Below, piece by piece: positions 1 to 64,000 of a stretch of 64,000 bases of DNA. The translations under genes were made by a program, and so were the position numbers. How positions within the stretch are numbered: position 1 is the stretch's first letter; every line of letters begins with the position of its first letter. Under the pieces are notes generated by a model. That model saw only the letters and a program-made list of their open reading frames with translations. It ran no database searches and was not told the DNA's origin. The stretch comes from a virus. Taxonomy: Duplodnaviria > Caudoviricetes. Location: positions 1 through 64,000 of the IMG/VR virus record IMGVR_UViG_3300020577_005688, one strand, 5' to 3'.

Positions 1-150
1 TGTGTTTCAGCGCTCGCCTCTGGGCCCAGGTTCGAAGAGTTCCTGAAGGTGATGTTGGATGAGGCCTATGAGAGAGCTGCCATCCTCTGGGTGATTCCTG
101 AGAAGAAAGCAACTGAACGGCCCCATACTGGGGAGAAAGAATCGAAATGA
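1..150 (+). CDS. Partial (5'-truncated) hypothetical protein
   Basis: Frame 1 is open from base 1 to TGA 148-150, overlapping the helicase start (ATGA). Confidence 0.5.
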   Translation, partial: CVSALASGPRFEEFLKVMLDEAYERAAILWVIPEKKATERPHTGEKESK

Positions 151-1991
151 CGAATCCAGACTATCTATTCCAGCAGAAGTTGGTCTTTCACTGCCTTGAG
201 CATCTCAAGTCGAGTAGAGGGGTGGTTCTGGCGGCCACTCCAGGGGCAGGCAAGACGGAGATGAGCATTGATGTCATCAGAAACTGGCTTGAGGAGAACA
301 AGAGCCAGAAGGTGCTGGTACTGACACATGGGCAAACGGTGCTGCGCAGCCAGTACTTCAACCGCCTTCAGCGCCGAGAGCGTAGTTTCAGCTTTGGGAT
401 GCTGAATTCAAAGAATCCTTCAAGTGAGGACAGTGTTCAGGTGGCTCTTCCTCACCACTTCGTCAATAGGAAGGTGGAGAAGTATGGACTCATCGTCATC
501 GATGAAGCCCATCACTTCTTCTCCGCTCCGATGGTTCAGAACGTGCTGAAAGCGAATCCTGAAGCCAAACTGCTCATGTTGACTGGGACGCCGTCGCCCT
601 TCATCGCAATGAAGACGTTCCCAATTGTGAGCTTTACGGCCTCTCAGTTGCTGGAACAGGGTGTCATCACCGATCCATTCATCGAGCTGGTGAAGACAAA
701 GCTGCCCTTCACGTTGAAGAACTTCAACAAACAGGACAACCTGGTAGAGGGTGCCGAGTTCACTTCAAAGCAAGTGAACAGTTCGTTGGATTCCGCTCTG
801 AGCCAGCTCCTCAACACCCTCACAGCTCGTTTGAAGGGTACGAGGAACCCGAAACGCTACTTCAAAAAGCTCTCAGGCAAGAAGTTGAAGAGTGCTCTGG
901 CACAGCTCGATTTCGGTAAGACGATGGTCATCTGCCACAGACAGGACCAAGCCAGAGATGTGGTGGCCTACTTCAAAGCCAAGGGCATCTCCGCCCTGTT
1001 GAGCGTCAGTGATGATGACACGGACAGTGCCAATGTGGAGCTCTTTAGGACAGACTCCACGAAGGTGTTGGTGGTGGTCAACCGAGCAACTCTTGGGTTT
1101 GACCTGCCTTCCCTGCGCAACATCATCGATCTCTCGATGACGCACAATCCAGACCGCATCTTCCAAGCCCTTTGCCGTGTCGTGAGGCGTGGGTTGAATG
1201 GAGAGAAGAAGACGTTCATCAAGGTGACCACAGATGGACTGGCGGCTCTCACCTACGTCGTAATGAGCTTCGTCGTAGCGCTGTCTCTGCCTGAGTACTA
1301 CGAGACATTCGACGGAAGGTGGAAGGATCGAAAGGTTCGAATCAAGAGATCCTCAGGCCCAAGCGGCAAGCACACTGGTGAGGGAAGGCACAAATCACCG
1401 TGGGAGGACCTGCTACCGCTTCCGTCGCTGATCGACATCAAGGGGATGATGAGTGCTGATTCTAGTCTCTACGCCTACACGACATTCAATGAAGTAAGAG
1501 CTCGTCTCGGCAAAGGAGTTTCTAAGGGATTCTGGACCAAAGAGAGATGCCTTGAAGAGGCCAAGAGACACCAATCTCGTAACTCTTTTCAACGGGAAGC
1601 AAAGGGAGCCTATAACTCAGCTTGGAGGAATGGATGGTACGAAGAGCTGTGTGAGGCAGTTTGGCCAGGAAAGAAGGTTAAAGGTTTCTGGAACAAGGAG
1701 CAGTGCGCTTTGGCAGCAAAGAAGTGTACTACTTCAACAGAGTTCCACAAAAGATTCCCAGGAGCTGCAGGAGCTGCAGCCCGTGAAGGGTGGTTGAAAG
1801 AAGTCACAAACCACTTCTCTCAGAAGCAGAAACCAACGGGATTCTGGAATGTAGAACGTATTGCCAAAGAAGCTGCCAAGTACCAAGAGAGGACCAAGTT
1901 CTTTGAAGGCAGCCCCAGTGCGTACGTTAGAGCTAGCCAATTAGGGATACTCGACGAAGTGTGTAAACACATGCCAAAGAAGGTTAGGTAG
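147..1991 (+). CDS. Superfamily 2 (DExH) helicase with three C-terminal ~52-aa repeats
   Basis: Walker A ATPGAGKT, DEAH, LTGTP, LGFDLP and QALCRVVR motifs; three GFW-x-(K/V)E repeats at the C-terminus. Confidence 0.9.
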   Translation: MTNPDYLFQQKLVFHCLEHLKSSRGVVLAATPGAGKTEMSIDVIRNWLEENKSQKVLVLTHGQTVLRSQYFNRLQRRERSFSFGMLNSKNPSSEDSVQVALPHHFVNRKVEKYGLIVIDEAHHFFSAPMVQNVLKANPEAKLLMLTGTPSPFIAMKTFPIVSFTASQLLEQGVITDPFIELVKTKLPFTLKNFNKQDNLVEGAEFTSKQVNSSLDSALSQLLNTLTARLKGTRNPKRYFKKLSGKKLKSALAQLDFGKTMVICHRQDQARDVVAYFKAKGISALLSVSDDDTDSANVELFRTDSTKVLVVVNRATLGFDLPSLRNIIDLSMTHNPDRIFQALCRVVRRGLNGEKKTFIKVTTDGLAALTYVVMSFVVALSLPEYYETFDGRWKDRKVRIKRSSGPSGKHTGEGRHKSPWEDLLPLPSLIDIKGMMSADSSLYAYTTFNEVRARLGKGVSKGFWTKERCLEEAKRHQSRNSFQREAKGAYNSAWRNGWYEELCEAVWPGKKVKGFWNKEQCALAAKKCTTSTEFHKRFPGAAGAAAREGWLKEVTNHFSQKQKPTGFWNVERIAKEAAKYQERTKFFEGSPSAYVRASQLGILDEVCKHMPKKVR

Positions 1992-2047
1992 TCCAATCGG
2001 CCCGAAAGGCCGTTTCAAAATAACTCCTTCCTGGAGAAAGACACTTC

Positions 2048-2422
2048 ATGAAGATGCCGCTCCCAGCATTCTCCTACTCTCAGAAGACGATTCCTGAGGG
2101 CTATCAATGCAGCGTCTGCAACAAGACAGGCGTAAAACTCTGGAGGGAGTATCAGACCTTCTTGGACCACCAATCCTTGAGCTGTGCGGATTGCGCCATG
2201 AAGAGAGCTGAGAAGAACAACTCAGGCTGCAGGTATGTGGGGCCGGTCAGTGCGAAGGGCACTCTCAAAGTCGAGTACACCAAGCACGGCCATTCCCATG
2301 AGACGGACACGATTGGCTGGCTGGTTCCAGCCGTGCCGACCGAAGATGGTGGGACGTTCTGGGGCTACACCTCAGTGCCGAGAGAGGGCGTTGATTGGTG
2401 GAGGCAGATTCCTTCAGAGTAA
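2048..2422 (+). CDS. Hypothetical protein with two CxxC motifs
   Basis: GGAGA RBS; CSVC and CADC; Trp-rich C-terminus. Confidence 0.75.
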   Translation: MKMPLPAFSYSQKTIPEGYQCSVCNKTGVKLWREYQTFLDHQSLSCADCAMKRAEKNNSGCRYVGPVSAKGTLKVEYTKHGHSHETDTIGWLVPAVPTEDGGTFWGYTSVPREGVDWWRQIPSE

Positions 2423-2454
2423 TGACTTAATCTTTATAAATATCCCCATGCTGT

Positions 2455-2535
2455 CGTTCCATATGGAACGGGGGTAGGCGTAAAGACGGTGTTCGGGGCT
2501 ACTAGCGTGCGTTTTAACGAACGCACGCTAGTAGC
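2455..2535. repeat. Intergenic palindrome and hairpin cluster
   Basis: 16-bp palindrome CGTTCCATATGGAACG at 2455-2470; 16-bp perfect stem 2498-2513/2520-2535. Confidence 0.85.
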
Positions 2536-2598
2536 TGGTACATGCGAATCTTTAAAATAAGCATTAGCCCTCGCTAGGACAGAACCACGACATCTCTG

Positions 2599-2606
2599 GG
2601 CATAAG
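2599..2606 (+). promoter_or_regulatory. GGYATAAG motif (putative phage promoter)
   Basis: GGCATAAG upstream of the 2657 ORF; the motif recurs before many + strand cassettes. Confidence 0.55.
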
Positions 2607-2656
2607 GACACAATGCGAACAATCACGTTCGCTCTCATCGAATGCGAGGCGGAGAA

Positions 2657-2923
2657 ATGAAGATTGAGAATGCCGACATCTATGAAGCGTCCCCTGACAT
2701 CGACGTGTTCTCTTGGAGCCCAACACCTCAATCAGAGGTCGATGCAGGGAAGCCTCAAGCACCCTCCACTCAGGTTCATCTGTTCTTCAAACTGAGCATT
2801 GGGAAGGTGATGCTTCGGTTCAAAGGACCTGGGACGCTCGATTCTCTGATTGGCGCTCTCATCAAGCATCGAGTGGATGTGTGGGGAGCTCCTCAAGACC
2901 ACAAGACCTGGTTGGCGAAATAA
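2657..2923 (+). CDS. Hypothetical protein
   Basis: ORF in track; start placed at the ATG after GGAGA; stop overlaps the next start (TAATG). Confidence 0.65.
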   Translation: MKIENADIYEASPDIDVFSWSPTPQSEVDAGKPQAPSTQVHLFFKLSIGKVMLRFKGPGTLDSLIGALIKHRVDVWGAPQDHKTWLAK

Positions 2924-3354
2924 TGCTGCTCTACATCTGGGTTCAGCTGAGAGTGAGGTTCGAGTATCTGTTGATGTTTCCCTCGCTCCTTCGAGAGTCT
3001 TTTCGAATCTCCTTCATCTGGGGTGATAACGAACAACTACTCAAGAAGAGAATGGCGGAGTTCACTGCCCGAAAGCTCCTGAAGAAGTGGATTCCCATCC
3101 AAGTCGCGAGCGCCCTCGAATCGATTCGAGAGCAGAAGCCAGTCCCTCGACTCAAAGAGGCTTGGTTCTACATGGTCGGCAAACAGGTCATCTACGAGCT
3201 CATGCATGCGGGCTGGGACCCTCTCAGAGCACATATGCTGATTGACCGTATTGTCCGTGAAGAGGCCCTCAAACAAGAGCCTACGGCAGAGATGAGGGCA
3301 GCCTGGGTAAGGGATGATGGCTCAGAAGGCCTACCCTGGGAAAAAGACGGCTAG
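2923..3354 (+). CDS. Hypothetical protein
   Basis: TAATG coupling to the upstream gene; hydrophobic N-terminus. Confidence 0.65.
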   Translation: MLLYIWVQLRVRFEYLLMFPSLLRESFRISFIWGDNEQLLKKRMAEFTARKLLKKWIPIQVASALESIREQKPVPRLKEAWFYMVGKQVIYELMHAGWDPLRAHMLIDRIVREEALKQEPTAEMRAAWVRDDGSEGLPWEKDG

Positions 3355-3359
3355 AGCCC

Positions 3360-3377
3360 GGTATAAGCCTTTTGAAG
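3360..3377 (+). promoter_or_regulatory. GGYATAAG motif (putative phage promoter)
   Basis: GGTATAAGccTTTTGAAG. Confidence 0.65.
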
Positions 3378-3433
3378 CCAAGGTACTCACGCCTTGCTTC
3401 AACACCCTTCTTGGGTGGAAAAAGGAGAAGCAC

Positions 3434-3625
3434 ATGAACTGGAATGCCATCTGGAATTCGATCAAGCCCAACCTCGTCTTCGCAGGCAAAGTCGCCGCGG
3501 GAACGGTGATCGCCATGGGGACGCAGTCCCTGGTGATCACTGCGAACAACGCCTGGCAGGACTGGCGCGAGGACTCCAAGGCGAAGAAGAAGCTGGAAGA
3601 GAAAGAAGTGAAGCAGGCTGCCTAA
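3434..3625 (+). CDS. Small predicted single-pass membrane protein (63 aa)
   Basis: AAGGAGA RBS, hydrophobic segment, GC3-rich codons, own promoter motif and terminator. Confidence 0.75.
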   Translation: MNWNAIWNSIKPNLVFAGKVAAGTVIAMGTQSLVITANNAWQDWREDSKAKKKLEEKEVKQAA

Positions 3626-3640
3626 GCTGTAAGGCGGCTT

Positions 3641-3682
3641 GAGAGAGCTCGTTCATCCCCCCTGGATGAGCTCTCTCTTTTT
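3641..3682 (+). terminator. Intrinsic terminator
   Basis: GAGAGAGCTC/GAGCTCTCTC stem followed by a T-run. Confidence 0.75.
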
Positions 3683-3712
3683 AGGCTTTGGAGCAATTCC
3701 TCGAATTACGTG

Positions 3713-3730
3713 GTCATAAGCCCTTTGAAG
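3713..3730 (+). promoter_or_regulatory. Promoter motif variant
   Basis: GTCATAAGcccTTTGAAG, near-identical context to the 3360 copy. Confidence 0.6.
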
Positions 3731-3771
3731 TGAAGGCTGGGATTCGCCCGCTTTCTACAAAGGAGATGACA

Positions 3772-4518
3772 ATGCGTTCTTTCATTCTGGCAGTTGTGGT
3801 GCTGATGGGCTGCAACTCGAATGTTGTTCCAGCCTCTGATTCATTCGCTGTCTCTCTCCAAGTGGAGCAGAGCGATGCTGGTGCGTGGCTCATCGATTCT
3901 GATGGAGGCCGCGCTTTTGTCTCGAATGGTCGAGACGGTGTGAAGGGAGAGAAGGGTGACACTGGAGCTCAGGGCGCTCAAGGTGTTCAGGGCATCCAAG
4001 GCCCTCAGGGCGTTCAGGGACAGCAGGGCATTCAAGGTCCTCAAGGACTGACGCCTGCCTCTCCGACTCTCTACTCAACTGATGGTGGAGTCATCGGATA
4101 CGGAATGTACTTGGGCAACAACAACATCCTCGAAACAGTGTTCCTGCCGAGCGAACGTTGTCTGGCCTACGTCGGTTGGGAACCTTCTACAGATGGAGGT
4201 TCTCAAGTTCAACCTATTCCGGACGCCATTCTCTTCGAAGGAACTGCATGCAGTGGAGTTGCGTTTATTCTCACCAATACTCGCTTCTTTCCGAGTGGCT
4301 GCTATCGGGAAGCGAATGATCCGAATGGGCAGATCTTCAAAGCAGTTCAGCCCATCCAGCCTCGTCGATTCTCTGCTGTATCTCGAATGGTTCGTTTCTC
4401 AACTCCAAGCGGGACCACAGTTCAATGCACTCCGTGGAACTCAAATGGAGTGGGTGTTGAAGTGACGTTCGCAACTCTTCCAAAAGTAGAGTTCCCAATC
4501 ACCATCGGTCTTCGTTGA
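3772..4518 (+). CDS. Collagen-like lipoprotein
   Basis: AGGAG RBS; signal peptide with lipobox LMGC; about 14 G-X-Y triplets; Cys-containing C-terminal domain; several DGG/DAG motifs. Confidence 0.8.
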   Translation: MRSFILAVVVLMGCNSNVVPASDSFAVSLQVEQSDAGAWLIDSDGGRAFVSNGRDGVKGEKGDTGAQGAQGVQGIQGPQGVQGQQGIQGPQGLTPASPTLYSTDGGVIGYGMYLGNNNILETVFLPSERCLAYVGWEPSTDGGSQVQPIPDAILFEGTACSGVAFILTNTRFFPSGCYREANDPNGQIFKAVQPIQPRRFSAVSRMVRFSTPSGTTVQCTPWNSNGVGVEVTFATLPKVEFPITIGLR

Positions 4519-4521
4519 AGA

Positions 4522-4552
4522 AAGAGAAACACTCCAAAAGAGTGTTTCTTCT
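4522..4552 (+). terminator. Intrinsic terminator
   Basis: AGAAACACTC/GAGTGTTTCT stem with a T-rich tail. Confidence 0.65.
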
Positions 4553-4578
4553 TACCATTCAGAAGGGCTCTTTATGGT

Positions 4579-4595
4579 GGCATAAGAGCTTTGAG
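4579..4595 (+). promoter_or_regulatory. GGYATAAG motif (putative phage promoter)
   Basis: GGCATAAGagcTTTGAG. Confidence 0.65.
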
Positions 4596-4744
4596 CGACG
4601 TCCTTCGTAGCTTCCAATGTAGAGTTTCCGGAAGTGCCATCTATGTTGGATTTCTTACCTCAGATTGAGGCTGCAATAGGCACATAGAGCGGTGCAAATC
4701 TGTTTCCACTGAAAGCTTTCTTTCACTCCTTGTGAGGACTCAAA

Positions 4745-4974
4745 TGCTCATCAAAGTAACGAACTACTGCTCAATGGGATGCAGCCACTGCATGGAAGAC
4801 TCGACAGTGGCTGGGAAGCATATGACGGATGAGACGTTCGAGAAGGCACTCGAACAGACCATTCGTCTCGAACACGAAGCGTGGTCTGCAGGTGCTCCTC
4901 CATTCGTGTTGTTGAGTGGTGACTCTTGCCCTGTGGTGGTTCTCCTAGAAATAGAGCGAATGGAGCAGGTATAA
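4745..4974 (+). pseudogene. Truncated radical SAM protein fragment
   Basis: ATG after GAGG; TNYCSMGCSHC (CxxxCxxC) then LLSG, but the frame ends where GGEP is expected (~75 aa). Confidence 0.7.
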
Positions 4975-4985
4975 GACGTTAGAGG
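4968..4985 (+). promoter_or_regulatory. GGYATAAG motif (putative phage promoter)
   Basis: GGTATAAGacgTTAGAGG; its TAA is the stop codon of the radical SAM fragment. Confidence 0.6.
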
Positions 4986-5030
4986 TAATCACCTCAATGC
5001 TCTATTTGAGCAACCAAAAAGGAGAGGGAC

Positions 5031-5828
5031 ATGACGGCAACGGAATTCATTCGGAAGTTCTTTGTCGAGAATCCGAAAGCATCGGTCAACGACTGCGCTC
5101 GGGAGATGGACAAGGTGAAGGTCGAGGGAACCTTCGACACTGGTCTCATCAGTCGCATTCGTATGAAGGAGCGGCAGAAGACGATGCCTGCAGCTGCTCC
5201 TGTCATTCCAGATAAGGGGAAGCCGCTCTTCCAACCTCCAATCGTGAGGAAGAAAGAGTGGCGAGATGGTCAGACATGGTGGAAAGACACCAAACCAAAG
5301 GAGGTGGAGAAGGTGGAGGAAAAGGTCGAAGCTCCCAAGGAAGTAACTCCTCCAGAGTCCGAGAGCATCACGACGAAGAAGCGTCGCTTCGTGAACTCCT
5401 ACGTGGAGAAGCTCACCTCAGAGGAGTTGGCAAAGCAGACTTGCCACTCAGTGCAGGAGGCTGTGAAGAAAGAGTTCACTACTGGACTCGACTTCAAGTA
5501 CGTGGCTGAGACTCTTCGCATCGCAAAGGAGATGGCAAACATCCCCATGAAGCGAGCCACTGTGAAGAAGAAGGCCCCTGCTCAGAAGACTGCAAAGTCC
5601 GTCTCGAAGAAGGTCACAAAGACCAAGGACCAGACAAAGCAGTCCTTCGATCGAATTGTCTCTTGGGGTTCGAACAACTTCAAGATTCTTCCAGAGGAGC
5701 GAGTGCGCTCGTTCGTTGGAGATCTCCTGATGGGCACTGGAGAGGATGCAACGATGACGGACCCGGCAACCATTCGAGTGTGGAAGCCCGTTCCATCCAA
5801 GATTCGACTGCAGATCGACATCGGCTGA
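5031..5828 (+). CDS. Lys-rich hypothetical protein (possible DNA binding)
   Basis: AAGGAG RBS; 265-aa ORF with phage-like codon usage. Confidence 0.8.
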   Translation: MTATEFIRKFFVENPKASVNDCAREMDKVKVEGTFDTGLISRIRMKERQKTMPAAAPVIPDKGKPLFQPPIVRKKEWRDGQTWWKDTKPKEVEKVEEKVEAPKEVTPPESESITTKKRRFVNSYVEKLTSEELAKQTCHSVQEAVKKEFTTGLDFKYVAETLRIAKEMANIPMKRATVKKKAPAQKTAKSVSKKVTKTKDQTKQSFDRIVSWGSNNFKILPEERVRSFVGDLLMGTGEDATMTDPATIRVWKPVPSKIRLQIDIG

Positions 5829-5947
5829 TTCAACACCCCACCCTTGACCAGGGCTTACCACTTGCACACGTTGTGCATGGGGGTGTTGGGGAGAACTTGC
5901 ATTGTGCAAGTTCTTCTTTAGCTCTCAGCAAAGATGAGACAGTCCAT

Positions 5948-5965
5948 GGCATAAGAGTATTGAAG
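5948..5965 (+). promoter_or_regulatory. GGYATAAG motif (putative phage promoter)
   Basis: GGCATAAGagtATTGAAG. Confidence 0.65.
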
Positions 5966-6130
5966 AAAAGAATTTGGCCAGTTCGCTTTTCTTCATCTAT
6001 GGATTGGTGAACCTCTGACTGGACTCTTTGGTTCCACCCCTCCTTCCAACGAGCACAGAAGACTCACCACTCGTGGATGTTGTTCGAACTGGTAGCCGGG
6101 TCTTGCACGCACCAAGACCCGGCTTTTTTT
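5962..6130 (+). ncRNA. Putative ~165-nt structured small RNA (rod hairpin with CCUCCU loop plus terminator)
   Basis: Bounded by the promoter motif and a strong terminator; nested helices 5978-5985/6085-6092, 5994-6001/6072-6079, 6005-6010/6064-6069 and 6028-6031/6046-6049; no credible ORF. Confidence 0.6.
6095..6130 (+). terminator. Intrinsic terminator
   Basis: GCCGGGTCTTG/CAAGACCCGGC followed by T7. Confidence 0.9.
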
Positions 6131-6181
6131 CATCTTAGAGCCATCCAGGGCTCACTCAACCAACACACAGAAAGGACACTG

Positions 6182-6298
6182 ATGAAGAGACTCATCGACT
6201 GGGTCAAGAGGGAAATTGCTTGGTGGCGATTTCATCGAGACATGGCCGAGAAAGCAGTTCATCTGCAACCTGCAGTTCAAAGGAGTTCGAAGAGATAA
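6182..6298 (+). CDS. Small hypothetical protein (38 aa)
   Basis: AAGGA RBS before ATG 6182. Confidence 0.5.
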   Translation: MKRLIDWVKREIAWWRFHRDMAEKAVHLQPAVQRSSKR

Positions 6299-6329
6299 GT
6301 AAAATGTAGGAAGAAATTCGTCTTCCTAC

Positions 6330-6833
6330 GTGCGTAGTTTCACAGAGGGGAGTGCGTTTGTGCGTATCGAAGGACCAAAAGCGGATTTGATTGTTTCGGG
6401 GATCATCAATCTCATTCAGAGCATGACGTCGACGCTGCAGGAGGTGGGAAGTGCAGCGAGGGCGTACGCGAAGAAGACTGAGTGGGAGTACGAGATCATC
6501 CATCGGCGTTCTCCTGTGACGGACGAGGAGATCGCCAAGGACGATGCAATCATGAAGATGGAACACGACGCTCGTGAGCGGGAGGCCCGAGTCCGCCTCC
6601 TGGAGGTCCAGGCTCGCGAGGAGTTGGCCAAAGCCCAAAAGGCTGAGGCCATCGTTCGGCTCAAGACAGCATCAGTGCGGCAGAACCAGCAGCGTCAGGC
6701 GCAGAGCCAGCAGTCGCGTCCGAAGTTGCCGCCGTTCAATGAAGTCATGAAGGGGGAAACGGTGAAGAAGCAAGGAGAGGGGCAACTCACCCACAGTCTG
6801 GGTGAAAAGCTGAAGAGCGACCAGCCTTCCTGA
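6330..6833 (+). CDS. Coiled-coil hypothetical protein
   Basis: ORF followed by a hairpin at 6843-6865; start uncertain. Confidence 0.7.
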   Translation: MRSFTEGSAFVRIEGPKADLIVSGIINLIQSMTSTLQEVGSAARAYAKKTEWEYEIIHRRSPVTDEEIAKDDAIMKMEHDAREREARVRLLEVQAREELAKAQKAEAIVRLKTASVRQNQQRQAQSQQSRPKLPPFNEVMKGETVKKQGEGQLTHSLGEKLKSDQPS

Positions 6834-7013
6834 TAAGGAAGGAGGACGACCCTTCGGGGTCGTCCTATCATTAACTTTCAGCTTCGAACGACTTGCTCAA
6901 TCAACAGTGGCTTATCTGTCATGAGAGCCAAATACACCACACCGCATGCTTCGCAGAGGAAATGAGAAGTCTGCTCTGTTCGAGGCGTGCTCTTGGTCAT
7001 CTTCTTCAAGTTC

Positions 7014-7544
7014 TCATCGACTCTGACCAGTGTCATGTGTTTGCACTTCGTCGCCAAGAGCTGCCTGCCTTTCAAAGAGCTCCATCAGGTCCTGTGGTGA
7101 GACCTCACTCGCAACAAGGTCCCTTGCCCATGGTACTCCACTGAGTTGAAGAACAGAGACAGCCATCTCCGAGCAGAACATAGCCTTCGAGCTCTGAGTG
7201 GGGTTACGCCACCGACGGCTCAGAATACGGCCCAGGATGACCTTGGCCATGCCCAACAAGCCTCCGAAGTCGTACGCACTCCCAAGCCACGTAGCGGCCC
7301 ATTTGAGGCCCTCCTGGAGGTTCTGGCTCGTTGACCAGAGGGCGACCACCTTGTTGTGCTTCTTGAAGCGCTCAAACGGAATGAGACGGAAGCCGAGCTC
7401 ATGGGCCTCCATCACCATGTCCATCTCGAAGTCCTGGTCATAGTACTTAAACCAGGCATGACTTGTTCTACTCTTCGTAATCTTTCGAACAAGCCACGAG
7501 ATGGGATTGAAGTAGCTTGGGGTGCTGAAGCCGATTTGAGTCAT
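7014..7544 (-). CDS. Permuted papain-like NlpC/P60 (YiiX/YebB-like) amidase/peptidase
   Basis: His-before-Cys order: SRTSHAW, YDF and MFCSEM motifs. Confidence 0.8.
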   Translation of the reverse strand: MTQIGFSTPSYFNPISWLVRKITKSRTSHAWFKYYDQDFEMDMVMEAHELGFRLIPFERFKKHNKVVALWSTSQNLQEGLKWAATWLGSAYDFGGLLGMAKVILGRILSRRWRNPTQSSKAMFCSEMAVSVLQLSGVPWARDLVASEVSPQDLMELFERQAALGDEVQTHDTGQSR

Positions 7545-7789
7545 TCCTCTTTCTTAGACCGACTGGACCTCAGTGGGGAGTGCGACAAGAAGCTCTCAAC
7601 CCACTCATCCTCAATACGAGTCCCACAGAAGGGACAGTAGGTTAGAGGAAAGAAGAATGTTCGAACGGGTCGTCCTTTTGAGACAACAACCAGATTGAAC
7701 TCCTGCATTTGGTTGGGAACAACCACCAGCTTCTGAATTGCTTGCTGGAGGTTCTCACATGGTTCGTAGTCACAGACTCTCAGAGACAT
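7541..7789 (-). CDS. Small Zn-ribbon protein
   Basis: CDYEPC and YCPFCG motifs; overlapping stop/start with neighbours. Confidence 0.7.
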   Translation of the reverse strand: MSLRVCDYEPCENLQQAIQKLVVVPNQMQEFNLVVVSKGRPVRTFFFPLTYCPFCGTRIEDEWVESFLSHSPLRSSRSKKEE

Positions 7790-8115
7790 TACTCCACTCC
7801 CCTCGATGAGCGCCTAAAGAGGTAGCCTTCAATCTCAGGGTCAGAGTCACCCTGACGAACAAGAATCTGAAGAGCGATTGCCTCAGGAAAGGTATCCAGC
7901 TCTTCCTCACTGACTCTTGGCCTCTCCAGGATCTGGATAGATGATGGAGGCATCAGGCAGACTCTCCCAAGGGCATCGACCATGAAGACGGCCATCTCGT
8001 CTTTTCGAATGGCATTCGCCCCAACCATCCCAAAGAAGTAGAGAGAAGGACGGTCTCCAGTGACCAAACTGTCTACGGTGAGGGTTTTATCCTCTTGCGG
8101 AGCTTCTTCGCTCAT
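7789..8115 (-). CDS. Hypothetical protein
   Basis: GAGG RBS; coupled to the downstream gene. Confidence 0.7.
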   Translation of the reverse strand: MSEEAPQEDKTLTVDSLVTGDRPSLYFFGMVGANAIRKDEMAVFMVDALGRVCLMPPSSIQILERPRVSEEELDTFPEAIALQILVRQGDSDPEIEGYLFRRSSRGVE

Positions 8116-8149
8116 TTCACTGTCCTCAGAAATCTAACAACCCGTGTCG

Positions 8150-8168
8150 GGCATAAGAAGGTATTGAG
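8150..8168 (+). promoter_or_regulatory. GGYATAAG motif (putative phage promoter)
   Basis: GGCATAAGaaggtATTGAG in a divergent intergenic gap. Confidence 0.6.
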
Positions 8169-8200
8169 AGGGAGTCTTACCCCTTCCTCGGAGAAATGCA

Positions 8201-8386
8201 ATGCCTAGAAACTACTATCGACTTGAGGTGCGTCTTGAGACCGAACTGAAGACCCGTCTTGAGAGACTGAGACGAGAATCAGAGTCCTACACTAAGAAGA
8301 AGGTCTCAATGAATGCCTTAGTCTCTCAAATCATTGAATCGTATCTCGAACGTCTTCCGAAAGAACGTCTTGAAGAAGAAAAGTGA
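8201..8386 (+). CDS. Arc/ribbon-helix-helix DNA-binding protein
   Basis: Pattern LEVRL..ELK.RL...SMNALV..II. Confidence 0.75.
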   Translation: MPRNYYRLEVRLETELKTRLERLRRESESYTKKKVSMNALVSQIIESYLERLPKERLEEEK

Positions 8387-8482
8387 AGAAGGCACTTGCA
8401 TTCTTTTTTTCAGAGAGTATCTTCTTCTTCGTCGGCAAGAGAGCCGTCGAAACGTAGAACTCAATTGAAAGAGAGAAAGCAA

Positions 8483-8995
8483 ATGCCTCGTGGCGTGTAC
8501 GATCGTAGCAAGCTGAAGAAGAAGGTTGGCCGTCCTGCGAAGACCGAAGTGAAGCAGAAGAGGAAGTACACCCGTCGCGCAACTTCTGCGACGCCTTCTG
8601 TTTCGGCAGACGTTGAGCGAATTGCTGAGGCCATTCAACAGGAGACTGGTGTGGCTCAGATGGAGAAGACTGGGTTCTCCAACTACGAGCTGCTCAACCA
8701 ACTCACGAGCCTCGGAACCATCCAGACCACGAACTCGGCTCTTCGAGAGCGTATCGATGGTCTGATGCTGAAGTTCGCTGACAAGCTCAGCACAGTCATC
8801 AGCTTCGAGGCTCCCAAGGCCGAAGTGAAGGCAGCCAAGGCTCCGAAGGCCAAGGTTGAGAAGACTGTGGAAGAGAAGGTTGAGGCCAAGGAAGAGGTCA
8901 AGGCTGAAGCTGCTGACGCCTCTGAGAAGAACGGGAAGCAGCACACTGTTCTTCCCGCTCCGGTCCCCTTCATCGCTATCCCGACTTCGGTCTAA
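8483..8995 (+). CDS. Basic/low-complexity protein with AT-hook-like GRP motif
   Basis: MPRGVYDR...KKVGRPAK; Ala/Lys/Glu-rich; terminator at 9019-9057. Confidence 0.7.
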   Translation: MPRGVYDRSKLKKKVGRPAKTEVKQKRKYTRRATSATPSVSADVERIAEAIQQETGVAQMEKTGFSNYELLNQLTSLGTIQTTNSALRERIDGLMLKFADKLSTVISFEAPKAEVKAAKAPKAKVEKTVEEKVEAKEEVKAEAADASEKNGKQHTVLPAPVPFIAIPTSV

Positions 8996-9074
8996 TCAAG
9001 TCGAAACACAGTGAAAAGAGAAGGGCTGGTCTCGAAAGAGGCTGGCCCTTTTTCTTTGATATGCCAGCGACCAA

Positions 9075-9509
9075 ATGACATCTCAAAAAGAGCGAGAATA
9101 CCAGCGCAAGTGGCGTTTGGAGAATGCAGAGTATAGGCGCGAATACCAAAAGCAATGGAGAGAAAACAACAAGGGTAAGCAGAGTAAGTACTACAAAACT
9201 TGGAAACTCAAAAACCCATGGAAAGCTGGGGCAAGATACAGAAAGCACAAACTCTCGGAAGCTCAATTTAAGGAACTTAAAGAGAGCCAGAAAGGACTAT
9301 GTGCAATTTGTCAGAAACCTCAAGTAACTAGGAAAGGTAAGAGCAGGGAACTTGCAATTGACCACGACCACCGAACTGGCAGAGTCAGGGGTCTTCTCTG
9401 CGATCCTTGTAATCTTCTTCTAGGGTACGTTGAGAATCATCTCGAAAGGTTCCGACGCCTAGTAATGGGTTTTGAGAAGTACTTAAACAACTCAAAACTT
9501 GGCACTTAG
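9075..9509 (+). CDS. Endonuclease VII-family (HNH-like) endonuclease
   Basis: CAIC...IDHDH.TG.VRGLLC..CN motif; AT-richer than flanks. Confidence 0.9.
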
Positions 9510-9570
9510 TGCCTACCCAGAGACAATGAAAGGGCGCTCAACGGGAGCGTTCTACAAGGAAACAGACACA

Positions 9571-9780
9571 ATGATGACGGGAACAGTGAAGTGGTTCAAT
9601 GACCAAAAGGGTTTTGGATTCATCAAGCCTGATAGTGGTGGAAATGACATCTTCGTCCACCACAGCGGCATTGTCATGAATGGCTTTAGAACTCTCGCAG
9701 AAGGTGAGCGAGTAAAGTTCGAGCTCGAAGAAGGACAGAAGGGCCCACAGGCAGTTCGAGTGACTCGTAATCCAGTCTAA
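9571..9780 (+). CDS. csp: Cold-shock domain protein
   Basis: GTVKWFN, KGFGFI (RNP1), DIFVH (RNP2) and KGPQA motifs. Confidence 0.95.
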
Positions 9781-9825
9781 AGAAAGAGGGACCTCCGACT
9801 ACTGAGTTAGTCGGAGGTCCCGTTT

Positions 9826-10218
9826 ATGATTTTATGCACAAAATGTGAAGAACCCAGAGATGGGTCGGATTTCTACAGAGACAGCTCTAAAAGGTTTGGG
9901 TTCAAACAGCCCTGTAAGAAGTGCAACAGGGAGTCTCAGAGAGAGAACAAACGGAAAGCTAAGATTAGAGAGAAACTCAAAAGAAGAGGAATCACAGAGA
10001 GTGAATTTAAGGCGATGCTCGACGCACAGAACCATGCTTGTGCTATTTGCCGAGCTCCTGCGTCCGATCAAAAGAAGTCTCTGCACATAGACCACGACCA
10101 CAAAACAGGAAAGGTCAGAGGTCTTTTATGCAGTCATTGTAACTTCATGATTGGCCATGCTTTGGACTCTTCTAAACGTCTTCTCGCCGGTGCAGCTTAC
10201 CTCAACTCATTCAAATAA
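9826..10218 (+). CDS. Endonuclease VII-family endonuclease
   Basis: N-terminal CxxC...CKKC; CAIC...IDHDH.TG.VRGLLC..CN. Confidence 0.9.
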   Translation: MILCTKCEEPRDGSDFYRDSSKRFGFKQPCKKCNRESQRENKRKAKIREKLKRRGITESEFKAMLDAQNHACAICRAPASDQKKSLHIDHDHKTGKVRGLLCSHCNFMIGHALDSSKRLLAGAAYLNSFK

Positions 10219-10275
10219 GGGACCCCACAAATTGGGGTCCCTTAACGAAAGAGGGGACCCCAATGGGGTCCCCTC
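10217..10275. terminator. Tandem near-duplicate hairpins at a convergent junction
   Basis: GGGACCCCA...TGGGGTCCC occurs twice in succession. Confidence 0.75.
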
Positions 10276-10304
10276 GGTCTATCAGGCAAATCCTTCTTTA
10301 GCCC

Positions 10305-11036
10305 TTAGACTGCCCCACCCTCAGCGAGGATGGAGTTCAGTTGAACTGACTGAGGAACAGCCACAGCCACTGGAACGACTCTCTCAGGCTGCAGAGCGAC
10401 CTGTTCCTGAACCACAACACCCTGAGCATCAGTGGCGATGGTGTGGGATGGGACGTAGGTCTCTTCCAGGTAAACCGCCCCAACAGTGCTCTCGTTGGAA
10501 TCCTTCATGTAGACCAAGAGACCGCATGGCTGGGAGAAGAGGTCCGAGGCAAGGTTGAGGTAGATGTTCTCGAACCCTGGAGGAATCTTCACATTGTGCT
10601 GATTCGCGACTTGACCTGGAATGCTCTGGTCAAGAACGTTTTGAGGGAATGCAGGGACCAGCGTCGGTGGAATCAAGTCTGCGTAGAACGAGTACAGAAC
10701 ACGGAGCAGAGATGGGCCGTGATACAGAACGCGGCCGAATCCAGCTTGTGCAACCGTTCTTCCAGAAATGAAGTACGAGCGTTCAGAGCCAAGCTCGAAG
10801 AATCGAGCAAATGCTCTGTTGTGGCTGAGGTTGAAGTTCTGGACGATTCCGATAGGAACCGCCCAGTTCTTCTGACCTACAGTCTGGCCTGCTGCGGCAA
10901 CGCCTCCGACTGCTGCCAGTCGAGGAGGACCAGCCGCAATCATCGTGAACGCACCCGAGAGAAACCGACCCTCCTTCAACGCGGAGTTGTCGATTTTCTG
11001 AGTGTATGGCTGCCAGTTCGTGACTGTAGACGGCAT
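10305..11036 (-). CDS. Probable tail tube protein
   Basis: Downstream of the sheath; tube-like IG.VQ.F...ELGS pattern; size fits. Confidence 0.6.
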   Translation of the reverse strand: MPSTVTNWQPYTQKIDNSALKEGRFLSGAFTMIAAGPPRLAAVGGVAAAGQTVGQKNWAVPIGIVQNFNLSHNRAFARFFELGSERSYFISGRTVAQAGFGRVLYHGPSLLRVLYSFYADLIPPTLVPAFPQNVLDQSIPGQVANQHNVKIPPGFENIYLNLASDLFSQPCGLLVYMKDSNESTVGAVYLEETYVPSHTIATDAQGVVVQEQVALQPERVVPVAVAVPQSVQLNSILAEGGAV

Positions 11037-11063
11037 GGATTCTCCTCTTAGGTCACCCAGCTA

Positions 11064-11468
11064 TTACGCGAAGGTGGCCACGATCATGGATGGAACGCCG
11101 CCAGAGACCGTTGCGGTCACCAGAACTTCTTCAACGGCGACGTCAGAGAGGCTGGCAACAAATCTGCCCTGAGCGTTCGTCTGCAACCAGACCTTCAATG
11201 TACCAGAACCGACCTTAGCAGTTCCGGTAGAAACCGTGAAGGTTGCGCTCGGAGTTCCATCGAAGGCCTCAATGACGACGTTCTGGACACCAGCAACTGG
11301 GTTACCAGAGGAGTCGACGACCTGACCAGTAACGGCAATTGCGTTACCAGCCTCGGCTCCCAGAGTCATTGAGACGGCCTTGTTCGAGTCAATTGCGGCT
11401 TCGGCGAGCATGTCTCCGCCCCTCTTGAGGGCCTTGAGTGTCGCGCGCTTCCTAGGTGAGAGTGGCAT
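11064..11468 (-). CDS. Ig-like virion protein
   Basis: VVDSSGNPVAG and TNAQG Big-domain-like motifs. Confidence 0.6.
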   Translation of the reverse strand: MPLSPRKRATLKALKRGGDMLAEAAIDSNKAVSMTLGAEAGNAIAVTGQVVDSSGNPVAGVQNVVIEAFDGTPSATFTVSTGTAKVGSGTLKVWLQTNAQGRFVASLSDVAVEEVLVTATVSGGVPSMIVATFA

Positions 11469-11496
11469 TGTGTTTTCTCCTTTTCTTGTTCAGTTC

Positions 11497-14400
11497 TTAC
11501 ACAGCAAGGGTCAGACGGATGTAGTTGGCTGGGTACGGCACATCGAGAGTGATATCGACCAACACAGTGTCCGGCTGGTCTGCGTCCTGAAGAATGTTGT
11601 TGATCTCAGCACCGTTGAGAACACCAGTTTCGATGAGGAAGTTCAAGATACCCTGGATAGTAGTTCCAATGGTGTCGAGGAACTGCTCGTCGATGGTCTG
11701 AACACCGATGAACTTACGGATGGATGCGCGGAGGAACTTCGCAGTGAAGTCGACAACCTTCGTGATTGAGAGCTCACGCGTCTCAATGCTGGTTCCGTCA
11801 GTCGAGACCTGGTGGCGGGAAGTAACCGGGCCGCCCTGAACATCTTGAATCAGGACGTACGTTCCACCACCTGCCATTGTGTTGAGCTGCTTCTTGGTGA
11901 ACTTCTCAGTTCCAACAACTCCCGTAAGACCCGACATTGGGAAGTTGGTGAATCCCTGCTGAGGAGGCTGAGAAGCGACCATTCCAGTGATGGCTGCACA
12001 TGCGTAGTAGCCCGGCAGGCTCTTCTCAACACCAGCAACTGTTGTCTTGATGGTGTCTGGGAAGACCGAGTACAGGCGACGGTTCTTGAATCCAGCATTG
12101 GCTTCCGCAACCACTTCCGAAACCAAGCTGTAGTCAAGACGAGGAGGGTTCGAGCCAGGAACCACGATGGAGGCTCCACGAACCTTCAACGACCAAGACG
12201 CATTGATGACTGTGCTTGAGAGCGTGGTGGTTGAGTAGAACCCATCCGTGTTCTCTCCAGTCGAGAATGTCGTCCTGAAGTTTGCAAGAGAGCCCGAGAC
12301 GCTCGAAACACTGTAGCGTCGGAGTTCACTTCCAACCTCGAACTCCATGTAGACACCATCGCTGGCCGCGAAAGGAAGAGCTGGGTTCTTTCCAGCAGCC
12401 ACCAAACCAGCAGCGGGGTTCACATCGAGCAGCATCTGATTCGAAGTCGCAGTGCTGTTCGCCTTCGTCCCAGATGCAGCGACCACGGGGTTCTTACGAA
12501 CTGGCATCGCCTTGTTGATGAAGACGATACGCTCTCCACCCTGTTCTGGAGCGGAGATCGCAACCACGTGCGCACCGAAGATGCTGTGAACCACTTCGTT
12601 CTGAGTCAAAGGTGCAATTGCGTACACCTCTTCAGACTCCAGCATGGCTGCAGCACGAGCGTAGGCTACTTCAGTTCCTTCTGGAGCCGCTGCTGAGATC
12701 TCATCAACTCCAAGAGCCTTGACCTCAAGACCTGGAGCATTGACGAGACACATGAAGAGAGCCAAACCGAGAGGATTCTCTTCCGTGATGGGGTCAAGAA
12801 CTGCTGACAGAGTCTGCTGGTCTGGAATGCGGAGAACACCAGCAGTCTGAGCAACAGCGGAGACGTCTTTCCTCAGACCCTTGTACTGAATGTACAAATC
12901 ACTGAGGTTGGTGAGAGGGTCGAGTGGGTATCCAGTGACTTGGTCACGCAGAATCTGTGAACCAATCACCAGGTTGCTGATGCTGTTGAGGTACGCATCT
13001 GGGTATGGACGACCGGAACCATTCGCAGCAGTGGTCGAGAGACCGAATGCAGTGGCGGCTGCGCCGGAGAGAACAAGAACCTCAGAAGCTGAACCCTTAA
13101 GAGGTGAGGTGAGCTTGAGAGTGTCGAGGCCACCACCAGCCTTCGAAGCAACCGTAGCACCCACAGCCGTGTTGATGTCAGCAAGAGCAAGGTCCAAGCT
13201 GTTGGAAGAGAAAGTCACTTCATAGATTCGAGGATTCTTGTCGAACTTGAACCTAAGAGTCTGGCCGTTGAGCTCTTCCTCACCAGAGTCCTGCTGCAGC
13301 GAGGTGTAGGCCAACTTACCTGCACCAATTGCGGTTGAAGCAGCCGCAATCCTGATTGCAATGTTCTGACCCGTTGCCACGCTCTTGATGGAGACTTCGC
13401 CACCAGAAGCAGAGGCGCTCAAGACAGCTCCAGCAAAGGAACCGTCAGCCTGCAGAGCAGCGGCAATTGCTGTTGCGTTTGCGAGTTCACCTGGGAAGAG
13501 GTGGGACCTCGAAGTCGGCCAAGTTGCTCCACTGTCTGTCGAAACTTCAACAGTGAGTGTCGTTCCAGTCAGAGTTGTGGTTGGGACAACCTGACCAGAG
13601 GTGAGGAGGTTGGCTGGAATATCCGTGAACTGGACATCGGTACCAGTTCCGATGGTGTCGGAAGAGGTGCTGAAGTTCAGTGCTGCATTCGCAGTTCCAG
13701 TTGCCTTGACGTTGATGGCGTTCAGACGACCCGTTGTCGTAGTCGTGAGACGCAGGGCACCGGAAGAATCGGTTGCAGTCACTCCAGGAATGTTCGAACC
13801 AACTGCGGCAGCGATTGCTGCAGAGCTTGCGAACGGACCGCCTGTGAATGTGAACGTCCCAGTCGTCTCAACACCTGCAACCGTTGAAACATACTGAATG
13901 GTCAATCCTGCAAGAGCGGCTGGTACTGTGATCACTCCAGAGGTCACCACTCCGGAGGTTGCCGCAGTTCCGAGAGTAGAACCAGTGACGGAAGCAGCAA
14001 CCGGAGCAAGAGTAGCAGGGTCGAGGCCAGTTGCCTTGAAGTAGACGTACTGTGGTGCCAAAGGATTGGCGTCAAAGAGCGTCTCAACTTCAACTGCATC
14101 GTAGACCTTTGAGGTGTAACGACCACGACTGTCTGCCGTCGAAAGAGTCGTATTGATAGTGCCGAGACGGAAACGAGCCGGCTCGACCTTCATGATTTCC
14201 GCGCTCTTGACCTTCAAACCATCTGCAAGGAAGAGGTCACCGGCAACGAGTGGAATCGTTCCAGTCGAACCAAACGTGACGGCAGCTGCCTTTGCAGAAA
14301 CGAAGAGGCCCGTCTCAATGTTGATGAGACCTGCCTTGGAAACAAAAGCAGTGTCCACTCCATCAAGGAAATAGGCTCCTCGGTAGAACTCAATCCAAGG

Positions 14401-15150
14401 ACTCGTGGTGTTGTTGTTTGAATCGTCTTGAGCACGGTAACCAGCACCCTCGACACGCTCTTCGTGAGCAGCGGATCCACCAGAGTAACCAATCTGAAGA
14501 ACCGAGTTTGCGGAGCCACCAGCACGAACAGTGATGGAGCTCGCCGCACCGGCCTTCTTGGTGGTGATGCGAACCTTGTCGTTCGGTGCTGCACCAACAA
14601 CAGTGGCCACTTCCTGGCCCAGCGCATCATTGATTTGAGCAGCACACTGAGTCGAGGTCAGGTTCAGACCAGAACCAGTGAAGGTAATGGTGACATCCTT
14701 ATCCGTCGCAGCTGCAACTGGCTGGTCGAGGGCAAGGACGAGGACCTTGCCAACGATTGCCAATCCAGTTCCGCCGTTGAAGACAACAGTCTCAATGGCA
14801 GCCTTGGCAGCTCCGTGGCTTGTGGTGAGGAATGCCTCACCAGGATTCATCAGAAGCTCAGAGAGAGAACCGCCTGCCAGAATGAATGGCCGGACAGAGT
14901 CCTCAATGATGTCGAGCTCAGTGACGTTCCCACGTGGGTCGGGAAAGCCAGTCTGTGTGACGGTTCTTCCAATCTGGTCGTAGGAACCGAGCTTGGCCTT
15001 CGAGTTGATTGTTGCGTCCGAGTTCAAGACATTGAGGACCTCGAATGCAGGTCCGACAACGCACGGAACGAGAGTGGGACGAACGAAAGAAGGCGAGGCC
15101 GTCCTGAAGGACTGGATAACCTCAACACCTGGTCTAATGAGCTCTGCCAT
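11497..15150 (-). CDS. Contractile tail sheath protein with large inserted domains
   Basis: N-terminal RPGVEV; sheath C-terminus (ELSITKVVDF, VPYPANYIRLTL); 1217 aa. Confidence 0.85.
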   Translation of the reverse strand: MAELIRPGVEVIQSFRTASPSFVRPTLVPCVVGPAFEVLNVLNSDATINSKAKLGSYDQIGRTVTQTGFPDPRGNVTELDIIEDSVRPFILAGGSLSELLMNPGEAFLTTSHGAAKAAIETVVFNGGTGLAIVGKVLVLALDQPVAAATDKDVTITFTGSGLNLTSTQCAAQINDALGQEVATVVGAAPNDKVRITTKKAGAASSITVRAGGSANSVLQIGYSGGSAAHEERVEGAGYRAQDDSNNNTTSPWIEFYRGAYFLDGVDTAFVSKAGLINIETGLFVSAKAAAVTFGSTGTIPLVAGDLFLADGLKVKSAEIMKVEPARFRLGTINTTLSTADSRGRYTSKVYDAVEVETLFDANPLAPQYVYFKATGLDPATLAPVAASVTGSTLGTAATSGVVTSGVITVPAALAGLTIQYVSTVAGVETTGTFTFTGGPFASSAAIAAAVGSNIPGVTATDSSGALRLTTTTTGRLNAINVKATGTANAALNFSTSSDTIGTGTDVQFTDIPANLLTSGQVVPTTTLTGTTLTVEVSTDSGATWPTSRSHLFPGELANATAIAAALQADGSFAGAVLSASASGGEVSIKSVATGQNIAIRIAAASTAIGAGKLAYTSLQQDSGEEELNGQTLRFKFDKNPRIYEVTFSSNSLDLALADINTAVGATVASKAGGGLDTLKLTSPLKGSASEVLVLSGAAATAFGLSTTAANGSGRPYPDAYLNSISNLVIGSQILRDQVTGYPLDPLTNLSDLYIQYKGLRKDVSAVAQTAGVLRIPDQQTLSAVLDPITEENPLGLALFMCLVNAPGLEVKALGVDEISAAAPEGTEVAYARAAAMLESEEVYAIAPLTQNEVVHSIFGAHVVAISAPEQGGERIVFINKAMPVRKNPVVAASGTKANSTATSNQMLLDVNPAAGLVAAGKNPALPFAASDGVYMEFEVGSELRRYSVSSVSGSLANFRTTFSTGENTDGFYSTTTLSSTVINASWSLKVRGASIVVPGSNPPRLDYSLVSEVVAEANAGFKNRRLYSVFPDTIKTTVAGVEKSLPGYYACAAITGMVASQPPQQGFTNFPMSGLTGVVGTEKFTKKQLNTMAGGGTYVLIQDVQGGPVTSRHQVSTDGTSIETRELSITKVVDFTAKFLRASIRKFIGVQTIDEQFLDTIGTTIQGILNFLIETGVLNGAEINNILQDADQPDTVLVDITLDVPYPANYIRLTLAV

Positions 15151-15168
15151 CTGAGTCTCCTTTTCAGC

Positions 15169-15969
15169 TTATTTCCTAGGCTTCGGAGTGCCTGATTCGA
15201 TTCGCACTCTTTGCACAAGAGAGAGGGTCTTATCGTAGTTCAGGACTCTTCCATTCATCCCTGGTTTACGGATCTGCACGGCTCCCTGAGCCGGAAAGTT
15301 GAGTTCAGACGTTAGGGCCAGGTCGATGTGTTTGAGAAGCTTTTTGTCTTGAGGACCAATTGACCAATAGTCTTGGAAATAGAATGGCACCGAGACGGAT
15401 ACCATCACTGCTTCGTTGTCTGACTCATTTGGAACAATCATCCCAGGAGCTGACTCAGAACCAACTTGAAGGTCTTCTCCAACTCGGTGAATGCCTGCCT
15501 TCATGAGAGACTTCTTGAGGCGACGAGTCGCCATCATGGAAATCCAAGCAATACGCTGCGCTTCAAGACCTTCCTTTGAAATGCAGTTGTACGTCATCGT
15601 ACAGGCAACTAGGTCTGTGTAGCGTTTTGTGCCAGAGAGAGGGTCATAGTTCGGATGAGCCATGTCTGCCCCATTCTTCGGGAGCGGACCTGGACCAGAG
15701 AACTGGTCGAGAGAGATATTCCCGAAGGAGGCAGGGCCTCTTGCCAAGAGGATAGCGGGTCTCTTCTCGACAACCTCACGAGCCAGAGTTGCTTGGTCGG
15801 AGATGATGATGTCCGTCAGAGACTCATCATCAGACCACTGGTAATTCCCCTTCTCAAACGTCGCGAACGCCAACTGAAGGAATCGAACGAACAAACGGGT
15901 GTAGTGGAGAAGAGGATCCTCTCCCGGTCCTTGTGGTTGTGGAAGACCCGTTTGAACCTTGGAACTCAT
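15169..15969 (-). CDS. Putative tail terminator/completion protein
   Basis: Immediately upstream of the sheath; RPAILL and TYNC elements. Confidence 0.5.
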   Translation of the reverse strand: MSSKVQTGLPQPQGPGEDPLLHYTRLFVRFLQLAFATFEKGNYQWSDDESLTDIIISDQATLAREVVEKRPAILLARGPASFGNISLDQFSGPGPLPKNGADMAHPNYDPLSGTKRYTDLVACTMTYNCISKEGLEAQRIAWISMMATRRLKKSLMKAGIHRVGEDLQVGSESAPGMIVPNESDNEAVMVSVSVPFYFQDYWSIGPQDKKLLKHIDLALTSELNFPAQGAVQIRKPGMNGRVLNYDKTLSLVQRVRIESGTPKPRK

Positions 15970-16292
15970 TTGTTCGCCTCTTTGCGCTCTTTATCCAACC
16001 AACTACGAGCAACGTAGGAGCCGGCCAATGTCAAACCAAGACCCGCTCCAAGGAGTTTCTTCTTTTGAGAGGAGCCAAGATTCTCCCACTTGTGGCCAAG
16101 CATCTTCTGAAAAGCCTTGTCTGCCAACATAGCAGTGCCATAGCCAGCCCCAGTACCGGCAGCAATTGTAGCAGTAGACTTAGCGAAGTTCTTGAGCTTC
16201 CTCTTTGACTCTTCTGACATCGCAATCTTCAGCAACTCATCTCTGAGTGCCACGATTGTGACCGAAGAATCTGTAGATGTCTTGGTAGTCAC
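15966..16292 (-). CDS. Small basic Gly-zipper protein with DELLKIA leader (putative capsid cargo)
   Basis: LRDELLKIA followed by two Gly/Ala hydrophobic helices; GTG start after GGAG, overlapping the upstream gene. Confidence 0.7.
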   Translation of the reverse strand: MTTKTSTDSSVTIVALRDELLKIAMSEESKRKLKNFAKSTATIAAGTGAGYGTAMLADKAFQKMLGHKWENLGSSQKKKLLGAGLGLTLAGSYVARSWLDKERKEANK

Positions 16293-17145
16293 CTGGCTTC
16301 TCCACATTATGCGGGTTGGTGAAGTTTCTGCTTGCTGCTGGTTGCAGAGCCTTCACATCGATATTGATGGGGAGGTCAAACTCAACGTCCCCTCTTGGGA
16401 TTTCGTGGAGAGTCAGTTCTTGGTGAAGAACTGAACGAAGTCGTTGTGTGGATGCGACAGTTACGACCCGCCATCTCCGGTTCTCTGATTCTACAACAAT
16501 GTCTCGTGGAGAGACCGGAGGGAACGAAATCATACGAGCAGTTGTATTCCCTGGTTGCTGCTCCTGCAGAGAATTGAGTCCAGTCTGTTTGTTGCTTGGG
16601 TCGAACTGAATGAAGGTCTCGACTGGATGTAGGAAACCACCCAACCAACCTGTTCCGAAGCATGTCGCGTGATTGGCTCTCGTCTTCCTTCCGAGAACTC
16701 TGTCGTAGCAAGTACAACGGGGCCCAAAGGTCCTTACTGGAAACAACCAACACTTACGCCCGACAAACTCACGAAAGAGGATGTCCTCAAGTCTATTGAC
16801 CTCTGCGGCGATGAGGTCTGGTTCTGGGTCGGAGCTATTGGTTGGTTGTGTTTCGTATGTCTCACCCGTTGGGCGGTGGACAATTCGAATCTTGTAGTAG
16901 AGGGTTCTCCATTTGTGGAGAAGAGAAACACGGGCATCCCTGAACGAGTAAGTATCTCTGAATGGACCCCCGACTTGGTCATACGGACCCATGGCTGCCT
17001 CAGAGCGCAACACATAGAAGTCGTAGTCGTAAATCTCGTGTGGGGCACTTTCTACTGTAGGACCAGCAACTGGTGAGATTTCCCAGAACAGGTCCAAGTA
17101 GTCGAGAGTAAAGGAACGAACAACGAGCTTGGTAACCTCAATCAT
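16237..17145 (-). CDS. Putative head-closure/neck protein
   Basis: Position in the morphogenesis cluster; RCTC...TCFGTG Zn motif; beta-rich C-terminus. Confidence 0.55.
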   Translation of the reverse strand: MIEVTKLVVRSFTLDYLDLFWEISPVAGPTVESAPHEIYDYDFYVLRSEAAMGPYDQVGGPFRDTYSFRDARVSLLHKWRTLYYKIRIVHRPTGETYETQPTNSSDPEPDLIAAEVNRLEDILFREFVGRKCWLFPVRTFGPRCTCYDRVLGRKTRANHATCFGTGWLGGFLHPVETFIQFDPSNKQTGLNSLQEQQPGNTTARMISFPPVSPRDIVVESENRRWRVVTVASTQRLRSVLHQELTLHEIPRGDVEFDLPINIDVKALQPAASRNFTNPHNVEKPGDYQDIYRFFGHNRGTQR

Positions 17146-17894
17146 GAGCCCTCTCTCACGACTGTGTAGTTCTGGACGTTGTCGCCAATATACGAAGCAG
17201 TAATCGTATACGTCTCCAGAAGACCAGTCAGACCAGCAAGAAGAGCGTTTGCCTTTGAGCTGTAGATTCTGAGCCGCCCATTTGTCATGTTGTTCTGACC
17301 ATCGAAGATGGTTTGATCGAGAACAGAGTTTTCGTGCATCAAGCCCAGGGCTCTCGTCAACTGACCACCAAGAGAAGAACTGAGTGAGCTCTGAGCAGCC
17401 GTTACGTCCGCAGTCAGTGCCCCATCTGCAAGCTTCTTCCCAGCAGAACCAGCAATCGCATGACCCGCGAGAAGCTCATCCCAGACTGCCGCTGCAATTG
17501 CAGACGTGGGAGAAGCTGCAATAGAGTCTACCTTCTCTCCTTTCGTACCTGCTCCATACGTAGCTGTGTCATCCCAGATGTCAGTAACGACCTGAGACGC
17601 AGGCTGGTCCAAGAACAAGTCCTTTGGAGAGGCCATGGAGGTTTGGAATCGAATTTCCTCAGTTGGGATGCTGATTCCTCCATCAATACAGAAAATGATG
17701 TCCGGTGAGGAGGCTGAGGTAAACGTGATGTCGAAGTAGTAAGTCCCGTTCGACAGCTCAGTGAACGCTGGTCCTGGAAGCAGAGATACAAGAGTGTCCG
17801 CCCTCTTGTAGTAAATCCAAGTGGGAGTCAGCCCAACATCTGAGTTTCGAAAGGTGACGAAATACCTCTTCGTTGCTGGGAACGTGACTGCCAC
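17142..17894 (-). CDS. Virion-associated hypothetical protein
   Basis: IAAAVWDE motif; N-terminal domain resembles that of 28868-29917. Confidence 0.65.
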   Translation of the reverse strand: MAVTFPATKRYFVTFRNSDVGLTPTWIYYKRADTLVSLLPGPAFTELSNGTYYFDITFTSASSPDIIFCIDGGISIPTEEIRFQTSMASPKDLFLDQPASQVVTDIWDDTATYGAGTKGEKVDSIAASPTSAIAAAVWDELLAGHAIAGSAGKKLADGALTADVTAAQSSLSSSLGGQLTRALGLMHENSVLDQTIFDGQNNMTNGRLRIYSSKANALLAGLTGLLETYTITASYIGDNVQNYTVVREGS

Positions 17895-17904
17895 GGGAAA
17901 CCTC

Positions 17905-18060
17905 CTACTTCGTCTTTACTCCGATGTTTCGAACTGTTCCGTAGATACCAGTAGGAGGGCGGGGTTGGACAGTACCAGAAGCAGTGGAAGAGCCTCCCGT
18001 TGTTGAGGTGGATGGGAGAAGTGGCTGGATGGCTGCCAATGATACGAATGCGTCGGCCAT
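17905..18060 (-). CDS. Small hypothetical protein
   Basis: ATG overlapping the upstream stop; fills the gap in the operon. Confidence 0.5.
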   Translation of the reverse strand: MADAFVSLAAIQPLLPSTSTTGGSSTASGTVQPRPPTGIYGTVRNIGVKTK

Positions 18061-19877
18061 TAGATGAACCCTCTCGCGTTGAAGACCCATACCCTACCGT
18101 CGGTATTCGACATACCTCCTACGATACCGACACAGTAGATTCTCTTGAGAGTTTCGTCGAGTGCGACTCCGCTGACAATACCATCTCTCTCTGAGACCGG
18201 AGTCCAGACTGCAGTCCCATCTGTCATTGTTCCAGTAAACGCCCAAGCAGGTTGAGAGACTGCAGTGGTGCCTGCTGTAGAACATCGAAAGTAATACCTA
18301 TTCTGTGCGAACTGATTTTCGGGAGTTGGCCGTACGAGTTGGTTCAAAGAGTAAGCTGTCTGAGGCTTCCAATCTGAGACCACCAGCGGCGACGCTCTCA
18401 ATTGTGCGAGTGTTCTTCCGGTAGGCCCAAAGATGAGAACACCAGCAATTCCTGCAGCCGCGACGATGTTCCCATTCGAAGCCCTCGCAACAGATAGGTA
18501 CTGTCCTCCTCCGGTCAGTGTCACGGTATCCAGTACTCGGAGAGGAATCGAAGCCCCTCTGTACTCCATGACAGACAGTCTATTGGAGTTGGAGACGTAG
18601 AGAAGAGCCCACAAAGGATTCGAAGTGTGTGGCGCAACGAAGATACTGTTGACTCGATTTGATACTTTCGAGTTCATCAACAGAGTCGGGGTTGTACCGT
18701 TCTCAGAGTACACACGAATACGCTCAATCGAAGACTCTGTCGTTGAGGCGAAGATGATTCGTGGGGTGAGGAAGTTGGCAACGGCAACAGCTCTGCCAGA
18801 AACTCCAGTCAAGAACGCAGTCTGTGAGGACAGACTTGCGAGGTCGATAAGCTTGAGCTGCCCACCAGTGGGGTTCGACTCGATGTTCTGAGCAATGTAC
18901 GCATACGTCGAAGAGACTCCCAAAGATACGGCTGGGAGGCTCACGTCGAGATCCGCACTTGAGGAGATAGCAGGAGTGAGGTCATACCTCACGATCCTAT
19001 TTCTATTTGTCCCTGTAGTAGGTCCTGCCGAAGCCGAGACTGAGATAGAAGTTCCAGATACGGATACTCGTGCAATCCCTCCAACTGAATCGGAGGTTCC
19101 TTGAGCCTCTCCATCGATTTTGATGATGGCCGAATTATCCGGAAGGAGTGCCATTCCTCCTCTCAGATTATCTACTTGAGCAACTGAGGTGATTCTAGAG
19201 GGCTCCCCAACAAAGTACTGATCCGCGTTTGTAGGGTGCTTGATGATTGAAGTCAGAGGTCTTGTTCTGGTGAAGAAAGAAATCTCTGCCAGCTTCTTGT
19301 TATCACCACCCAGTTGAGCAATCGAAAGATGGTCTTCACCATACGCAACTGCTTCGATGAAGTTCGTACCAATGACTTTGTTAACTAGTACTGGAGAGCC
19401 GCCAGTCCAAGTAAGCCCGCCGTCAGTCGTGATCCGGACAAGGACATCATCTGTCTTCGATAGAAATGAAGCAAGAATGACTGAGTTGCCTGGAGTGTTC
19501 CCACGGTACAGCATCTGAGGACGAGTTCCCGGTCCAAGTAGGGTGGGTCCTGAAATGCGCGCGCCAGTGAGAGGATCGAATCTAGCGACGAAGATTCTAC
19601 TATTCTCAATGCCTCCTACGCCTGTGTTGTCATCCCAAGCCAACAACACAGAGTCGGAGGCAGGTAGGTAGACGGTAGAGATGTTCCTGAAGTCTGTGAC
19701 TAGATCAGCGAACACTTCTGTGAAGTCAGCTCCGTCGTGCGGCTTCCAGCGAATCCTGCGTTGTACGAAACTTACCTCAGAGTTCCAGGCAACATAGACA
19801 ATACCAGACCTCTTGAATGATGCCATCTCAAGAGGCTGGCCTTCTCTGGAAATGCCTGTGATTGAAGAGACGGTCAC
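18060..19877 (-). CDS. Beta-propeller-like protein with CBM-like insert
   Basis: TTDGGLTW Asp-box-like motif; WKPQTAYS...FRCSTAGTT...DGTAVW carbohydrate-binding-like module. Confidence 0.65.
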   Translation of the reverse strand: MTVSSITGISREGQPLEMASFKRSGIVYVAWNSEVSFVQRRIRWKPHDGADFTEVFADLVTDFRNISTVYLPASDSVLLAWDDNTGVGGIENSRIFVARFDPLTGARISGPTLLGPGTRPQMLYRGNTPGNSVILASFLSKTDDVLVRITTDGGLTWTGGSPVLVNKVIGTNFIEAVAYGEDHLSIAQLGGDNKKLAEISFFTRTRPLTSIIKHPTNADQYFVGEPSRITSVAQVDNLRGGMALLPDNSAIIKIDGEAQGTSDSVGGIARVSVSGTSISVSASAGPTTGTNRNRIVRYDLTPAISSSADLDVSLPAVSLGVSSTYAYIAQNIESNPTGGQLKLIDLASLSSQTAFLTGVSGRAVAVANFLTPRIIFASTTESSIERIRVYSENGTTPTLLMNSKVSNRVNSIFVAPHTSNPLWALLYVSNSNRLSVMEYRGASIPLRVLDTVTLTGGGQYLSVARASNGNIVAAAGIAGVLIFGPTGRTLAQLRASPLVVSDWKPQTAYSLNQLVRPTPENQFAQNRYYFRCSTAGTTAVSQPAWAFTGTMTDGTAVWTPVSERDGIVSGVALDETLKRIYCVGIVGGMSNTDGRVWVFNARGFI

Positions 19878-19878
19878 T

Positions 19879-22800
19879 TTATGCCTTCAAGCAGTAGACA
19901 TATTTTGAGATTCTGAACCGTCTCTCTCCGAAGAGTCGATACGAGACAGGACCCGCATCAGCAGTGAATGAAACTGCCGCACCAGTGAGCATGTTCACAA
20001 CAGTGACAGAGGTGGAGCTCGTAAAGACCGAGATCCGATACGAACCCTTGTTGACTCCCGTAGTGATGTTGAGGATGCGTCCAACATCATCTTGATTGAA
20101 GTTGGTGCCTGTAAAGACGCCACTTCCACCAGTAATCGAACCACCTGTCCTCGTAGCTGCGGCACCTACGTCGTCTGTGAAGAACCGAAGAGAGCCGCGA
20201 GAGTCGTGAAGAACATCTCCCGTCTGTACGGGGAAGGTCGAATTTGGTCGAACCAAACGAGCCGTCTTCGAAGCGTCAGTGGTGGCAGAAGAAGTATCAA
20301 ATCCTCTTCGTCTAACCTCAAATGCCACGCTGGCCTTCACTACCAGCCCAATCTCCAAGACTGTTAGCTGAGTCAGTGCATCATTGACTGCAGAGATGGT
20401 GACCTCATCTGAACCGTCAACTGCGCCGAAGTTGATTACATCGGGAGCTGACCCACCATTGGCAATTCCCTCATGGAGTGTGAAGGTGATGTTTGTTTCT
20501 GTAGAGGCAAACGAAACAGCAGTTCCTCCAGGAAGGGCAACGGTAACCTGAGTCGCGGACGCTCTCGTAATGATGCGGTAGATCGTCCCGTTATTGGCAC
20601 CAGAGGTTACTCGCAGAAATCTCCCAACATCTGCACTGGTGAAACCAGCCGATGCAGAGACGAAGGTGTTTCCACCGGAGATAGGATTTCCATCAGTCAG
20701 CCCCGGTCGGATCTGGAACCCAAGAAACTTGTTTCCTCCAGAGAGGGTAACGATTCCTGAGGAGTTGATGGTCGCAAGTCCGTTGAAGCTGCCTCCCACG
20801 GCTGTGTTCGAACACTGAATGAAATCTGCTCGGTGAACATGGTTCGAGAGGAAGTCAGTATTCGACCAAGCCTGATCCGTGAACAGGTATGGAGAAGTGG
20901 CGATTCGCGCCCCGCTCGGACTATAGAATTCGATATCTGTGACGGTGAACGTGTGAGCGCTTGGGCCGTTATCGAACCTCGGCTGCATCACCAGTCTCCA
21001 ATAACGACCTGTTCGGATCGTTGAACTAAGGTCGGTGATGTCGAAGTACATCTTGAGGTTGTTGGCTGCGTTGGTAAAGCTCTCAATACCGTCCATCGAC
21101 ATCCACGTTCCGTTATTCTTGACATCAGGCGGAGTGGCATCGGTACTAAATGACAAGCGCTTCACGAGATTCCAAGTCGGGCGAACGACTTGCCAGTTCT
21201 GATTCGTCAGAGTTGCGTGCGGAGGAATCCGAACCTGGACGCTCGTAGATGAGAGAAGGCGTTCTACACAGAGTTCATAAGTCGGAGATGCGTTGCTTGG
21301 AATTGCAATCTTGTCGTTTGCTTGGACGCCATCTCGAACACTGTAAGAAAGAGATGACGCAGACGCAGTCCATTGCTTAGCGGTCTGGTCGATGTTCTGA
21401 ATCGTGCAGGAAGTACCACTGGGAACCGTCAGAATTCTATAAAACCCAGTATCCGCTCCAGAAGTGATGTGAAGGATCATCCCGATGTGCGAGGACAAGA
21501 ACACACTCGCAACAGAGGAGAATGTGCTTCCTCCAGCAACGGTAGAGCCGTCTGTATTTACTCCGAGAACCGTAGAGCCAATGAAGTCCCCAGAGCTCAG
21601 GCTCAACGTCGTCACATTCAATGTCCCAGAGATGTTCGATGTACCACTCGTACGAATGGAAGAGGAGGCAACAGGTGTCCCTCCCGCGTCTGGGTCATTG
21701 AACAGAGACGCAATCATTCCATGGTCTGTGGAAGTTGCTGCTCCGTAGATATTGTTTCCAGCAAACCTAACAACAACGAACCCAATGTCCTCATCTGCTC
21801 CAAGGTCAATAATTGGAGAGATTCCGTGAACTCTATTTGTCGGGAGGTTACCGTCCCAGGTGTGAGCAGGGGTGATATTGGGTTTCGAGCCGGTACCATT
21901 GTTGAGTTTGTCGATTCCAAAATCCAACAAAGAATCTCCACCACTCAGTGGTGAGCCTGGGAGTGCTCGGTGCTGTCCTAGAGCTGGCTGATACTGAGGA
22001 GAGGCTCTCGCGAAGCTCTCGAAGTACACCTCAGAGCCATTAGACTTCGAAGACCCGATCTTCGTTGGAAGGCAGAATTTGATGCTATCTGTGTTGTCCG
22101 CGAAGACTGACTTGAACGAGTAGGACTCGTACGAAATACCTGTAAGGTCTTGAGTGTTGTCCTTCGCAAACCCGTTCGCCAAGAGAGTGGTCGCATCCTC
22201 TGGGCCAGCAGTCGAACCAACGGCACCAAGGTCCCAGATTGAGTAAGACAAACTGCTAGCAGTCGCAGCAGCGGATACGGCAGTCCCATTCATCTTTGCA
22301 ATTGTGATGGTTGTGGAGTTTGTGAATACGGTGATTTTGTAGACACCGGCGTCGGACCCACTTTCGATCCTCAAGAGACGTCCGACGTCTCCAGAAACGA
22401 AGCTCGAACCATTGAAGGTGCCGGAGGCTGCTGTCGTAGAGCCATCCGTCCTAGCAACTCCAGTCTGACCTGCCCTTCCGAGGAACTCATTGTTGGGAGG
22501 AGTAGCGCCACCCTGCCTGTTGAACTGAACTGTCACGCCATAGAGGACAGGTTCCGCCGCACTATGGATAGGCTTGGACTTCAGCCCAGGACTGAAGCTG
22601 TCTGAGACACTCTTGTTGGGGAGATTGGATGCCGCGAATTCGAGAGGAACCCAACGGGTGTTCGTATTGTCCCACTGATACTGAATCTCGTAACCACCAA
22701 ATCCGTATCTCCAAGTACCGTTTTGAGATGGCGTGCAGAAGAACCATCGACCGACAGAGTCGGTAACGAAGTGGAGAGTACTGACGCTGTCTACTGTTGC

Positions 22801-25143
22801 GATGTCAGAGAATACGAAGAGGTCTGCCTCTCTTGAGTAGTAAGAGAGGTCAATGGCGTTAGATGAAGACCCGCTGTTACTGGCCACAACTCTTCCGTCT
22901 ACTCTAACGGTGTAAGACCGAACGTGACGAGAATCTACAGAGCCAGAAAATGCTGTTGTGGGACTTCCATCGCCTCTCGGGAAACCTGAGGGGTTCGCGT
23001 AGTTGGCGGTGTCGTTTCCAAAATACCGCTTGTAGTTGGCCCCAGTGAAAGCACTCTTCACCAGCTTCACGTGACCTTGGTCCGTACCAATCCATACTTC
23101 ATCGAACTTCGGGTTTACTTTGACAGTGGTGAAGGTCGTGATGGTTCCGACAGTCCCAGTTTGACCAGTAGGTGATGCGACGTTTGCAATTGTACGGAAT
23201 GAGTGAGAGTTGGCCGTTGGGTCGTACTTGTTGATCTGCTGCTGGGTATCGTTTGAGAGCCAGTATACGTCACCAGTTGCTTGGTCTACATCGACCCTGC
23301 AAGGTTCACCATTCTTGATCTGAACATTGCAGTTTGCTCCGTTGGTCATGGAGACGGTGCGAGTACGGAAAGTCCCAAGGTTGAGGGACTCCATGTAATT
23401 CATCTGACCAGCGCCGGTCGTCCCATTGTTGAAGAACAGGTAGAGACGATCTCCGATGACCATGGAGCCGCCCGTCTGATTCGTAAAGACGGGAGTGCCA
23501 CCTGCGGTCGTCCTCAATACAACTTGAGTCGCTGATGACACAGAGTTGATGATGAATGTTCCGCTATCCGCCCCAAGACCACTCAGAGCGATCGCTCTTC
23601 CGATATCTGCATTCGTAAATGCGCCACCGGTGACTGTGAGCACATCTGTACCAGAACCAGTCGAAGCAGTTCCTGTGACCGTGCGTGCCCTGCTCTTATC
23701 GATACCAGAGCCCGAGAGGTTGGAGTTCGGGACTCCTTGAGCAAGTCGATACTGGCTAGTAGTGAGGTTTGAGTTGATGACGACCACGCCACCATTACCT
23801 GCCGTTGCATGACCAATGACGATGTACACCTTGTCATCAGAACCCGTGTGCGCGCTCCGGATGATGTCACCTGCACCAAGAGTGATTGCAGGGGTCAAGA
23901 AAGAAGAATGTCCAGCAGTGCCGAGATAGTTCGCTACCTCCCTGAAGGACTCGTTCGTCTTCCATCTCCAACACGCAATTCCAGACTGATTCGACGCATT
24001 CGTGAATCCAAACCACACTCGTTGATTGGTCTCATCGAGCGCGTATGCGTTCGTGCCTCCACCAAAGAATTGGAAATTGTAGGGTAGAGCGGCACCTGCA
24101 GATTGAGCTGAGAAGAAGTTAGAAGACGCAGAAGCCATGTCTTCTTGGTTCGTGCCAACGATGCCATCACCATGGGTGTATGGCTTCATCGTGACGTAAT
24201 AGCTACCTTGCTGTTCTGTAGCAGCTGCGGCTTCGGTCGAACCTGTCTTGTCGAAGACGATTCGCATGACGAAGCTGTCGCGAGCTGTTCCAGGAACAAA
24301 CCGCCCTCCAACCTGAACAGTTCCGGTTCCAAGCGGAATGATTGACGTCTCGTTAAAGAATGCTCGCCTCCCTGGTGCGACAGAGGTTGCGAGACCGGAA
24401 GCCGTAGCAATTGCAGAGAACATCGAACCATCGAGACATCGCAGATAGAGACGATTGTTCGAGAAGTCTACATGGTGAACAAAGTACATCCCTGCGTCAG
24501 AACCAGAATGGATTCTCAGAAGGTTCCATGCACCAGAAATGAATCTGGGCATGTCAAAAAGAGTGCTAGCGGTGAACGTAACGTAGCTCAATCCAACCGA
24601 AGTAGAGACCGTTACTCCTGTCGCATAGGTTGGATGAAGATACGTCGTACCAATTTGTGTGAATGCCTTCGGAAGATCAGAAAGCGAGAATAGGGAATTC
24701 CCGACTCCCCATCCAACTTGTGATGCGACGATGGAAGTTGGATCAGAGAGAAGAAGACAACCCACAACTCTTGGAATGAGAGATGAGTTAATGGTCGTCA
24801 GAGTTCCGGTCGTTCTGAACTTCGAGTAGTCGAGCGCGGAGACGGAGGTCGGAGACCCGGTCGGGTCCATGGGGTAAAGGGATGAAGAAAGGAAACCAGA
24901 CAGGACGTCACTGAAGGGTCCTTTACCGACCGTCGTATCGTCTTGGAGCAACCCATCCATCTTGAATGGATTGGTTCGGATATAGGGGAGAGTTCCGTTT
25001 GTGTTGTTGTTCCAATTGTAGACCGCCCTCCTCCTCAAGACTTCCTTGAATGAGACGTTTCCCGTAAGAACAGGCTCTCGTGTCGAAGATCCAGATTCGT
25101 CTGGGATGATGCTCATAAAACTGAAGATGTCTTTGTTCGACAT
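19879..25143 (-). CDS. Large repeat-containing tail fibre/baseplate adhesin-like protein
   Basis: 1754 aa, Ser/Thr/Gly-rich; about 5-6 copies of an F...D(V/I)GR.L.I.SG...G.Y.I module. Confidence 0.7.
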   Translation of the reverse strand: MSNKDIFSFMSIIPDESGSSTREPVLTGNVSFKEVLRRRAVYNWNNNTNGTLPYIRTNPFKMDGLLQDDTTVGKGPFSDVLSGFLSSSLYPMDPTGSPTSVSALDYSKFRTTGTLTTINSSLIPRVVGCLLLSDPTSIVASQVGWGVGNSLFSLSDLPKAFTQIGTTYLHPTYATGVTVSTSVGLSYVTFTASTLFDMPRFISGAWNLLRIHSGSDAGMYFVHHVDFSNNRLYLRCLDGSMFSAIATASGLATSVAPGRRAFFNETSIIPLGTGTVQVGGRFVPGTARDSFVMRIVFDKTGSTEAAAATEQQGSYYVTMKPYTHGDGIVGTNQEDMASASSNFFSAQSAGAALPYNFQFFGGGTNAYALDETNQRVWFGFTNASNQSGIACWRWKTNESFREVANYLGTAGHSSFLTPAITLGAGDIIRSAHTGSDDKVYIVIGHATAGNGGVVVINSNLTTSQYRLAQGVPNSNLSGSGIDKSRARTVTGTASTGSGTDVLTVTGGAFTNADIGRAIALSGLGADSGTFIINSVSSATQVVLRTTAGGTPVFTNQTGGSMVIGDRLYLFFNNGTTGAGQMNYMESLNLGTFRTRTVSMTNGANCNVQIKNGEPCRVDVDQATGDVYWLSNDTQQQINKYDPTANSHSFRTIANVASPTGQTGTVGTITTFTTVKVNPKFDEVWIGTDQGHVKLVKSAFTGANYKRYFGNDTANYANPSGFPRGDGSPTTAFSGSVDSRHVRSYTVRVDGRVVASNSGSSSNAIDLSYYSREADLFVFSDIATVDSVSTLHFVTDSVGRWFFCTPSQNGTWRYGFGGYEIQYQWDNTNTRWVPLEFAASNLPNKSVSDSFSPGLKSKPIHSAAEPVLYGVTVQFNRQGGATPPNNEFLGRAGQTGVARTDGSTTAASGTFNGSSFVSGDVGRLLRIESGSDAGVYKITVFTNSTTITIAKMNGTAVSAAATASSLSYSIWDLGAVGSTAGPEDATTLLANGFAKDNTQDLTGISYESYSFKSVFADNTDSIKFCLPTKIGSSKSNGSEVYFESFARASPQYQPALGQHRALPGSPLSGGDSLLDFGIDKLNNGTGSKPNITPAHTWDGNLPTNRVHGISPIIDLGADEDIGFVVVRFAGNNIYGAATSTDHGMIASLFNDPDAGGTPVASSSIRTSGTSNISGTLNVTTLSLSSGDFIGSTVLGVNTDGSTVAGGSTFSSVASVFLSSHIGMILHITSGADTGFYRILTVPSGTSCTIQNIDQTAKQWTASASSLSYSVRDGVQANDKIAIPSNASPTYELCVERLLSSTSVQVRIPPHATLTNQNWQVVRPTWNLVKRLSFSTDATPPDVKNNGTWMSMDGIESFTNAANNLKMYFDITDLSSTIRTGRYWRLVMQPRFDNGPSAHTFTVTDIEFYSPSGARIATSPYLFTDQAWSNTDFLSNHVHRADFIQCSNTAVGGSFNGLATINSSGIVTLSGGNKFLGFQIRPGLTDGNPISGGNTFVSASAGFTSADVGRFLRVTSGANNGTIYRIITRASATQVTVALPGGTAVSFASTETNITFTLHEGIANGGSAPDVINFGAVDGSDEVTISAVNDALTQLTVLEIGLVVKASVAFEVRRRGFDTSSATTDASKTARLVRPNSTFPVQTGDVLHDSRGSLRFFTDDVGAAATRTGGSITGGSGVFTGTNFNQDDVGRILNITTGVNKGSYRISVFTSSTSVTVVNMLTGAAVSFTADAGPVSYRLFGERRFRISKYVYCLKA

Positions 25144-25153
25144 GAAGGTAACC

Positions 25154-25720
25154 TTAAGAAATGGGTGACATCGAGATTCTGTAGACGACTTCCAGCGTTT
25201 GAGTTGTCGTCTGAGTCTTGGCTGGTGTCAGGAGAGCATACGCCGCAATACCATACGCCCCCACGAGAGTATCAGTGTTGGTGGAAGGCCAACAGAGCAT
25301 GATGGACCCGAGAGTGCGCGTTACTGGAGGCGTTGAGAAGGTAGTGCTAAACGTCTTGGTGTTCGTAACTGAGTCGTTCGTAGGAGTAAGTGAAGAGCTT
25401 GAAAAAGTCAGTGAGTTCGATGCATCGCAGCAAATCATATACCGAGTTGGATTTACCGGCTCTGTCGACTGACAAAATGCCACCCTCATGCTCGCGAACG
25501 AAAAATCCATCCACATTCGACGACCGAAGTCGGTCAAGAGATTAGACTGCTGCAGACTCCAAGCAGTGTCTCCGTTCTCCTCTTTGCAGGTGACCTCAAA
25601 GTCACCCCTGAGTTCCAAATCACCAGGCAGTAGCAGAGTCTTCCGACTGTTCAAGAAAGAAGACGGAGCCATCTTTCTCTGGAACTCGCGAACATCGACT
25701 TCCTCGATCTTGAAACTCAT
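25154..25720 (-). CDS. Putative tail fibre attachment/baseplate protein
   Basis: NLLTDFGR and KT....TLEVVYRI patterns; operon context. Confidence 0.55.
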   Translation of the reverse strand: MSFKIEEVDVREFQRKMAPSSFLNSRKTLLLPGDLELRGDFEVTCKEENGDTAWSLQQSNLLTDFGRRMWMDFSFASMRVAFCQSTEPVNPTRYMICCDASNSLTFSSSSLTPTNDSVTNTKTFSTTFSTPPVTRTLGSIMLCWPSTNTDTLVGAYGIAAYALLTPAKTQTTTQTLEVVYRISMSPIS

Positions 25721-27453
25721 ACATCCACACTCCCTCTTCCAGTCGATGAAATAGATCCAGCGAGACCGCCTCCAATACCTACAAGGGCCTCGGCTTCCTG
25801 AAAGGCGAACTTTACAGGAGTTCGATTCACATAGGAAATTTCCTGGAAGTCCTGTCCAGGACTTCCAATACCAAGAAGAGATACCTCCTGGCCGTCGAAA
25901 GAGTCCCCCAGAGAGATGATGTCTGGAATTCGAGTAATAGTCGACCCCAACATATCAACAATCGTGTTGGAAAACTTTCCTGTCGGTTTTCCTGACTGGC
26001 CCAAAGTCTCTGCCGTGAAGGTCCTTCCTACGCCTCTCGGTGAGACTGGAACAAAGAAACGACCATCAAGGGGCATCAATACGGGAGCAGACATCAGAGT
26101 CGATACTTGGCCAGATGTCTCGAACAACCGGAACCCTGTCACTTGAGTCGTATTTGAGATTCCGATGACAACTCCAAAACCGAGGGAAGGGTGCTGCCCA
26201 AAAGCGATTCTCGGAGAGAGTGGGTACGTGTCAAAGTCGGGAGCGGCCTCACCTCCAGATAGACCGAAAGAAATAGGTCCCTCTGTTGTACCGAACTTAA
26301 CAGGCTGCCTGTCGATAGTCGTGAAGGGGAATTCAAAAGAGTTCCCGCCTCCCAAGCCCATCCTCCCACCCTCAACGTTGTCTACGCTCTTGATGATGAG
26401 ACCTGTGTCTGCCGTATACGGCATATTGATGGTTGCTGCGTCATCGGTGGATTGAGCTGTAAGTTTGAAGACTCGGTTTCCTGAGGCAAAGAAGACGTAG
26501 AGAGTGTCTGTTGCTTCGTCATAAAACAACTCTGGACGAGTTGTGAGAGAGGCAGCGCCTCCTCCTACAGTCGTAAGACGAACCTCTGGAAGGAAGTTGC
26601 CGAAAGGAGATTCTTTCGAGACGTAGATGTCTTTGTCTCTCTCGTATGCCCACCAACGGACACCTGCATTCATCTCATAGGATGAAATAGACAGGATGTT
26701 ATCGAAGTAGGTCAATCGACTCAGGTCGTTACTGAGTGCAATTCGGAAGTAAGCTTCCAGAAGGTAGGGTTGGGCCATTCGAGCAACATCGTGAATGGAG
26801 ACCTCATCAATAGACCCTTCAAGAAACGCGGAGTCAGACTCCTTCAGAGAACGCCCAATATTCAAAGAGGCAGAAGCATTTGAAAGAGGGGCAGGGACAG
26901 GGAGGGACGCAGGAGAACCGTTGACCGTGACTTCTAGGGGCTTTGAGACCCCATCGATGTAGATGTCGATCAAACGGTTCGCGCCGACTACCGTTCTCGT
27001 GAAAGAGACACTGTACGTCTGATTCGTTCGAATTGAAGAAGCTGGAGTTCGAACGACTACAGGTCCAGAAGCAGAGTCGTGCTTGTACACAACTCGACCA
27101 CTCAGGTCGACATACAAACCATACAGCAAGTTATCAGAAGTCAGGGGACCACCGCAGGACACAATTGTCCTCAAAGTGGATCCACCAGAATTGTAGTTCG
27201 AGACCTTCACCCAGGAAACGAACGTCATGTTTCCAGTGAGCCTAAACGGAGTCGAATCTGCTGGACTTGCAAACGAGCTCGTACCGTTGAATGACCGAGC
27301 GTTTCCAACTCGACCTGGAGCGATTCCAGACGCGCTTGTTACGGTGAGGTTGCGTCCGAAGCTAGACTCGTCAAATGCAACGTCTGTCTCCAGAGATTCG
27401 TCGAATCCCCAGTACCCAATGACGTTTGAATCGAGCGGGAGTCTGTCGGCCAC
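25717..27453 (-). CDS. LamG/concanavalin A-like domain protein
   Basis: IGYWGFDE, TFVSWVK, IYIDG and GSIDEVSI motifs. Confidence 0.85.
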   Translation of the reverse strand: MADRLPLDSNVIGYWGFDESLETDVAFDESSFGRNLTVTSASGIAPGRVGNARSFNGTSSFASPADSTPFRLTGNMTFVSWVKVSNYNSGGSTLRTIVSCGGPLTSDNLLYGLYVDLSGRVVYKHDSASGPVVVRTPASSIRTNQTYSVSFTRTVVGANRLIDIYIDGVSKPLEVTVNGSPASLPVPAPLSNASASLNIGRSLKESDSAFLEGSIDEVSIHDVARMAQPYLLEAYFRIALSNDLSRLTYFDNILSISSYEMNAGVRWWAYERDKDIYVSKESPFGNFLPEVRLTTVGGGAASLTTRPELFYDEATDTLYVFFASGNRVFKLTAQSTDDAATINMPYTADTGLIIKSVDNVEGGRMGLGGGNSFEFPFTTIDRQPVKFGTTEGPISFGLSGGEAAPDFDTYPLSPRIAFGQHPSLGFGVVIGISNTTQVTGFRLFETSGQVSTLMSAPVLMPLDGRFFVPVSPRGVGRTFTAETLGQSGKPTGKFSNTIVDMLGSTITRIPDIISLGDSFDGQEVSLLGIGSPGQDFQEISYVNRTPVKFAFQEAEALVGIGGGLAGSISSTGRGSVDV

Positions 27454-27463
27454 AACATACTCC

Positions 27464-27931
27464 TTAAGCTCCGCATCTCATGAAATCGAACTCACTTTGA
27501 GGCACGGTGCCTGGCTTCAATGAAATATCATTGAACTGATGGTAAAGAGAGACAGTACGGAATGAGAAAGCACAATCTAGCCTGTATCGCTTCGTGTCGT
27601 CCGAGCTCAGAAAAACGTTGAACACGAATGATGGTGCAGACCAGAAGGTAGACAGAATAATTGGCGGAGCACCGGATTCTACCAGGAACGGCATGCAGTT
27701 TCTTGGATCCGTCGTATCCAACGCCAACTTCTCCTCATTATCACTTAGGAGGAGTTGGATTGCTCGAACAGAACCGAAGTCGGCCATCCGAAGTCTAAGA
27801 AAGGAGCCCTCTTTTTCCAAAATACAATCAGAGACGGTCATTTCCCTCACAACGGAAGCAGAGACTTCGTTCTGAAGTCCTTTCTTGATTGTAAGGAAGA
27901 TATCCGAAACTGAGGAGAGGGCTACATTCAT
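27464..27931 (-). CDS. Hypothetical protein
   Basis: ORF coupled within the late operon. Confidence 0.65.
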   Translation of the reverse strand: MNVALSSVSDIFLTIKKGLQNEVSASVVREMTVSDCILEKEGSFLRLRMADFGSVRAIQLLLSDNEEKLALDTTDPRNCMPFLVESGAPPIILSTFWSAPSFVFNVFLSSDDTKRYRLDCAFSFRTVSLYHQFNDISLKPGTVPQSEFDFMRCGA

Positions 27932-28710
27932 GGAGATACCTTCGGAGTCTTCATCTCTGAAGACATAGACTTTCCGAGAGTCTTAAGTCCGTCGTGACCA
28001 CTCTTACGGGCTGCACGGGCAAGCATCTTCGTCCCATGAGCAGCTCCAACACCGGCAAGAGCGCCACCTCCGACATCTGCTGCAAAGGTTCCAATACCCT
28101 TGTTAGGGTCATTGCTCGTCATATACTTCGCAGCGCCCAAACCAGCTCCAATCATGGCTCGGTGGCTCGCCTTAGAGTCGACGACAGCCTTTCCAACACT
28201 CCCAATCGCTTTTCCAGCATCAGCCCACGAAGCCATCTTCTGGAGGGCGGTTGAGAAAGTCTCGTATGTCTTGTGCTGGGAGCGTGCGAGTTCAGCTCCG
28301 AAATCTTGTGCGAACTTCTCAAGGTTCGACTTCACAGAGGCTCCTTTGAGTTTTCCAGCAATGGTCTTTCCAAAAGCGGCACCAACAGGAAGAGCAGCCA
28401 TAGCAGCTGCACCTGGATGCTTTGCATTCAAATCGGCAATCTCGTCCCGAGCATTCGAGACGATACGAGCCATCCCCTTTGCAAAGCTCTCATCCTTCTT
28501 TGCCTTCAGTCGTGGCTTCTTCTCTCCCTGGTCCAACGAACGACCACTCGCACCAGGGCGGCTGACCAGATAAGTACCGAGAGCAGCAAGACCACCGCCT
28601 CCCACCATACCGATGAGGTCGTGAGGATTGTTCTTTGCGTAGTCAATAGCACTTCGGATTCCATCCGAGGCCACTTCTTTGAGTCCGGCTCTCTTGGAAA
28701 GCATAGGCAC
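27928..28710 (-). CDS. Basic Gly-zipper protein with KxA sites (putative capsid cargo)
   Basis: SKRA, EKFA and QKMA sites separate two modules of paired Gly/Ala hydrophobic helices. Confidence 0.75.
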   Translation of the reverse strand: MPMLSKRAGLKEVASDGIRSAIDYAKNNPHDLIGMVGGGGLAALGTYLVSRPGASGRSLDQGEKKPRLKAKKDESFAKGMARIVSNARDEIADLNAKHPGAAAMAALPVGAAFGKTIAGKLKGASVKSNLEKFAQDFGAELARSQHKTYETFSTALQKMASWADAGKAIGSVGKAVVDSKASHRAMIGAGLGAAKYMTSNDPNKGIGTFAADVGGGALAGVGAAHGTKMLARAARKSGHDGLKTLGKSMSSEMKTPKVSP

Positions 28711-28713
28711 TCC

Positions 28714-28857
28714 TTACGTGAAAAAGAGAACCCACTTACCGCTCGTTGCGTCGTACACAATCTGAATGATGGTGGTGACGTTGTTTGGACCAGCGGCTGC
28801 GAAAGCATTCAGCTTCTGCATGCTGTCGAATGTTCGGCTCTTGAGATTGACGGCCAT
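28714..28857 (-). CDS. 47-aa protein missing from the ORF track (MAVNLKSRTFDS...GKWVLFFT)
   Basis: AAGGAG RBS, ATG 28857, TAA 28714-28716; fills the operon gap. Confidence 0.75.
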   Translation of the reverse strand: MAVNLKSRTFDSMQKLNAFAAAGPNNVTTIIQIVYDATSGKWVLFFT

Positions 28858-28867
28858 GGGGATCTCC

Positions 28868-29917
28868 TTACCATTCTCCGTAGAAGTTGTTCACAAACCT
28901 GAACTCAGAGCTCAGACCACCGCCCCAAGCACTTTCGATGTTGATGGCAACCTTCATCCGCATCTTCTTCTCTTCGAAGGAGTTACGGAAGAGTTGAATC
29001 CAAGACTGCAGGAAAGGGGTCTTATCACTGATTCCTACCTGAAGGCCACCGTCAGAGAATGAAAGATGGTTTCTCGTTTGAAGAAGGCCGATGGACTCCA
29101 ACAGGCTCAACACGGTGCCTCGGACCAAGAGGCTCTTTGAGGGGAATGTCCTCAGTGTGTTTCCAGAGAAAGGAGGTGTCGAGTTGTAGTCATCGAGTGC
29201 GTCAAAGATGGCCCAAACGATTTGCCGATTAGTTGATTCTTCACCTGAGATGAGTCGGTTCAGCTCAGGATAGTCACGCATGAATGCACGGACTTGAGCG
29301 ACAAATGCATTGAGCTCCAACTCGGCGCTGGGAATTCCATCACCTGTCGGACCTGCAGCAGAAGAGCCACCAGTCGAGGTAACGATGTTGTTTACGACAC
29401 CCGACGAGAGGGGAATGCTCTTGAGATTGTCTTGAACTGACTCTGGAGATGCGCCGACGGGAGAGTTTGCGAGGAAGGTCACTCCGACGTCTGCATCTGC
29501 TTGTGTTGGAGTGAGAGAGAACAGGTAGGACCGAGCCGCAACAATCGCGGGGGCGGTCAGTACTGAAGTCATCGACCTGTAGTTTCCTGAAGTGATAGTT
29601 GGAGGTGCTCCTGTCCAGAGAGCACCTGCTCCATCTTCAAGGTACCAAACGGAGAATGGAACACTTGGGATTCCAATTCCTCCAGAGATTCTTGCTGGGT
29701 TCGCACCAGCTCCGTTGTTGATGAGGTAGCAGATTCCCTGCTGCTCATGTTGGTCTGTCGGCTGAAAACCGTAGAGCCCGCCTCCAAGTTCAATAATCGT
29801 AGGAGCAGGAGTAACAACTGCACCATTTCGAAGGCAGAAGTCTACAAAGGCTGGAGTTGCTCCGAGGAGAGGAGCTCCAGCATTGTCGTAGAGAGCCCAA
29901 GTAATCGGAGAAGCCAT
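28868..29917 (-). CDS. Putative head-tail adaptor with duplicated N-terminal domains
   Basis: Helical C-terminus (VRAFMRDYPELNRL); two similar N-terminal modules. Confidence 0.55.
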   Translation of the reverse strand: MASPITWALYDNAGAPLLGATPAFVDFCLRNGAVVTPAPTIIELGGGLYGFQPTDQHEQQGICYLINNGAGANPARISGGIGIPSVPFSVWYLEDGAGALWTGAPPTITSGNYRSMTSVLTAPAIVAARSYLFSLTPTQADADVGVTFLANSPVGASPESVQDNLKSIPLSSGVVNNIVTSTGGSSAAGPTGDGIPSAELELNAFVAQVRAFMRDYPELNRLISGEESTNRQIVWAIFDALDDYNSTPPFSGNTLRTFPSKSLLVRGTVLSLLESIGLLQTRNHLSFSDGGLQVGISDKTPFLQSWIQLFRNSFEEKKMRMKVAINIESAWGGGLSSEFRFVNNFYGEW

Positions 29918-29929
29918 TGTGACCTCCGT

Positions 29930-31624
29930 TTATCTACCGACCCAAGACCCGTATGCGTTTACGGGAGTGACTTGAGGAGAGAGTGCGTCAACTGCAGAGA
30001 GAGTATAGTTCGTTCCATCTACTTGGATTTCATTCGTCACAGTTCCATTGAAAGTGATGGTTGTCCCACCAATCTCAATCCTGCCTCCCTTATCGACTCG
30101 GAGAGCAGTTGCGGTATCTGTGAATACACTAGTCGATCCGAGTTTCCAGTGACTGTTACCCGTGATTCGAATGCCAGTGGCGCAATTTGCAATATCGTAG
30201 ACTCCACCCCCTGAGAACGCCATTGAGTCCGCAGTTGGAGTAGAAGGCGTGGTTCCTACAAGAACACCTGTACCGGAAGAACCGGGAGGACAAATGTACC
30301 TACCAGACATCAGTCCTCTTCCGAAAAAGCCACTTGCTTCGAATACATTGGTGCCTGTTGTTTGGGTCTCACTATAACCAGTGCCTGAGAGTGTACCGGT
30401 TCCAACGATCCGAAGAGCAGGCGCTCCTCTAATGAAAGCAGATGCTCCAACAGACAGGACGTATCCTGAACCAGAAGTACCAACTCCAAAGCAAGTCGCT
30501 GCAGACCCGGCACAGTCCACAACAAAGCCGTTTCCAAAAACTCCAGAGCTGCTGAAGAGAGAAGAGCCTCCTTGAATACCAATGACAGAGCCACTGAAGG
30601 AGGGAGGAACGATGAAGCGAGCACCGACAATCAAAAGTGCAGCATTTGAGACACCAAAGATGGTCGACGTCGTCGATGTTCCAGTAATGTTCACATCTGC
30701 AATTGAGACGCCGGACCCAGCAGGACCAGAAGCCGGAACAGACCGTCGAATGGTGTTCCTAATCTCAAACGCCGAGTTCGCTCCTGTTGGATTTCCAGAA
30801 ATTGATGTCTGAGACAGAGTCGTAGACGGAACTCGAATCTCGTAAGGACTTCCAGTCGGAGAAACTGGCATCCCTCCGATGTAAGTAATCGTAGTGCTGG
30901 TGTTTGATACGATTGGCCTACAATTACAGGAACGGGCTCCATTCACACACGCGGTCGCGTCCTGTGCAGTGGCACATACGAAGAGTCCTTTAAGGGCATC
31001 CGTCGCCCAACCGCCACTGACGACAGATACTGAATTCTGCCAAATGTTCGTTCCAGTCACCCAGGTTGCATCTGAGCCAGAGACAGGACCAGCGCCAAGA
31101 GTTGCTGGAACATATCCTGCGCCTCGAATCACCAAATAACCAGAAACATAAAATTCAAAATTCTCAATCAACACTCCTGGCTGAGAAATAACACCAGCAC
31201 TGTGCTCAATGTTGACAGGGTGTTTGATAACTTTTGGAACCTTAGAGAGTGCCCCCATGGTAGAGGCGCATGGAAGATTCGACTGAATGCAGGAGTTACT
31301 GTCATTCCCTCCATCTGGGTTCACATACAAAGTGAGATTAGACACTGTCTCAGAGTTCGTAGAATTCTGGATAGCGTAAGGAGAACCCCCATCAGAGAAA
31401 CCGGTCAAGATGACGGTTCCCTCGAAGGTTGTCCCTGTTCGAAGTGTTGCAATGATACCACCATCAACAAACGTCTTCAGACCTCCAAGAGTCTGAGAAC
31501 CTGTATTGACGAGACCTCTCCGAGACTCCGAAGCATCAGGCGGAGGAGAAGGAGTTGGATTGCCAGCAAGAGCGGCAAACCCAATGACCAAAAGAATCGA
31601 ACTGGCAATTCCAACTCTCTTCAT
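29930..31624 (-). CDS. Beta-helix/fibre-like protein with N-terminal signal peptide
   Basis: GAGG RBS; MKRVGIASSILLVIGFAALA signal; GLV.TG.QT..G.KTF fibre motif; LYVNPDGGNDSN. Confidence 0.7.
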   Translation of the reverse strand: MKRVGIASSILLVIGFAALAGNPTPSPPPDASESRRGLVNTGSQTLGGLKTFVDGGIIATLRTGTTFEGTVILTGFSDGGSPYAIQNSTNSETVSNLTLYVNPDGGNDSNSCIQSNLPCASTMGALSKVPKVIKHPVNIEHSAGVISQPGVLIENFEFYVSGYLVIRGAGYVPATLGAGPVSGSDATWVTGTNIWQNSVSVVSGGWATDALKGLFVCATAQDATACVNGARSCNCRPIVSNTSTTITYIGGMPVSPTGSPYEIRVPSTTLSQTSISGNPTGANSAFEIRNTIRRSVPASGPAGSGVSIADVNITGTSTTSTIFGVSNAALLIVGARFIVPPSFSGSVIGIQGGSSLFSSSGVFGNGFVVDCAGSAATCFGVGTSGSGYVLSVGASAFIRGAPALRIVGTGTLSGTGYSETQTTGTNVFEASGFFGRGLMSGRYICPPGSSGTGVLVGTTPSTPTADSMAFSGGGVYDIANCATGIRITGNSHWKLGSTSVFTDTATALRVDKGGRIEIGGTTITFNGTVTNEIQVDGTNYTLSAVDALSPQVTPVNAYGSWVGR

Positions 31625-31634
31625 GACTGAGTCC

Positions 31635-31928
31635 TCACTTCTTCTTTTTGAACGAGTTGTCCAACTTCTCTTGGGGAGCCGGTTCCTCAATCAGAAGGGG
31701 TACCTCGATCGGGGCGGCCTTTGGGGTCTCGACAGGTCGAACTGGGTCTGGCTTTGGTTCCGGCTTTGACCAGCCCTTTGGAAGAGAACCGAAAGAGAGA
31801 ACACCGGCTTTTTGCAGAGCCAAATCTCGATTCGGAATGAAGTCGATCGCAACCTCTTCGGAACCGTACGGAGCAATAGACCTCCCTCCGTACACGAGCG
31901 TTTGGTCTGTGAGATTGAATACTCTCAC
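31635..31928 (-). CDS. Small Pro-rich hypothetical protein
   Basis: Coupled ORF downstream of the capsid gene. Confidence 0.65.
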   Translation of the reverse strand: MRVFNLTDQTLVYGGRSIAPYGSEEVAIDFIPNRDLALQKAGVLSFGSLPKGWSKPEPKPDPVRPVETPKAAPIEVPLLIEEPAPQEKLDNSFKKKK

Positions 31929-32362
31929 TTGTTCTTTCCTTTCTTCGACTTCGGAGCGTCGACAACTTCCTCAGGAGCAACCTCTGCAACGACTTCCTTG
32001 GCTGCTTCTGGAGCAGGTGCTACTTCCTGAGCAACTTCCTCCACCTTGATTGGCTCCGGGGCCGGAGGCTCAGCAGGCGGGTTCTCCGGAGGCGGGGGAG
32101 GTGGAGGGTCCTGGAGTGGAACGGACGGCTGAACAGTTTCTTGTACTCCGTGTTTCTTGATGACGATGGCACCCGCTTTTTCAAGGCGGGTGAGGTGCGT
32201 CTTATTCAATTCGAACTGTGTCTCCGTGAGCACGATTGGAGGATACCCACGTCGAAAGACCTTTCCGAGAACAACTGGCTCTTCTGCAAACAAAGAAGAG
32301 GTCCTTTGAGCTGTGTTCAGCGACTGACCAGACTTCAATCCGCGATGGATTTCGTAGTGCAT
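31925..32362 (-). CDS. Pro/Glu-rich hypothetical protein
   Basis: GGAG RBS; low-complexity tail. Confidence 0.7.
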   Translation of the reverse strand: MHYEIHRGLKSGQSLNTAQRTSSLFAEEPVVLGKVFRRGYPPIVLTETQFELNKTHLTRLEKAGAIVIKKHGVQETVQPSVPLQDPPPPPPPENPPAEPPAPEPIKVEEVAQEVAPAPEAAKEVVAEVAPEEVVDAPKSKKGKNK

Positions 32363-32378
32363 AAGACTCCAAATTGAG

Positions 32379-32732
32379 TTACTTCGCCTCTGTGTCAGGC
32401 CGTGCTGGGCCCTTTACGATACGGTGTGTCAGGCGTCCTCCGCCATACCCAACGAGAGCGTCACCGGCAGTTCCGACAGCGACTCTTGCGGCCAGTGATT
32501 TCGGGCTTCCAGACGCTTTGAGTGCGATACGACGTGTTTTTGGGTGAGCGAGAATGGCAGCTCGCATCGCAGTACCCACTCCAGCATTTGCGATAGCACC
32601 CCTCTTACCCCATTTGTGGGCACGTTCTTGCTCTGACTCTGCATTTTTCTCAAGATCTAGAAACTCTTGAGCGAGTTCTTCAATCTCGTCAACACTGTAT
32701 CCGTACTCTGCGGCAATTTTTTGAAGTGACAT
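32379..32732 (-). CDS. Acidic-leader/basic Gly-zipper protein (putative capsid cargo)
   Basis: QKIA and EKNA flank an acidic leader; basic Gly/Ala helices follow. Confidence 0.75.
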   Translation of the reverse strand: MSLQKIAAEYGYSVDEIEELAQEFLDLEKNAESEQERAHKWGKRGAIANAGVGTAMRAAILAHPKTRRIALKASGSPKSLAARVAVGTAGDALVGYGGGRLTHRIVKGPARPDTEAK

Positions 32733-32750
32733 TGCGAGTCTCCTGGTAAG

Positions 32751-32784
32751 AAAAAAGGGGAGGAGGAGATCTCTCCTCCTCCCC
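32751..32784 (-). terminator. Intrinsic terminator after the capsid gene
   Basis: GGGGAGGAG stem with a T-run on the minus strand. Confidence 0.85.
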
Positions 32785-32808
32785 TAGTTTAGGACAGGTG
32801 TCTACGAA

Positions 32809-33933
32809 TTAGAACTGGTCGACCGCTGGGACCGTGAGACCGTCATCAGCACGGTTGTTCACAGTGAAGAGGCTCGACTCATCCTTCGGGAGAAGGTTGG
32901 CGAAGCCCGAGTCAGTTGCACCAGGGGTCACGGAACCACCGAAGAGCTCCAGCTTGACGATGGAGGCGATGTTTCCGATACCGATGGCGATGTCTTCCCA
33001 CGACTGCCAGGTGATCAAGTTCGCGATCTTGTCGATGTAGAACTTGGTCTGGTTCAGGACGTAGAAGCGGCCCATGAACTCAGGAGCGGTGAAGCAGTAG
33101 ACGTTACCTTCGCGGAGGAGGTCCGTCTTGATGGTGCGGATGATCTTCAGACCGACAACCGTGTTGGCCTTCCAACCTTCAGTGGCCGTCTCACCAGCGA
33201 TGGTCATACCCACGTCCTGGATGGTCCAGTTCGTGAGATCATCGTAGTCTGGCTCGGTCATGACCATCTGGTTTGCACGCAGACGGCGGCGGTGCAGGAG
33301 CTTCTTGAGCTTCACGAAGTCCGGCTTGAGGATTGGGTAGATGGTGAAGTCGTTGGCACCAGCGGACAGCGTGCCTTCGCCCTTCACAACCGACGCACCG
33401 ACAACCGAGCTGGCGTTGACGTTGGTCACGTTGAAAGCAGTGGCCACGTTGCCGTTGGCGTCGAGCTGGTAGGCCTGGACAGCAGCCTCGATGAAGACGA
33501 GGAACTGACGGTCCTCGATCTCCTGGATGTCCTTCACCGAGTTCTCTTCGATGATCTTGGTGATGGGCATCTCGTAGGCGAGCAGTTCCTGCTCCGTCTT
33601 CTCGAACTTCTCCGACCCGATCGTGAAGAACGGGATCTCAAAACGAGGAGCACGGATGAAGCGGGCAGTTGGCTGACCACGGAAGGTGAGAGCAACGGCC
33701 TTCGAGTTGGGCTCGATGTCGATGATCTTGACCAGGGTGTCGTGGTTCACTGAACGCTGGCACTCCGTCCTCTGGACAGGCTGAGGGGGGAGAATCTTGC
33801 GTGCAAACGAGACTTCACGCAGACGGTCTCGGATGTACGTTCCACCGAACTCGGCAATCTTCTCCTTGCCTTCGGTGGTTGCGACCTTCTCGAAGAAAAG
33901 GTCATTCAGGACTTTGGCTGGGACGGCACTCAT
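32809..33933 (-). CDS. Major capsid protein
   Basis: 374 aa from ATG 33933 (GGAGA RBS); strong codon bias; follows protease/scaffold genes; own terminator; YIRDRLRE.SF.RKILPP N-terminal motif. Confidence 0.8.
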   Translation of the reverse strand: MSAVPAKVLNDLFFEKVATTEGKEKIAEFGGTYIRDRLREVSFARKILPPQPVQRTECQRSVNHDTLVKIIDIEPNSKAVALTFRGQPTARFIRAPRFEIPFFTIGSEKFEKTEQELLAYEMPITKIIEENSVKDIQEIEDRQFLVFIEAAVQAYQLDANGNVATAFNVTNVNASSVVGASVVKGEGTLSAGANDFTIYPILKPDFVKLKKLLHRRRLRANQMVMTEPDYDDLTNWTIQDVGMTIAGETATEGWKANTVVGLKIIRTIKTDLLREGNVYCFTAPEFMGRFYVLNQTKFYIDKIANLITWQSWEDIAIGIGNIASIVKLELFGGSVTPGATDSGFANLLPKDESSLFTVNNRADDGLTVPAVDQF

Positions 33934-33964
33934 GTGTTTTTCTCCGTTCAATTCAGTTAGTGGA

Positions 33965-34450
33965 TTAGACCTTGACGTTGGCCATGTGGACGAAGCGAAC
34001 CTTGCTTCCCGTAATCTTCGACACGTAGCCAACAATGATGCGGTTTGCAGTCGCACCAGTGAGAGCAAGACCACGGCGCACGATGCCGCCAATGGTGATG
34101 TCTTGAACGGTAAGGGCCGAACCAATAACGAGCGAGGTCGTGTTCACGATCTGAGTTTCGGCCTCATACGTGCCGAACATCAGGACGTTCACCTTCTTGA
34201 TTGCCTGAACATCGTAGCGACCCTTCTCAGTGTGAACAGGGAAGACGTTGTACTGAGTTGCTTCGTCTGCCGTTCCTGAGTTGTTATCACCACCACGAGC
34301 AAGCTGGTAGGACGAGTTGAGCTCAAGCCACTCACCTTCAACGAGTGGACGAACCGTGAGAGGAGCAAGCATCGTCTCGTCCGCAACTGGGAAATCGCGG
34401 CGGTGAAGAGTCTGGAGCTCCGTGATGAGTTCAAACAGTGGTGCGGGCAT
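33965..34450 (-). CDS. Putative capsid decoration/cement protein
   Basis: Small beta-rich protein just upstream of the MCP. Confidence 0.55.
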   Translation of the reverse strand: MPAPLFELITELQTLHRRDFPVADETMLAPLTVRPLVEGEWLELNSSYQLARGGDNNSGTADEATQYNVFPVHTEKGRYDVQAIKKVNVLMFGTYEAETQIVNTTSLVIGSALTVQDITIGGIVRRGLALTGATANRIIVGYVSKITGSKVRFVHMANVKV

Positions 34451-34494
34451 TTTGTTGTTTCTCCGTTAGGGTGTGTTTGTTGGTCTTGAGAGCG

Positions 34495-34857
34495 TTAGTC
34501 GATTCCAGCGAGGGAGGCTGCGAAGACATCTTCTGCAGCACTTCCAGAACCTTCAACAACAACTGAACCAGAGTCCGCGATTGAAGCGAGCTTGGTCTGA
34601 GGGGCGGACATGCCGATTGCTTCCTCAACTGCATCAAGGTTGTCCTTGCGCATGAGCGAAGCAACCTTCTCTTCGTAGGAGAGTTCGGGGTTCAGACTCT
34701 TCTCTTCCATCTGAGAAGCAATCTTCTCCACGCGCTCCCTGTGTTCGAAGGCTGCCACCTTCTCCTTCAGTTGCTGGTTCTCTTCTGCAAGAGAACGGAG
34801 CGAACCGGCAGCCAGCTTCATCATTTGACCGACTTGAACGTTGCTGAGCTTATCCAT
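34495..34857 (-). CDS. Scaffold-like coiled-coil protein with KxA sites
   Basis: KLA, KVA, KIA and KLA sites; position before decoration/MCP. Confidence 0.65.
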   Translation of the reverse strand: MDKLSNVQVGQMMKLAAGSLRSLAEENQQLKEKVAAFEHRERVEKIASQMEEKSLNPELSYEEKVASLMRKDNLDAVEEAIGMSAPQTKLASIADSGSVVVEGSGSAAEDVFAASLAGID

Positions 34858-34877
34858 GATTGTTGGCTCCTTTCCTC

Positions 34878-35927
34878 TTACATCATGCCCATTGGCTTCG
34901 GAGGCGTCATTCCAGCACCCATTGCCGGAGCGCCGCCCATGCTCTTCTTCTCCAACTTCTTCTTCTCAAGCGCCTTCTTCAGTTGCTCATGACGAGGATC
35001 CTTTTCATCCTCGGCAATCTTCTGAAGGAGTGCCTTTGCCGCTGCGATCTTCACGCCACCCTTGGAGGCGTTACGCAGATTCTCATGAACCTTCGAGTCG
35101 TTTGCCTTTGAGTACGCAGGCTCAGTCAGGACCTCAGAAAGCATCTTCTTCTGTGGGCCCTTTCCATCAACCTTCTTCATGTTGATAGCAGCCTTGCTCG
35201 ACTCAAGAGGAGAGCGAACGTTGTTTCCGCCCTTTGAGTCAGAGGGAGGAGCAGTCTTCACCTTATCGTCGGTGAGGACCTCACCACCACCCTTGGCCTC
35301 GGCCATCTTGCCGAGAATGAATTCAAGAGCGGCAGACTTCTTCTCCTTCTTCTCGTCTCCCTCTTCCTTCTTCTCTTCCTTCTTAGGCTCTTCCTTCTTG
35401 TCTTCGTCCTTCTTCTTTAGAGCCTGAATCTTTGCCATCACACCTTCAGCGGCTGTCTTGAGGACGCCCTTCTTTGGATAGGCGGCCCCACCTGGTGCCT
35501 TGGCGTGGTCGTTCTGGACTTGAGTAGACGCACCAACCTCAGCCTTCTGCTCTGGGGTGTGCATTGGCACATTGTGAGACTTCGACTTGTCGTGCTTGTA
35601 GGGCTGTGTTCCAGAGACTGGCTTCATCGTTGCCAAGGTCTCTCCGCCCTGCTTCTTCTCTGTCCCAAGGTAGGTTGCATCGGAGGCAATCTTCTCTCCG
35701 ACTTCCTCAAGGGCGGAAGCAAGCTTCTCGACGTCATCAAAGTCGGCAGACGACTTCTTCTCCTTGTCGTCTTCCTTCTTCTCTTCCTTCTTCTTCATGA
35801 AAGGAAGTGCCTTCTTCTCGTCCTTCTTCTCTTCACCCTCTGACGCGATCTTGACCTGAGCGCCAGAAATCACGCTCGAAATCATTTCGTGCAGAGAGAC
35901 TTGACCTGCAAGCTTTGAGTGCATCAT
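34878..35927 (-). CDS. Lys/Glu-rich prohead core-like protein
   Basis: About ten K-x-(A/S) sites; low complexity. Confidence 0.7.
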   Translation of the reverse strand: MMHSKLAGQVSLHEMISSVISGAQVKIASEGEEKKDEKKALPFMKKKEEKKEDDKEKKSSADFDDVEKLASALEEVGEKIASDATYLGTEKKQGGETLATMKPVSGTQPYKHDKSKSHNVPMHTPEQKAEVGASTQVQNDHAKAPGGAAYPKKGVLKTAAEGVMAKIQALKKKDEDKKEEPKKEEKKEEGDEKKEKKSAALEFILGKMAEAKGGGEVLTDDKVKTAPPSDSKGGNNVRSPLESSKAAINMKKVDGKGPQKKMLSEVLTEPAYSKANDSKVHENLRNASKGGVKIAAAKALLQKIAEDEKDPRHEQLKKALEKKKLEKKSMGGAPAMGAGMTPPKPMGMM

Positions 35928-35933
35928 GGTCTC

Positions 35934-36206
35934 CTACAAATCTCCCCTCGGGAATGCGACAGGGGGTGGTTGGATTACTTTCGAACTCTCAGCAAGATCC
36001 GTTGAAGTTGCCGGTTGGGTCGGATCCTTGTGGACTTTGCTGTAATTTGGTTGTTTTGTCGACAGTGCCGTTCCCTTGCGAGAAACTACTTTCGTCACTT
36101 CCCCAACAGTCGCTGGCTTAACTGCAGCCATTCCAATCTTTTGGAGCTCATCTGAGAACCCCATCAACATTTCCAAACTGAGCTTGGGGATGTTGATGGA
36201 ATTCAC
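35934..36206 (-). CDS. Small protein with FSDELQKIG leader
   Basis: Shares the FxDELxKI motif with other cargo-like ORFs. Confidence 0.65.
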   Translation of the reverse strand: MNSINIPKLSLEMLMGFSDELQKIGMAAVKPATVGEVTKVVSRKGTALSTKQPNYSKVHKDPTQPATSTDLAESSKVIQPPPVAFPRGDL

Positions 36207-36260
36207 AGACTCTCCGAATGAATCGTGGGGGAGAGTAATCCCTCCCCCACGAAGAAACGA

Positions 36261-37070
36261 TTACTCGGCTTCAGCCTCTTCCGACTCGAACTCATAGCCT
36301 TCTGCCTGGAGAAGCTCCATTGCACGGGCCTCAACAGCAGCAGCAAGAGCGTCAGCAGGATTCGAAGCGGTCTTCTCTTCGACCTCTGCCTCCTCGTTGT
36401 AGTCGATGCCATTCTCAGCAAGGATCTCAAGAGCACGCTGAGCCGCGAGCGTGTCAAGAGCGGAAACCGCGCTCGACTTCTTGTCCTTGTACTTCTTGGC
36501 CGCAGCTCCAGTACCAACGGCCCCAGCACCAGCAACGCCCAGAGCCTTCACGGAATTCTTGTTTTCCTTGATAGTCCTCTTCACTCCGTGGGTCTTGACG
36601 CTATCCTTGAGGGCAGAAGCAGCCTGACGAGGGCTCTTGGCCATGTACGCGAGGTCCTTGAATCCTCCCTTCACATCCTCCTTGTGACGCTTGAGGTGGC
36701 CCATGACCTTTCCAGCAGTCTCCTTCACTCCTGCCTCCTTCTCGATGTTCCTGAGCTCCTGAACATACGAGTGAGCCATCACGCGGCCGAGGTAGTCAGC
36801 TTCGGCGAGCTTCTCAGAGGCCTGCTTCTCCTCAGTCTCCTCCGTTGCCTCAGCCTCTTCGGTCTCCTCAGCTGCCTGAGTCTGCTCGTCAGCACCCTGA
36901 GCGAGAACTTCCTGAGCGAGGGCCTCGATCTGGTCCTCAGACATGCCTTCGAGGTTGAGGGACTCGTCACCAGCGAGCTTCTCAGCGAGTTGAGCAGCGG
37001 CCACCTTCTCAGTGTCCTGGGTCTGCTCTTCCGAGTTCGTTCCGTAGATTTCTGCGAGACGTGGATCCAT
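36261..37070 (-). CDS. Acidic scaffold/core protein with an internal basic cassette
   Basis: EKVA, EKLA, EKQA, EKEA and EKTA sites; strong codon bias; hairpin downstream. Confidence 0.75.
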   Translation of the reverse strand: MDPRLAEIYGTNSEEQTQDTEKVAAAQLAEKLAGDESLNLEGMSEDQIEALAQEVLAQGADEQTQAAEETEEAEATEETEEKQASEKLAEADYLGRVMAHSYVQELRNIEKEAGVKETAGKVMGHLKRHKEDVKGGFKDLAYMAKSPRQAASALKDSVKTHGVKRTIKENKNSVKALGVAGAGAVGTGAAAKKYKDKKSSAVSALDTLAAQRALEILAENGIDYNEEAEVEEKTASNPADALAAAVEARAMELLQAEGYEFESEEAEAE

Positions 37071-37181
37071 TTGTTTTCTTCTCCGTGGGTATTGCGATTT
37101 TGGGTTGGCCGTCTTTGAGGCTTCTGCCTCTAGGCTGTGAAATCAGACATTCAATTGTCTGCACCGTTTACTTCGTTGAGG

Positions 37182-38762
37182 TTACCTCTCAGTGTATGCG
37201 CCCTGCAAGTACGTCACTGAATCGGGAGATAGGATTGAAGCGGTAGTGGCTGTCTTGTCAAACAGACTCGACAGGCGCACTCCGTAAACCTGCTCTCTCA
37301 ATGTTGGGTCGCTCTCAACCACTGCCTCAACCTTTGAAATCTTCGTCATGATGTTTTGCCTATAACCGTTATAGGCAGCACTGACTTTATCCAAGAGAGG
37401 ATGTTCGATTGGTTTACGGGTGGGAAGAGGGATTTTTTCTACCGAGACCCTAATGGAACGGTGCTTGAGAGGTTCGCCGAATCCGGAACGGGAACTGAGG
37501 TAGGGCTTGAGCAACTCAAGGAGTCGTGAGCCATGAACAGATGGGTCCGCGTCAAGCATTGAGTTGACACCTTCAACTCGTCTAAACACACCGTTACTTG
37601 AATCAAGCTCATCAGCAAAGTCCCTTTCACCCATTCTAATGAGGACAATCCTCTGGAACTCGTGGGGCTTGAGAACAATACCAAGTCCCATGGAGTTTCC
37701 AACGATTTCCTTCAAAGGATGGGTCTCCGCCATCTCATCCAAGGTCTCTGGCTTGATGTCTGGCTCGGAAGCCTCCAAAGCTGGAAGGACCTTCTGAGTG
37801 AAGTGACCTGCAGGAACCTGCTTCACGATTTCGCTTGTCTTGACTGAGAAGCCTTCGGCGAGCTTTTCGAATGGGTCGCATGTTCCACACCCACAAGCAC
37901 ACGAGGCTGCAGCAGCTTTGAACATTCCAGCGAGAGAAGGAGAGTTACCTGCAGTGACCTCTTGGACATGAGCGGAAAGAGATGGGACAGCACAGATGTC
38001 TCCAAGGCAAATCACATCTCCCCTTGATGCCACCTTCGCCATCACCTTCGCAGTTTTATCAGCTCCAATGAATACGAAGCTGATGTCGAAGAACTTTGGC
38101 TGCGTGTTGATGACGTAGATTCTGCGGCCATCTGGGAGAATCTTGTTTGGGCCATAGACGCTCCGGAGTTCCGGAGGAGGCATCATGTGCTGACAGTAAT
38201 CGAAACGCGTCTTCGACTTCTGACCACAGATTGAGCAAACGTCGAATGGGACCTTGCACCCCATCGACACGTCTGGGAACTCACCACCTTCGATTCTGGT
38301 GATGATGCCGTCAGCCTGCTCTTCTTTTGCTTTCGCCCTATCAAGTCGAACAATCAGTTCGACTCTCTTCATCGGATGGTTCAGTACAGAGAGAACTGGA
38401 ACACCGAATGCTCTGGTTGGGTCCTTGTTCTTGTGGTGCTGATAAGCGTGGGCAAAGGTCTCAAACGTCTTGTAGCCGTAGTCGTTGCCTTCATGAGCCA
38501 AGGCATTCCACGGAAAGAAGTCTGCATTGATGTTCGAGCCGAAGTACTCACCAGCACCCAAAGCATTCACCAGGACGTAGACGTGCTTCTTTCTGTCCTC
38601 TTTGGTGAGCTTTGAGATGTATTTCCTCAGAGCGTCTCCAGTCTCCCAGTCAGCAAATGGAGGAGCTCCTGCCTGCTTCTCAAAGGCCCCACTGGAGCCG
38701 AAGAGAGACTGACAGAAGATCCCCATCTCAGTCTGACCTTGAAACTGAATCTGCTTATCCAT
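37182..38762 (-). CDS. Prohead (capsid maturation) protease with Zn-finger insert
   Basis: QHH, DVSMGC, CSICG...CQH and FFDISFV..GAD motifs of the HK97-type protease fold; upstream of scaffold/MCP. Confidence 0.75.
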   Translation of the reverse strand: MDKQIQFQGQTEMGIFCQSLFGSSGAFEKQAGAPPFADWETGDALRKYISKLTKEDRKKHVYVLVNALGAGEYFGSNINADFFPWNALAHEGNDYGYKTFETFAHAYQHHKNKDPTRAFGVPVLSVLNHPMKRVELIVRLDRAKAKEEQADGIITRIEGGEFPDVSMGCKVPFDVCSICGQKSKTRFDYCQHMMPPPELRSVYGPNKILPDGRRIYVINTQPKFFDISFVFIGADKTAKVMAKVASRGDVICLGDICAVPSLSAHVQEVTAGNSPSLAGMFKAAAASCACGCGTCDPFEKLAEGFSVKTSEIVKQVPAGHFTQKVLPALEASEPDIKPETLDEMAETHPLKEIVGNSMGLGIVLKPHEFQRIVLIRMGERDFADELDSSNGVFRRVEGVNSMLDADPSVHGSRLLELLKPYLSSRSGFGEPLKHRSIRVSVEKIPLPTRKPIEHPLLDKVSAAYNGYRQNIMTKISKVEAVVESDPTLREQVYGVRLSSLFDKTATTASILSPDSVTYLQGAYTER

Positions 38763-38774
38763 CGAGGTCACCAA

Positions 38775-39491
38775 TTAGAACGGCGATGAGGATCCTTGGT
38801 TCTTCTTGTACTCTTTGCGGTCTTCTGAATCAGAGCGGAGCTTTTCCCTGTAGTCTTCCTTCTTCTTGAAGTCTTCGAATGTCTCCCTGCCTTCTGACTT
38901 ATCATTCTTTAGCATCAGAGGTGCAAGCTTGGAGACTTCCTGGAAGTGCTTCGATTTGGCGTTGTTGATGTTTGACTGAGTAGAGATGATGTCCTGCATC
39001 GTTTTGTAACTCTGACCAGGAAGCTCAGCAACGATCCTCAGCAGAGAGCCTCCAACAAGAGGGTCAGAGGTCATATCGGGAGCAAAACGATGGATAGCAT
39101 TGAAAGCCATCGTAAGATCTTTCTTATTCAACTCTCTCTTTAGAGACGGGTTAGCTTCCATAATTCGCTTAAAGTTTCGGCTCTTTGTCAGACCTCTCCG
39201 AGCGGCGTCATAAAGATCAGTTGCGGCTGAGCTCATAACACCAGCAGCTACACTCGATCCAAGGAGTACACCCACTCTCTTGGCCGTATCTAGAATCGTA
39301 GACTGAGAGACTTCTGCTGTCTTCTCCTTGATGGTCTCAAAAATGACCTCAAAGTCACGAAAGATGTCTTTCGTAAACTCGGGAGCAAGCTTGTCACTCA
39401 ACGCAATGACTTGTGCGGTCTTCGCCATCATCTCTGGCTGAAATTCTTCGACTTCCTTCAAGAGTTCTTCAAGAGTCATTTGATTCTCCAA
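38775..39491 (-). CDS. Putative internal head protein with KTA sites and a hydrophobic helix
   Basis: AKTA and EKTA then VGVLLGSSVAAGVM. Confidence 0.7.
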   Translation of the reverse strand: MENQMTLEELLKEVEEFQPEMMAKTAQVIALSDKLAPEFTKDIFRDFEVIFETIKEKTAEVSQSTILDTAKRVGVLLGSSVAAGVMSSAATDLYDAARRGLTKSRNFKRIMEANPSLKRELNKKDLTMAFNAIHRFAPDMTSDPLVGGSLLRIVAELPGQSYKTMQDIISTQSNINNAKSKHFQEVSKLAPLMLKNDKSEGRETFEDFKKKEDYREKLRSDSEDRKEYKKNQGSSSPF

Positions 39492-39494
39492 AAA

Positions 39495-39929
39495 TCAGAT
39501 TTGGTGATTCTCTGGGCGGAAGCCCTGTTTGAATTGCTTGTACTTAGAAGGGGCTTTTGCTGCAGAAGACATCAGCATCGCTCCACCCGCGACAGAACCA
39601 GCGACAGGAAGAACCCCATGCTTTCCTGCTTGATTCTTGAAGTGATTGGCAATCCGACCCATCACTCCACGTTTCTGAGCTGCAGGAGATACTGGGGCTG
39701 TCTTTGGAGCAGGTGCTTGTTGCTTCACAGGAGCAGTTGCTGTCGGAGTTGACACAGGAGCGGAGGACGGTGCCGCTTTTGAGGCTGCTTCTGCTGTGGC
39801 TTTATTTTGAAGTGACTTGAAAGTAGCCTGACGTTCTACCATCGAGGCACTTGCGCCCATACCACGGGCGGCAGTCTTACGAAGTGCATTTGAAAAGGAG
39901 GCAATCTTTTTCAATCTCGAATGAAGCAC
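39495..39929 (-). CDS. Basic cargo-like protein
   Basis: KKIA and RKTA leader; C-terminal GVLPVAGSVAGGAML helix. Confidence 0.65.
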   Translation of the reverse strand: MLHSRLKKIASFSNALRKTAARGMGASASMVERQATFKSLQNKATAEAASKAAPSSAPVSTPTATAPVKQQAPAPKTAPVSPAAQKRGVMGRIANHFKNQAGKHGVLPVAGSVAGGAMLMSSAAKAPSKYKQFKQGFRPENHQI

Positions 39930-39931
39930 GA

Positions 39932-41035
39932 TTAACCTCCGAAGTTCGTTGGAGGTACAGGAGCGGGCTGCTTCTTTGGAACCATAGATGCCGCAGTTGC
40001 AACGGTTGAGACTGGGTTCCGCTTCATCTCACCAATTGCATTACGGGCGAGTGACCCACCCAATGTCTTTGACTTCAACATAGAGGATCCAGCAGCGAGA
40101 AGACCCCTCCCAGCTGCCATAACGGCAGGAGCGAAGGCACTCTTGATGAAACTATTGACATCAGAGAGCTCGGACTGAACTTCCTCAAGCGCAGTCATGG
40201 TGGTCCTCAAGTCCTCACCAGACATGATCATTGCTGAGTATGACTGAATGAGTGGGTGAGTGGGGTCGACCAGACCGTGAGCCAACTTTTCCCCTTCGGC
40301 GAGCTGCTTCTTTAGCTGCGAGACAGAAGCAACCTTCTCCTGAATAAGACGACCGACGATGGGTTCCAAAAGAGTCTTGGTCTCATCGCCAGTGATTGTC
40401 TCGGTTGCAGCGTAAGCCTCGCCGAAGGAGCCTCCATCAAGAATGTGACGCTTGAGCACGTCGTAGAACTCAGACGCCGCCTCCTTGAAGAGGGACTCAT
40501 GCTGGTTGAACCTATCCATCAGGTTATCACGCAAGGAAGACAGAGTCTCCTTTGCAGACATGACCTCATGGACGATTGTTTCTTTGCTGTAGTTCTTCTC
40601 TTCTCCGGCCGTCTTGAACATGTCGGCCAGACCCTGTTCCGTCTCCTTCGAGGAGGTCTTCACCTTCTTGATTTGCCTGTTGTAGTCGATGTCGGTGTTT
40701 GTTACCACCGTTGGACGAGCTCCATCGGACAAATCCTGAATCACTCTTCCAGCATCTGCGAGGTCGAACTGAGGATAGCTGTGGTCAGAACCAGCCGTCT
40801 TATCTTGGTCGTGCTTTGCGAGGTACACAGCCGTGTTCGCAAATTCAACGACTCGCTTAACCTGCTCCGGCGAGATATAGTCATGCTGAGCAGCGAGCTT
40901 TGAGATACTGTCATTCAATGACACGCCATCCCTCAGAAACATGGTTGCAGCTTCTTTGCCCATCATCTCAAGAGACTCGGGCGAAAGCTTGGCGTGATTC
41001 TTTCCGCTCAAGAGGTAGTCTGTAAACTCATCCAT
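39932..41035 (-). CDS. Putative internal head protein with multiple KxA sites
   Basis: KLA, KTA (twice), KEA, KVA and KSA; amphipathic tail after IKSA. Confidence 0.75.
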   Translation of the reverse strand: MDEFTDYLLSGKNHAKLSPESLEMMGKEAATMFLRDGVSLNDSISKLAAQHDYISPEQVKRVVEFANTAVYLAKHDQDKTAGSDHSYPQFDLADAGRVIQDLSDGARPTVVTNTDIDYNRQIKKVKTSSKETEQGLADMFKTAGEEKNYSKETIVHEVMSAKETLSSLRDNLMDRFNQHESLFKEAASEFYDVLKRHILDGGSFGEAYAATETITGDETKTLLEPIVGRLIQEKVASVSQLKKQLAEGEKLAHGLVDPTHPLIQSYSAMIMSGEDLRTTMTALEEVQSELSDVNSFIKSAFAPAVMAAGRGLLAAGSSMLKSKTLGGSLARNAIGEMKRNPVSTVATAASMVPKKQPAPVPPTNFGG

Positions 41036-41090
41036 TGCGGTAAGCTCCTCAAAGTGGTGGAGAACTTTAGGGTAAAATCCAGGAGGATAC

Positions 41091-41792
41091 GTGGGAAGCC
41101 TTTTCTATTCTTTCCAAGAGGCTGCGAACAGCCTTGGGTGCTCGAAGCGCACGATTCACAACTACATCAAACAGGGTTACCTGCGAAAGTCAAACCAAGA
41201 AGGGAAGGTAGTCCTTTTCAGGGAGGACGTCGAGCAGCTTGCCGCAGAGACGGGCGTAAACCTCCCACCGTTCAACCGGAAGAATTTCTTCTTGTTGTTG
41301 CGGAGAGTTGAGAAACTCGAACAGGACATGCTGGTGGCAAGGAGAAGACTGGACATTCAGGCTGACCCTCTGAGGCCCTCTGCACAGGAGGCGGCTCTAT
41401 TGATGAGAGAAGCGGAGCATGCGTTTGTTCGTGGAACGTGGTCAGAGCCAGAGATGGAGCAATGGGTGTCTGTCTTTGAGCGCCTCGATGAGACAGCCCT
41501 TGAGTCAATGAAGAAACATCTTGGGAGTCTCAATCCCTATGAACCCTTCTTCAAGCTCGTGATGGCCATGATGCAGAGTGTCGCTTCGATTGAAAACTTC
41601 GAAACATCTCTGCCTGCGCAGCTCATGCACAAGAAGTTGGATGAAGGACGTAGGAAGATGAGGGAGTGCATCTTCATGTGGCTCAAGGTCTCCTCGCCAC
41701 TCAATGCCGATGAGGTCGTTCAGTCTCTGGATACAGAGAAGGAAAAGCTCTTCAAGAAGCTCAAAGCAAATAAACCAAGTCCCACGGCATAA
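41091..41792 (+). CDS. MerR/excisionase-type HTH DNA-binding protein
   Basis: YSFQEAANSLGCSKRTIHNYIKQGYL; AGGAGG RBS. Confidence 0.85.
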   Translation: MGSLFYSFQEAANSLGCSKRTIHNYIKQGYLRKSNQEGKVVLFREDVEQLAAETGVNLPPFNRKNFFLLLRRVEKLEQDMLVARRRLDIQADPLRPSAQEAALLMREAEHAFVRGTWSEPEMEQWVSVFERLDETALESMKKHLGSLNPYEPFFKLVMAMMQSVASIENFETSLPAQLMHKKLDEGRRKMRECIFMWLKVSSPLNADEVVQSLDTEKEKLFKKLKANKPSPTA

Positions 41793-41802
41793 GAGTTTTG
41801 AA
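41786..41802 (+). promoter_or_regulatory. GGYATAAG motif (putative phage promoter)
   Basis: GGCATAAGagTTTTGAA, overlapping the upstream stop codon. Confidence 0.65.
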
Positions 41803-41851
41803 CTCGGAATCGTTCCGCGTTCATTCTCTTCTAGAGGGGAAACTCAACATC

Positions 41852-42283
41852 ATGGACGCACAGCAGAACCAGCAGCAGCCTCAGGCGGCTCCTCCCATCC
41901 AGGGACATGTCATCGACACGGACTCTCCGAAGCCCGTGGAGAAGCGGGAGATCCAGAAGGAGCAGTTCGAGCTGCTCGTGAAGGAAGCCGCAGATCACGC
42001 GGAAGAAGAAGGTGATTTCCGCCGAGCCAACAAGCTTCGCGGTGTGAAGTACGAGCCGACCTTCGCCGACACGGCCAAGTCGGTCGCAGTCAAGACGAAG
42101 AACGCCCTCATCACCGTGGGCATCGCCCTCGCCCCGCTCGGTGGCGTGTGGCTCATCTACCAGGGCATCAGGCTCCTGGTTCCCGCCGCCCGCAAGTGGC
42201 CGGCGCTCGGGATCAAGTACAACAACGAGAAGGAGGCGAAGGTCGTTCGTCTCGCTCCCGCTCCCAAGGCGACCACGCCGTAA
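41852..42283 (+). CDS. Predicted membrane protein
   Basis: One hydrophobic segment; very GC3-rich; own promoter motif and terminator. Confidence 0.75.
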   Translation: MDAQQNQQQPQAAPPIQGHVIDTDSPKPVEKREIQKEQFELLVKEAADHAEEEGDFRRANKLRGVKYEPTFADTAKSVAVKTKNALITVGIALAPLGGVWLIYQGIRLLVPAARKWPALGIKYNNEKEAKVVRLAPAPKATTP

Positions 42284-42316
42284 CATTTCCCCGAGAGGAG
42301 CTTCACAGCTCCTCGG

Positions 42317-42359
42317 AGAGTGCGCACGTTTCCCTCCTTTACCGTGCGCACTCTTTTTT
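42317..42359 (+). terminator. Intrinsic (probably bidirectional) terminator
   Basis: AGAGTGCGCACG/CGTGCGCACTCT stem plus T-run. Confidence 0.8.
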
Positions 42360-44151
42360 AGGCCTCAGAGTCCAATCCTGACGTCTTCGCAGTAGGAGAA
42401 AGAATCTCGGGTCGCGGGTACTTGAGCATCGAAGCCAATGTGCAGAGCAAGATAGAGTGGAACGTGTCGTCTGTAGCGTCCGGGGTCTTGGAGTACTGAA
42501 TCTGTCGAAGCTGCTCATTGTATTCACTGAAGATGTTGAGCAGGTCCTTACCGAACGGATCCTCAAACTGCTCCCATCGAGGGAATCTGAAGAAGTCCCT
42601 CCTCTTGATAGCAGTGAAGATGTCGGTCATCACTTCAGTGCGGTGTACGAGGAAACGATGGAGCTTCTCCTCCCACTTCACCTTCTGACCTGGGTTTGAG
42701 TACTGATACTTGACGATACGGTTCTTGCTGAACATACGAGCCAGCGCGTCATTTCGATCGAAACCACCACCGTAGTCGACACCAATCAATTTGACGTCCC
42801 ACCGTCTGATGAGCTCTCCAATCAGCTCCAACTGAACGGGTGGTTCCATCTCCTGACCTTCGAAACGGTGAACGTAGAAGATAGTAAATCTGCCGTTCAC
42901 ATACGTTCCAAGAGAAATGATGGTGTACGTGTTCTCACCAGTTCCCCAGTCGATTCCAGCAAAGATGTCCATCCCACCAGACATCTTGTTCTTCAATGCC
43001 TGCATACCCTCAGCAGTCATCAAGAGCTCTGGGTCACAGTTGTCCATCACATCTTGTTGAGTAAGGGGCCTCATACCGGAGTCGCAGGCTTCTCCGAGAA
43101 CCTCATTGAAGAACTTTGGTTGAGAGTAGGTTGTGTAGGAGTCTAGAATCTCACTCCACTTCAACCAAGGAACCATCAACTGTGGGATCCGAAAGCCTTC
43201 GTACGGCTCAGTGAGCTTCTCTTTGACTGAGGCGTTCATCATTGCCCAACGAGACTCATTCCGCATTGGGTGGATGATTTCACCGCACTTGGCACAGATA
43301 AGACCCTTCTTCCCGATGTTCTGCTCTCCAAGAATGTTCCAATACCAAGTGGAAGGGTCTGATGGGACTCCATGGTGGTCGCAAGGAACAACCCACTCAT
43401 TCTGGGTTGAGTACTTCGTCCAGTAGTACTCAATCGAGTTATCGAAGGACTTCGGTGTTCCAGAGTAGATGAAGATCTTGAACGGAGAGTGAGATGCACA
43501 CTGTTCAATGACCGGGATGTTCTCTGTGATGATGTCCTGCAGCTCGTCAAGCAGGACCATGTCAGCTGGGATACCACGCGTTCTATCTGCGTTGTGGTAC
43601 GCGTACCTGAGAGTCACTTGGCTTCGATTGATGAACTTCTTCTGGAAGACGTTGTCGCTGAGCTTCGACGTCGTCCAGGCCTTCAGTACGTCTGAGGTCT
43701 CGATGGGCTCCTTCAGACGGTCCTGTGAGAAGGTCTTTGTTTGCTGGTTGGTGGGAGACACATACAAAACATTGAACGCGTTGATGATGCAACAGTAGGA
43801 GAGAGTCTTGTTACCGAGCAGGGTAGACTTCTCGACCTGACGACCGCACTTGTAGAGAGTACGCTTGGATGGGGTGTCGTAAGGAAGTCGAAGATACCTG
43901 CGGCCCTCGAACGAGAAGGGCAAGAACTTCTGGGACTTCTTGTCCGGAACTTTGACGGCAAACTCTACGAACTGAGACGGGGTTACTGAGAGAAGGGTCG
44001 ATTGCTTGAGCGCGAGCTCATCCTCATCTAGGAAGCCTTCGTACACTTCCTTTTCGTAGTCCCACTCTTCCTTGAGCTCAGGCTCTCCGCTCTCAGAAAT
44101 GACGACGTTGGCGTTGTTTCTGAAGTACTCTTCGCTTGAGACGACAGTCAT
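42358..44151 (-). CDS. terL: Terminase large subunit
   Basis: GRQVEKST Walker A variant, LLDE, SGTP, nuclease AGIDWG and DD.FHS. Confidence 0.9.
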   Translation of the reverse strand: MTVVSSEEYFRNNANVVISESGEPELKEEWDYEKEVYEGFLDEDELALKQSTLLSVTPSQFVEFAVKVPDKKSQKFLPFSFEGRRYLRLPYDTPSKRTLYKCGRQVEKSTLLGNKTLSYCCIINAFNVLYVSPTNQQTKTFSQDRLKEPIETSDVLKAWTTSKLSDNVFQKKFINRSQVTLRYAYHNADRTRGIPADMVLLDELQDIITENIPVIEQCASHSPFKIFIYSGTPKSFDNSIEYYWTKYSTQNEWVVPCDHHGVPSDPSTWYWNILGEQNIGKKGLICAKCGEIIHPMRNESRWAMMNASVKEKLTEPYEGFRIPQLMVPWLKWSEILDSYTTYSQPKFFNEVLGEACDSGMRPLTQQDVMDNCDPELLMTAEGMQALKNKMSGGMDIFAGIDWGTGENTYTIISLGTYVNGRFTIFYVHRFEGQEMEPPVQLELIGELIRRWDVKLIGVDYGGGFDRNDALARMFSKNRIVKYQYSNPGQKVKWEEKLHRFLVHRTEVMTDIFTAIKRRDFFRFPRWEQFEDPFGKDLLNIFSEYNEQLRQIQYSKTPDATDDTFHSILLCTLASMLKYPRPEILSPTAKTSGLDSEA

Positions 44152-44160
44152 TCTAGCTCC

Positions 44161-44472
44161 ATGAGTGAACTACCTCCACCGCTCGCCTGGCTTCCGGGCT
44201 TCGCAAACTCCCTATCTGGAGCTATTGATACTCCGGTCCAGATCGAATGTACACAGAGTGTAAATCCTTTGGTGTACATCGTGAAGTTCCGATTCGGGGA
44301 AAACGTCACTGGGAAACGTATGATGTTGGTGTGGAACCTCTACCAACAGTATGCCGCAAAAAATGACGCTGTCCCTCAAGGAAAGGTCGAATCAGAGGGA
44401 AAGACGCTTACGACCTCTATCATCATCAAAAGGAAAAGGGGTCTGCCAAGAAATGAGCATCCGCTGGCATAA
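44161..44472 (+). CDS. Hypothetical protein
   Basis: 103-aa ORF divergent from terL. Confidence 0.6.
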   Translation: MSELPPPLAWLPGFANSLSGAIDTPVQIECTQSVNPLVYIVKFRFGENVTGKRMMLVWNLYQQYAAKNDAVPQGKVESEGKTLTTSIIIKRKRGLPRNEHPLA

Positions 44473-44473
44473 G
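44466..44473 (+). promoter_or_regulatory. GGYATAAG motif (putative phage promoter)
   Basis: GGCATAAG overlapping the upstream stop, before RNase HII. Confidence 0.55.
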
Positions 44474-44494
44474 AAGTCAGAGGGGAAAACTTTC

Positions 44495-45100
44495 ATGCAC
44501 GAACAAGAGATTCAGGGAGGGTTGGATGAAGTTGGGTACGGCTCCCTTGCAGGACCCTTCATTGCAGTAGTTGCTGTGTTTCGGCAGAAAGACTTCACCT
44601 TCTTACCTCCCGGAGTAACAGACTCGAAGAAGCTAAGTCATAGCTCTCTGGAGGCTCTGTATGAACCCATCTGTGCTGCAGCTTCTGACATCGGTATCGG
44701 TCACGCCATGCCAGAAGAAATCGACACGATGGGTGTGTCCGTAGCTCTTCAGTTGACGTACCAGAGAGCTATTGAAGAACTCGTTGTACGTCCGACAACT
44801 CTCATCGTGGATGGGAACAAGCCCGTAAAGAGTTGGACCGGAAAGCAGATTGTGGAACCGAAGGCAGACCTCAATCACAAAGTAGTGTCTGCCGCCTCCA
44901 TCATCGCAAAGGTGTGGAGAGACAGACTGATGAATCAACTCTCGAAGAAGTTCCCAGAGTATCGATGGGACGCGAACAAGGGGTACGGTTCTGAGGAGCA
45001 CTTCGAGGCAATCAGGAAGAACGGGCTTGTTCTTCCGGGTCCAAACGGGAATGAATACATCCACAGAAAAGCCTATTGCAAAAGATTCCTCAACGACTGA
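44495..45100 (+). CDS. rnhB: Ribonuclease HII
   Basis: GLDEVGYGSLAGP, DSKKL, VDG, KAD, SAASIIAKV and NKGYG motifs. Confidence 0.95.
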   Translation: MHEQEIQGGLDEVGYGSLAGPFIAVVAVFRQKDFTFLPPGVTDSKKLSHSSLEALYEPICAAASDIGIGHAMPEEIDTMGVSVALQLTYQRAIEELVVRPTTLIVDGNKPVKSWTGKQIVEPKADLNHKVVSAASIIAKVWRDRLMNQLSKKFPEYRWDANKGYGSEEHFEAIRKNGLVLPGPNGNEYIHRKAYCKRFLND

Positions 45101-45350
45101 TGTCGTTGTTCCATGTGTCGTATGTGACCGACAAGTCTACATCCGGATGACAGATTGGGCTCTCGCCAAGAGACCCTGCGCAGTGTGTCCGTCTTGTCTG
45201 GATGTCAATCCAATCTCAGCAATCTGCCAGTTCAACAATCTCAGGAGTCAGTTCAGCGAGATGAAGAAGAGACTGGACGAGGTCACCGCATCCGTCTCCG
45301 CCCTTCGGCAAGACTTTGACGAACTTACGAATGCTGAGTACTTCGAGTAG
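45051..45350 (+). CDS. Zn-finger/coiled-coil hypothetical protein
   Basis: CVVC and CPSC motifs; terminator at 45355-45381. Confidence 0.55.
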   Translation: MNTSTEKPIAKDSSTTDVVVPCVVCDRQVYIRMTDWALAKRPCAVCPSCLDVNPISAICQFNNLRSQFSEMKKRLDEVTASVSALRQDFDELTNAEYFE

Positions 45351-45386
45351 TACGATGGGCCTGAAGTTAGGCCCATTTTTTAACTC

Positions 45387-45641
45387 TCAGAGACCAAGCT
45401 CCTGCATTCGGTCTCGCTCGTAGGCTTTTCGAAAAGCCTCCCACTTCTCTCCCATTACCGCAGCGTCGCCTTCGTTCTCAGAGATTACCTGACGGACGTG
45501 CTCGATTCTTGCCCGAATGATGTTCAGGAAATCGGTAATCTCACCTGCATCGAGAGACGGGTTCCGGGCTTTGATGAGCTCTTCCAAGGTCATTCCAGTC
45601 GTTGTGAGGCTTGGGGAACGGCAATCCTTCTCTCTCAACAT
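45387..45641 (-). CDS. Hypothetical protein
   Basis: GAGGTG RBS; coupled ORF. Confidence 0.6.
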   Translation of the reverse strand: MLREKDCRSPSLTTTGMTLEELIKARNPSLDAGEITDFLNIIRARIEHVRQVISENEGDAAVMGEKWEAFRKAYERDRMQELGL

Positions 45642-45643
45642 GG

Positions 45644-46099
45644 CTACACCTCGTTGGTCATTACCGAGTGCAGAGTCTCCAGTGCTTCAATCGCATTCTC
45701 ACGCGCAAACTGACCTGAACCAAACCCTCTCGCCTTGACGAAGAAAGAGCCCATGTCTTCGTCAAACGAGTACTCCCACTTCGAGAAGAAGACCTTGCTG
45801 AATGCCTTGTCGAGAAGTCGATCGAAGTGCTTCACGAAGCGAGGACGTACTTTTCCGGCCCTGTCTGCCTCATGAAACTTCCAAGGCCAGATGTGGAAAA
45901 TGAGGTCATCTTCCTTCGAGGCAAACTCAGCCTCGTAGTTCGATGGGCTCATGACTGGTTGGAAATCAATTTGGTCGAACCCCTTGACTCCAGAGTCTGC
46001 TTCCTTGACGACAATAGGAGACAACTCCTTCTTCAACGTATCCAATTCGGAAGAGGCCTTCTCAGAAACTACACCTTCTGACGTTCTCTCAGACCACAT
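45644..46099 (-). CDS. Hypothetical protein
   Basis: AAGGAG RBS. Confidence 0.7.
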   Translation of the reverse strand: MWSERTSEGVVSEKASSELDTLKKELSPIVVKEADSGVKGFDQIDFQPVMSPSNYEAEFASKEDDLIFHIWPWKFHEADRAGKVRPRFVKHFDRLLDKAFSKVFFSKWEYSFDEDMGSFFVKARGFGSGQFARENAIEALETLHSVMTNEV

Positions 46100-46110
46100 T
46101 GAGTGGCTCC

Positions 46111-46578
46111 TTAGCAGTACTTCCTTGTCATCTTCTTCTTCAACGACCCAGCCATTTTAGAGAAGGCTGACTTCTCCATCTTCTTCAACTTCTTGTAGTA
46201 GTCAGAATCTTCTGCAAGGTGGTCTTTTGCAATCTCTTTTGCAATTGAGGGGTCTTTGGTGTGCTCCTTCTCCACCTTCTGACCTGCCATCAACTCCTTC
46301 TTTGGAAAGTCAGAGGACTTCATATGGTCAGCGAGTCCACCTTCGATCTTGTCTGTTTGCCTGTTCTGAGGATTAAAGGAAGACCCGTCACTATAGCGAT
46401 AGACCGAGTAGAGACGCTTCGAAACTGGATCCCTCATCCGTTGAATCTTTGAAACCTTCTTCTCTTCTGGAGAAGCCTTCTTGACCTTCTCGGGGAGCTT
46501 TTTCATGTTTGGAGTCTCATCTGCCCATCGCTTTTTCGGTTTGCTTCTCTTCGACACCACTTCCCGTAAAGTTTCCAC
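46111..46578 (-). CDS. DUF5661-like protein
   Basis: GGLAD...G.KVE.EHT....AKEIAKDHL.E..DYY.KL signature; ends in EKSA/SKMA. Confidence 0.75.
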   Translation of the reverse strand: METLREVVSKRSKPKKRWADETPNMKKLPEKVKKASPEEKKVSKIQRMRDPVSKRLYSVYRYSDGSSFNPQNRQTDKIEGGLADHMKSSDFPKKELMAGQKVEKEHTKDPSIAKEIAKDHLAEDSDYYKKLKKMEKSAFSKMAGSLKKKMTRKYC

Positions 46579-47374
46579 CAGGAGCGAGCATCTTGATGTC
46601 GGGGGGAGGGATCTGAGGGTGCTCCATTCGGAATCGCTCGAAGTTCTTCAAGATGTCCTTCAGAGCCATGTCCGAAGTTGAGAGGGCTTCGTGACAGTCA
46701 ACGATGGTCTTCCCAAGGACGCCGATAGCCTTGACCTTGTCCGGCCCAGTTCCAGGCTTCCTACTGACCTCTTCAATGGTGAAGTAGGCAATCTCCTGCG
46801 TCCTCTGAATCATCGTCTTTGAGTCGATTGCCTGTTGGAGCTGCAGGTGAAACATTGCGAGCTCTGGTGTTGCTTGGAGCATCGACATGTACCGTTCGTA
46901 CATGCCTGACCTTCCATACAAGAAGCGACCCCACTCATCCCACGTCAGAAGGTCGACATTCCAGAACATGTCATGGAAGGCACCCATGCCCTCTGCTGAG
47001 AGGTGCCATCCGTGTTTCTTGTTCAAGCGAAGAGCGATGGCTTTTCGATCGAGTCGTGCGAGAAGAGCTTGCTCGACATTCAGACGAACGAGAGGGTCGC
47101 TCAGAATCTTCCACGCTTGTCGTACACCATCGGTCGGGTGGAAGAACTCGAAGATACCGTGTTTTCGAAGGAAGTTCATCGAAGGACGGTGAGCTCGGTT
47201 TGTGTAATCAAACCCAGGAGGCTCGTCCTTCAACTCTTGCTTCAAGAAATCGAGGTACACCGTCTCAGGAGTGAGAAATCCCCAATCCTCCAGATTCTTC
47301 AAAATCTCTGGAGTCTTGATGTTCTCGTCCTTCACCATCAAGTACTTGATGAAGTGGTGTGCTGGATGTTTCAT
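46517..47374 (-). CDS. Helical hypothetical protein (possible small terminase-like)
   Basis: 285-aa coupled ORF; the function is a guess from proximity to terL. Confidence 0.6.
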   Translation of the reverse strand: MKHPAHHFIKYLMVKDENIKTPEILKNLEDWGFLTPETVYLDFLKQELKDEPPGFDYTNRAHRPSMNFLRKHGIFEFFHPTDGVRQAWKILSDPLVRLNVEQALLARLDRKAIALRLNKKHGWHLSAEGMGAFHDMFWNVDLLTWDEWGRFLYGRSGMYERYMSMLQATPELAMFHLQLQQAIDSKTMIQRTQEIAYFTIEEVSRKPGTGPDKVKAIGVLGKTIVDCHEALSTSDMALKDILKNFERFRMEHPQIPPPDIKMLAPGGNFTGSGVEEKQTEKAMGR

Positions 47375-48174
47375 GACAGGTTCGAGATCTGAAGAAGCTC
47401 TTGAAAGAAAGAGGGGAGACGCATTCCGAGCTTATTGAAATCTGAGCTCTTCTTGAATGCCTCCCATGCATTATTGATGTCTTGCATGTCCTTGGTATTT
47501 CCACCCCTATCTGGGTGATGCTTTGCAGCCTGCTCGCGATATTTCTTCTTTGCATCTGCCTTCGTTTTAACGTCTTTCAACCAATCGGGGGTCCTGACGT
47601 TCTGAGGAGGCTTTGGAGGAGGAGCATACCCTCCGGCATTCGAGGAGCCACGTTGATTTTGATAGTTCTGCCGAGCTTCCCGACTCTTCCGTTCGGTGTC
47701 TGCCCATTCCTTACCAAAATCCTGCCAACGACTTTTGAAGTCTTCCCAATCTTTGTCACTCTTCTCTTGGTGAGATTTCCACTTTGCCTGAGTCTCTGCT
47801 CTTCTTTTTTCGTACCTGAAATCGTCTGCTCTCCACTTCCTTCTCATCTTGATGCTGCTTCTTGTGAGATCTTTATCCATACCAGAGAAAGAGCCAATAC
47901 CATGGCCGAGGATACCTCCGGTTGCGGCGGCACTAATCACTGCGCGTCTCTGGTTTTTGAGTATTTTCTTCTTCTTTTTTTCAGGCAGCTTTTTGAAGTG
48001 CTCTGATTTTCTGATAGACCTCACACCTGCGTATGCAGAAGTCCCACCAGCAGCGGCCCCGATACCGGCTCCAACAAGTCCTCGACGAAGTTCGTTATTC
48101 GTCTTGAGGACTCTCTTGGCATGAGTAAAAGCGCCCTTCAGAGACCTTTTGAACGCTTCTTTTGTTTCTGACAT
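47371..48174 (-). CDS. Gly-zipper protein with C-terminal J-domain (HPD)
   Basis: GAGIGAAAGG and TGGILGHGIG helices; KKKYREQAAKHHPDRGG...QDINNAWE. Confidence 0.8.
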   Translation of the reverse strand: MSETKEAFKRSLKGAFTHAKRVLKTNNELRRGLVGAGIGAAAGGTSAYAGVRSIRKSEHFKKLPEKKKKKILKNQRRAVISAAATGGILGHGIGSFSGMDKDLTRSSIKMRRKWRADDFRYEKRRAETQAKWKSHQEKSDKDWEDFKSRWQDFGKEWADTERKSREARQNYQNQRGSSNAGGYAPPPKPPQNVRTPDWLKDVKTKADAKKKYREQAAKHHPDRGGNTKDMQDINNAWEAFKKSSDFNKLGMRLPSFFQELLQISNLS

Positions 48175-48177
48175 TGA

Positions 48178-50832
48178 TCACTCCTGCGAGTACTGAAGAG
48201 CCTTCAACGAGAGGATAACCTCTTCCATGTTCTTCATTGACCGCTCGACTGCTCCAATCGGGATTTCCTTCATGCCGAGGTAACCAGCAAGAACCATCTC
48301 AGCCATCTTCTCAGAGCACTGCTCAAGCTCTGGCAAGAACTCGATGAAGGTCGAGAGGTTCTCTGGATTGATGAAGTTCAAGGCCAAGACTTTATCGACT
48401 GTACCCTGGTCTTCCATCTGGGCGGCTTCCTTGATGAGGTCCTTCCTCAAGTCAGGGAGCTTGGAGAGAAGGCTGGAGGCTGTCTTCACAGACTCCTGGA
48501 ACCTCTCAGCCAATGGAACAATGGTCTTCAACCCAGCGAGCTTGACCGAGCCGGTCCTCCGAGCCTCAGCAACCTTCTGCTTTGCGGTCACACCATCGAC
48601 GCCAAGAAGACCGAGCATGAACTCAGCACTCACGGCATCGAGACTGTGCTTCAAGTCAGCAGCAACCTTGTCGAGGCCACACCCACCAACGATGTTGAAT
48701 GCACCGTTGTAGAAGAGAACAGCAGAGGTCTTCTCTCTGTTCACCTTCTTGGAAGAACCCACAGACTCTCCCTTTTCTGCGAGAGAGACTTTGGAGTTGA
48801 GACGAGTGAATCCCCAACCATGTGGGAGTGCGTACTCATCTTCTGCAATCTTCTGAGGGGTCTTGAGGCCTGGAATGATAGAGACCTTCACTTCGTTTCC
48901 GAAGGAATCGACTCCAATATAGCGCGGAACTCCATCGGACCCATTCATTCCAAACTTCACTTCGATGGGAGCAGAGGCCTGCGTCCCATCGGAAGAACGG
49001 AACACACCAAGACCCTTTGGAATGTCGATAGGCGGAGACACATCCTCTGACTCGACCTTCTCTCCAACGATGTCCTGCTGAATGGCGTGACCCTTTTCTC
49101 CAACAAACAGGCCAGTCTTCTGAGGTGAGAACGACTCGTCCCAGGCAAAGGTCTCTGGGAAGACCCAACCTTCCATGGTCTTTCCAGCAGTCGTCTGGAC
49201 CTTGTAACGACCGAACTCGGAAACAGCAGAAGTGTCTGAAGCTTCTTCTGTGTCGAGTTCAACTGGGTCAGAAACAGCAGTTGCTGTCTGGCCAGGCTGC
49301 ATTGCCTTCGCGACTGGAGCCCCAATTGCCTCTGCCACCTCTTCAAAGGGCACGACTTGACCCTGAGCTTGGGCACCGCCTGCAAACGCCTGAACGTTTG
49401 CCGACTTCACCATGAAGGCTCCACCTGGGAGCTTCTGGAATGTCACAACAGAGGGCTCAATAGAATCGGCAAGCGTCTGCAGACGGTCATTTGCAGAAGC
49501 GAGCTTCGTGTCCATCACTTCGACAAGAGTCGCAGCAATGCCAGACTTCTTGAAACCCGCACGGAGGAACGGATCCGCTGCAACCTTCTCAACAAAGGCA
49601 TCCCTATCCGACTCTCGAAGAGTAGGAGCAATTGCTTGGAGAAGTGACGCAGTCTTCACTCCAGGCGAGGCAGCTGGCTTCTGTGGTTGAGCAGAAGACT
49701 TTTGAGCCTGAGCTGTTGCCTTTTGAGCCTGCTGACCTGGCGAAGGTGGATATACCTTTGGGTGGTATCCGTATTGGTTTGCGGCGATTGAGTAGACCTC
49801 GTTGATCACCTCTGGGTGGTCGTGGGTCATGTGCTTCTGAATCATCTTCTGAATCTTGTCGCTCTTGTAGATGGCCTCCCACTGCTCTTTCGAGATGTGC
49901 TTGAAGGCCTTCTTCTCCTTTGGCTTTGCTGCTTTTGGAGCCTTGGGAGCGGGAGCAGCCTCCTCCGGTGCTTCTTCCATTCCCCCTTCTTGAGCAGCTG
50001 CATCGAGACCCTGCTCATGTGGAGAAGGAGCAGCAGCCATCTGAACACCGGCCTGAGCTGCCAAGAGCTCTACATCAAGATTCCTCTTCTCCAAGTGGAG
50101 AGCGTCACGCTGAAGATTCTTCGCCATGCGCTGTGAGGCACGACCGGAAGACTCCTCAATAGTCTGCTCCATCTCACGCTGTGAGAGGTCCTCTTGGTCA
50201 AGAGTGAGAAACTGCTTCTGAAGTTCAAGAGCCTTCTCGAAGAGGGCGGTTCCAACATACTTCTTGAGCCACTCATCTCGATAATCGAGACTCGGCGAAG
50301 GTGATGACGAAATGGGCGAGCCCGCCTCAAGGGCCATTGCCATCTTGTACTCACCACCCATGCCGATTCCCGAACGCTGCGGAGGCATCAGAGGCTCGAC
50401 AAGACTTGGGTCTCTCGGCACAGATGTAGAGAGGTCAAACATTGCTGGGTTGAAGAGCGTCTCACGAATTCGCTCTTCACCGAGAGGAAGGACGCGCTCT
50501 CCATCCAAGAAGACGGAGAACGGACGTACTTGCCTCTCCTCCGCTACGAGAGGGATTCGAATATGAGGAATACCAGCCTCCTCATGCTCGATCTCTGGGC
50601 GTTCTGTCCTGTTCGCAACGTCAGCATAACCAAAGGCAAACCCACGCCCTTGATCAACCTTGTCGAGAGAGACATTCACTTCGTAATCAGACAGGAATGG
50701 ATACTGGCGGTGAAGTTCGCTGCCAATCTCCTGGCCCCAGTTATCTGGCGTCTCAGACAGACGATGAGTGAATCCAGCTTCCTTGGTCTGAGGCTCTTCA
50801 GTTGTTGCTGGACGCAGAAACAGTGAACGCAT
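48178..50832 (-). CDS. Large putative internal head protein with many KxA sites
   Basis: 884 aa; more than 12 K-x-(A/S) sites. Confidence 0.75.
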   Translation of the reverse strand: MRSLFLRPATTEEPQTKEAGFTHRLSETPDNWGQEIGSELHRQYPFLSDYEVNVSLDKVDQGRGFAFGYADVANRTERPEIEHEEAGIPHIRIPLVAEERQVRPFSVFLDGERVLPLGEERIRETLFNPAMFDLSTSVPRDPSLVEPLMPPQRSGIGMGGEYKMAMALEAGSPISSSPSPSLDYRDEWLKKYVGTALFEKALELQKQFLTLDQEDLSQREMEQTIEESSGRASQRMAKNLQRDALHLEKRNLDVELLAAQAGVQMAAAPSPHEQGLDAAAQEGGMEEAPEEAAPAPKAPKAAKPKEKKAFKHISKEQWEAIYKSDKIQKMIQKHMTHDHPEVINEVYSIAANQYGYHPKVYPPSPGQQAQKATAQAQKSSAQPQKPAASPGVKTASLLQAIAPTLRESDRDAFVEKVAADPFLRAGFKKSGIAATLVEVMDTKLASANDRLQTLADSIEPSVVTFQKLPGGAFMVKSANVQAFAGGAQAQGQVVPFEEVAEAIGAPVAKAMQPGQTATAVSDPVELDTEEASDTSAVSEFGRYKVQTTAGKTMEGWVFPETFAWDESFSPQKTGLFVGEKGHAIQQDIVGEKVESEDVSPPIDIPKGLGVFRSSDGTQASAPIEVKFGMNGSDGVPRYIGVDSFGNEVKVSIIPGLKTPQKIAEDEYALPHGWGFTRLNSKVSLAEKGESVGSSKKVNREKTSAVLFYNGAFNIVGGCGLDKVAADLKHSLDAVSAEFMLGLLGVDGVTAKQKVAEARRTGSVKLAGLKTIVPLAERFQESVKTASSLLSKLPDLRKDLIKEAAQMEDQGTVDKVLALNFINPENLSTFIEFLPELEQCSEKMAEMVLAGYLGMKEIPIGAVERSMKNMEEVILSLKALQYSQE

Positions 50833-50841
50833 GTGTTCTCC

Positions 50842-51945
50842 TCAAGCGGGACTTGCCAGAAGGGTTGTTGAAGTCATTGCAGGTGCCGGAGGTGGCACAA
50901 GAGGCGGGGTGGTGGGTTGTGGAGGACCGCCAGGAATTGCAAGGGCAGGGTTTGGGACAACAGTGTGAATATGAGTGCTCAACCACGTCAAGAGTGGGAT
51001 GGCGAGTGCAACTGGCTGAGGCGAGTTACCGACCAAGACTGTTGACCCCATTTGAATAGTTGGAGCACCTTTGATGGTGACCACTCCAGTAAGAGCTTGG
51101 ATGGTTACACCGGATTGCCCAGAGACTTCAACTGTACTCCCACCAGAAATCGTGACTTTTGAAGCGCTCTTCACCAAGACGTCCTGCTGCGCATCGATGG
51201 TGAACTTCCCTTTTACTGTCCAAAGAACATCTTTCTCCACCGTCCAGCTTACATCTCCATCCTTATTGAGAGTCAGAGAGATCTTCCGGGCTGCCCCAGA
51301 AGCACCTGACTCTTTGATAACCAGACTCAGGATAGTCTTTTGACCGCTCCCATGGGAACCTACTTGAAGTTCGGCGAGAGGCTTCTCATCTGAGGCTTTC
51401 TCTCTTGCTGAAATCTTCAGGGTCGTTGGGCGATTTCCATCTGTATCGGTTTCTGTTCGTTGAACAGTCCAATCCAGGTCCCCGCCGATTGTCTGGAGAG
51501 AGTAGTTCTCGCAGAAATCTTTGATGGTATTCGTCACAGGAAGAAAGAGCCTCTGACTCAGAGGGCCGCCACCAATCTGAACAACGCCTCCTCTCCGAAG
51601 AATCAGAAAATTCTCATCCCTCGTACCGAGGTAGATGTCACCTGGATTCAAGTCTGGTCTGCGAGATCTGAAATTGCCTTCCTCTGCAGCAGCAGCCCAT
51701 CCCAGTACAAAAGGACGATTGCCGTCAGATGGAAAGCAAATCCAACAGAGGCTCCCTACTTCCGGCATGAAGTGGATTCCCTCACCGTTTACAAAGTGAA
51801 GGTAAGGAGTGGACCACGTAATTCCAGTTTGTGGTTTCTTCGAGAACTGAGTCGTAACAGAGAGTGTGAAAGAGCTGATGTCTACATCAAGCACTCTTCC
51901 AGACTCAATGAATGCAGGGCTTGTTCCTTGGTGAGTGACAGCCAT
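50842..51945 (-). CDS. Baseplate central spike (gpV/gp5-like)
   Basis: OB-fold MPEVGS...PFVLG, beta-strand repeats, apical HxH (THIH). Confidence 0.8.
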   Translation of the reverse strand: MAVTHQGTSPAFIESGRVLDVDISSFTLSVTTQFSKKPQTGITWSTPYLHFVNGEGIHFMPEVGSLCWICFPSDGNRPFVLGWAAAAEEGNFRSRRPDLNPGDIYLGTRDENFLILRRGGVVQIGGGPLSQRLFLPVTNTIKDFCENYSLQTIGGDLDWTVQRTETDTDGNRPTTLKISAREKASDEKPLAELQVGSHGSGQKTILSLVIKESGASGAARKISLTLNKDGDVSWTVEKDVLWTVKGKFTIDAQQDVLVKSASKVTISGGSTVEVSGQSGVTIQALTGVVTIKGAPTIQMGSTVLVGNSPQPVALAIPLLTWLSTHIHTVVPNPALAIPGGPPQPTTPPLVPPPAPAMTSTTLLASPA

Positions 51946-51954
51946 CGTGCCTCC

Positions 51955-52629
51955 TCAAGGAGAGTTATACTGTTTAATGGTTTTTTGTTCTTGGAGGTCC
52001 GTCAGTCTTCTCCTTGCGTGTCTTGAGAGACGAGTACCCGACCCATATGGAATTCGAGCGGGCATTAGTGACGCTTCACCAATACCCTCTCTATAGTGCT
52101 TCATATGAGCCCTAACTGCCTCATTTCCGGGAGGGAGGGTCGCTAGACGATTGTGCTCCCGAAAAATAACATCTGGGCTTCTATGACCGTAATGGGCGGC
52201 TCCAATTCGTCCACGAACGGAAGATTCGTCAAGTTCGTGACCTTTAACAACTGCATGAAGCATCTTTCTTTGGTCCGCAGGGACCTTCGGAGCATTGCCG
52301 AGTCCTCCGAGAGTTGAGCTGTGCATTTGCTTTTGAATAGAACCACTGCCCGGAAAAATAGCGGGTCGGTCTCTGACGAGCTTCGAGACGGGCTGGCTCT
52401 CTACTGCCGATCGAACGTGCTCACCTGCACCCGGAGAAATCAAGTTGGCACTTCTAACGGCGTCACCAACGAGTCGACTTTTATTTGGGGAGGCAGAGAG
52501 GAATGGCTGTACTCGTGCAGACGCTTTTGGAAGCTGAATTCTCTTGGCAAGAGACAAAACCTTAGAGGCCTGATCAGCACCAAAAGCAATCTTTACTAGC
52601 TCATCAGAGAAAGACTCAAAGGAGATCAT
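51955..52629 (-). CDS. Basic protein with FSDELVKIA leader (putative capsid cargo)
   Basis: TAATG coupling to the RNAP stop; GHELDE/GH/EH residues in the C-terminal half. Confidence 0.75.
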   Translation of the reverse strand: MISFESFSDELVKIAFGADQASKVLSLAKRIQLPKASARVQPFLSASPNKSRLVGDAVRSANLISPGAGEHVRSAVESQPVSKLVRDRPAIFPGSGSIQKQMHSSTLGGLGNAPKVPADQRKMLHAVVKGHELDESSVRGRIGAAHYGHRSPDVIFREHNRLATLPPGNEAVRAHMKHYREGIGEASLMPARIPYGSGTRLSRHARRRLTDLQEQKTIKQYNSP

Positions 52630-55600
52630 TAGTAGTGGCCCTTTGGCTTTGAAGGATGGCCCTTCCCGAACTCTGCACCAAACGCGACACCTGGGATTGG
52701 GTGTTTTCCGTGGATGTCTGACTTCCATCCCTGAGATGCCGCCTGTTGCAGAGTACTGTGGAGCTCACGATAGTTGAGACGTGCCATCCAGTCTGACGTT
52801 CCGGTCAGCGGCAACTGAGAGATGCTCTTCAGGATAGGTTCGTGAGTAATTGGGCGCTTGTCCTTTGGAAGACCTCTGTTGTGTTCATCCACGATAGAGG
52901 TTGGGACGATGTCGCCGTGGAGGAAATCACTTGTTCCTGGGTCCTTTACCTTTGTGAGATTCGTCAAAGCTCGAACCACTACCTCAACGTTCCTCTTTCT
53001 AACTCCTTCCTTCTCGTACAGACCACCATACATCTCATTTGTGAGATGGTTTTGGACGGTGTGCATGTCTGTGAGTGGTAGGAGGTGATGAGGATTGATG
53101 AATCCGTGAGAGACTGGTGTTCCTTTCTTCACCTCATCCCCAACCTTCAGGTCTGTATTCACCAAGTCCTTTGGAACGAAGTGGCGCTCGTCTCCGATGA
53201 AAATATCGACGCCACCAACACTGTCCCTCTTGATGTTCGTAATCTTCCCAGAAGTGCGAGCAAGAGTGGCCGAGTTCTTCAACTTCGCTGGCATGTTGAG
53301 AGCGTTACGAAGCCGAGTCAACCGGTCTACTGACATTGCTCCTCGACCAGTAGCAACACCACCAGTGTGGAACGCGTCCATCGCCATCTGAACTGCAGGC
53401 TCCGAGAGCGCCTGTCCAGCGAGAACACCGATGTTCGTTCCGACATCGTGGAGTTTCCCACTCTCATTCAATCCGAAGCACTTCGCACAGATTCCTTCTC
53501 CGTGCTGGCACTTCAGTGGAGAACGCACCAAGACCTTGTCGATCTTTGAGTTCTTGAGTCGGTTGACGACTTCTGGCGTGACAAGTGTTCCAGCTTTGAT
53601 TTCATCTCCTTCCTTCAAACGATAAGACTTCGAGAGGAATCGGTCATGGATGTCTTTGTGGACAACATCCATCAGAACTCCATGGCTCGTCTTACAGTCT
53701 GGAGATGAAACAATCGTAGCAATCGTTGAGTTGATGATGTCCTTGGAGACAACACCAGGCTCAGACGTTCCAAGAACACGCTGCAGCGTTCCTTTTCGAG
53801 CTCCATGCTGGGCGAGCCAGTAGTCACCGATGTCCAGACCCTCTGCGTAGTTCTTGAGAATGGGGGTTGGGATGATGTTGTTTTGAGAGTCTTGAACAAG
53901 CATCGGGGCAGCAATCATCTGGCGAAGTTGCTCTGCCTTTCCACGTGCTCCTGACACGACCATGTCTGCAAGTCGATTCTGGCCAGCAGGCAACTTTGCG
54001 GCGTGCTCCAACTGTTCGGTCGCCTTTTGGTAGATGTCGATGATGCGTTTGTTCTGTTCATCTTTGTCTTTGACTGTGTTCTTGATTGCAGTCACTTGCT
54101 TCTGCGCATCACCAAGAATCTTGTGGCGCTGAGGAAGGGTGGCAAGGTCCTTGAGTCCAAAAGAGAAACCGAGCTTGTACGCCCACTCATTGCCGAGGTC
54201 TTTGAGTTGGTCGACTACTGAAGCGAAGTCTCTTGTGTGATTCTTTGCGAGGGGCGTGATGATTTGAGAGTTCAGAGACTTCTTATCGATAGTCCAGAGC
54301 GGATTGTGGAGAATGTCCTTGTTCAGATGGAAGTCGCGAGGCATCCTCGACTCAAGCAGAAGACGACCGAAGGTAGTCTCCTTCCCACCAATCTTCACGA
54401 CGTCGGTAGGCTTCACCTCTCCTCGGTCGACTGCCTTGTTGAGCTCCAGAGGTGTCTGGAACGACTTAGAGGTTTTCTCGCCCCATCGCGAGATGAGGTG
54501 CAGACCGAGCATTGAATCTTGCGTCGGTGCATACATGACTGCACCAGTAGTGGGAGAGAAGAGGTTCTTCGATGGGAACATCTTCTTTGCTTCCTCGACA
54601 GCTTCTCTTGTCAGAGGAACAGTACCTGCCATTGTATTGTGGACGATGACACCGCCAAATACGGCAAAAACATGGCTCTCGTCATCAACTTCGATGTCGA
54701 TCATCCGATCGTCATACGGCACTTCTTCGATGGTCTTGACTTCAAAACCGCGTGCGCTTTGTGATGAACGAGAATCCTTGCGCATGGTCTCATACTCCTC
54801 ACGAGCCTGACGCAACAGATCTCCTTTCTTGCCGGGGATCCGGTAGTCGAGAAGTTTAATGGCTTCTTTACCAAACGACAGAATGTAGCAAGGTCCGCAA
54901 GCATGGTCCCTGTCTCGGACAGAGAAAGGCAGTCCAAGCATATTCGCAATCAGAGCCATATCATCTCTCAAGGTTTTACTCTTTGACCACGTTCGAACAA
55001 GCCAACTTCCAGAACGAGTCACTTCGACAGATCCGTCCGATTGAATATACCCAGCGAGCATACCCTTCAAAAATTCCTCGCCCCTATACATGAGCGGGCC
55101 CATCACTGCCTTGCCTGTGCAGTAACGACCACAGAACGCAAGGAACTGCCTCGCCAGACCCACATCCGAGATCTGAAAATAACCGTGGTGAGAATCGGTG
55201 ACGTGGACGTTGAACTCTCTCTTCCACAGACCGATGAGGTACTCACGCTCAATAACAGGCTTGCAGGCGATCGAGATTCGTCCACCTCCTTGAGGAGGTG
55301 GACGAACTTCTGCTGATCCGTCACCAAGGAAGTTACCGAAGATGACACCATTTTCGTAAGAGTACGTCTCACTAGAGAACGAGGGTTCGATGCGCTGATG
55401 ATCGAGTTCAGTTCCAATCTTCATATCACCGGGCTTCATTTCCCTACGCCCGACCATCAGTGAATGGTCTTCCGAAGCAATGAACGAGAGACCATTCTTG
55501 AGAGTGACTCGGAACTTCTTCTTATTCTCGACCTTGTGGAACGAGATGTTCTTGATCGGACGCCAGCCGTTGTAGGTGTAGGCTTCGATGTTCTTGACAG

Positions 55601-58600
55601 CAGAGACCCAATTCCCATCGCCTGCACCGAGAACTTCGATCAGTCTTCGACCAGTGACTTGCTGAACTGCGCCACTGAAACGGAGCGGAATCGGGGTGTC
55701 CAAGTCGATAGAGTCCCCGTCGAAGTCGGCGTTGTACCCACCAGTCACGAGAGGGTGAATCTGAATTGCCTTTCCCTCAATGAGCTTTGGTGTGAAAGCC
55801 ATGACAGAGAACTTGTGGAGAGCCGGGTCTCGCTTCAAGAGAAGAGGACGGTCTCGTACAACACGCTCAAGAGCGTCGAACGCAGACTTAGAACCTTTAC
55901 GCATCTCCTGCTGAGCTTCGAGAGGCTTGAAGCCTGTCTTTCCGAGTTCAGCAACAACGAAGGGCTTGTACAACTCCATTGCGGCACCCTTCGGGATGCC
56001 GACCTCATCAATCCCAAGACGAGGCTCTGGAACAATCGTTGAGCGAATTGAGAGGTTCTGACGCCTCTTCACGAGTCTGGATTGGAAATACGCATCCTTC
56101 GGTTGCTCTCCATCGCCGCCACCGATGATGTCGAGGATGCCCTTCAAGGCGCGTTTGGCACCTGCAGGAGAGTCCATGTCATAACCGACAGAACCTCCCA
56201 CTGATTGAAGTGCCTTCACACTCTCGTACAACTGTGAGCGCAGAGGCATTCTGACTTGCTCTGGGAATACCTTCGGGTCGGCCTCCACAAGCTTGTTATT
56301 CAGAATCGCAATGTTCTTGTACAGACCGTTCAAAGAAGATGTTTGAAGATCTCCCTTTGGAGTTACTGTTGCTGGTCGGAAAGCTGGAGGGAGCACAGGA
56401 ACGTACTTCATGATGTACGCTTCGTGCGGTTTCAGTCCTGCTTCGTCGACTGCAAGAAGGTACTTCATCTTCTTGTTCGCTCTGTCGAGGTCCGCTCCAG
56501 TGAGAATCGGGAGACGCTCCTTGAGCGTCTTAATCTCGGCCTTGACGTCAACCTTCTTCAGGGCTTCAAGAACTGCCTCACCACCAGTCTTACCGTGGAG
56601 CTTCGTCTCTCCATTCATGACTGACTCAAACTCCTTCATCTTCATTCCAAGAAGAGAAGGGATCGGTCCAGGGCGATGATTCGAACCCACGAAGATGGGA
56701 TTGGGGATTGGCTCGGTCAACTTGATGAATCCCCACTTGGAGCCACTCAAGCCTCCAGTTGCGACCGGGTCAAAGAGGCCTCCCTTCTCCTCCTTCAAGT
56801 CCTTTGCCCTGAGAAGGAGGTGTCCCTTCGTGATTTCTCCACGAGCCCCACCCGCCATCTCAACGACTTTCTTGTCTGTGAGCGGAGTCAGTTGAAGAAT
56901 TGACCCCTTCTTCTCCACATTGACGCCGAGTCCGTTCAACAATCCAACAAACTTCTGGTAGCTGAATGGAGCTTTTGGAGGAGGAGGCTCGTATCCTTCT
57001 TGAATCATGTTCCAGAAGGTAGAGTCCTGCATGTCGGACTTGTACGTCGCCATTTCACGAATGTTGTGGCGAGCGTTGTGCGCCAAGAGAGAATAGAGAT
57101 CGAGGGCACCGATACCCTGACCTCCTCGCTCTCCACCTTTCGTAGGAGCTCTATCGATGTCGTAAGTAAGAGGACGGCCATTGATGTCTGTTCCTCCTCC
57201 TCGAACTGTGAGCTTCTTCTCGACTTGGTGCTTGAGTTTGAGAAGGTGTTGAGGACCAACGAGGACGGACCCAAGAACCTTGCTCGGATTCATAGGGTCG
57301 AACACGCTCTCCTCATCAGAGATACCGTGCTTCTTCAATTCTTGGAGGACCTTTTCTCGGTTGTCTGAGTTTGGGCCTTCGAAGTTATTGACGATGTACG
57401 TCTTCCCTGTCTTCTCTGCAATCTTACCAGCTGCAGTCTCAAGTACCTGACCGACGTTGATTCTCGTAGGTACGCCAGTCGGGTTCAGAAGAACTTCGAG
57501 AGGACGCTTTTCCCCCTTCTCGTCCTTCGTGAAAGGCATCTCATGGTCGGGGAGAATCATCGTCACGATTCCCTTGTTTCCGTGACGACCGGAGAGCTTG
57601 TCTCCGATAACAACAGGCTCGACTGTCTTTACGTAGACTTTTGCACCTCTGCCCGAGGGGTCTTTGACAATCTTGACTACCTCACCCTGGTGGTCTTCGT
57701 CCCAAACAAGTGACTTATCCTTGTAAGGTTGGAATGCTCGCTTTCCGAGAGCAGCAAGGGCACTTCCCTGCCTTGAGGCGAGGTTCTTCCCAACTGCAGC
57801 AATCAACACCTGGCCTGGGTTTACCTTCGACCCAACGCGGATGATGCCGTCATCGTCCAACATCCCGAGCTGTTCTTTGGTCAGTTGATTGGATCGAGTG
57901 GCAGCGAACGCAACGAACTTATTCTTCGAGATGACGTCGTTGTCTGGGTCAAACTCCACAGACTTCTTGTGGAGGTGCTCTGAGCTCAGTTTCTTAGAAG
58001 CGGTCTCAGAAATAACAATACCGTCTTCGTAGTTGTAACCCTTGTACGGGATGTACCCCACTCGGAGATTTGAACCGAGCGCGAGAGCTCCTCCCTTTGT
58101 GAAGTTCGAGTCCGCGATAACTTGGCCCTGAGAGACCTTGTCGCCGACCTTTACGACGGCCTCAGAGTGCATCATTCCCTTTGGGTCGTTGAGGGGGAAG
58201 TGATTGTACAGATGTACTTGGTGGTTCTTCTTTCCGTCATTGATGACGATGTGGTCGTCTTTGACTGTCTTCACCGTTCCAGAGATGGGGGCTCGATGTG
58301 AGCTGAACCCACCCAGGACTTTCTCGAAAGTCATTGAAGGGTCGGCGTGATCTGTCTTCGATTGAACGAGAGGAGCTTCTCGATACTTCAGACTGATGGC
58401 TTGCTCCATCTGCTTATCTGCCATCGAGACTCTGTTGCCTTGGTTCGATGGGAGGAAAGGAATGAGGTTCGATGCCATGTCGAACATGCCCTTCGATGAG
58501 GGCATAACAAAGCCAGCTTCCGAGAACGGCCGAACTTCAATCGACCCTCCAGGGAGCTTTACTTTCACCATGTTCGAGATTGGGACTGGCTTTCCCTTCA

Positions 58601-59969
58601 CCCATCGAACTTGGTCTGGAAGGACTGCTGTGACGTCATGGAACTTAGGAGCTGTCATGTACTGAATTCGATTGCCCTTCAAATCGAACACAGGCGTCTC
58701 AAGTTCCTTGCCGTTCTTTCGAGCACCCATGCCGAGGTGGAGCGTGATGCCGGTCCTCTCAGATTCCGGGGTGTGCATCGGATCCAGGAATCCAAAGTGG
58801 CTTGAGTTTACGACTCTCATTTCGTCGGTCAGGGAGTGGTCCTTCTTGATACCTCCCAAGTCCGAAGCCATCAGGGTGGTCTTCCTGTGGCCCGACATCA
58901 TCTGGATTGGATTGGTCTGGTCCGGTCGTTCAGTGAGAGAACCTCCCTTCGTAAAGAACTCACGAATTGGCCGGGCAAACAGATCGGCTGAAATGACCTC
59001 GGATACGGAGGTCTTCTCCTTCAGGTCAATCGTGTTCTTTAGCTTCCCTTTGATTGTCTTTGAGGCGCGTTCAATCTTCTCTGGAAGGAAGTCCTCGACT
59101 GATACAATCTCCTTGAAGGCAAGAGAGTCACGGTCATCTGGCTGAAGCGTTCCTCTTGAGACGCCGAGAATCTTGTTGGCAGCAATCTGAAGGACCTGTC
59201 CGTCAACCTTGGTTGCCTCTCTTCCGAGGGTAATCTTCGTCGTGTCTGGGCGGAGGACGGTCTTGTCAAAGAAGTCGTAGACGTACTTCCCGTAGCCCGC
59301 AACATCTGTGGGTTCCGGAACGTTCTCAAAAGAGGTCTTCTTGAAGAACGTTTGAAGTGTCTTGAGAGTCTTCTCTTCATTCTTGGGCTTGTTCGCAAGG
59401 AAGATCTCCTTGCCCCAATCCTTCTCCATCTGGTCATCTGAAACGCCCATCGACTTCAGAATGGGGTAGAGCGGAATGTGAGCTTGACCCTTCTTCAGGA
59501 AGAAGCGCTTCTTCTCTCGTTCGAGCTTGATGGAGAAACGATTACCAGCGGGGCCTCGAACGAGGTTGAACTCAGATTCGAGATCTCCGTTGTCTTGGAT
59601 TCGAGCGTAGACGCCAGACTTCAAACGAAACAAATGGTCGACCTGATACTCATTTCCATCGACAATGAATCCAAATCGATTGGTGAGTTTTGGAAGACGA
59701 GCCAACGTCATTGTCTTCGAATCGACGACCTTGCCTGTGGCCTTGTCGATGAGAGAGACGTTTGCCTTGACTGGAACACCCCAGGTGCGATCCAGGTCTT
59801 TCGCCTGTGCCTGAGATTGGATGTCTTCTGGATTCAGCTTGTCGTCGACCCAGACTTTATCCAGCTGTAGCCGACGAGACTTACCCTCATAGGGAAAGTA
59901 AGCAGAGATTGAAGAGACGATGTTGTTCTTCAAAACATCGAAGGAACCTTCGGGAGTCAGGTTTTCCAC
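52629..59969 (-). CDS. rpoBC: Fused beta-beta' multisubunit DNA-directed RNA polymerase (intein-containing)
   Basis: Beta motifs TPE, GYNYEDGI and GDKLSGRHGNKG; beta' motifs RDPALH, NADFDGD, SGARG, HGARKG and FHTGG, all in one ORF; GTG start after GAGG. Confidence 0.95.
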   Translation of the reverse strand: MENLTPEGSFDVLKNNIVSSISAYFPYEGKSRRLQLDKVWVDDKLNPEDIQSQAQAKDLDRTWGVPVKANVSLIDKATGKVVDSKTMTLARLPKLTNRFGFIVDGNEYQVDHLFRLKSGVYARIQDNGDLESEFNLVRGPAGNRFSIKLEREKKRFFLKKGQAHIPLYPILKSMGVSDDQMEKDWGKEIFLANKPKNEEKTLKTLQTFFKKTSFENVPEPTDVAGYGKYVYDFFDKTVLRPDTTKITLGREATKVDGQVLQIAANKILGVSRGTLQPDDRDSLAFKEIVSVEDFLPEKIERASKTIKGKLKNTIDLKEKTSVSEVISADLFARPIREFFTKGGSLTERPDQTNPIQMMSGHRKTTLMASDLGGIKKDHSLTDEMRVVNSSHFGFLDPMHTPESERTGITLHLGMGARKNGKELETPVFDLKGNRIQYMTAPKFHDVTAVLPDQVRWVKGKPVPISNMVKVKLPGGSIEVRPFSEAGFVMPSSKGMFDMASNLIPFLPSNQGNRVSMADKQMEQAISLKYREAPLVQSKTDHADPSMTFEKVLGGFSSHRAPISGTVKTVKDDHIVINDGKKNHQVHLYNHFPLNDPKGMMHSEAVVKVGDKVSQGQVIADSNFTKGGALALGSNLRVGYIPYKGYNYEDGIVISETASKKLSSEHLHKKSVEFDPDNDVISKNKFVAFAATRSNQLTKEQLGMLDDDGIIRVGSKVNPGQVLIAAVGKNLASRQGSALAALGKRAFQPYKDKSLVWDEDHQGEVVKIVKDPSGRGAKVYVKTVEPVVIGDKLSGRHGNKGIVTMILPDHEMPFTKDEKGEKRPLEVLLNPTGVPTRINVGQVLETAAGKIAEKTGKTYIVNNFEGPNSDNREKVLQELKKHGISDEESVFDPMNPSKVLGSVLVGPQHLLKLKHQVEKKLTVRGGGTDINGRPLTYDIDRAPTKGGERGGQGIGALDLYSLLAHNARHNIREMATYKSDMQDSTFWNMIQEGYEPPPPKAPFSYQKFVGLLNGLGVNVEKKGSILQLTPLTDKKVVEMAGGARGEITKGHLLLRAKDLKEEKGGLFDPVATGGLSGSKWGFIKLTEPIPNPIFVGSNHRPGPIPSLLGMKMKEFESVMNGETKLHGKTGGEAVLEALKKVDVKAEIKTLKERLPILTGADLDRANKKMKYLLAVDEAGLKPHEAYIMKYVPVLPPAFRPATVTPKGDLQTSSLNGLYKNIAILNNKLVEADPKVFPEQVRMPLRSQLYESVKALQSVGGSVGYDMDSPAGAKRALKGILDIIGGGDGEQPKDAYFQSRLVKRRQNLSIRSTIVPEPRLGIDEVGIPKGAAMELYKPFVVAELGKTGFKPLEAQQEMRKGSKSAFDALERVVRDRPLLLKRDPALHKFSVMAFTPKLIEGKAIQIHPLVTGGYNADFDGDSIDLDTPIPLRFSGAVQQVTGRRLIEVLGAGDGNWVSAVKNIEAYTYNGWRPIKNISFHKVENKKKFRVTLKNGLSFIASEDHSLMVGRREMKPGDMKIGTELDHQRIEPSFSSETYSYENGVIFGNFLGDGSAEVRPPPQGGGRISIACKPVIEREYLIGLWKREFNVHVTDSHHGYFQISDVGLARQFLAFCGRYCTGKAVMGPLMYRGEEFLKGMLAGYIQSDGSVEVTRSGSWLVRTWSKSKTLRDDMALIANMLGLPFSVRDRDHACGPCYILSFGKEAIKLLDYRIPGKKGDLLRQAREEYETMRKDSRSSQSARGFEVKTIEEVPYDDRMIDIEVDDESHVFAVFGGVIVHNTMAGTVPLTREAVEEAKKMFPSKNLFSPTTGAVMYAPTQDSMLGLHLISRWGEKTSKSFQTPLELNKAVDRGEVKPTDVVKIGGKETTFGRLLLESRMPRDFHLNKDILHNPLWTIDKKSLNSQIITPLAKNHTRDFASVVDQLKDLGNEWAYKLGFSFGLKDLATLPQRHKILGDAQKQVTAIKNTVKDKDEQNKRIIDIYQKATEQLEHAAKLPAGQNRLADMVVSGARGKAEQLRQMIAAPMLVQDSQNNIIPTPILKNYAEGLDIGDYWLAQHGARKGTLQRVLGTSEPGVVSKDIINSTIATIVSSPDCKTSHGVLMDVVHKDIHDRFLSKSYRLKEGDEIKAGTLVTPEVVNRLKNSKIDKVLVRSPLKCQHGEGICAKCFGLNESGKLHDVGTNIGVLAGQALSEPAVQMAMDAFHTGGVATGRGAMSVDRLTRLRNALNMPAKLKNSATLARTSGKITNIKRDSVGGVDIFIGDERHFVPKDLVNTDLKVGDEVKKGTPVSHGFINPHHLLPLTDMHTVQNHLTNEMYGGLYEKEGVRKRNVEVVVRALTNLTKVKDPGTSDFLHGDIVPTSIVDEHNRGLPKDKRPITHEPILKSISQLPLTGTSDWMARLNYRELHSTLQQAASQGWKSDIHGKHPIPGVAFGAEFGKGHPSKPKGHY
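54636..55712 (-). mobile_element. Intein (359 aa) with LAGLIDADG homing endonuclease
   Basis: Starts with Ser right after NADFDGD; SEDH block B; FLGDGS and AGYIQSDGS LAGLIDADG motifs; ends HN followed by Thr. Confidence 0.92.
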
Positions 59970-60108
59970 GTCTTCCTCTTTCGGCCACACTGCGGAGTGG
60001 TTTATGGCGTACCCGGCTCTACCCCACCGCAGAGAGGGTCATCGAGCCTTAGCATCCCACATTACATGCTTCTCGAAAGGAAGGTCAACAAAGTCGACGA
60101 AGTGTCGG

Positions 60109-60116
60109 GGTATAAG
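60109..60116 (+). promoter_or_regulatory. GGYATAAG motif (putative phage promoter)
   Basis: GGTATAAG upstream of the + strand Zn-finger cluster. Confidence 0.55.
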
Positions 60117-60360
60117 AATTTGTCAGCATCACGCTGGCCTTCAAAGCCGGAGGAGTTGATTGGGGGAGAAGTCTCAGCTCCAAATGTTCCAGGAAGACCT
60201 GACAAATTCGATTCTTGGTCAGATTCTTTACTGGTTAGAGAAAGAAAAACCCAAAAAGAAGAAAGGGAACGTCAAGTGTTGAGGCTGTTCTTCGCTGCGT
60301 TCACTCTGAGTTTCATCATGTACCTCAATTCAAGATTTCAAATAGCTCTGAGTGGTCTCA

Positions 60361-60756
60361 ATGAGCGACGAGAGTGAATTCAGGACAGCCTTTTGCCCCC
60401 TCCTCTTCGAAGCAAATGGAGGGGCTGCCAGCAGCGCCGTGATGAACGTTGTGGGAAAGTGCAACAAACCCTACGACTGCCTTGAATGTCCTCTGATGCA
60501 AGAGTGGATCAAACACCTCTCTGCTCAGGGATTTACGATGGAGTGGGAGTGTGACCAGTGCATCAAAAACTCATTCACACTCGATCTCGATAACCACGTC
60601 GAGAGAGCGGTCCCAGGGTTCTTCCAAGGAAGTCGGTTCAGAGGATTCCCAGACTCCTACGAACTGAGCGACCCAGGACGTGTTCTCGATGGATGTACGA
60701 CCTGCGGATTTGGATCTCCAATTCTTCAACTCGTCATCCGGAGAGTCTCAAAGTGA
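60361..60756 (+). CDS. Cys-rich hypothetical protein
   Basis: Several CxxC pairs; coupled to the next ORF. Confidence 0.7.
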   Translation: MSDESEFRTAFCPLLFEANGGAASSAVMNVVGKCNKPYDCLECPLMQEWIKHLSAQGFTMEWECDQCIKNSFTLDLDNHVERAVPGFFQGSRFRGFPDSYELSDPGRVLDGCTTCGFGSPILQLVIRRVSK

Positions 60757-60980
60757 CTCTGTCTTGCTGCGTATGCGGTCGGGACTTCACTGATGAAGAC
60801 CTCATCATCAGGCTCACAGCTTACAGACACGTCATCACAGAGGATGATGGGCTGGGGTTCAAATTGATGAGGTCCAAATTCGAAGACCAGACCGAGGAAA
60901 GGTTCTCACACATGTCATGTGCCGCACAGGAAGGTTCGATGTTCCTGATTGGGGCGGGCGGAGATATGGAAGATGTTTAA
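60753..60980 (+). CDS. Small CxxC...HxxC Zn-finger protein
   Basis: GTGA overlap; CCVC and HMSC. Confidence 0.6.
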   Translation: MTLSCCVCGRDFTDEDLIIRLTAYRHVITEDDGLGFKLMRSKFEDQTEERFSHMSCAAQEGSMFLIGAGGDMEDV

Positions 60981-61374
60981 GTACGATGACTCACTCCGTC
61001 AGATGACGTTCCAACAACCCGAACCCCAAGAACAACAACCAGAGTACAAGCCTCCGAGTGCAAAGGTCTGTCCTTGGTGTAGTAAGCCAATCTGGCTAGG
61101 GGATCGAGCAGTAACGATCGACCACGGAATCCTCGGCCGAGGGAAGAAAAGTGGTCAGCCGGTTGTTGTCGAAGACCGACTGACTTCCGGAGAAGCAACA
61201 CTCCACGAGCTCTGCTCCATTGCGTGGCTCTCGACAAATGTCGTCGATTCAAGCGACGAAGTCGAAGGAGTCATCGACACTATTACAGCCGACATCTTCG
61301 GCATCTCATACTCAGAGCTGGCATCAGAGGAAACCCTCTGTGCAGTGTGTGAGGAAAAGATCGATGGGGATTGA
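60973..61374 (+). CDS. CxxC...HxxC Zn-finger protein
   Basis: CPWC, HELC and CAVC. Confidence 0.7.
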   Translation: MFKYDDSLRQMTFQQPEPQEQQPEYKPPSAKVCPWCSKPIWLGDRAVTIDHGILGRGKKSGQPVVVEDRLTSGEATLHELCSIAWLSTNVVDSSDEVEGVIDTITADIFGISYSELASEETLCAVCEEKIDGD

Positions 61375-61591
61375 CCTCAGGGAACCAATCTCCAGAGAAG
61401 AGATGGAGAGGTTTGCCGAAGACACCATGGCTTTGTGGAGGACTCAGTACATGCTCTTCCTCAAGGCCCAGGCTCAAGGAGCTCCACAAGGACTCATTGT
61501 GGAGATGGCGGATGTGTCAGAGCTCTTCAGACAGACGCACGAGAGACTCAAGAACTTGGTGCAGTTCTTTCCGTCAGAGAACGACTCGTAG
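61364..61591 (+). CDS. Hypothetical protein
   Basis: GAGG RBS; hairpin plus T-run after the stop. Confidence 0.65.
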   Translation: MGIDLREPISREEMERFAEDTMALWRTQYMLFLKAQAQGAPQGLIVEMADVSELFRQTHERLKNLVQFFPSENDS

Positions 61592-61609
61592 TTTGAGTCG
61601 TTTTTTAGC

Positions 61610-62200
61610 TTACAGAATTCCCAACTCAGCCATCATGGCGTGGGCAATTGCCTGAGGAGGGTCTCCAGCATAGACCTGGAACACTCTATGAGTCAGCTCG
61701 TGCTTGAGAGCCGTTTTGTTCAAGTCAGAGTTCCATCCAACTTGAATGAACATTCCATCCTGAAGCCCGGCAACAAACTGCTCGACCTTTCCGGGTCGTG
61801 TATCCAGAGACCACTTCTCTTCTCGAAACAGAATGGCACACCCCTGAAGAGATTTAATTGCGTCTGGAAAACCTGCAGCGAGGATGGCCAAGAGCTCGGT
61901 CAACTGTTCTTGAAACTCCTCAGGCTTCACTGCGAACTTTTCAGAGGTCCACCCAACAACGACTCCATCGCAGATGAACTTGTACTGTTGAAACAGTTTC
62001 CTTCTCTGAAGGAACATCAATCCAGTGAGTGAGAAGAACCCAGCAACAACTGCCCACAGGATAATCCAACCTGGAAGAGGGATTGGGGTATCTTGTGGAG
62101 TCAGATGAGCTCCAATAGCACTGGCAAGAGCGGCGAAACTGATTCCAATTGGAAGCAGGTCACTCCAAACAAACACCCTCACCTTGACTGGAGAAATCAC
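61610..62200 (-). CDS. Membrane-anchored HExxH metallopeptidase-like protein
   Basis: Two N-terminal hydrophobic helices; LKHELTH. Confidence 0.65.
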   Translation of the reverse strand: MISPVKVRVFVWSDLLPIGISFAALASAIGAHLTPQDTPIPLPGWIILWAVVAGFFSLTGLMFLQRRKLFQQYKFICDGVVVGWTSEKFAVKPEEFQEQLTELLAILAAGFPDAIKSLQGCAILFREEKWSLDTRPGKVEQFVAGLQDGMFIQVGWNSDLNKTALKHELTHRVFQVYAGDPPQAIAHAMMAELGIL

Positions 62201-64000
62201 TTAGACACCCGTTGAGGAAGGACGACGAGTTGGTTTGAGAGTCGGCTGAGGACTCTGCACTGGATTAAGTGGGTTCTCCTGCGAGCCCTTCTCTGACTCA
62301 ATGATTTGAAGGACAAGACTGTAGAGCTGAGGGCTCGTCATCTGCATTCGGTTCATCTCAGCCATTCGGGTGCCTTCGTCCATCTTCTGAAGAGTCGTTG
62401 CTGCTCGACGGGCGAGATACAGAACGTTCATTCCTCCACCTCCCTGAGTGGAGGCGTTCAGAGGACTCATCAGAGTAGACGGGATTCCCTCAGCAGGAGC
62501 TTGTTGAGCGTTCTCGGCAGAGACGGTTGCACCCTGAGGCATTCCTGGATCGACTTGCTGTCCATCCATCATCTCACCCTCAGGACCAGTGGGAGCTCCT
62601 GTTCCTGGGCCCTCTTGACCGGGGATTGGTGCCTCTGGAGGCGGAGGTGCCCCTGGAGGAGCTCCTCCTGCAACGCCTGCCCCTCCTTGAGCTGCAACTG
62701 CTTCCTGGGGTGCCCCAGGTGCTCCGCCTTGGAGAGCTTGAGAGACCATCTCAGTTGCCATCTTCTGATAGCGAGCCTGCACCATCTGCATCTCGCCCTG
62801 AATGGTCGCCTGAGCAACTTGCATCTTGCGATTGAGTTCAATCTGTCTATCGAGCTCACCCTTGATACGGGCATCCTCAGTAGCCGGGTCGAAGTCAACT
62901 TCCTGGAGCAGCGTCTGATTCGAAATCTTCTGTCCCTGATTGAGCTGGAAGAAGAACGCAGAACGTTGCAGGTCGTCTGCCATCTTGAATCGACGCATGT
63001 GCGCCTGAACTGCAGGCCACCCCATGAATGCAGCGATGCGCTTGATTGTGAACTGATTCAACATCAAGTCATGGTCTGTCCGATACCCAAGGAACATGTT
63101 CTCCAGCATCCTCATGGAGACGTTGCTTCCTGAGTACTGCATGCCACCAAAGACGAACTCCTGAGGCACCCCCATTCCAGCCACGATTTGCTTCGACCAG
63201 ACTTCCATCTCCTGGTGAAGCATCAAGGCTCGGCCGTCCCCGCCGATGGTCTGACTTCCGATTGGAAGAGGAAGAATCGGAATGTAGTTAGGGTCGTACT
63301 TCCACTTCGCTACTTCACCTTCAATGCGACTCTTCCACGAGTCGAGAGAAATTGTCGTGTATGGGTCCGAAGAGCTACTGTTTCCTTGAGGGAAGAGAAC
63401 TCGCATCGGAATGATGTGTTCTTGCGCAATTGCCTCCTGCGCCTTCCTCAAGATTTGAAGATAGAACGTGTCCTTCAAGACAGGCATGATCAGAGGCATT
63501 CCCCAGCCAGAATCCTTCTGACTGATGATTGGCCTTCTGAAGACGAAAATGTTGTCGTCTGCGAAGCGAACATACTTCCCGCGCTTCATTGCCTCGATGA
63601 AAGTGTCTGGGATGGTATCGAGAACGCTCTTCTTCCCAAGCACCACATCGTTGCGAACCTGGAGAGGGAGCTCGAACGTGTAGACCGGCTTCGCGCCTGC
63701 AAATGCAGGGTCCACGTTCACATACTCAGGATTCCATCTCATCAAACGAATGCCGTTCAAGTCTCTCTTGTAGAAATCTTGAACCTTCGCTGGTCCGACA
63801 GTGCGGCACTTCGGACACTCGATGATGTAGTCGAGGTTCCTCCACTTGTAGTGGGTCTTCGTTGCCTTTTCTTTGTGCTTACAGTTCTGGCAGATGAGGA
63901 ACTTGTCGAATGGAAAATGAATCGTGACGAAGCAGATTCCATACGTGTAGTAATCGAGACCAATCTCAATCTGAAACGGGCGGTACCGAAGAACTCCGCC
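62201..64000 (-). CDS. Portal protein (5'-truncated by the window edge)
   Basis: Frame open to base 64000; DYYTYG.CF, GWGMP and AGMGVP portal-like motifs; Pro/Gly/Gln-rich C-terminus. Confidence 0.8.
   Translation of the reverse strand, partial: GGVLRYRPFQIEIGLDYYTYGICFVTIHFPFDKFLICQNCKHKEKATKTHYKWRNLDYIIECPKCRTVGPAKVQDFYKRDLNGIRLMRWNPEYVNVDPAFAGAKPVYTFELPLQVRNDVVLGKKSVLDTIPDTFIEAMKRGKYVRFADDNIFVFRRPIISQKDSGWGMPLIMPVLKDTFYLQILRKAQEAIAQEHIIPMRVLFPQGNSSSSDPYTTISLDSWKSRIEGEVAKWKYDPNYIPILPLPIGSQTIGGDGRALMLHQEMEVWSKQIVAGMGVPQEFVFGGMQYSGSNVSMRMLENMFLGYRTDHDLMLNQFTIKRIAAFMGWPAVQAHMRRFKMADDLQRSAFFFQLNQGQKISNQTLLQEVDFDPATEDARIKGELDRQIELNRKMQVAQATIQGEMQMVQARYQKMATEMVSQALQGGAPGAPQEAVAAQGGAGVAGGAPPGAPPPPEAPIPGQEGPGTGAPTGPEGEMMDGQQVDPGMPQGATVSAENAQQAPAEGIPSTLMSPLNASTQGGGGMNVLYLARRAATTLQKMDEGTRMAEMNRMQMTSPQLYSLVLQIIESEKGSQENPLNPVQSPQPTLKPTRRPSSTGV

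Follow-up and report, generated by a model that had tools for sequence, protein, structure and literature searches.

Based on all analyses, it was concluded that a minus-strand open reading frame of the phage window (the whole stretch of 64,000 nucleotides that was analysed) encodes, as judged by its sequence, a multisubunit RNA polymerase (RNAP) of bacterial type whose catalytic core is a single polypeptide. The fusion of beta to beta' is real and ancestral in the family and is not an artefact. The gene and its parts were delimited as follows.

52629..59969, minus strand: gene for a single-chain beta-beta' RNA polymerase; counted from the conserved GTG at 59969 it has 2446 codons
56904..59969, minus strand: beta module, aa ~8-1029 (Pfam Rpb2_2/3/6; alignment to Salmonella and Staphylococcus beta)
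55713..56903, minus strand: beta' N-extein, aa 1030-1426 (Pfam, empty-site alleles, alignment, motif positions)
54636..55712, minus strand: 359-aa LAGLIDADG intein (aa 1427-1785), delimited by the empty-site alleles of 13 relatives
52629..54635, minus strand: beta' C-extein, aa 1786-2453 (Pfam, alignment, motif positions)

The reading frame was open from a GTG at 59990 (52629..59990, minus strand, 2453 codons), and the positions of motifs and domains are given in this numbering (P0001), in which the conserved start lies at aa ~8. The GTG at 59969, preceded by GAGGA, was the counterpart of the first available start codon in L010, a relative 88% identical, and the public gene call P0002 (2446 aa) began at the same codon. 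Therefore, the coordinates 52629-59969 proposed in the first-pass annotation were right. The same annotation had placed both large subunits in one frame with an intein, leaving ~2090 aa after its removal. This was borne out by the order of the Pfam domains, beta and then beta', and by the length of the spliced product (extein), which would be 2087 aa counted from the conserved start.

A single open reading frame was found in all 17 close loci, and the frame was open for at least 2046 codons in all 80 IMG/VR loci except those cut by a contig end. The proteins of at least 120 clusters (90% identity) were about 2080-2130 aa long, or longer with inteins. The single frame was also seen in more than 150 protein clusters at 50% identity; their best 150 representatives were either of the fused length or pieces, and a query spanning the junction was covered within one protein by single matches to such representatives. 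Four runs from four studies provided contigs that read across the junction of beta with beta', the intein border on either side and the TAATG overlap at the end of the gene, and these contigs differed from the window hardly or not at all; the window itself may derive from one of the four runs. The family comprised hundreds of sequence clusters and was also seen in river, wastewater and sludge samples. The source phage was an uncultured one of ~200 kb from freshwater or wastewater. The RNAP sequence also turned up in RNA libraries, where presence is not equal to transcription.

Pfam placed Rpb2 domains 2, 3 and 6 within aa 155-933 and, further on, Rpb1 domains 1-5 within aa 1172-2351. The double-psi barrel of beta was present together with its RHGNKG lysine motif (Rpb2_6, 203.6 bits against a cut-off of 23.4), and the beta module carried GDKLSGRHGNKG at aa 796-807. 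The end of beta, GLGVNVEKKG, joined the start of beta', SILQLTPLTD, without a linker; the first ~24 residues of beta' were missing. The N-terminal Zn-binding domain of beta' (Cys70/72/85/88 of E. coli) was deleted, leaving a gap of ~33 aa in the alignment both in the fused family and in the Salmonella phage Arash and the Vibrio phage D69. The clamp helices lay at aa ~1215-1265. The catalytic NADFDGD closed the N-extein (aa 1420-1426, nt 55713..55733) and was intact after removal of the intein. The C-extein contained the bridge helix HGARKG (aa 2062-2067), a second Zn site formed by Cys 2099 and CQHGEGICAKC (aa 2161-2171), and the trigger loop FHTGG (aa 2207-2211), while the SI3 insertion was absent from it. 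The catalytic motifs were all intact by alignment and motif positions; the rifampicin pocket was poorly conserved in the alignment.

The intein sat immediately behind NADFDGD. Its borders could be fixed because 13 intein-free relatives read NADFDGD followed directly by TMAG (or TMS, TMAA or TMAV), with no insert. The splicing residues were Ser1 (S1427), block B SEDH (1506-1509), the terminal HN (1784-1785) and the +1 residue T1786, and two LAGLIDADG motifs were seen, FLGDGS (1554-1559) and IQSDGS (1649-1654). Pfam matches to LAGLIDADG_3 and Intein_splicing covered aa 1454-1785, the former above its cut-off (25 bits, cut-off 22.5) and the latter below (21.6 bits, cut-off 35.8). The intein was present in all four runs that provided bridging contigs. 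Judged by these motifs, it belongs to the class-1 inteins that carry a LAGLIDADG homing endonuclease, and splicing is predicted. The primary product should be inactive, since the intein breaks the chain right after the Mg-binding NADFDGD; splicing through Ser1, the terminal Asn and Thr+1 would restore NADFDGD-TMAG and yield the 2087-aa enzyme.

No genes for alpha, omega or sigma were found in the 64-kb window, and the profile searches agreed in this respect with the first-pass annotation. The alpha and omega profiles PF01000, PF01193 and PF01192 matched nothing in the contig and nothing in four relatives (three with complete genomes), while the controls were positive in 14 of 14 genomes. The absence of alpha thus extended, together with that of omega, to complete relatives. 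The RNAP count was one in each of five complete genomes, and the complete relatives measured 196-210 kb. The suggestion of a sigma-independent enzyme was not upheld, as a gene assigned to the sigma70 family was located elsewhere on the contig and in all 9 genomes checked.

112814..113656 of the contig, outside the window: sigma70-family gene, conserved

The Sigma70_r3 match exceeded its cut-off (32.3 against 25.3 bits), and weak matches to regions 2 and 4 stood in the correct order. The NCBIfam SigB/F/G model was covered from 11 to 225 of its 227 positions, at 29.8 bits, far under its cut-off. The protein was an orthologue of Arash gp10 (31% identity, E 2.7e-22, shared synteny). A complex of the sigma with the N-terminal part of beta' was modelled with an ipSAE of 0.76, the best control reaching 0.01; the mark applied to ipSAE was attained by 58 of 80 solved complexes and by 2 of 110 mismatched pairs. 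At least 66% of the contacts were common to the runs, the partner pLDDT was at least 72, and the interface joined sigma region 2 with the clamp helices (aa 1207-1257). However, sigma and clamp are a textbook pair, and the pass of the model may therefore reflect mere likeness to solved holoenzymes. According to the model, promoters are probably recognised by the phage's own divergent sigma70-family protein seated on the clamp helices. Many phage sigmas redirect the host core enzyme, and this one could do so instead. The phage enzyme may also use host alpha or omega.

The RNAP gene was flanked by the following genes.

50842..51945, minus strand: baseplate central spike (gpV/gp5/VgrG-like), assigned by Pfam, PHROG and fold
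51955..52629, minus strand: 224-aa gene whose ATG overlaps the RNAP stop
60352..61374, plus strand: clustered small Cys-rich genes (134, 95 and 141 aa), divergently oriented and separating the RNAP gene from the portal block
62201..64000, minus strand: portal gene, running on to contig position 64297

The RNAP stop codon TAA shared bases with the ATG of the 224-aa gene (TAATG at 52629), the product of which started with MISFESFSDELVKIA and had SFSDELVKIA in its N-terminus. This gene was missing in 9 relatives, where the spike gene directly followed the RNAP gene, its ATG overlapping or abutting the RNAP stop; at 7 of the 10 junctions, stop and start read TAATG or TGATG or stood 0-3 nt apart. 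Hence, of the proposed coupled cargo-leader gene with the spike behind it, the overlap and the spike were confirmed, but the so-called cargo leader was an insertion private to this phage. The spike was recognised by Pfam Phage_base_V (E 2.8e-4) and as a PHROG baseplate assembly protein, and the top Foldseek matches of its model, whose pLDDT was only 59, were all central spikes. The order portal, divergent small genes, RNAP, spike was kept in 9 relatives across 55-88% identity, and the 134-aa Cys-rich gene in 9 of 9. The portal was 30% identical to the Arash portal gp204 (E 1.7e-81), and its site upstream of the RNAP gene was conserved. The RNAP gene headed the block after the portal, which continued into baseplate and head genes. 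The location inside a virion operon was thus correct as to the tight linkage with the portal block and the spike; however, the gene headed a block of its own, with a divergent intergenic region and opposite-strand small genes intervening.

The closest known systems were Arash (Gp206 and Gp216) and the Vibrio phages D69, D181 and D148, in which beta is fused to the N-terminal part of beta' and the Zn-binding domain is likewise missing. Arash and D69 share the order portal, small ORF, RNAP, and the orthologous sigma gene of Arash lies within a structural block. Unlike in the fused family, beta' of the Arash/D69 type is cut ~85 aa past the catalytic motif and continued by a separate gene of 606-609 aa, in Arash 4.8 kb and 9 genes distant; moreover, identity to these RNAPs is only ~31%, their motif reads AADYDGD, and their bridge helix has diverged. 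Carin-5 (Cobetia phage), YerA41 (Yersinia phage) and the mReC enzymes are also bacterial-like beta/beta' pairs of tailed phages outside the cellular clades, compact in total size (about 1900-2000 aa). Carin-5, which has the nearest two-gene phage RNAP, carries a sigma gene adjacent to its RNAP genes, but its beta' has kept the Zn-binding domain, and its sigma, beta' and beta genes belong to the replication module rather than to the virion genes. Every entry read in the mReC tables gives beta and beta' as two distinct proteins, with lengths of 900-1521 aa, and some contigs hold two sets (Weinheimer & Aylward 2020, PMC7481178); the sample numbers of six relatives gave no hit (0 of 6) among the mReC contigs listed there. 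The link to mReC made in the first-pass annotation therefore stood in part: branching outside the cellular clades was shared, with the cultured Carin-5 and YerA41 as putative stand-ins for mReC in the tree, but mReC enzymes are two-gene and their lists lacked the fused family.

The phiKZ/AR9-type RNAPs are also multisubunit-type phage enzymes without alpha or omega, and one of their forms is packaged and injected for host-independent transcription (PMC7598289). They differ from the fused family in that beta and beta' are split into 4-5 polypeptides, two enzyme sets exist and no sigma70-family factor is used. They are also much more diverged, and none was among the best 60 PDB matches to the phage RNAP. 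The bacterial RpoBC fusions of Helicobacter and Wolbachia (NF007172, NF011417) have the same single chain of beta and then beta', but they are cellular proteins of ~2840-2890 aa working with alpha2 and omega. The virion RNAPs of crAss-like phages (gp66 type) and N4 are very large single polypeptides, which are packaged, ejected and transcribe early genes; the crAss enzyme is akin to RNAi-type polymerases and the N4 vRNAP is T7-like. To our knowledge, the crAss enzyme has no detectable sequence similarity to beta/beta', and neither enzyme uses a sigma70-family factor. The comparison with these two enzymes draws in part on PMC7481178.

Of the explanations for the single chain, an artefact of assembly or reading frame, or else a pseudogene in decay, was the least credible; nothing spoke in its favour, and it is practically negligible against hundreds of independent fused sequences, a junction bridged without differences by contigs from four studies, and the intact catalytic motifs. 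A recent capture of a bacterial rpoBC fusion of the Helicobacter/Wolbachia type, or of phage-carried host genes, was also considered very improbable. The best NCBIfam model was indeed the bacterial fused equivalog NF007172, and the top PDB matches were all bacterial beta' chains. However, NF007172 scored 571.8 against a cut-off of 5372, the rpoC (534.7 against 963.5) and rpoB (381 against 896) equivalog cut-offs were missed by the relative tested, L010, and the PDB scores were near-equal over all bacterial phyla (331-358 bits). Trees were inferred by FastTree (LG+G) for 62 taxa from two alignments, the second at two trimming levels. Bacteria were monophyletic (support 1.0) with the phage clade outside, in the first tree and with the second alignment at both trimmings; the root was NCLDV Rpb1 only, bacterial sampling was limited, and long-branch attraction is possible. 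The fused family was monophyletic with Arash and D69 as its sister (support 0.98-0.99), Carin-5 and YerA41 grouped with this joint clade (support 1.0), and members of the fused family were further apart (1.8-1.9 substitutions per site) than Staphylococcus and Salmonella (1.0). Nesting within bacterial RpoBC, which the first-pass annotation had set against its own reading, was not seen; the family branched outside Bacteria, and therefore that reading was not refuted on this point.

We proposed, with somewhat better than even confidence, that the gene encodes a self-splicing single-chain core that is the sole RNAP of the phage, works with its own sigma, is made late and is probably packaged and ejected for early transcription. 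Covalent linkage would replace the alpha dimer as the assembly platform. Late synthesis, alongside virion proteins, is probable because the gene heads a block leading into baseplate and head genes and is coupled to the spike in relatives. As suggested by synteny and by a cultured phage that is only distantly related, core and sigma are probably packaged and ejected with the DNA; the ejected enzyme would start host-independent, probably rifampicin-insensitive early transcription, and newly made enzyme would serve later phases. Alternatively, the RNAP would be made only after infection and would read middle and late genes with its sigma, early genes being left to the host RNAP and the adjacency to virion genes being a matter of layout. 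This appeared clearly less probable, though it accords with several observations: the RNAP had no N-terminal extension and no DELEKIA-type leader, and in the two-gene Carin-5 the sigma-beta'-beta genes neighbour those of DNA replication. In Arash virions, Gp206 (beta and beta'N) gave the most spectra of all proteins (3516), and Gp216 and the sigma Gp10 were detected by mass spectrometry as well (PMC10585845). These virions were purified by sucrose gradient only, the 116 'virion' proteins included obvious non-structural enzymes such as ribonucleotide reductases, RNA ligases and helicases, and carry-over of abundant proteins was allowed for by the authors themselves, whose paper is silent on the fusion (PMC10585845). 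Against a non-virion enzyme stand the top rank of Gp206 in the particles, the detected sigma orthologue from a structural block, the tight or overlapping coupling to the spike and the post-portal position, both conserved across 55-88% identity, and the portal-RNAP order recurring in Arash and D69. Moreover, an enzyme made from a late operon alone would depend on the host RNAP transcribing this operon to set its expression going. Packaging of the RNAP is rated as probable, since its basis is synteny and Arash proteomics. The fuller version, in which core and sigma form a complete bacterial-type holoenzyme of two polypeptides, free of alpha and omega, loaded into the capsid, ejected with the DNA, and serving as the sole RNAP of a very large uncultured family of ~200-kb phages, is put forward tentatively, at slightly under even chances.

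The phage multisubunit RNAPs known so far are fragmented (phiKZ, AR9) or two-gene (mReC). The literature searched, including a 2026 jumbo-phage review, contained no description of a complete beta-beta' fusion which aligns readily with bacterial RNAP and has a recognisable sigma. The enzyme bears on the old question of how beta and beta' assemble without an alpha dimer. If the holoenzyme reading were true, no natural transcription machine of the cellular type would be simpler, and in architecture the enzyme would stand opposite to the fragmented ones of phiKZ. If packaged, it would represent a fourth independent route to virion-delivered transcription, after N4, phiKZ and crAss-like phages. As a bacterial-type holoenzyme that is compact, takes just two genes and is probably insensitive to rifampicin, it would also lend itself to structural studies and to use in in vitro or orthogonal transcription. 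The RNAP gene is an unusually dense intein host, useful for studies of intein homing in phage populations.

Two further elements were noted upstream of the RNAP gene.

60015..60048, minus strand: two-stem hairpin, conserved, in the 5' leader of the RNAP gene, which it places about 25-55 nt ahead of the start codon
60109..60116, plus strand: GGTATAAG motif in the divergent intergenic region, pointing away from the RNAP gene to the opposite-strand small genes

The hairpin matched no Rfam family; of the 9 pairs that RNAalifold gave for 8 relatives, 5 showed compensatory changes. The GGTATAAG motif occurred in 9 copies in the window, on the plus strand only, against 0.69 expected, and was kept in 8 relatives.

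A single open reading frame on the minus strand was found to encode both large subunits of an RNA polymerase (RNAP) in a phage record of IMG/VR (141,350 bases; 75% complete by CheckV), of which the window is the initial 64 kb:

52629..59990, minus strand: RNAP ORF, one ORF of 2453 codons counted from GTG
54636..55712, minus strand: intein, aa 1427-1785 (359 aa), borders from intein-free relatives

The Pfam beta domains Rpb2_2, Rpb2_3 and Rpb2_6 were located at aa 155-933 of the ORF, the beta' domains Rpb1_1 to Rpb1_5 at aa 1172-2351, and LAGLIDADG_3 and Intein_splicing at aa 1454-1785. In the 88%-identical locus L010, the earliest usable start after the upstream stop was the counterpart of the window GTG 59969, which is also where the public gene call begins (2446 aa); hence, the coordinates of the first-pass annotation, which began there, were right. 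What that annotation saw was borne out, and its reading of it in part. This GTG is preceded by GAGGA.

The sequence was aligned with beta and beta' from Salmonella and Staphylococcus. The beta C-terminus (...GLGVNVEKKG) joined beta' (SILQLTPLTD...) directly, without a linker; beta' was missing its first ~24 residues, and a gap of ~33 aa stood in place of its N-terminal zinc-binding domain. Retained elements were the clamp helices, the NADFDGD motif, the bridge helix, a trigger loop that lacks SI3, and the second zinc site. Rifampicin cluster I was poorly conserved, the positions of F514 and S531 among others being different, from which we infer a rifampicin-insensitive enzyme. Compared with bacterial beta, no N-terminal extension was present. 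The N-terminal SFDVLKNNI could have been a degenerate DELEKIA leader, a reading that was discarded, since the extension is absent and the segment aligns with the conserved bacterial beta start.

It was concluded that the beta-beta' fusion is real, old and widespread. A single RNAP ORF was present in 17/17 close IMG/VR loci, with a length of 2079-2109 aa, or ~3000 aa with two inserts, and 80/80 further IMG/VR loci showed an open frame of 2046 codons or more wherever the contig did not end within the gene. Searching 5.8 billion proteins yielded at least 120 clusters (90% identity); almost all of them were ~2080-2130 aa, or longer where inteins are present, and their longest contigs were ~195-220 kb. 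Further, an exhaustive phmmer search was performed with a 997-aa query crossing the beta/beta' junction. The best 150 representatives (clusters at 50% identity) were either pieces or proteins as long as the fusion (up to 4739 aa), with 38-64% identity to the query, and among them single matches covered the junction-crossing query within one protein. A near-identical RNAP sequence was recorded in 17 runs (~9 studies) that sampled rivers, freshwater, wastewater and sludge, and contigs from four studies ran across the beta/beta' junction, the two borders of the intein and the overlap of stop and start. Three "metatranscriptomic" wastewater runs with the RNAP gene were not counted as expression evidence, because they may contain DNA.

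The intein was delimited by 13 intein-free relatives, which read NADFDGD/TMAG or a near variant, whereas the window reads NADFDGD-S...VHN-TMAG. It carried Ser at position 1, the block-B motif SEDH, the LAGLIDADG motifs FLGDGS and IQSDGS, and a terminal His-Asn followed by Thr. The insertion point lies directly after the aspartate triad holding the catalytic magnesium, and therefore the unspliced chain should be inactive. After intein removal the extein was 2087 aa, counted from the conserved start, close to the ~2090 aa proposed earlier. An intein-less joint was not seen in the contigs of four sequencing runs, which says nothing on the absence of such an allele, since contigs drop rare variants.

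The RNAP family was, further, a hot spot for inteins: among 250 proteins (P0003-P0269), 91 had one or more insertions of 120 aa or longer, the number of insertions reaching five and the protein length 4739 aa. In extein coordinates, the insertions were placed at DFDGD (57 cases), in the trigger-loop region at ~1840-1860 (24), in beta at ~800-840 (21) and ~400-420 (14), and at several rarer sites. In two relatives (L019:9983-18871 and L020:7616-16654), the insert at this DFDGD site was ~500 aa long and had non-canonical termini (Gln at the start, Ser-Asn at the end); these two also had a canonical Cys...Asn/Thr insert in beta, after NPSGVP.

The phylogenetic position was estimated from concatenated beta and beta' of 62 taxa, trimmed to 1995 columns (FastTree, LG+G). 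The taxa were 35 fused-family members, Salmonella phage Arash and Vibrio phage D69, Cobetia phage Carin-5 and YerA41, 22 bacteria (Proteobacteria, Myxococcota, Desulfobacterota, Nitrospirota, Acidobacteriota, Verrucomicrobiota and one Firmicute), and NCLDV Rpb1 as the sole root. The fused family was monophyletic (support 0.997) and formed a clade with Arash and D69 (0.98); all of these phage enzymes, with those of Carin-5 and YerA41, fell in one clade (1.0). The Bacteria were monophyletic (1.0). The same topology was obtained with a second alignment at two trimming levels. The non-bacterial placement thus held: nesting within bacterial RpoBC, which would have refuted the first-pass annotation, was not seen, the bacterial clade containing no phage enzyme in either alignment. 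The divergence within the family reached 1.8-1.9 substitutions per site, exceeding the Staphylococcus-Salmonella distance of 1.0.

The top 60 PDB matches were all bacterial beta' chains, with near-equal scores across phyla (331-358 bits), and bacterial NCBIfam models scored far above archaeal ones, yet far below their own cut-offs. Based on the trees, the even PDB scores and the sub-cut-off NCBIfam scores, the sequence argues for an RNAP of bacterial type that is nested in no sampled bacterial lineage, the trees being subject to a simple substitution model, possible long-branch attraction and a sampling without true mReC, phiKZ/AR9 and archaeal sequences.

The same annotation had related the enzyme to mReC, the phage RNAPs described in PMC7481178. 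In the portions available of the mReC supplementary tables, beta and beta' are two different proteins of 900-1521 aa each, some contigs have two RNAP sets, and the non-mReC table has no fused entry (PMC7481178); the main text mentions fusion for crAssphage only (PMC7481178). The label does not fit the published definition, the mReC entries being two proteins and the RNAP one ORF, and none of the sample numbers looked up for six relatives was present among the mReC contigs (PMC7481178). Pattern-based IMG/VR scans for mReC sequences retrieved only the fused family, and a contig scan mostly Proteobacteria.

Carin-5 and YerA41 are cultured phages with compact two-gene RNAPs that look mReC-like and join the fused-plus-Arash clade in the tree. 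In Carin-5 a sigma - beta' - beta trio has genes for topoisomerase, dCMP deaminase and DNA polymerase as neighbours; the two RNAP genes (locus L226) both carry the annotation "subunit beta", when the first is really beta' with its zinc-binding domain. In Arash (L004 130093-141261) and D69 (L005), beta is fused to beta' only until ~85 aa past the catalytic motif, and the remaining beta' is a separate gene, at a distance of 4.8 kb and nine genes in Arash and of 0.6 kb in D69. A homing endonuclease is annotated within the matched region in D181 and D148. In the jumbo-phage literature, two reviews (2020 and 2026) and one comparative study (2021) describe only split RNAPs without sigma, and no description of a full beta-beta' fusion was found in the incomplete library searched. 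A moraphage paper (PMC12619734) was set aside, as it concerns a different lineage without an RNAP.

Exactly one beta barrel was present in 5/5 complete relatives (196-210 kb; four with terminal repeats). Alpha (PF01000, PF01193) and omega (PF01192) gave no match in the contig and four relatives, three of them complete, when the controls were positive in 14/14 genomes; the proposed independence of alpha thus holds at the gene level. A T7-like RNAP (PF00940) was not matched either, in a search that had no positive control and was uninformative. Independence of sigma did not hold, given a gene outside the window:

112814..113656 of the contig, minus strand: sigma70-family gene (280 aa), from Pfam, NCBIfam and orthology

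This protein matched Sigma70_r3 with 32.3 bits (cut-off 25.3), gave weak r2 and r4 matches in the correct order, and covered NCBIfam sigma models near end to end with low scores. Orthologues were found in 9/9 genomes checked, and in Arash its orthologue is gp10 (31% identity, E 2.7e-22), whose neighbours gp6 and gp8 are the counterparts of contig genes g128 and g127. The second Arash sigma, gp196, had no BLASTP match in the incomplete contig. A 233-aa ORF (41091..41792) with a faint Sigma70_r4 signal was rejected as a second sigma, being an HTH_17 protein. In the contig and the aligned orthologues, ~50 aa extend sigma at its N-terminus; this segment, absent from the Arash orthologue, has a conserved (E/D)W(V)LxK(I/L)(A/S)AA motif resembling the DELEKIA leader.

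Sigma was modelled with the N part of beta' (aa 1040-1426). The ipSAE was 0.76, against 0.01 for the best control, passing a mark reached by 58/80 solved complexes and 2/110 mismatched pairs; at least 66% of contacts were common to the runs and partner pLDDT was at least 72. In the model, sigma residues 65-108 and 140-150 meet the clamp helices (aa 1207-1257). Sigma2 on the clamp helices is a textbook contact, and the high score may therefore come from nothing more than resemblance to solved holoenzymes; nor does it discriminate between a phage and a host core.

The gene order along the RNAP strand was g072, g071, portal, g069, a divergent region in which the opposite strand carries one to three small Cys-rich genes, RNAP, spike, g059 and g057. 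The portal had 30% identity to that of Arash (E 1.7e-81). The order was kept in 9 relatives with 55-88% RNAP identity. It was concluded from the divergent region and the kept order that the RNAP gene heads its block; its linkage to virion genes was confirmed, and its earlier placement inside their operon was abandoned. The RNAP stop overlapped the next ATG (TAATG or TGATG) in 4/10 relatives and was separated from it by 0-3 nt in 3/10 more. In this phage the next gene is an insertion:

51955..52629, minus strand: 224-aa gene between RNAP and spike, TAATG overlap with the RNAP stop kept

Among the 10 phages compared, this ORFan was present in this phage only, with no homologue at the relatives' loci. 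Its N-terminal SFSDELVKIA matches a leader common to four contig proteins (g042, g071, g073 and g126). PHROGs, Pfam and NCBIfam gave no function for the 224-aa gene, g059 (884 aa), g057 or g069. The spike matched a PHROG baseplate family and, slightly under the cut-off, Pfam Phage_base_V (E 2.8e-4); the significant PDB matches of its low-confidence predicted fold (pLDDT 59) were all central spikes, VgrG or gpV. Within the RNAP-spike block, the gene at 47371..48174 (minus strand) encodes a protein that ends in a J-domain (DnaJ, E 2e-5), and an RNase HII gene (44351..45100, plus strand) adjoins the large terminase gene.

Arash and D69 share with the fused family the order portal - small ORF - RNAP. 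In Arash particles from a sucrose gradient, mass spectrometry ranked Gp206 (beta plus beta'N) top by spectra (3516), and Gp216 and sigma Gp10 were likewise detected, among 116 proteins in all, for which the authors allow carry-over of abundant proteins (PMC10585845). Based on this order and these spectra, tempered by the carry-over, it is probable by analogy that the RNAP is packaged into the virion.

Around the RNAP gene (51800..62300), sigma70-type promoters and intrinsic terminators showed no excess over shuffled sequence. K-mers upstream of the minus-strand genes showed no enrichment that would point to a shared late promoter, in a test hampered by a spurious ORF call (59997..60377). Two elements were recorded:

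2599, 3360, 4579, 4968, 5948, 8150, 41786, 44466 and 60109 (window positions), plus strand: GGYATAAG copies
60015..60048, minus strand: two-stem hairpin in the RNAP 5' leader, 5/9 pairs with compensatory changes, 8 relatives

GGYATAAG occurred nine times in the window against 0.69 expected, always on the plus strand, and is a candidate promoter element. The copy at 60109 was kept in 8 relatives and points to the small divergent genes, away from RNAP. Immediately after the GGTATAAG site, a weak tRNA-Sec-like Rfam match (60116..60226, plus strand; 23.4 bits, cut-off 47) was recorded, which is probably due to chance; ARAGORN found no tRNA in the window. The hairpin and its leader surroundings gave no significant Rfam family, and the hairpin could serve as an operator or as an RNA element of the leader.
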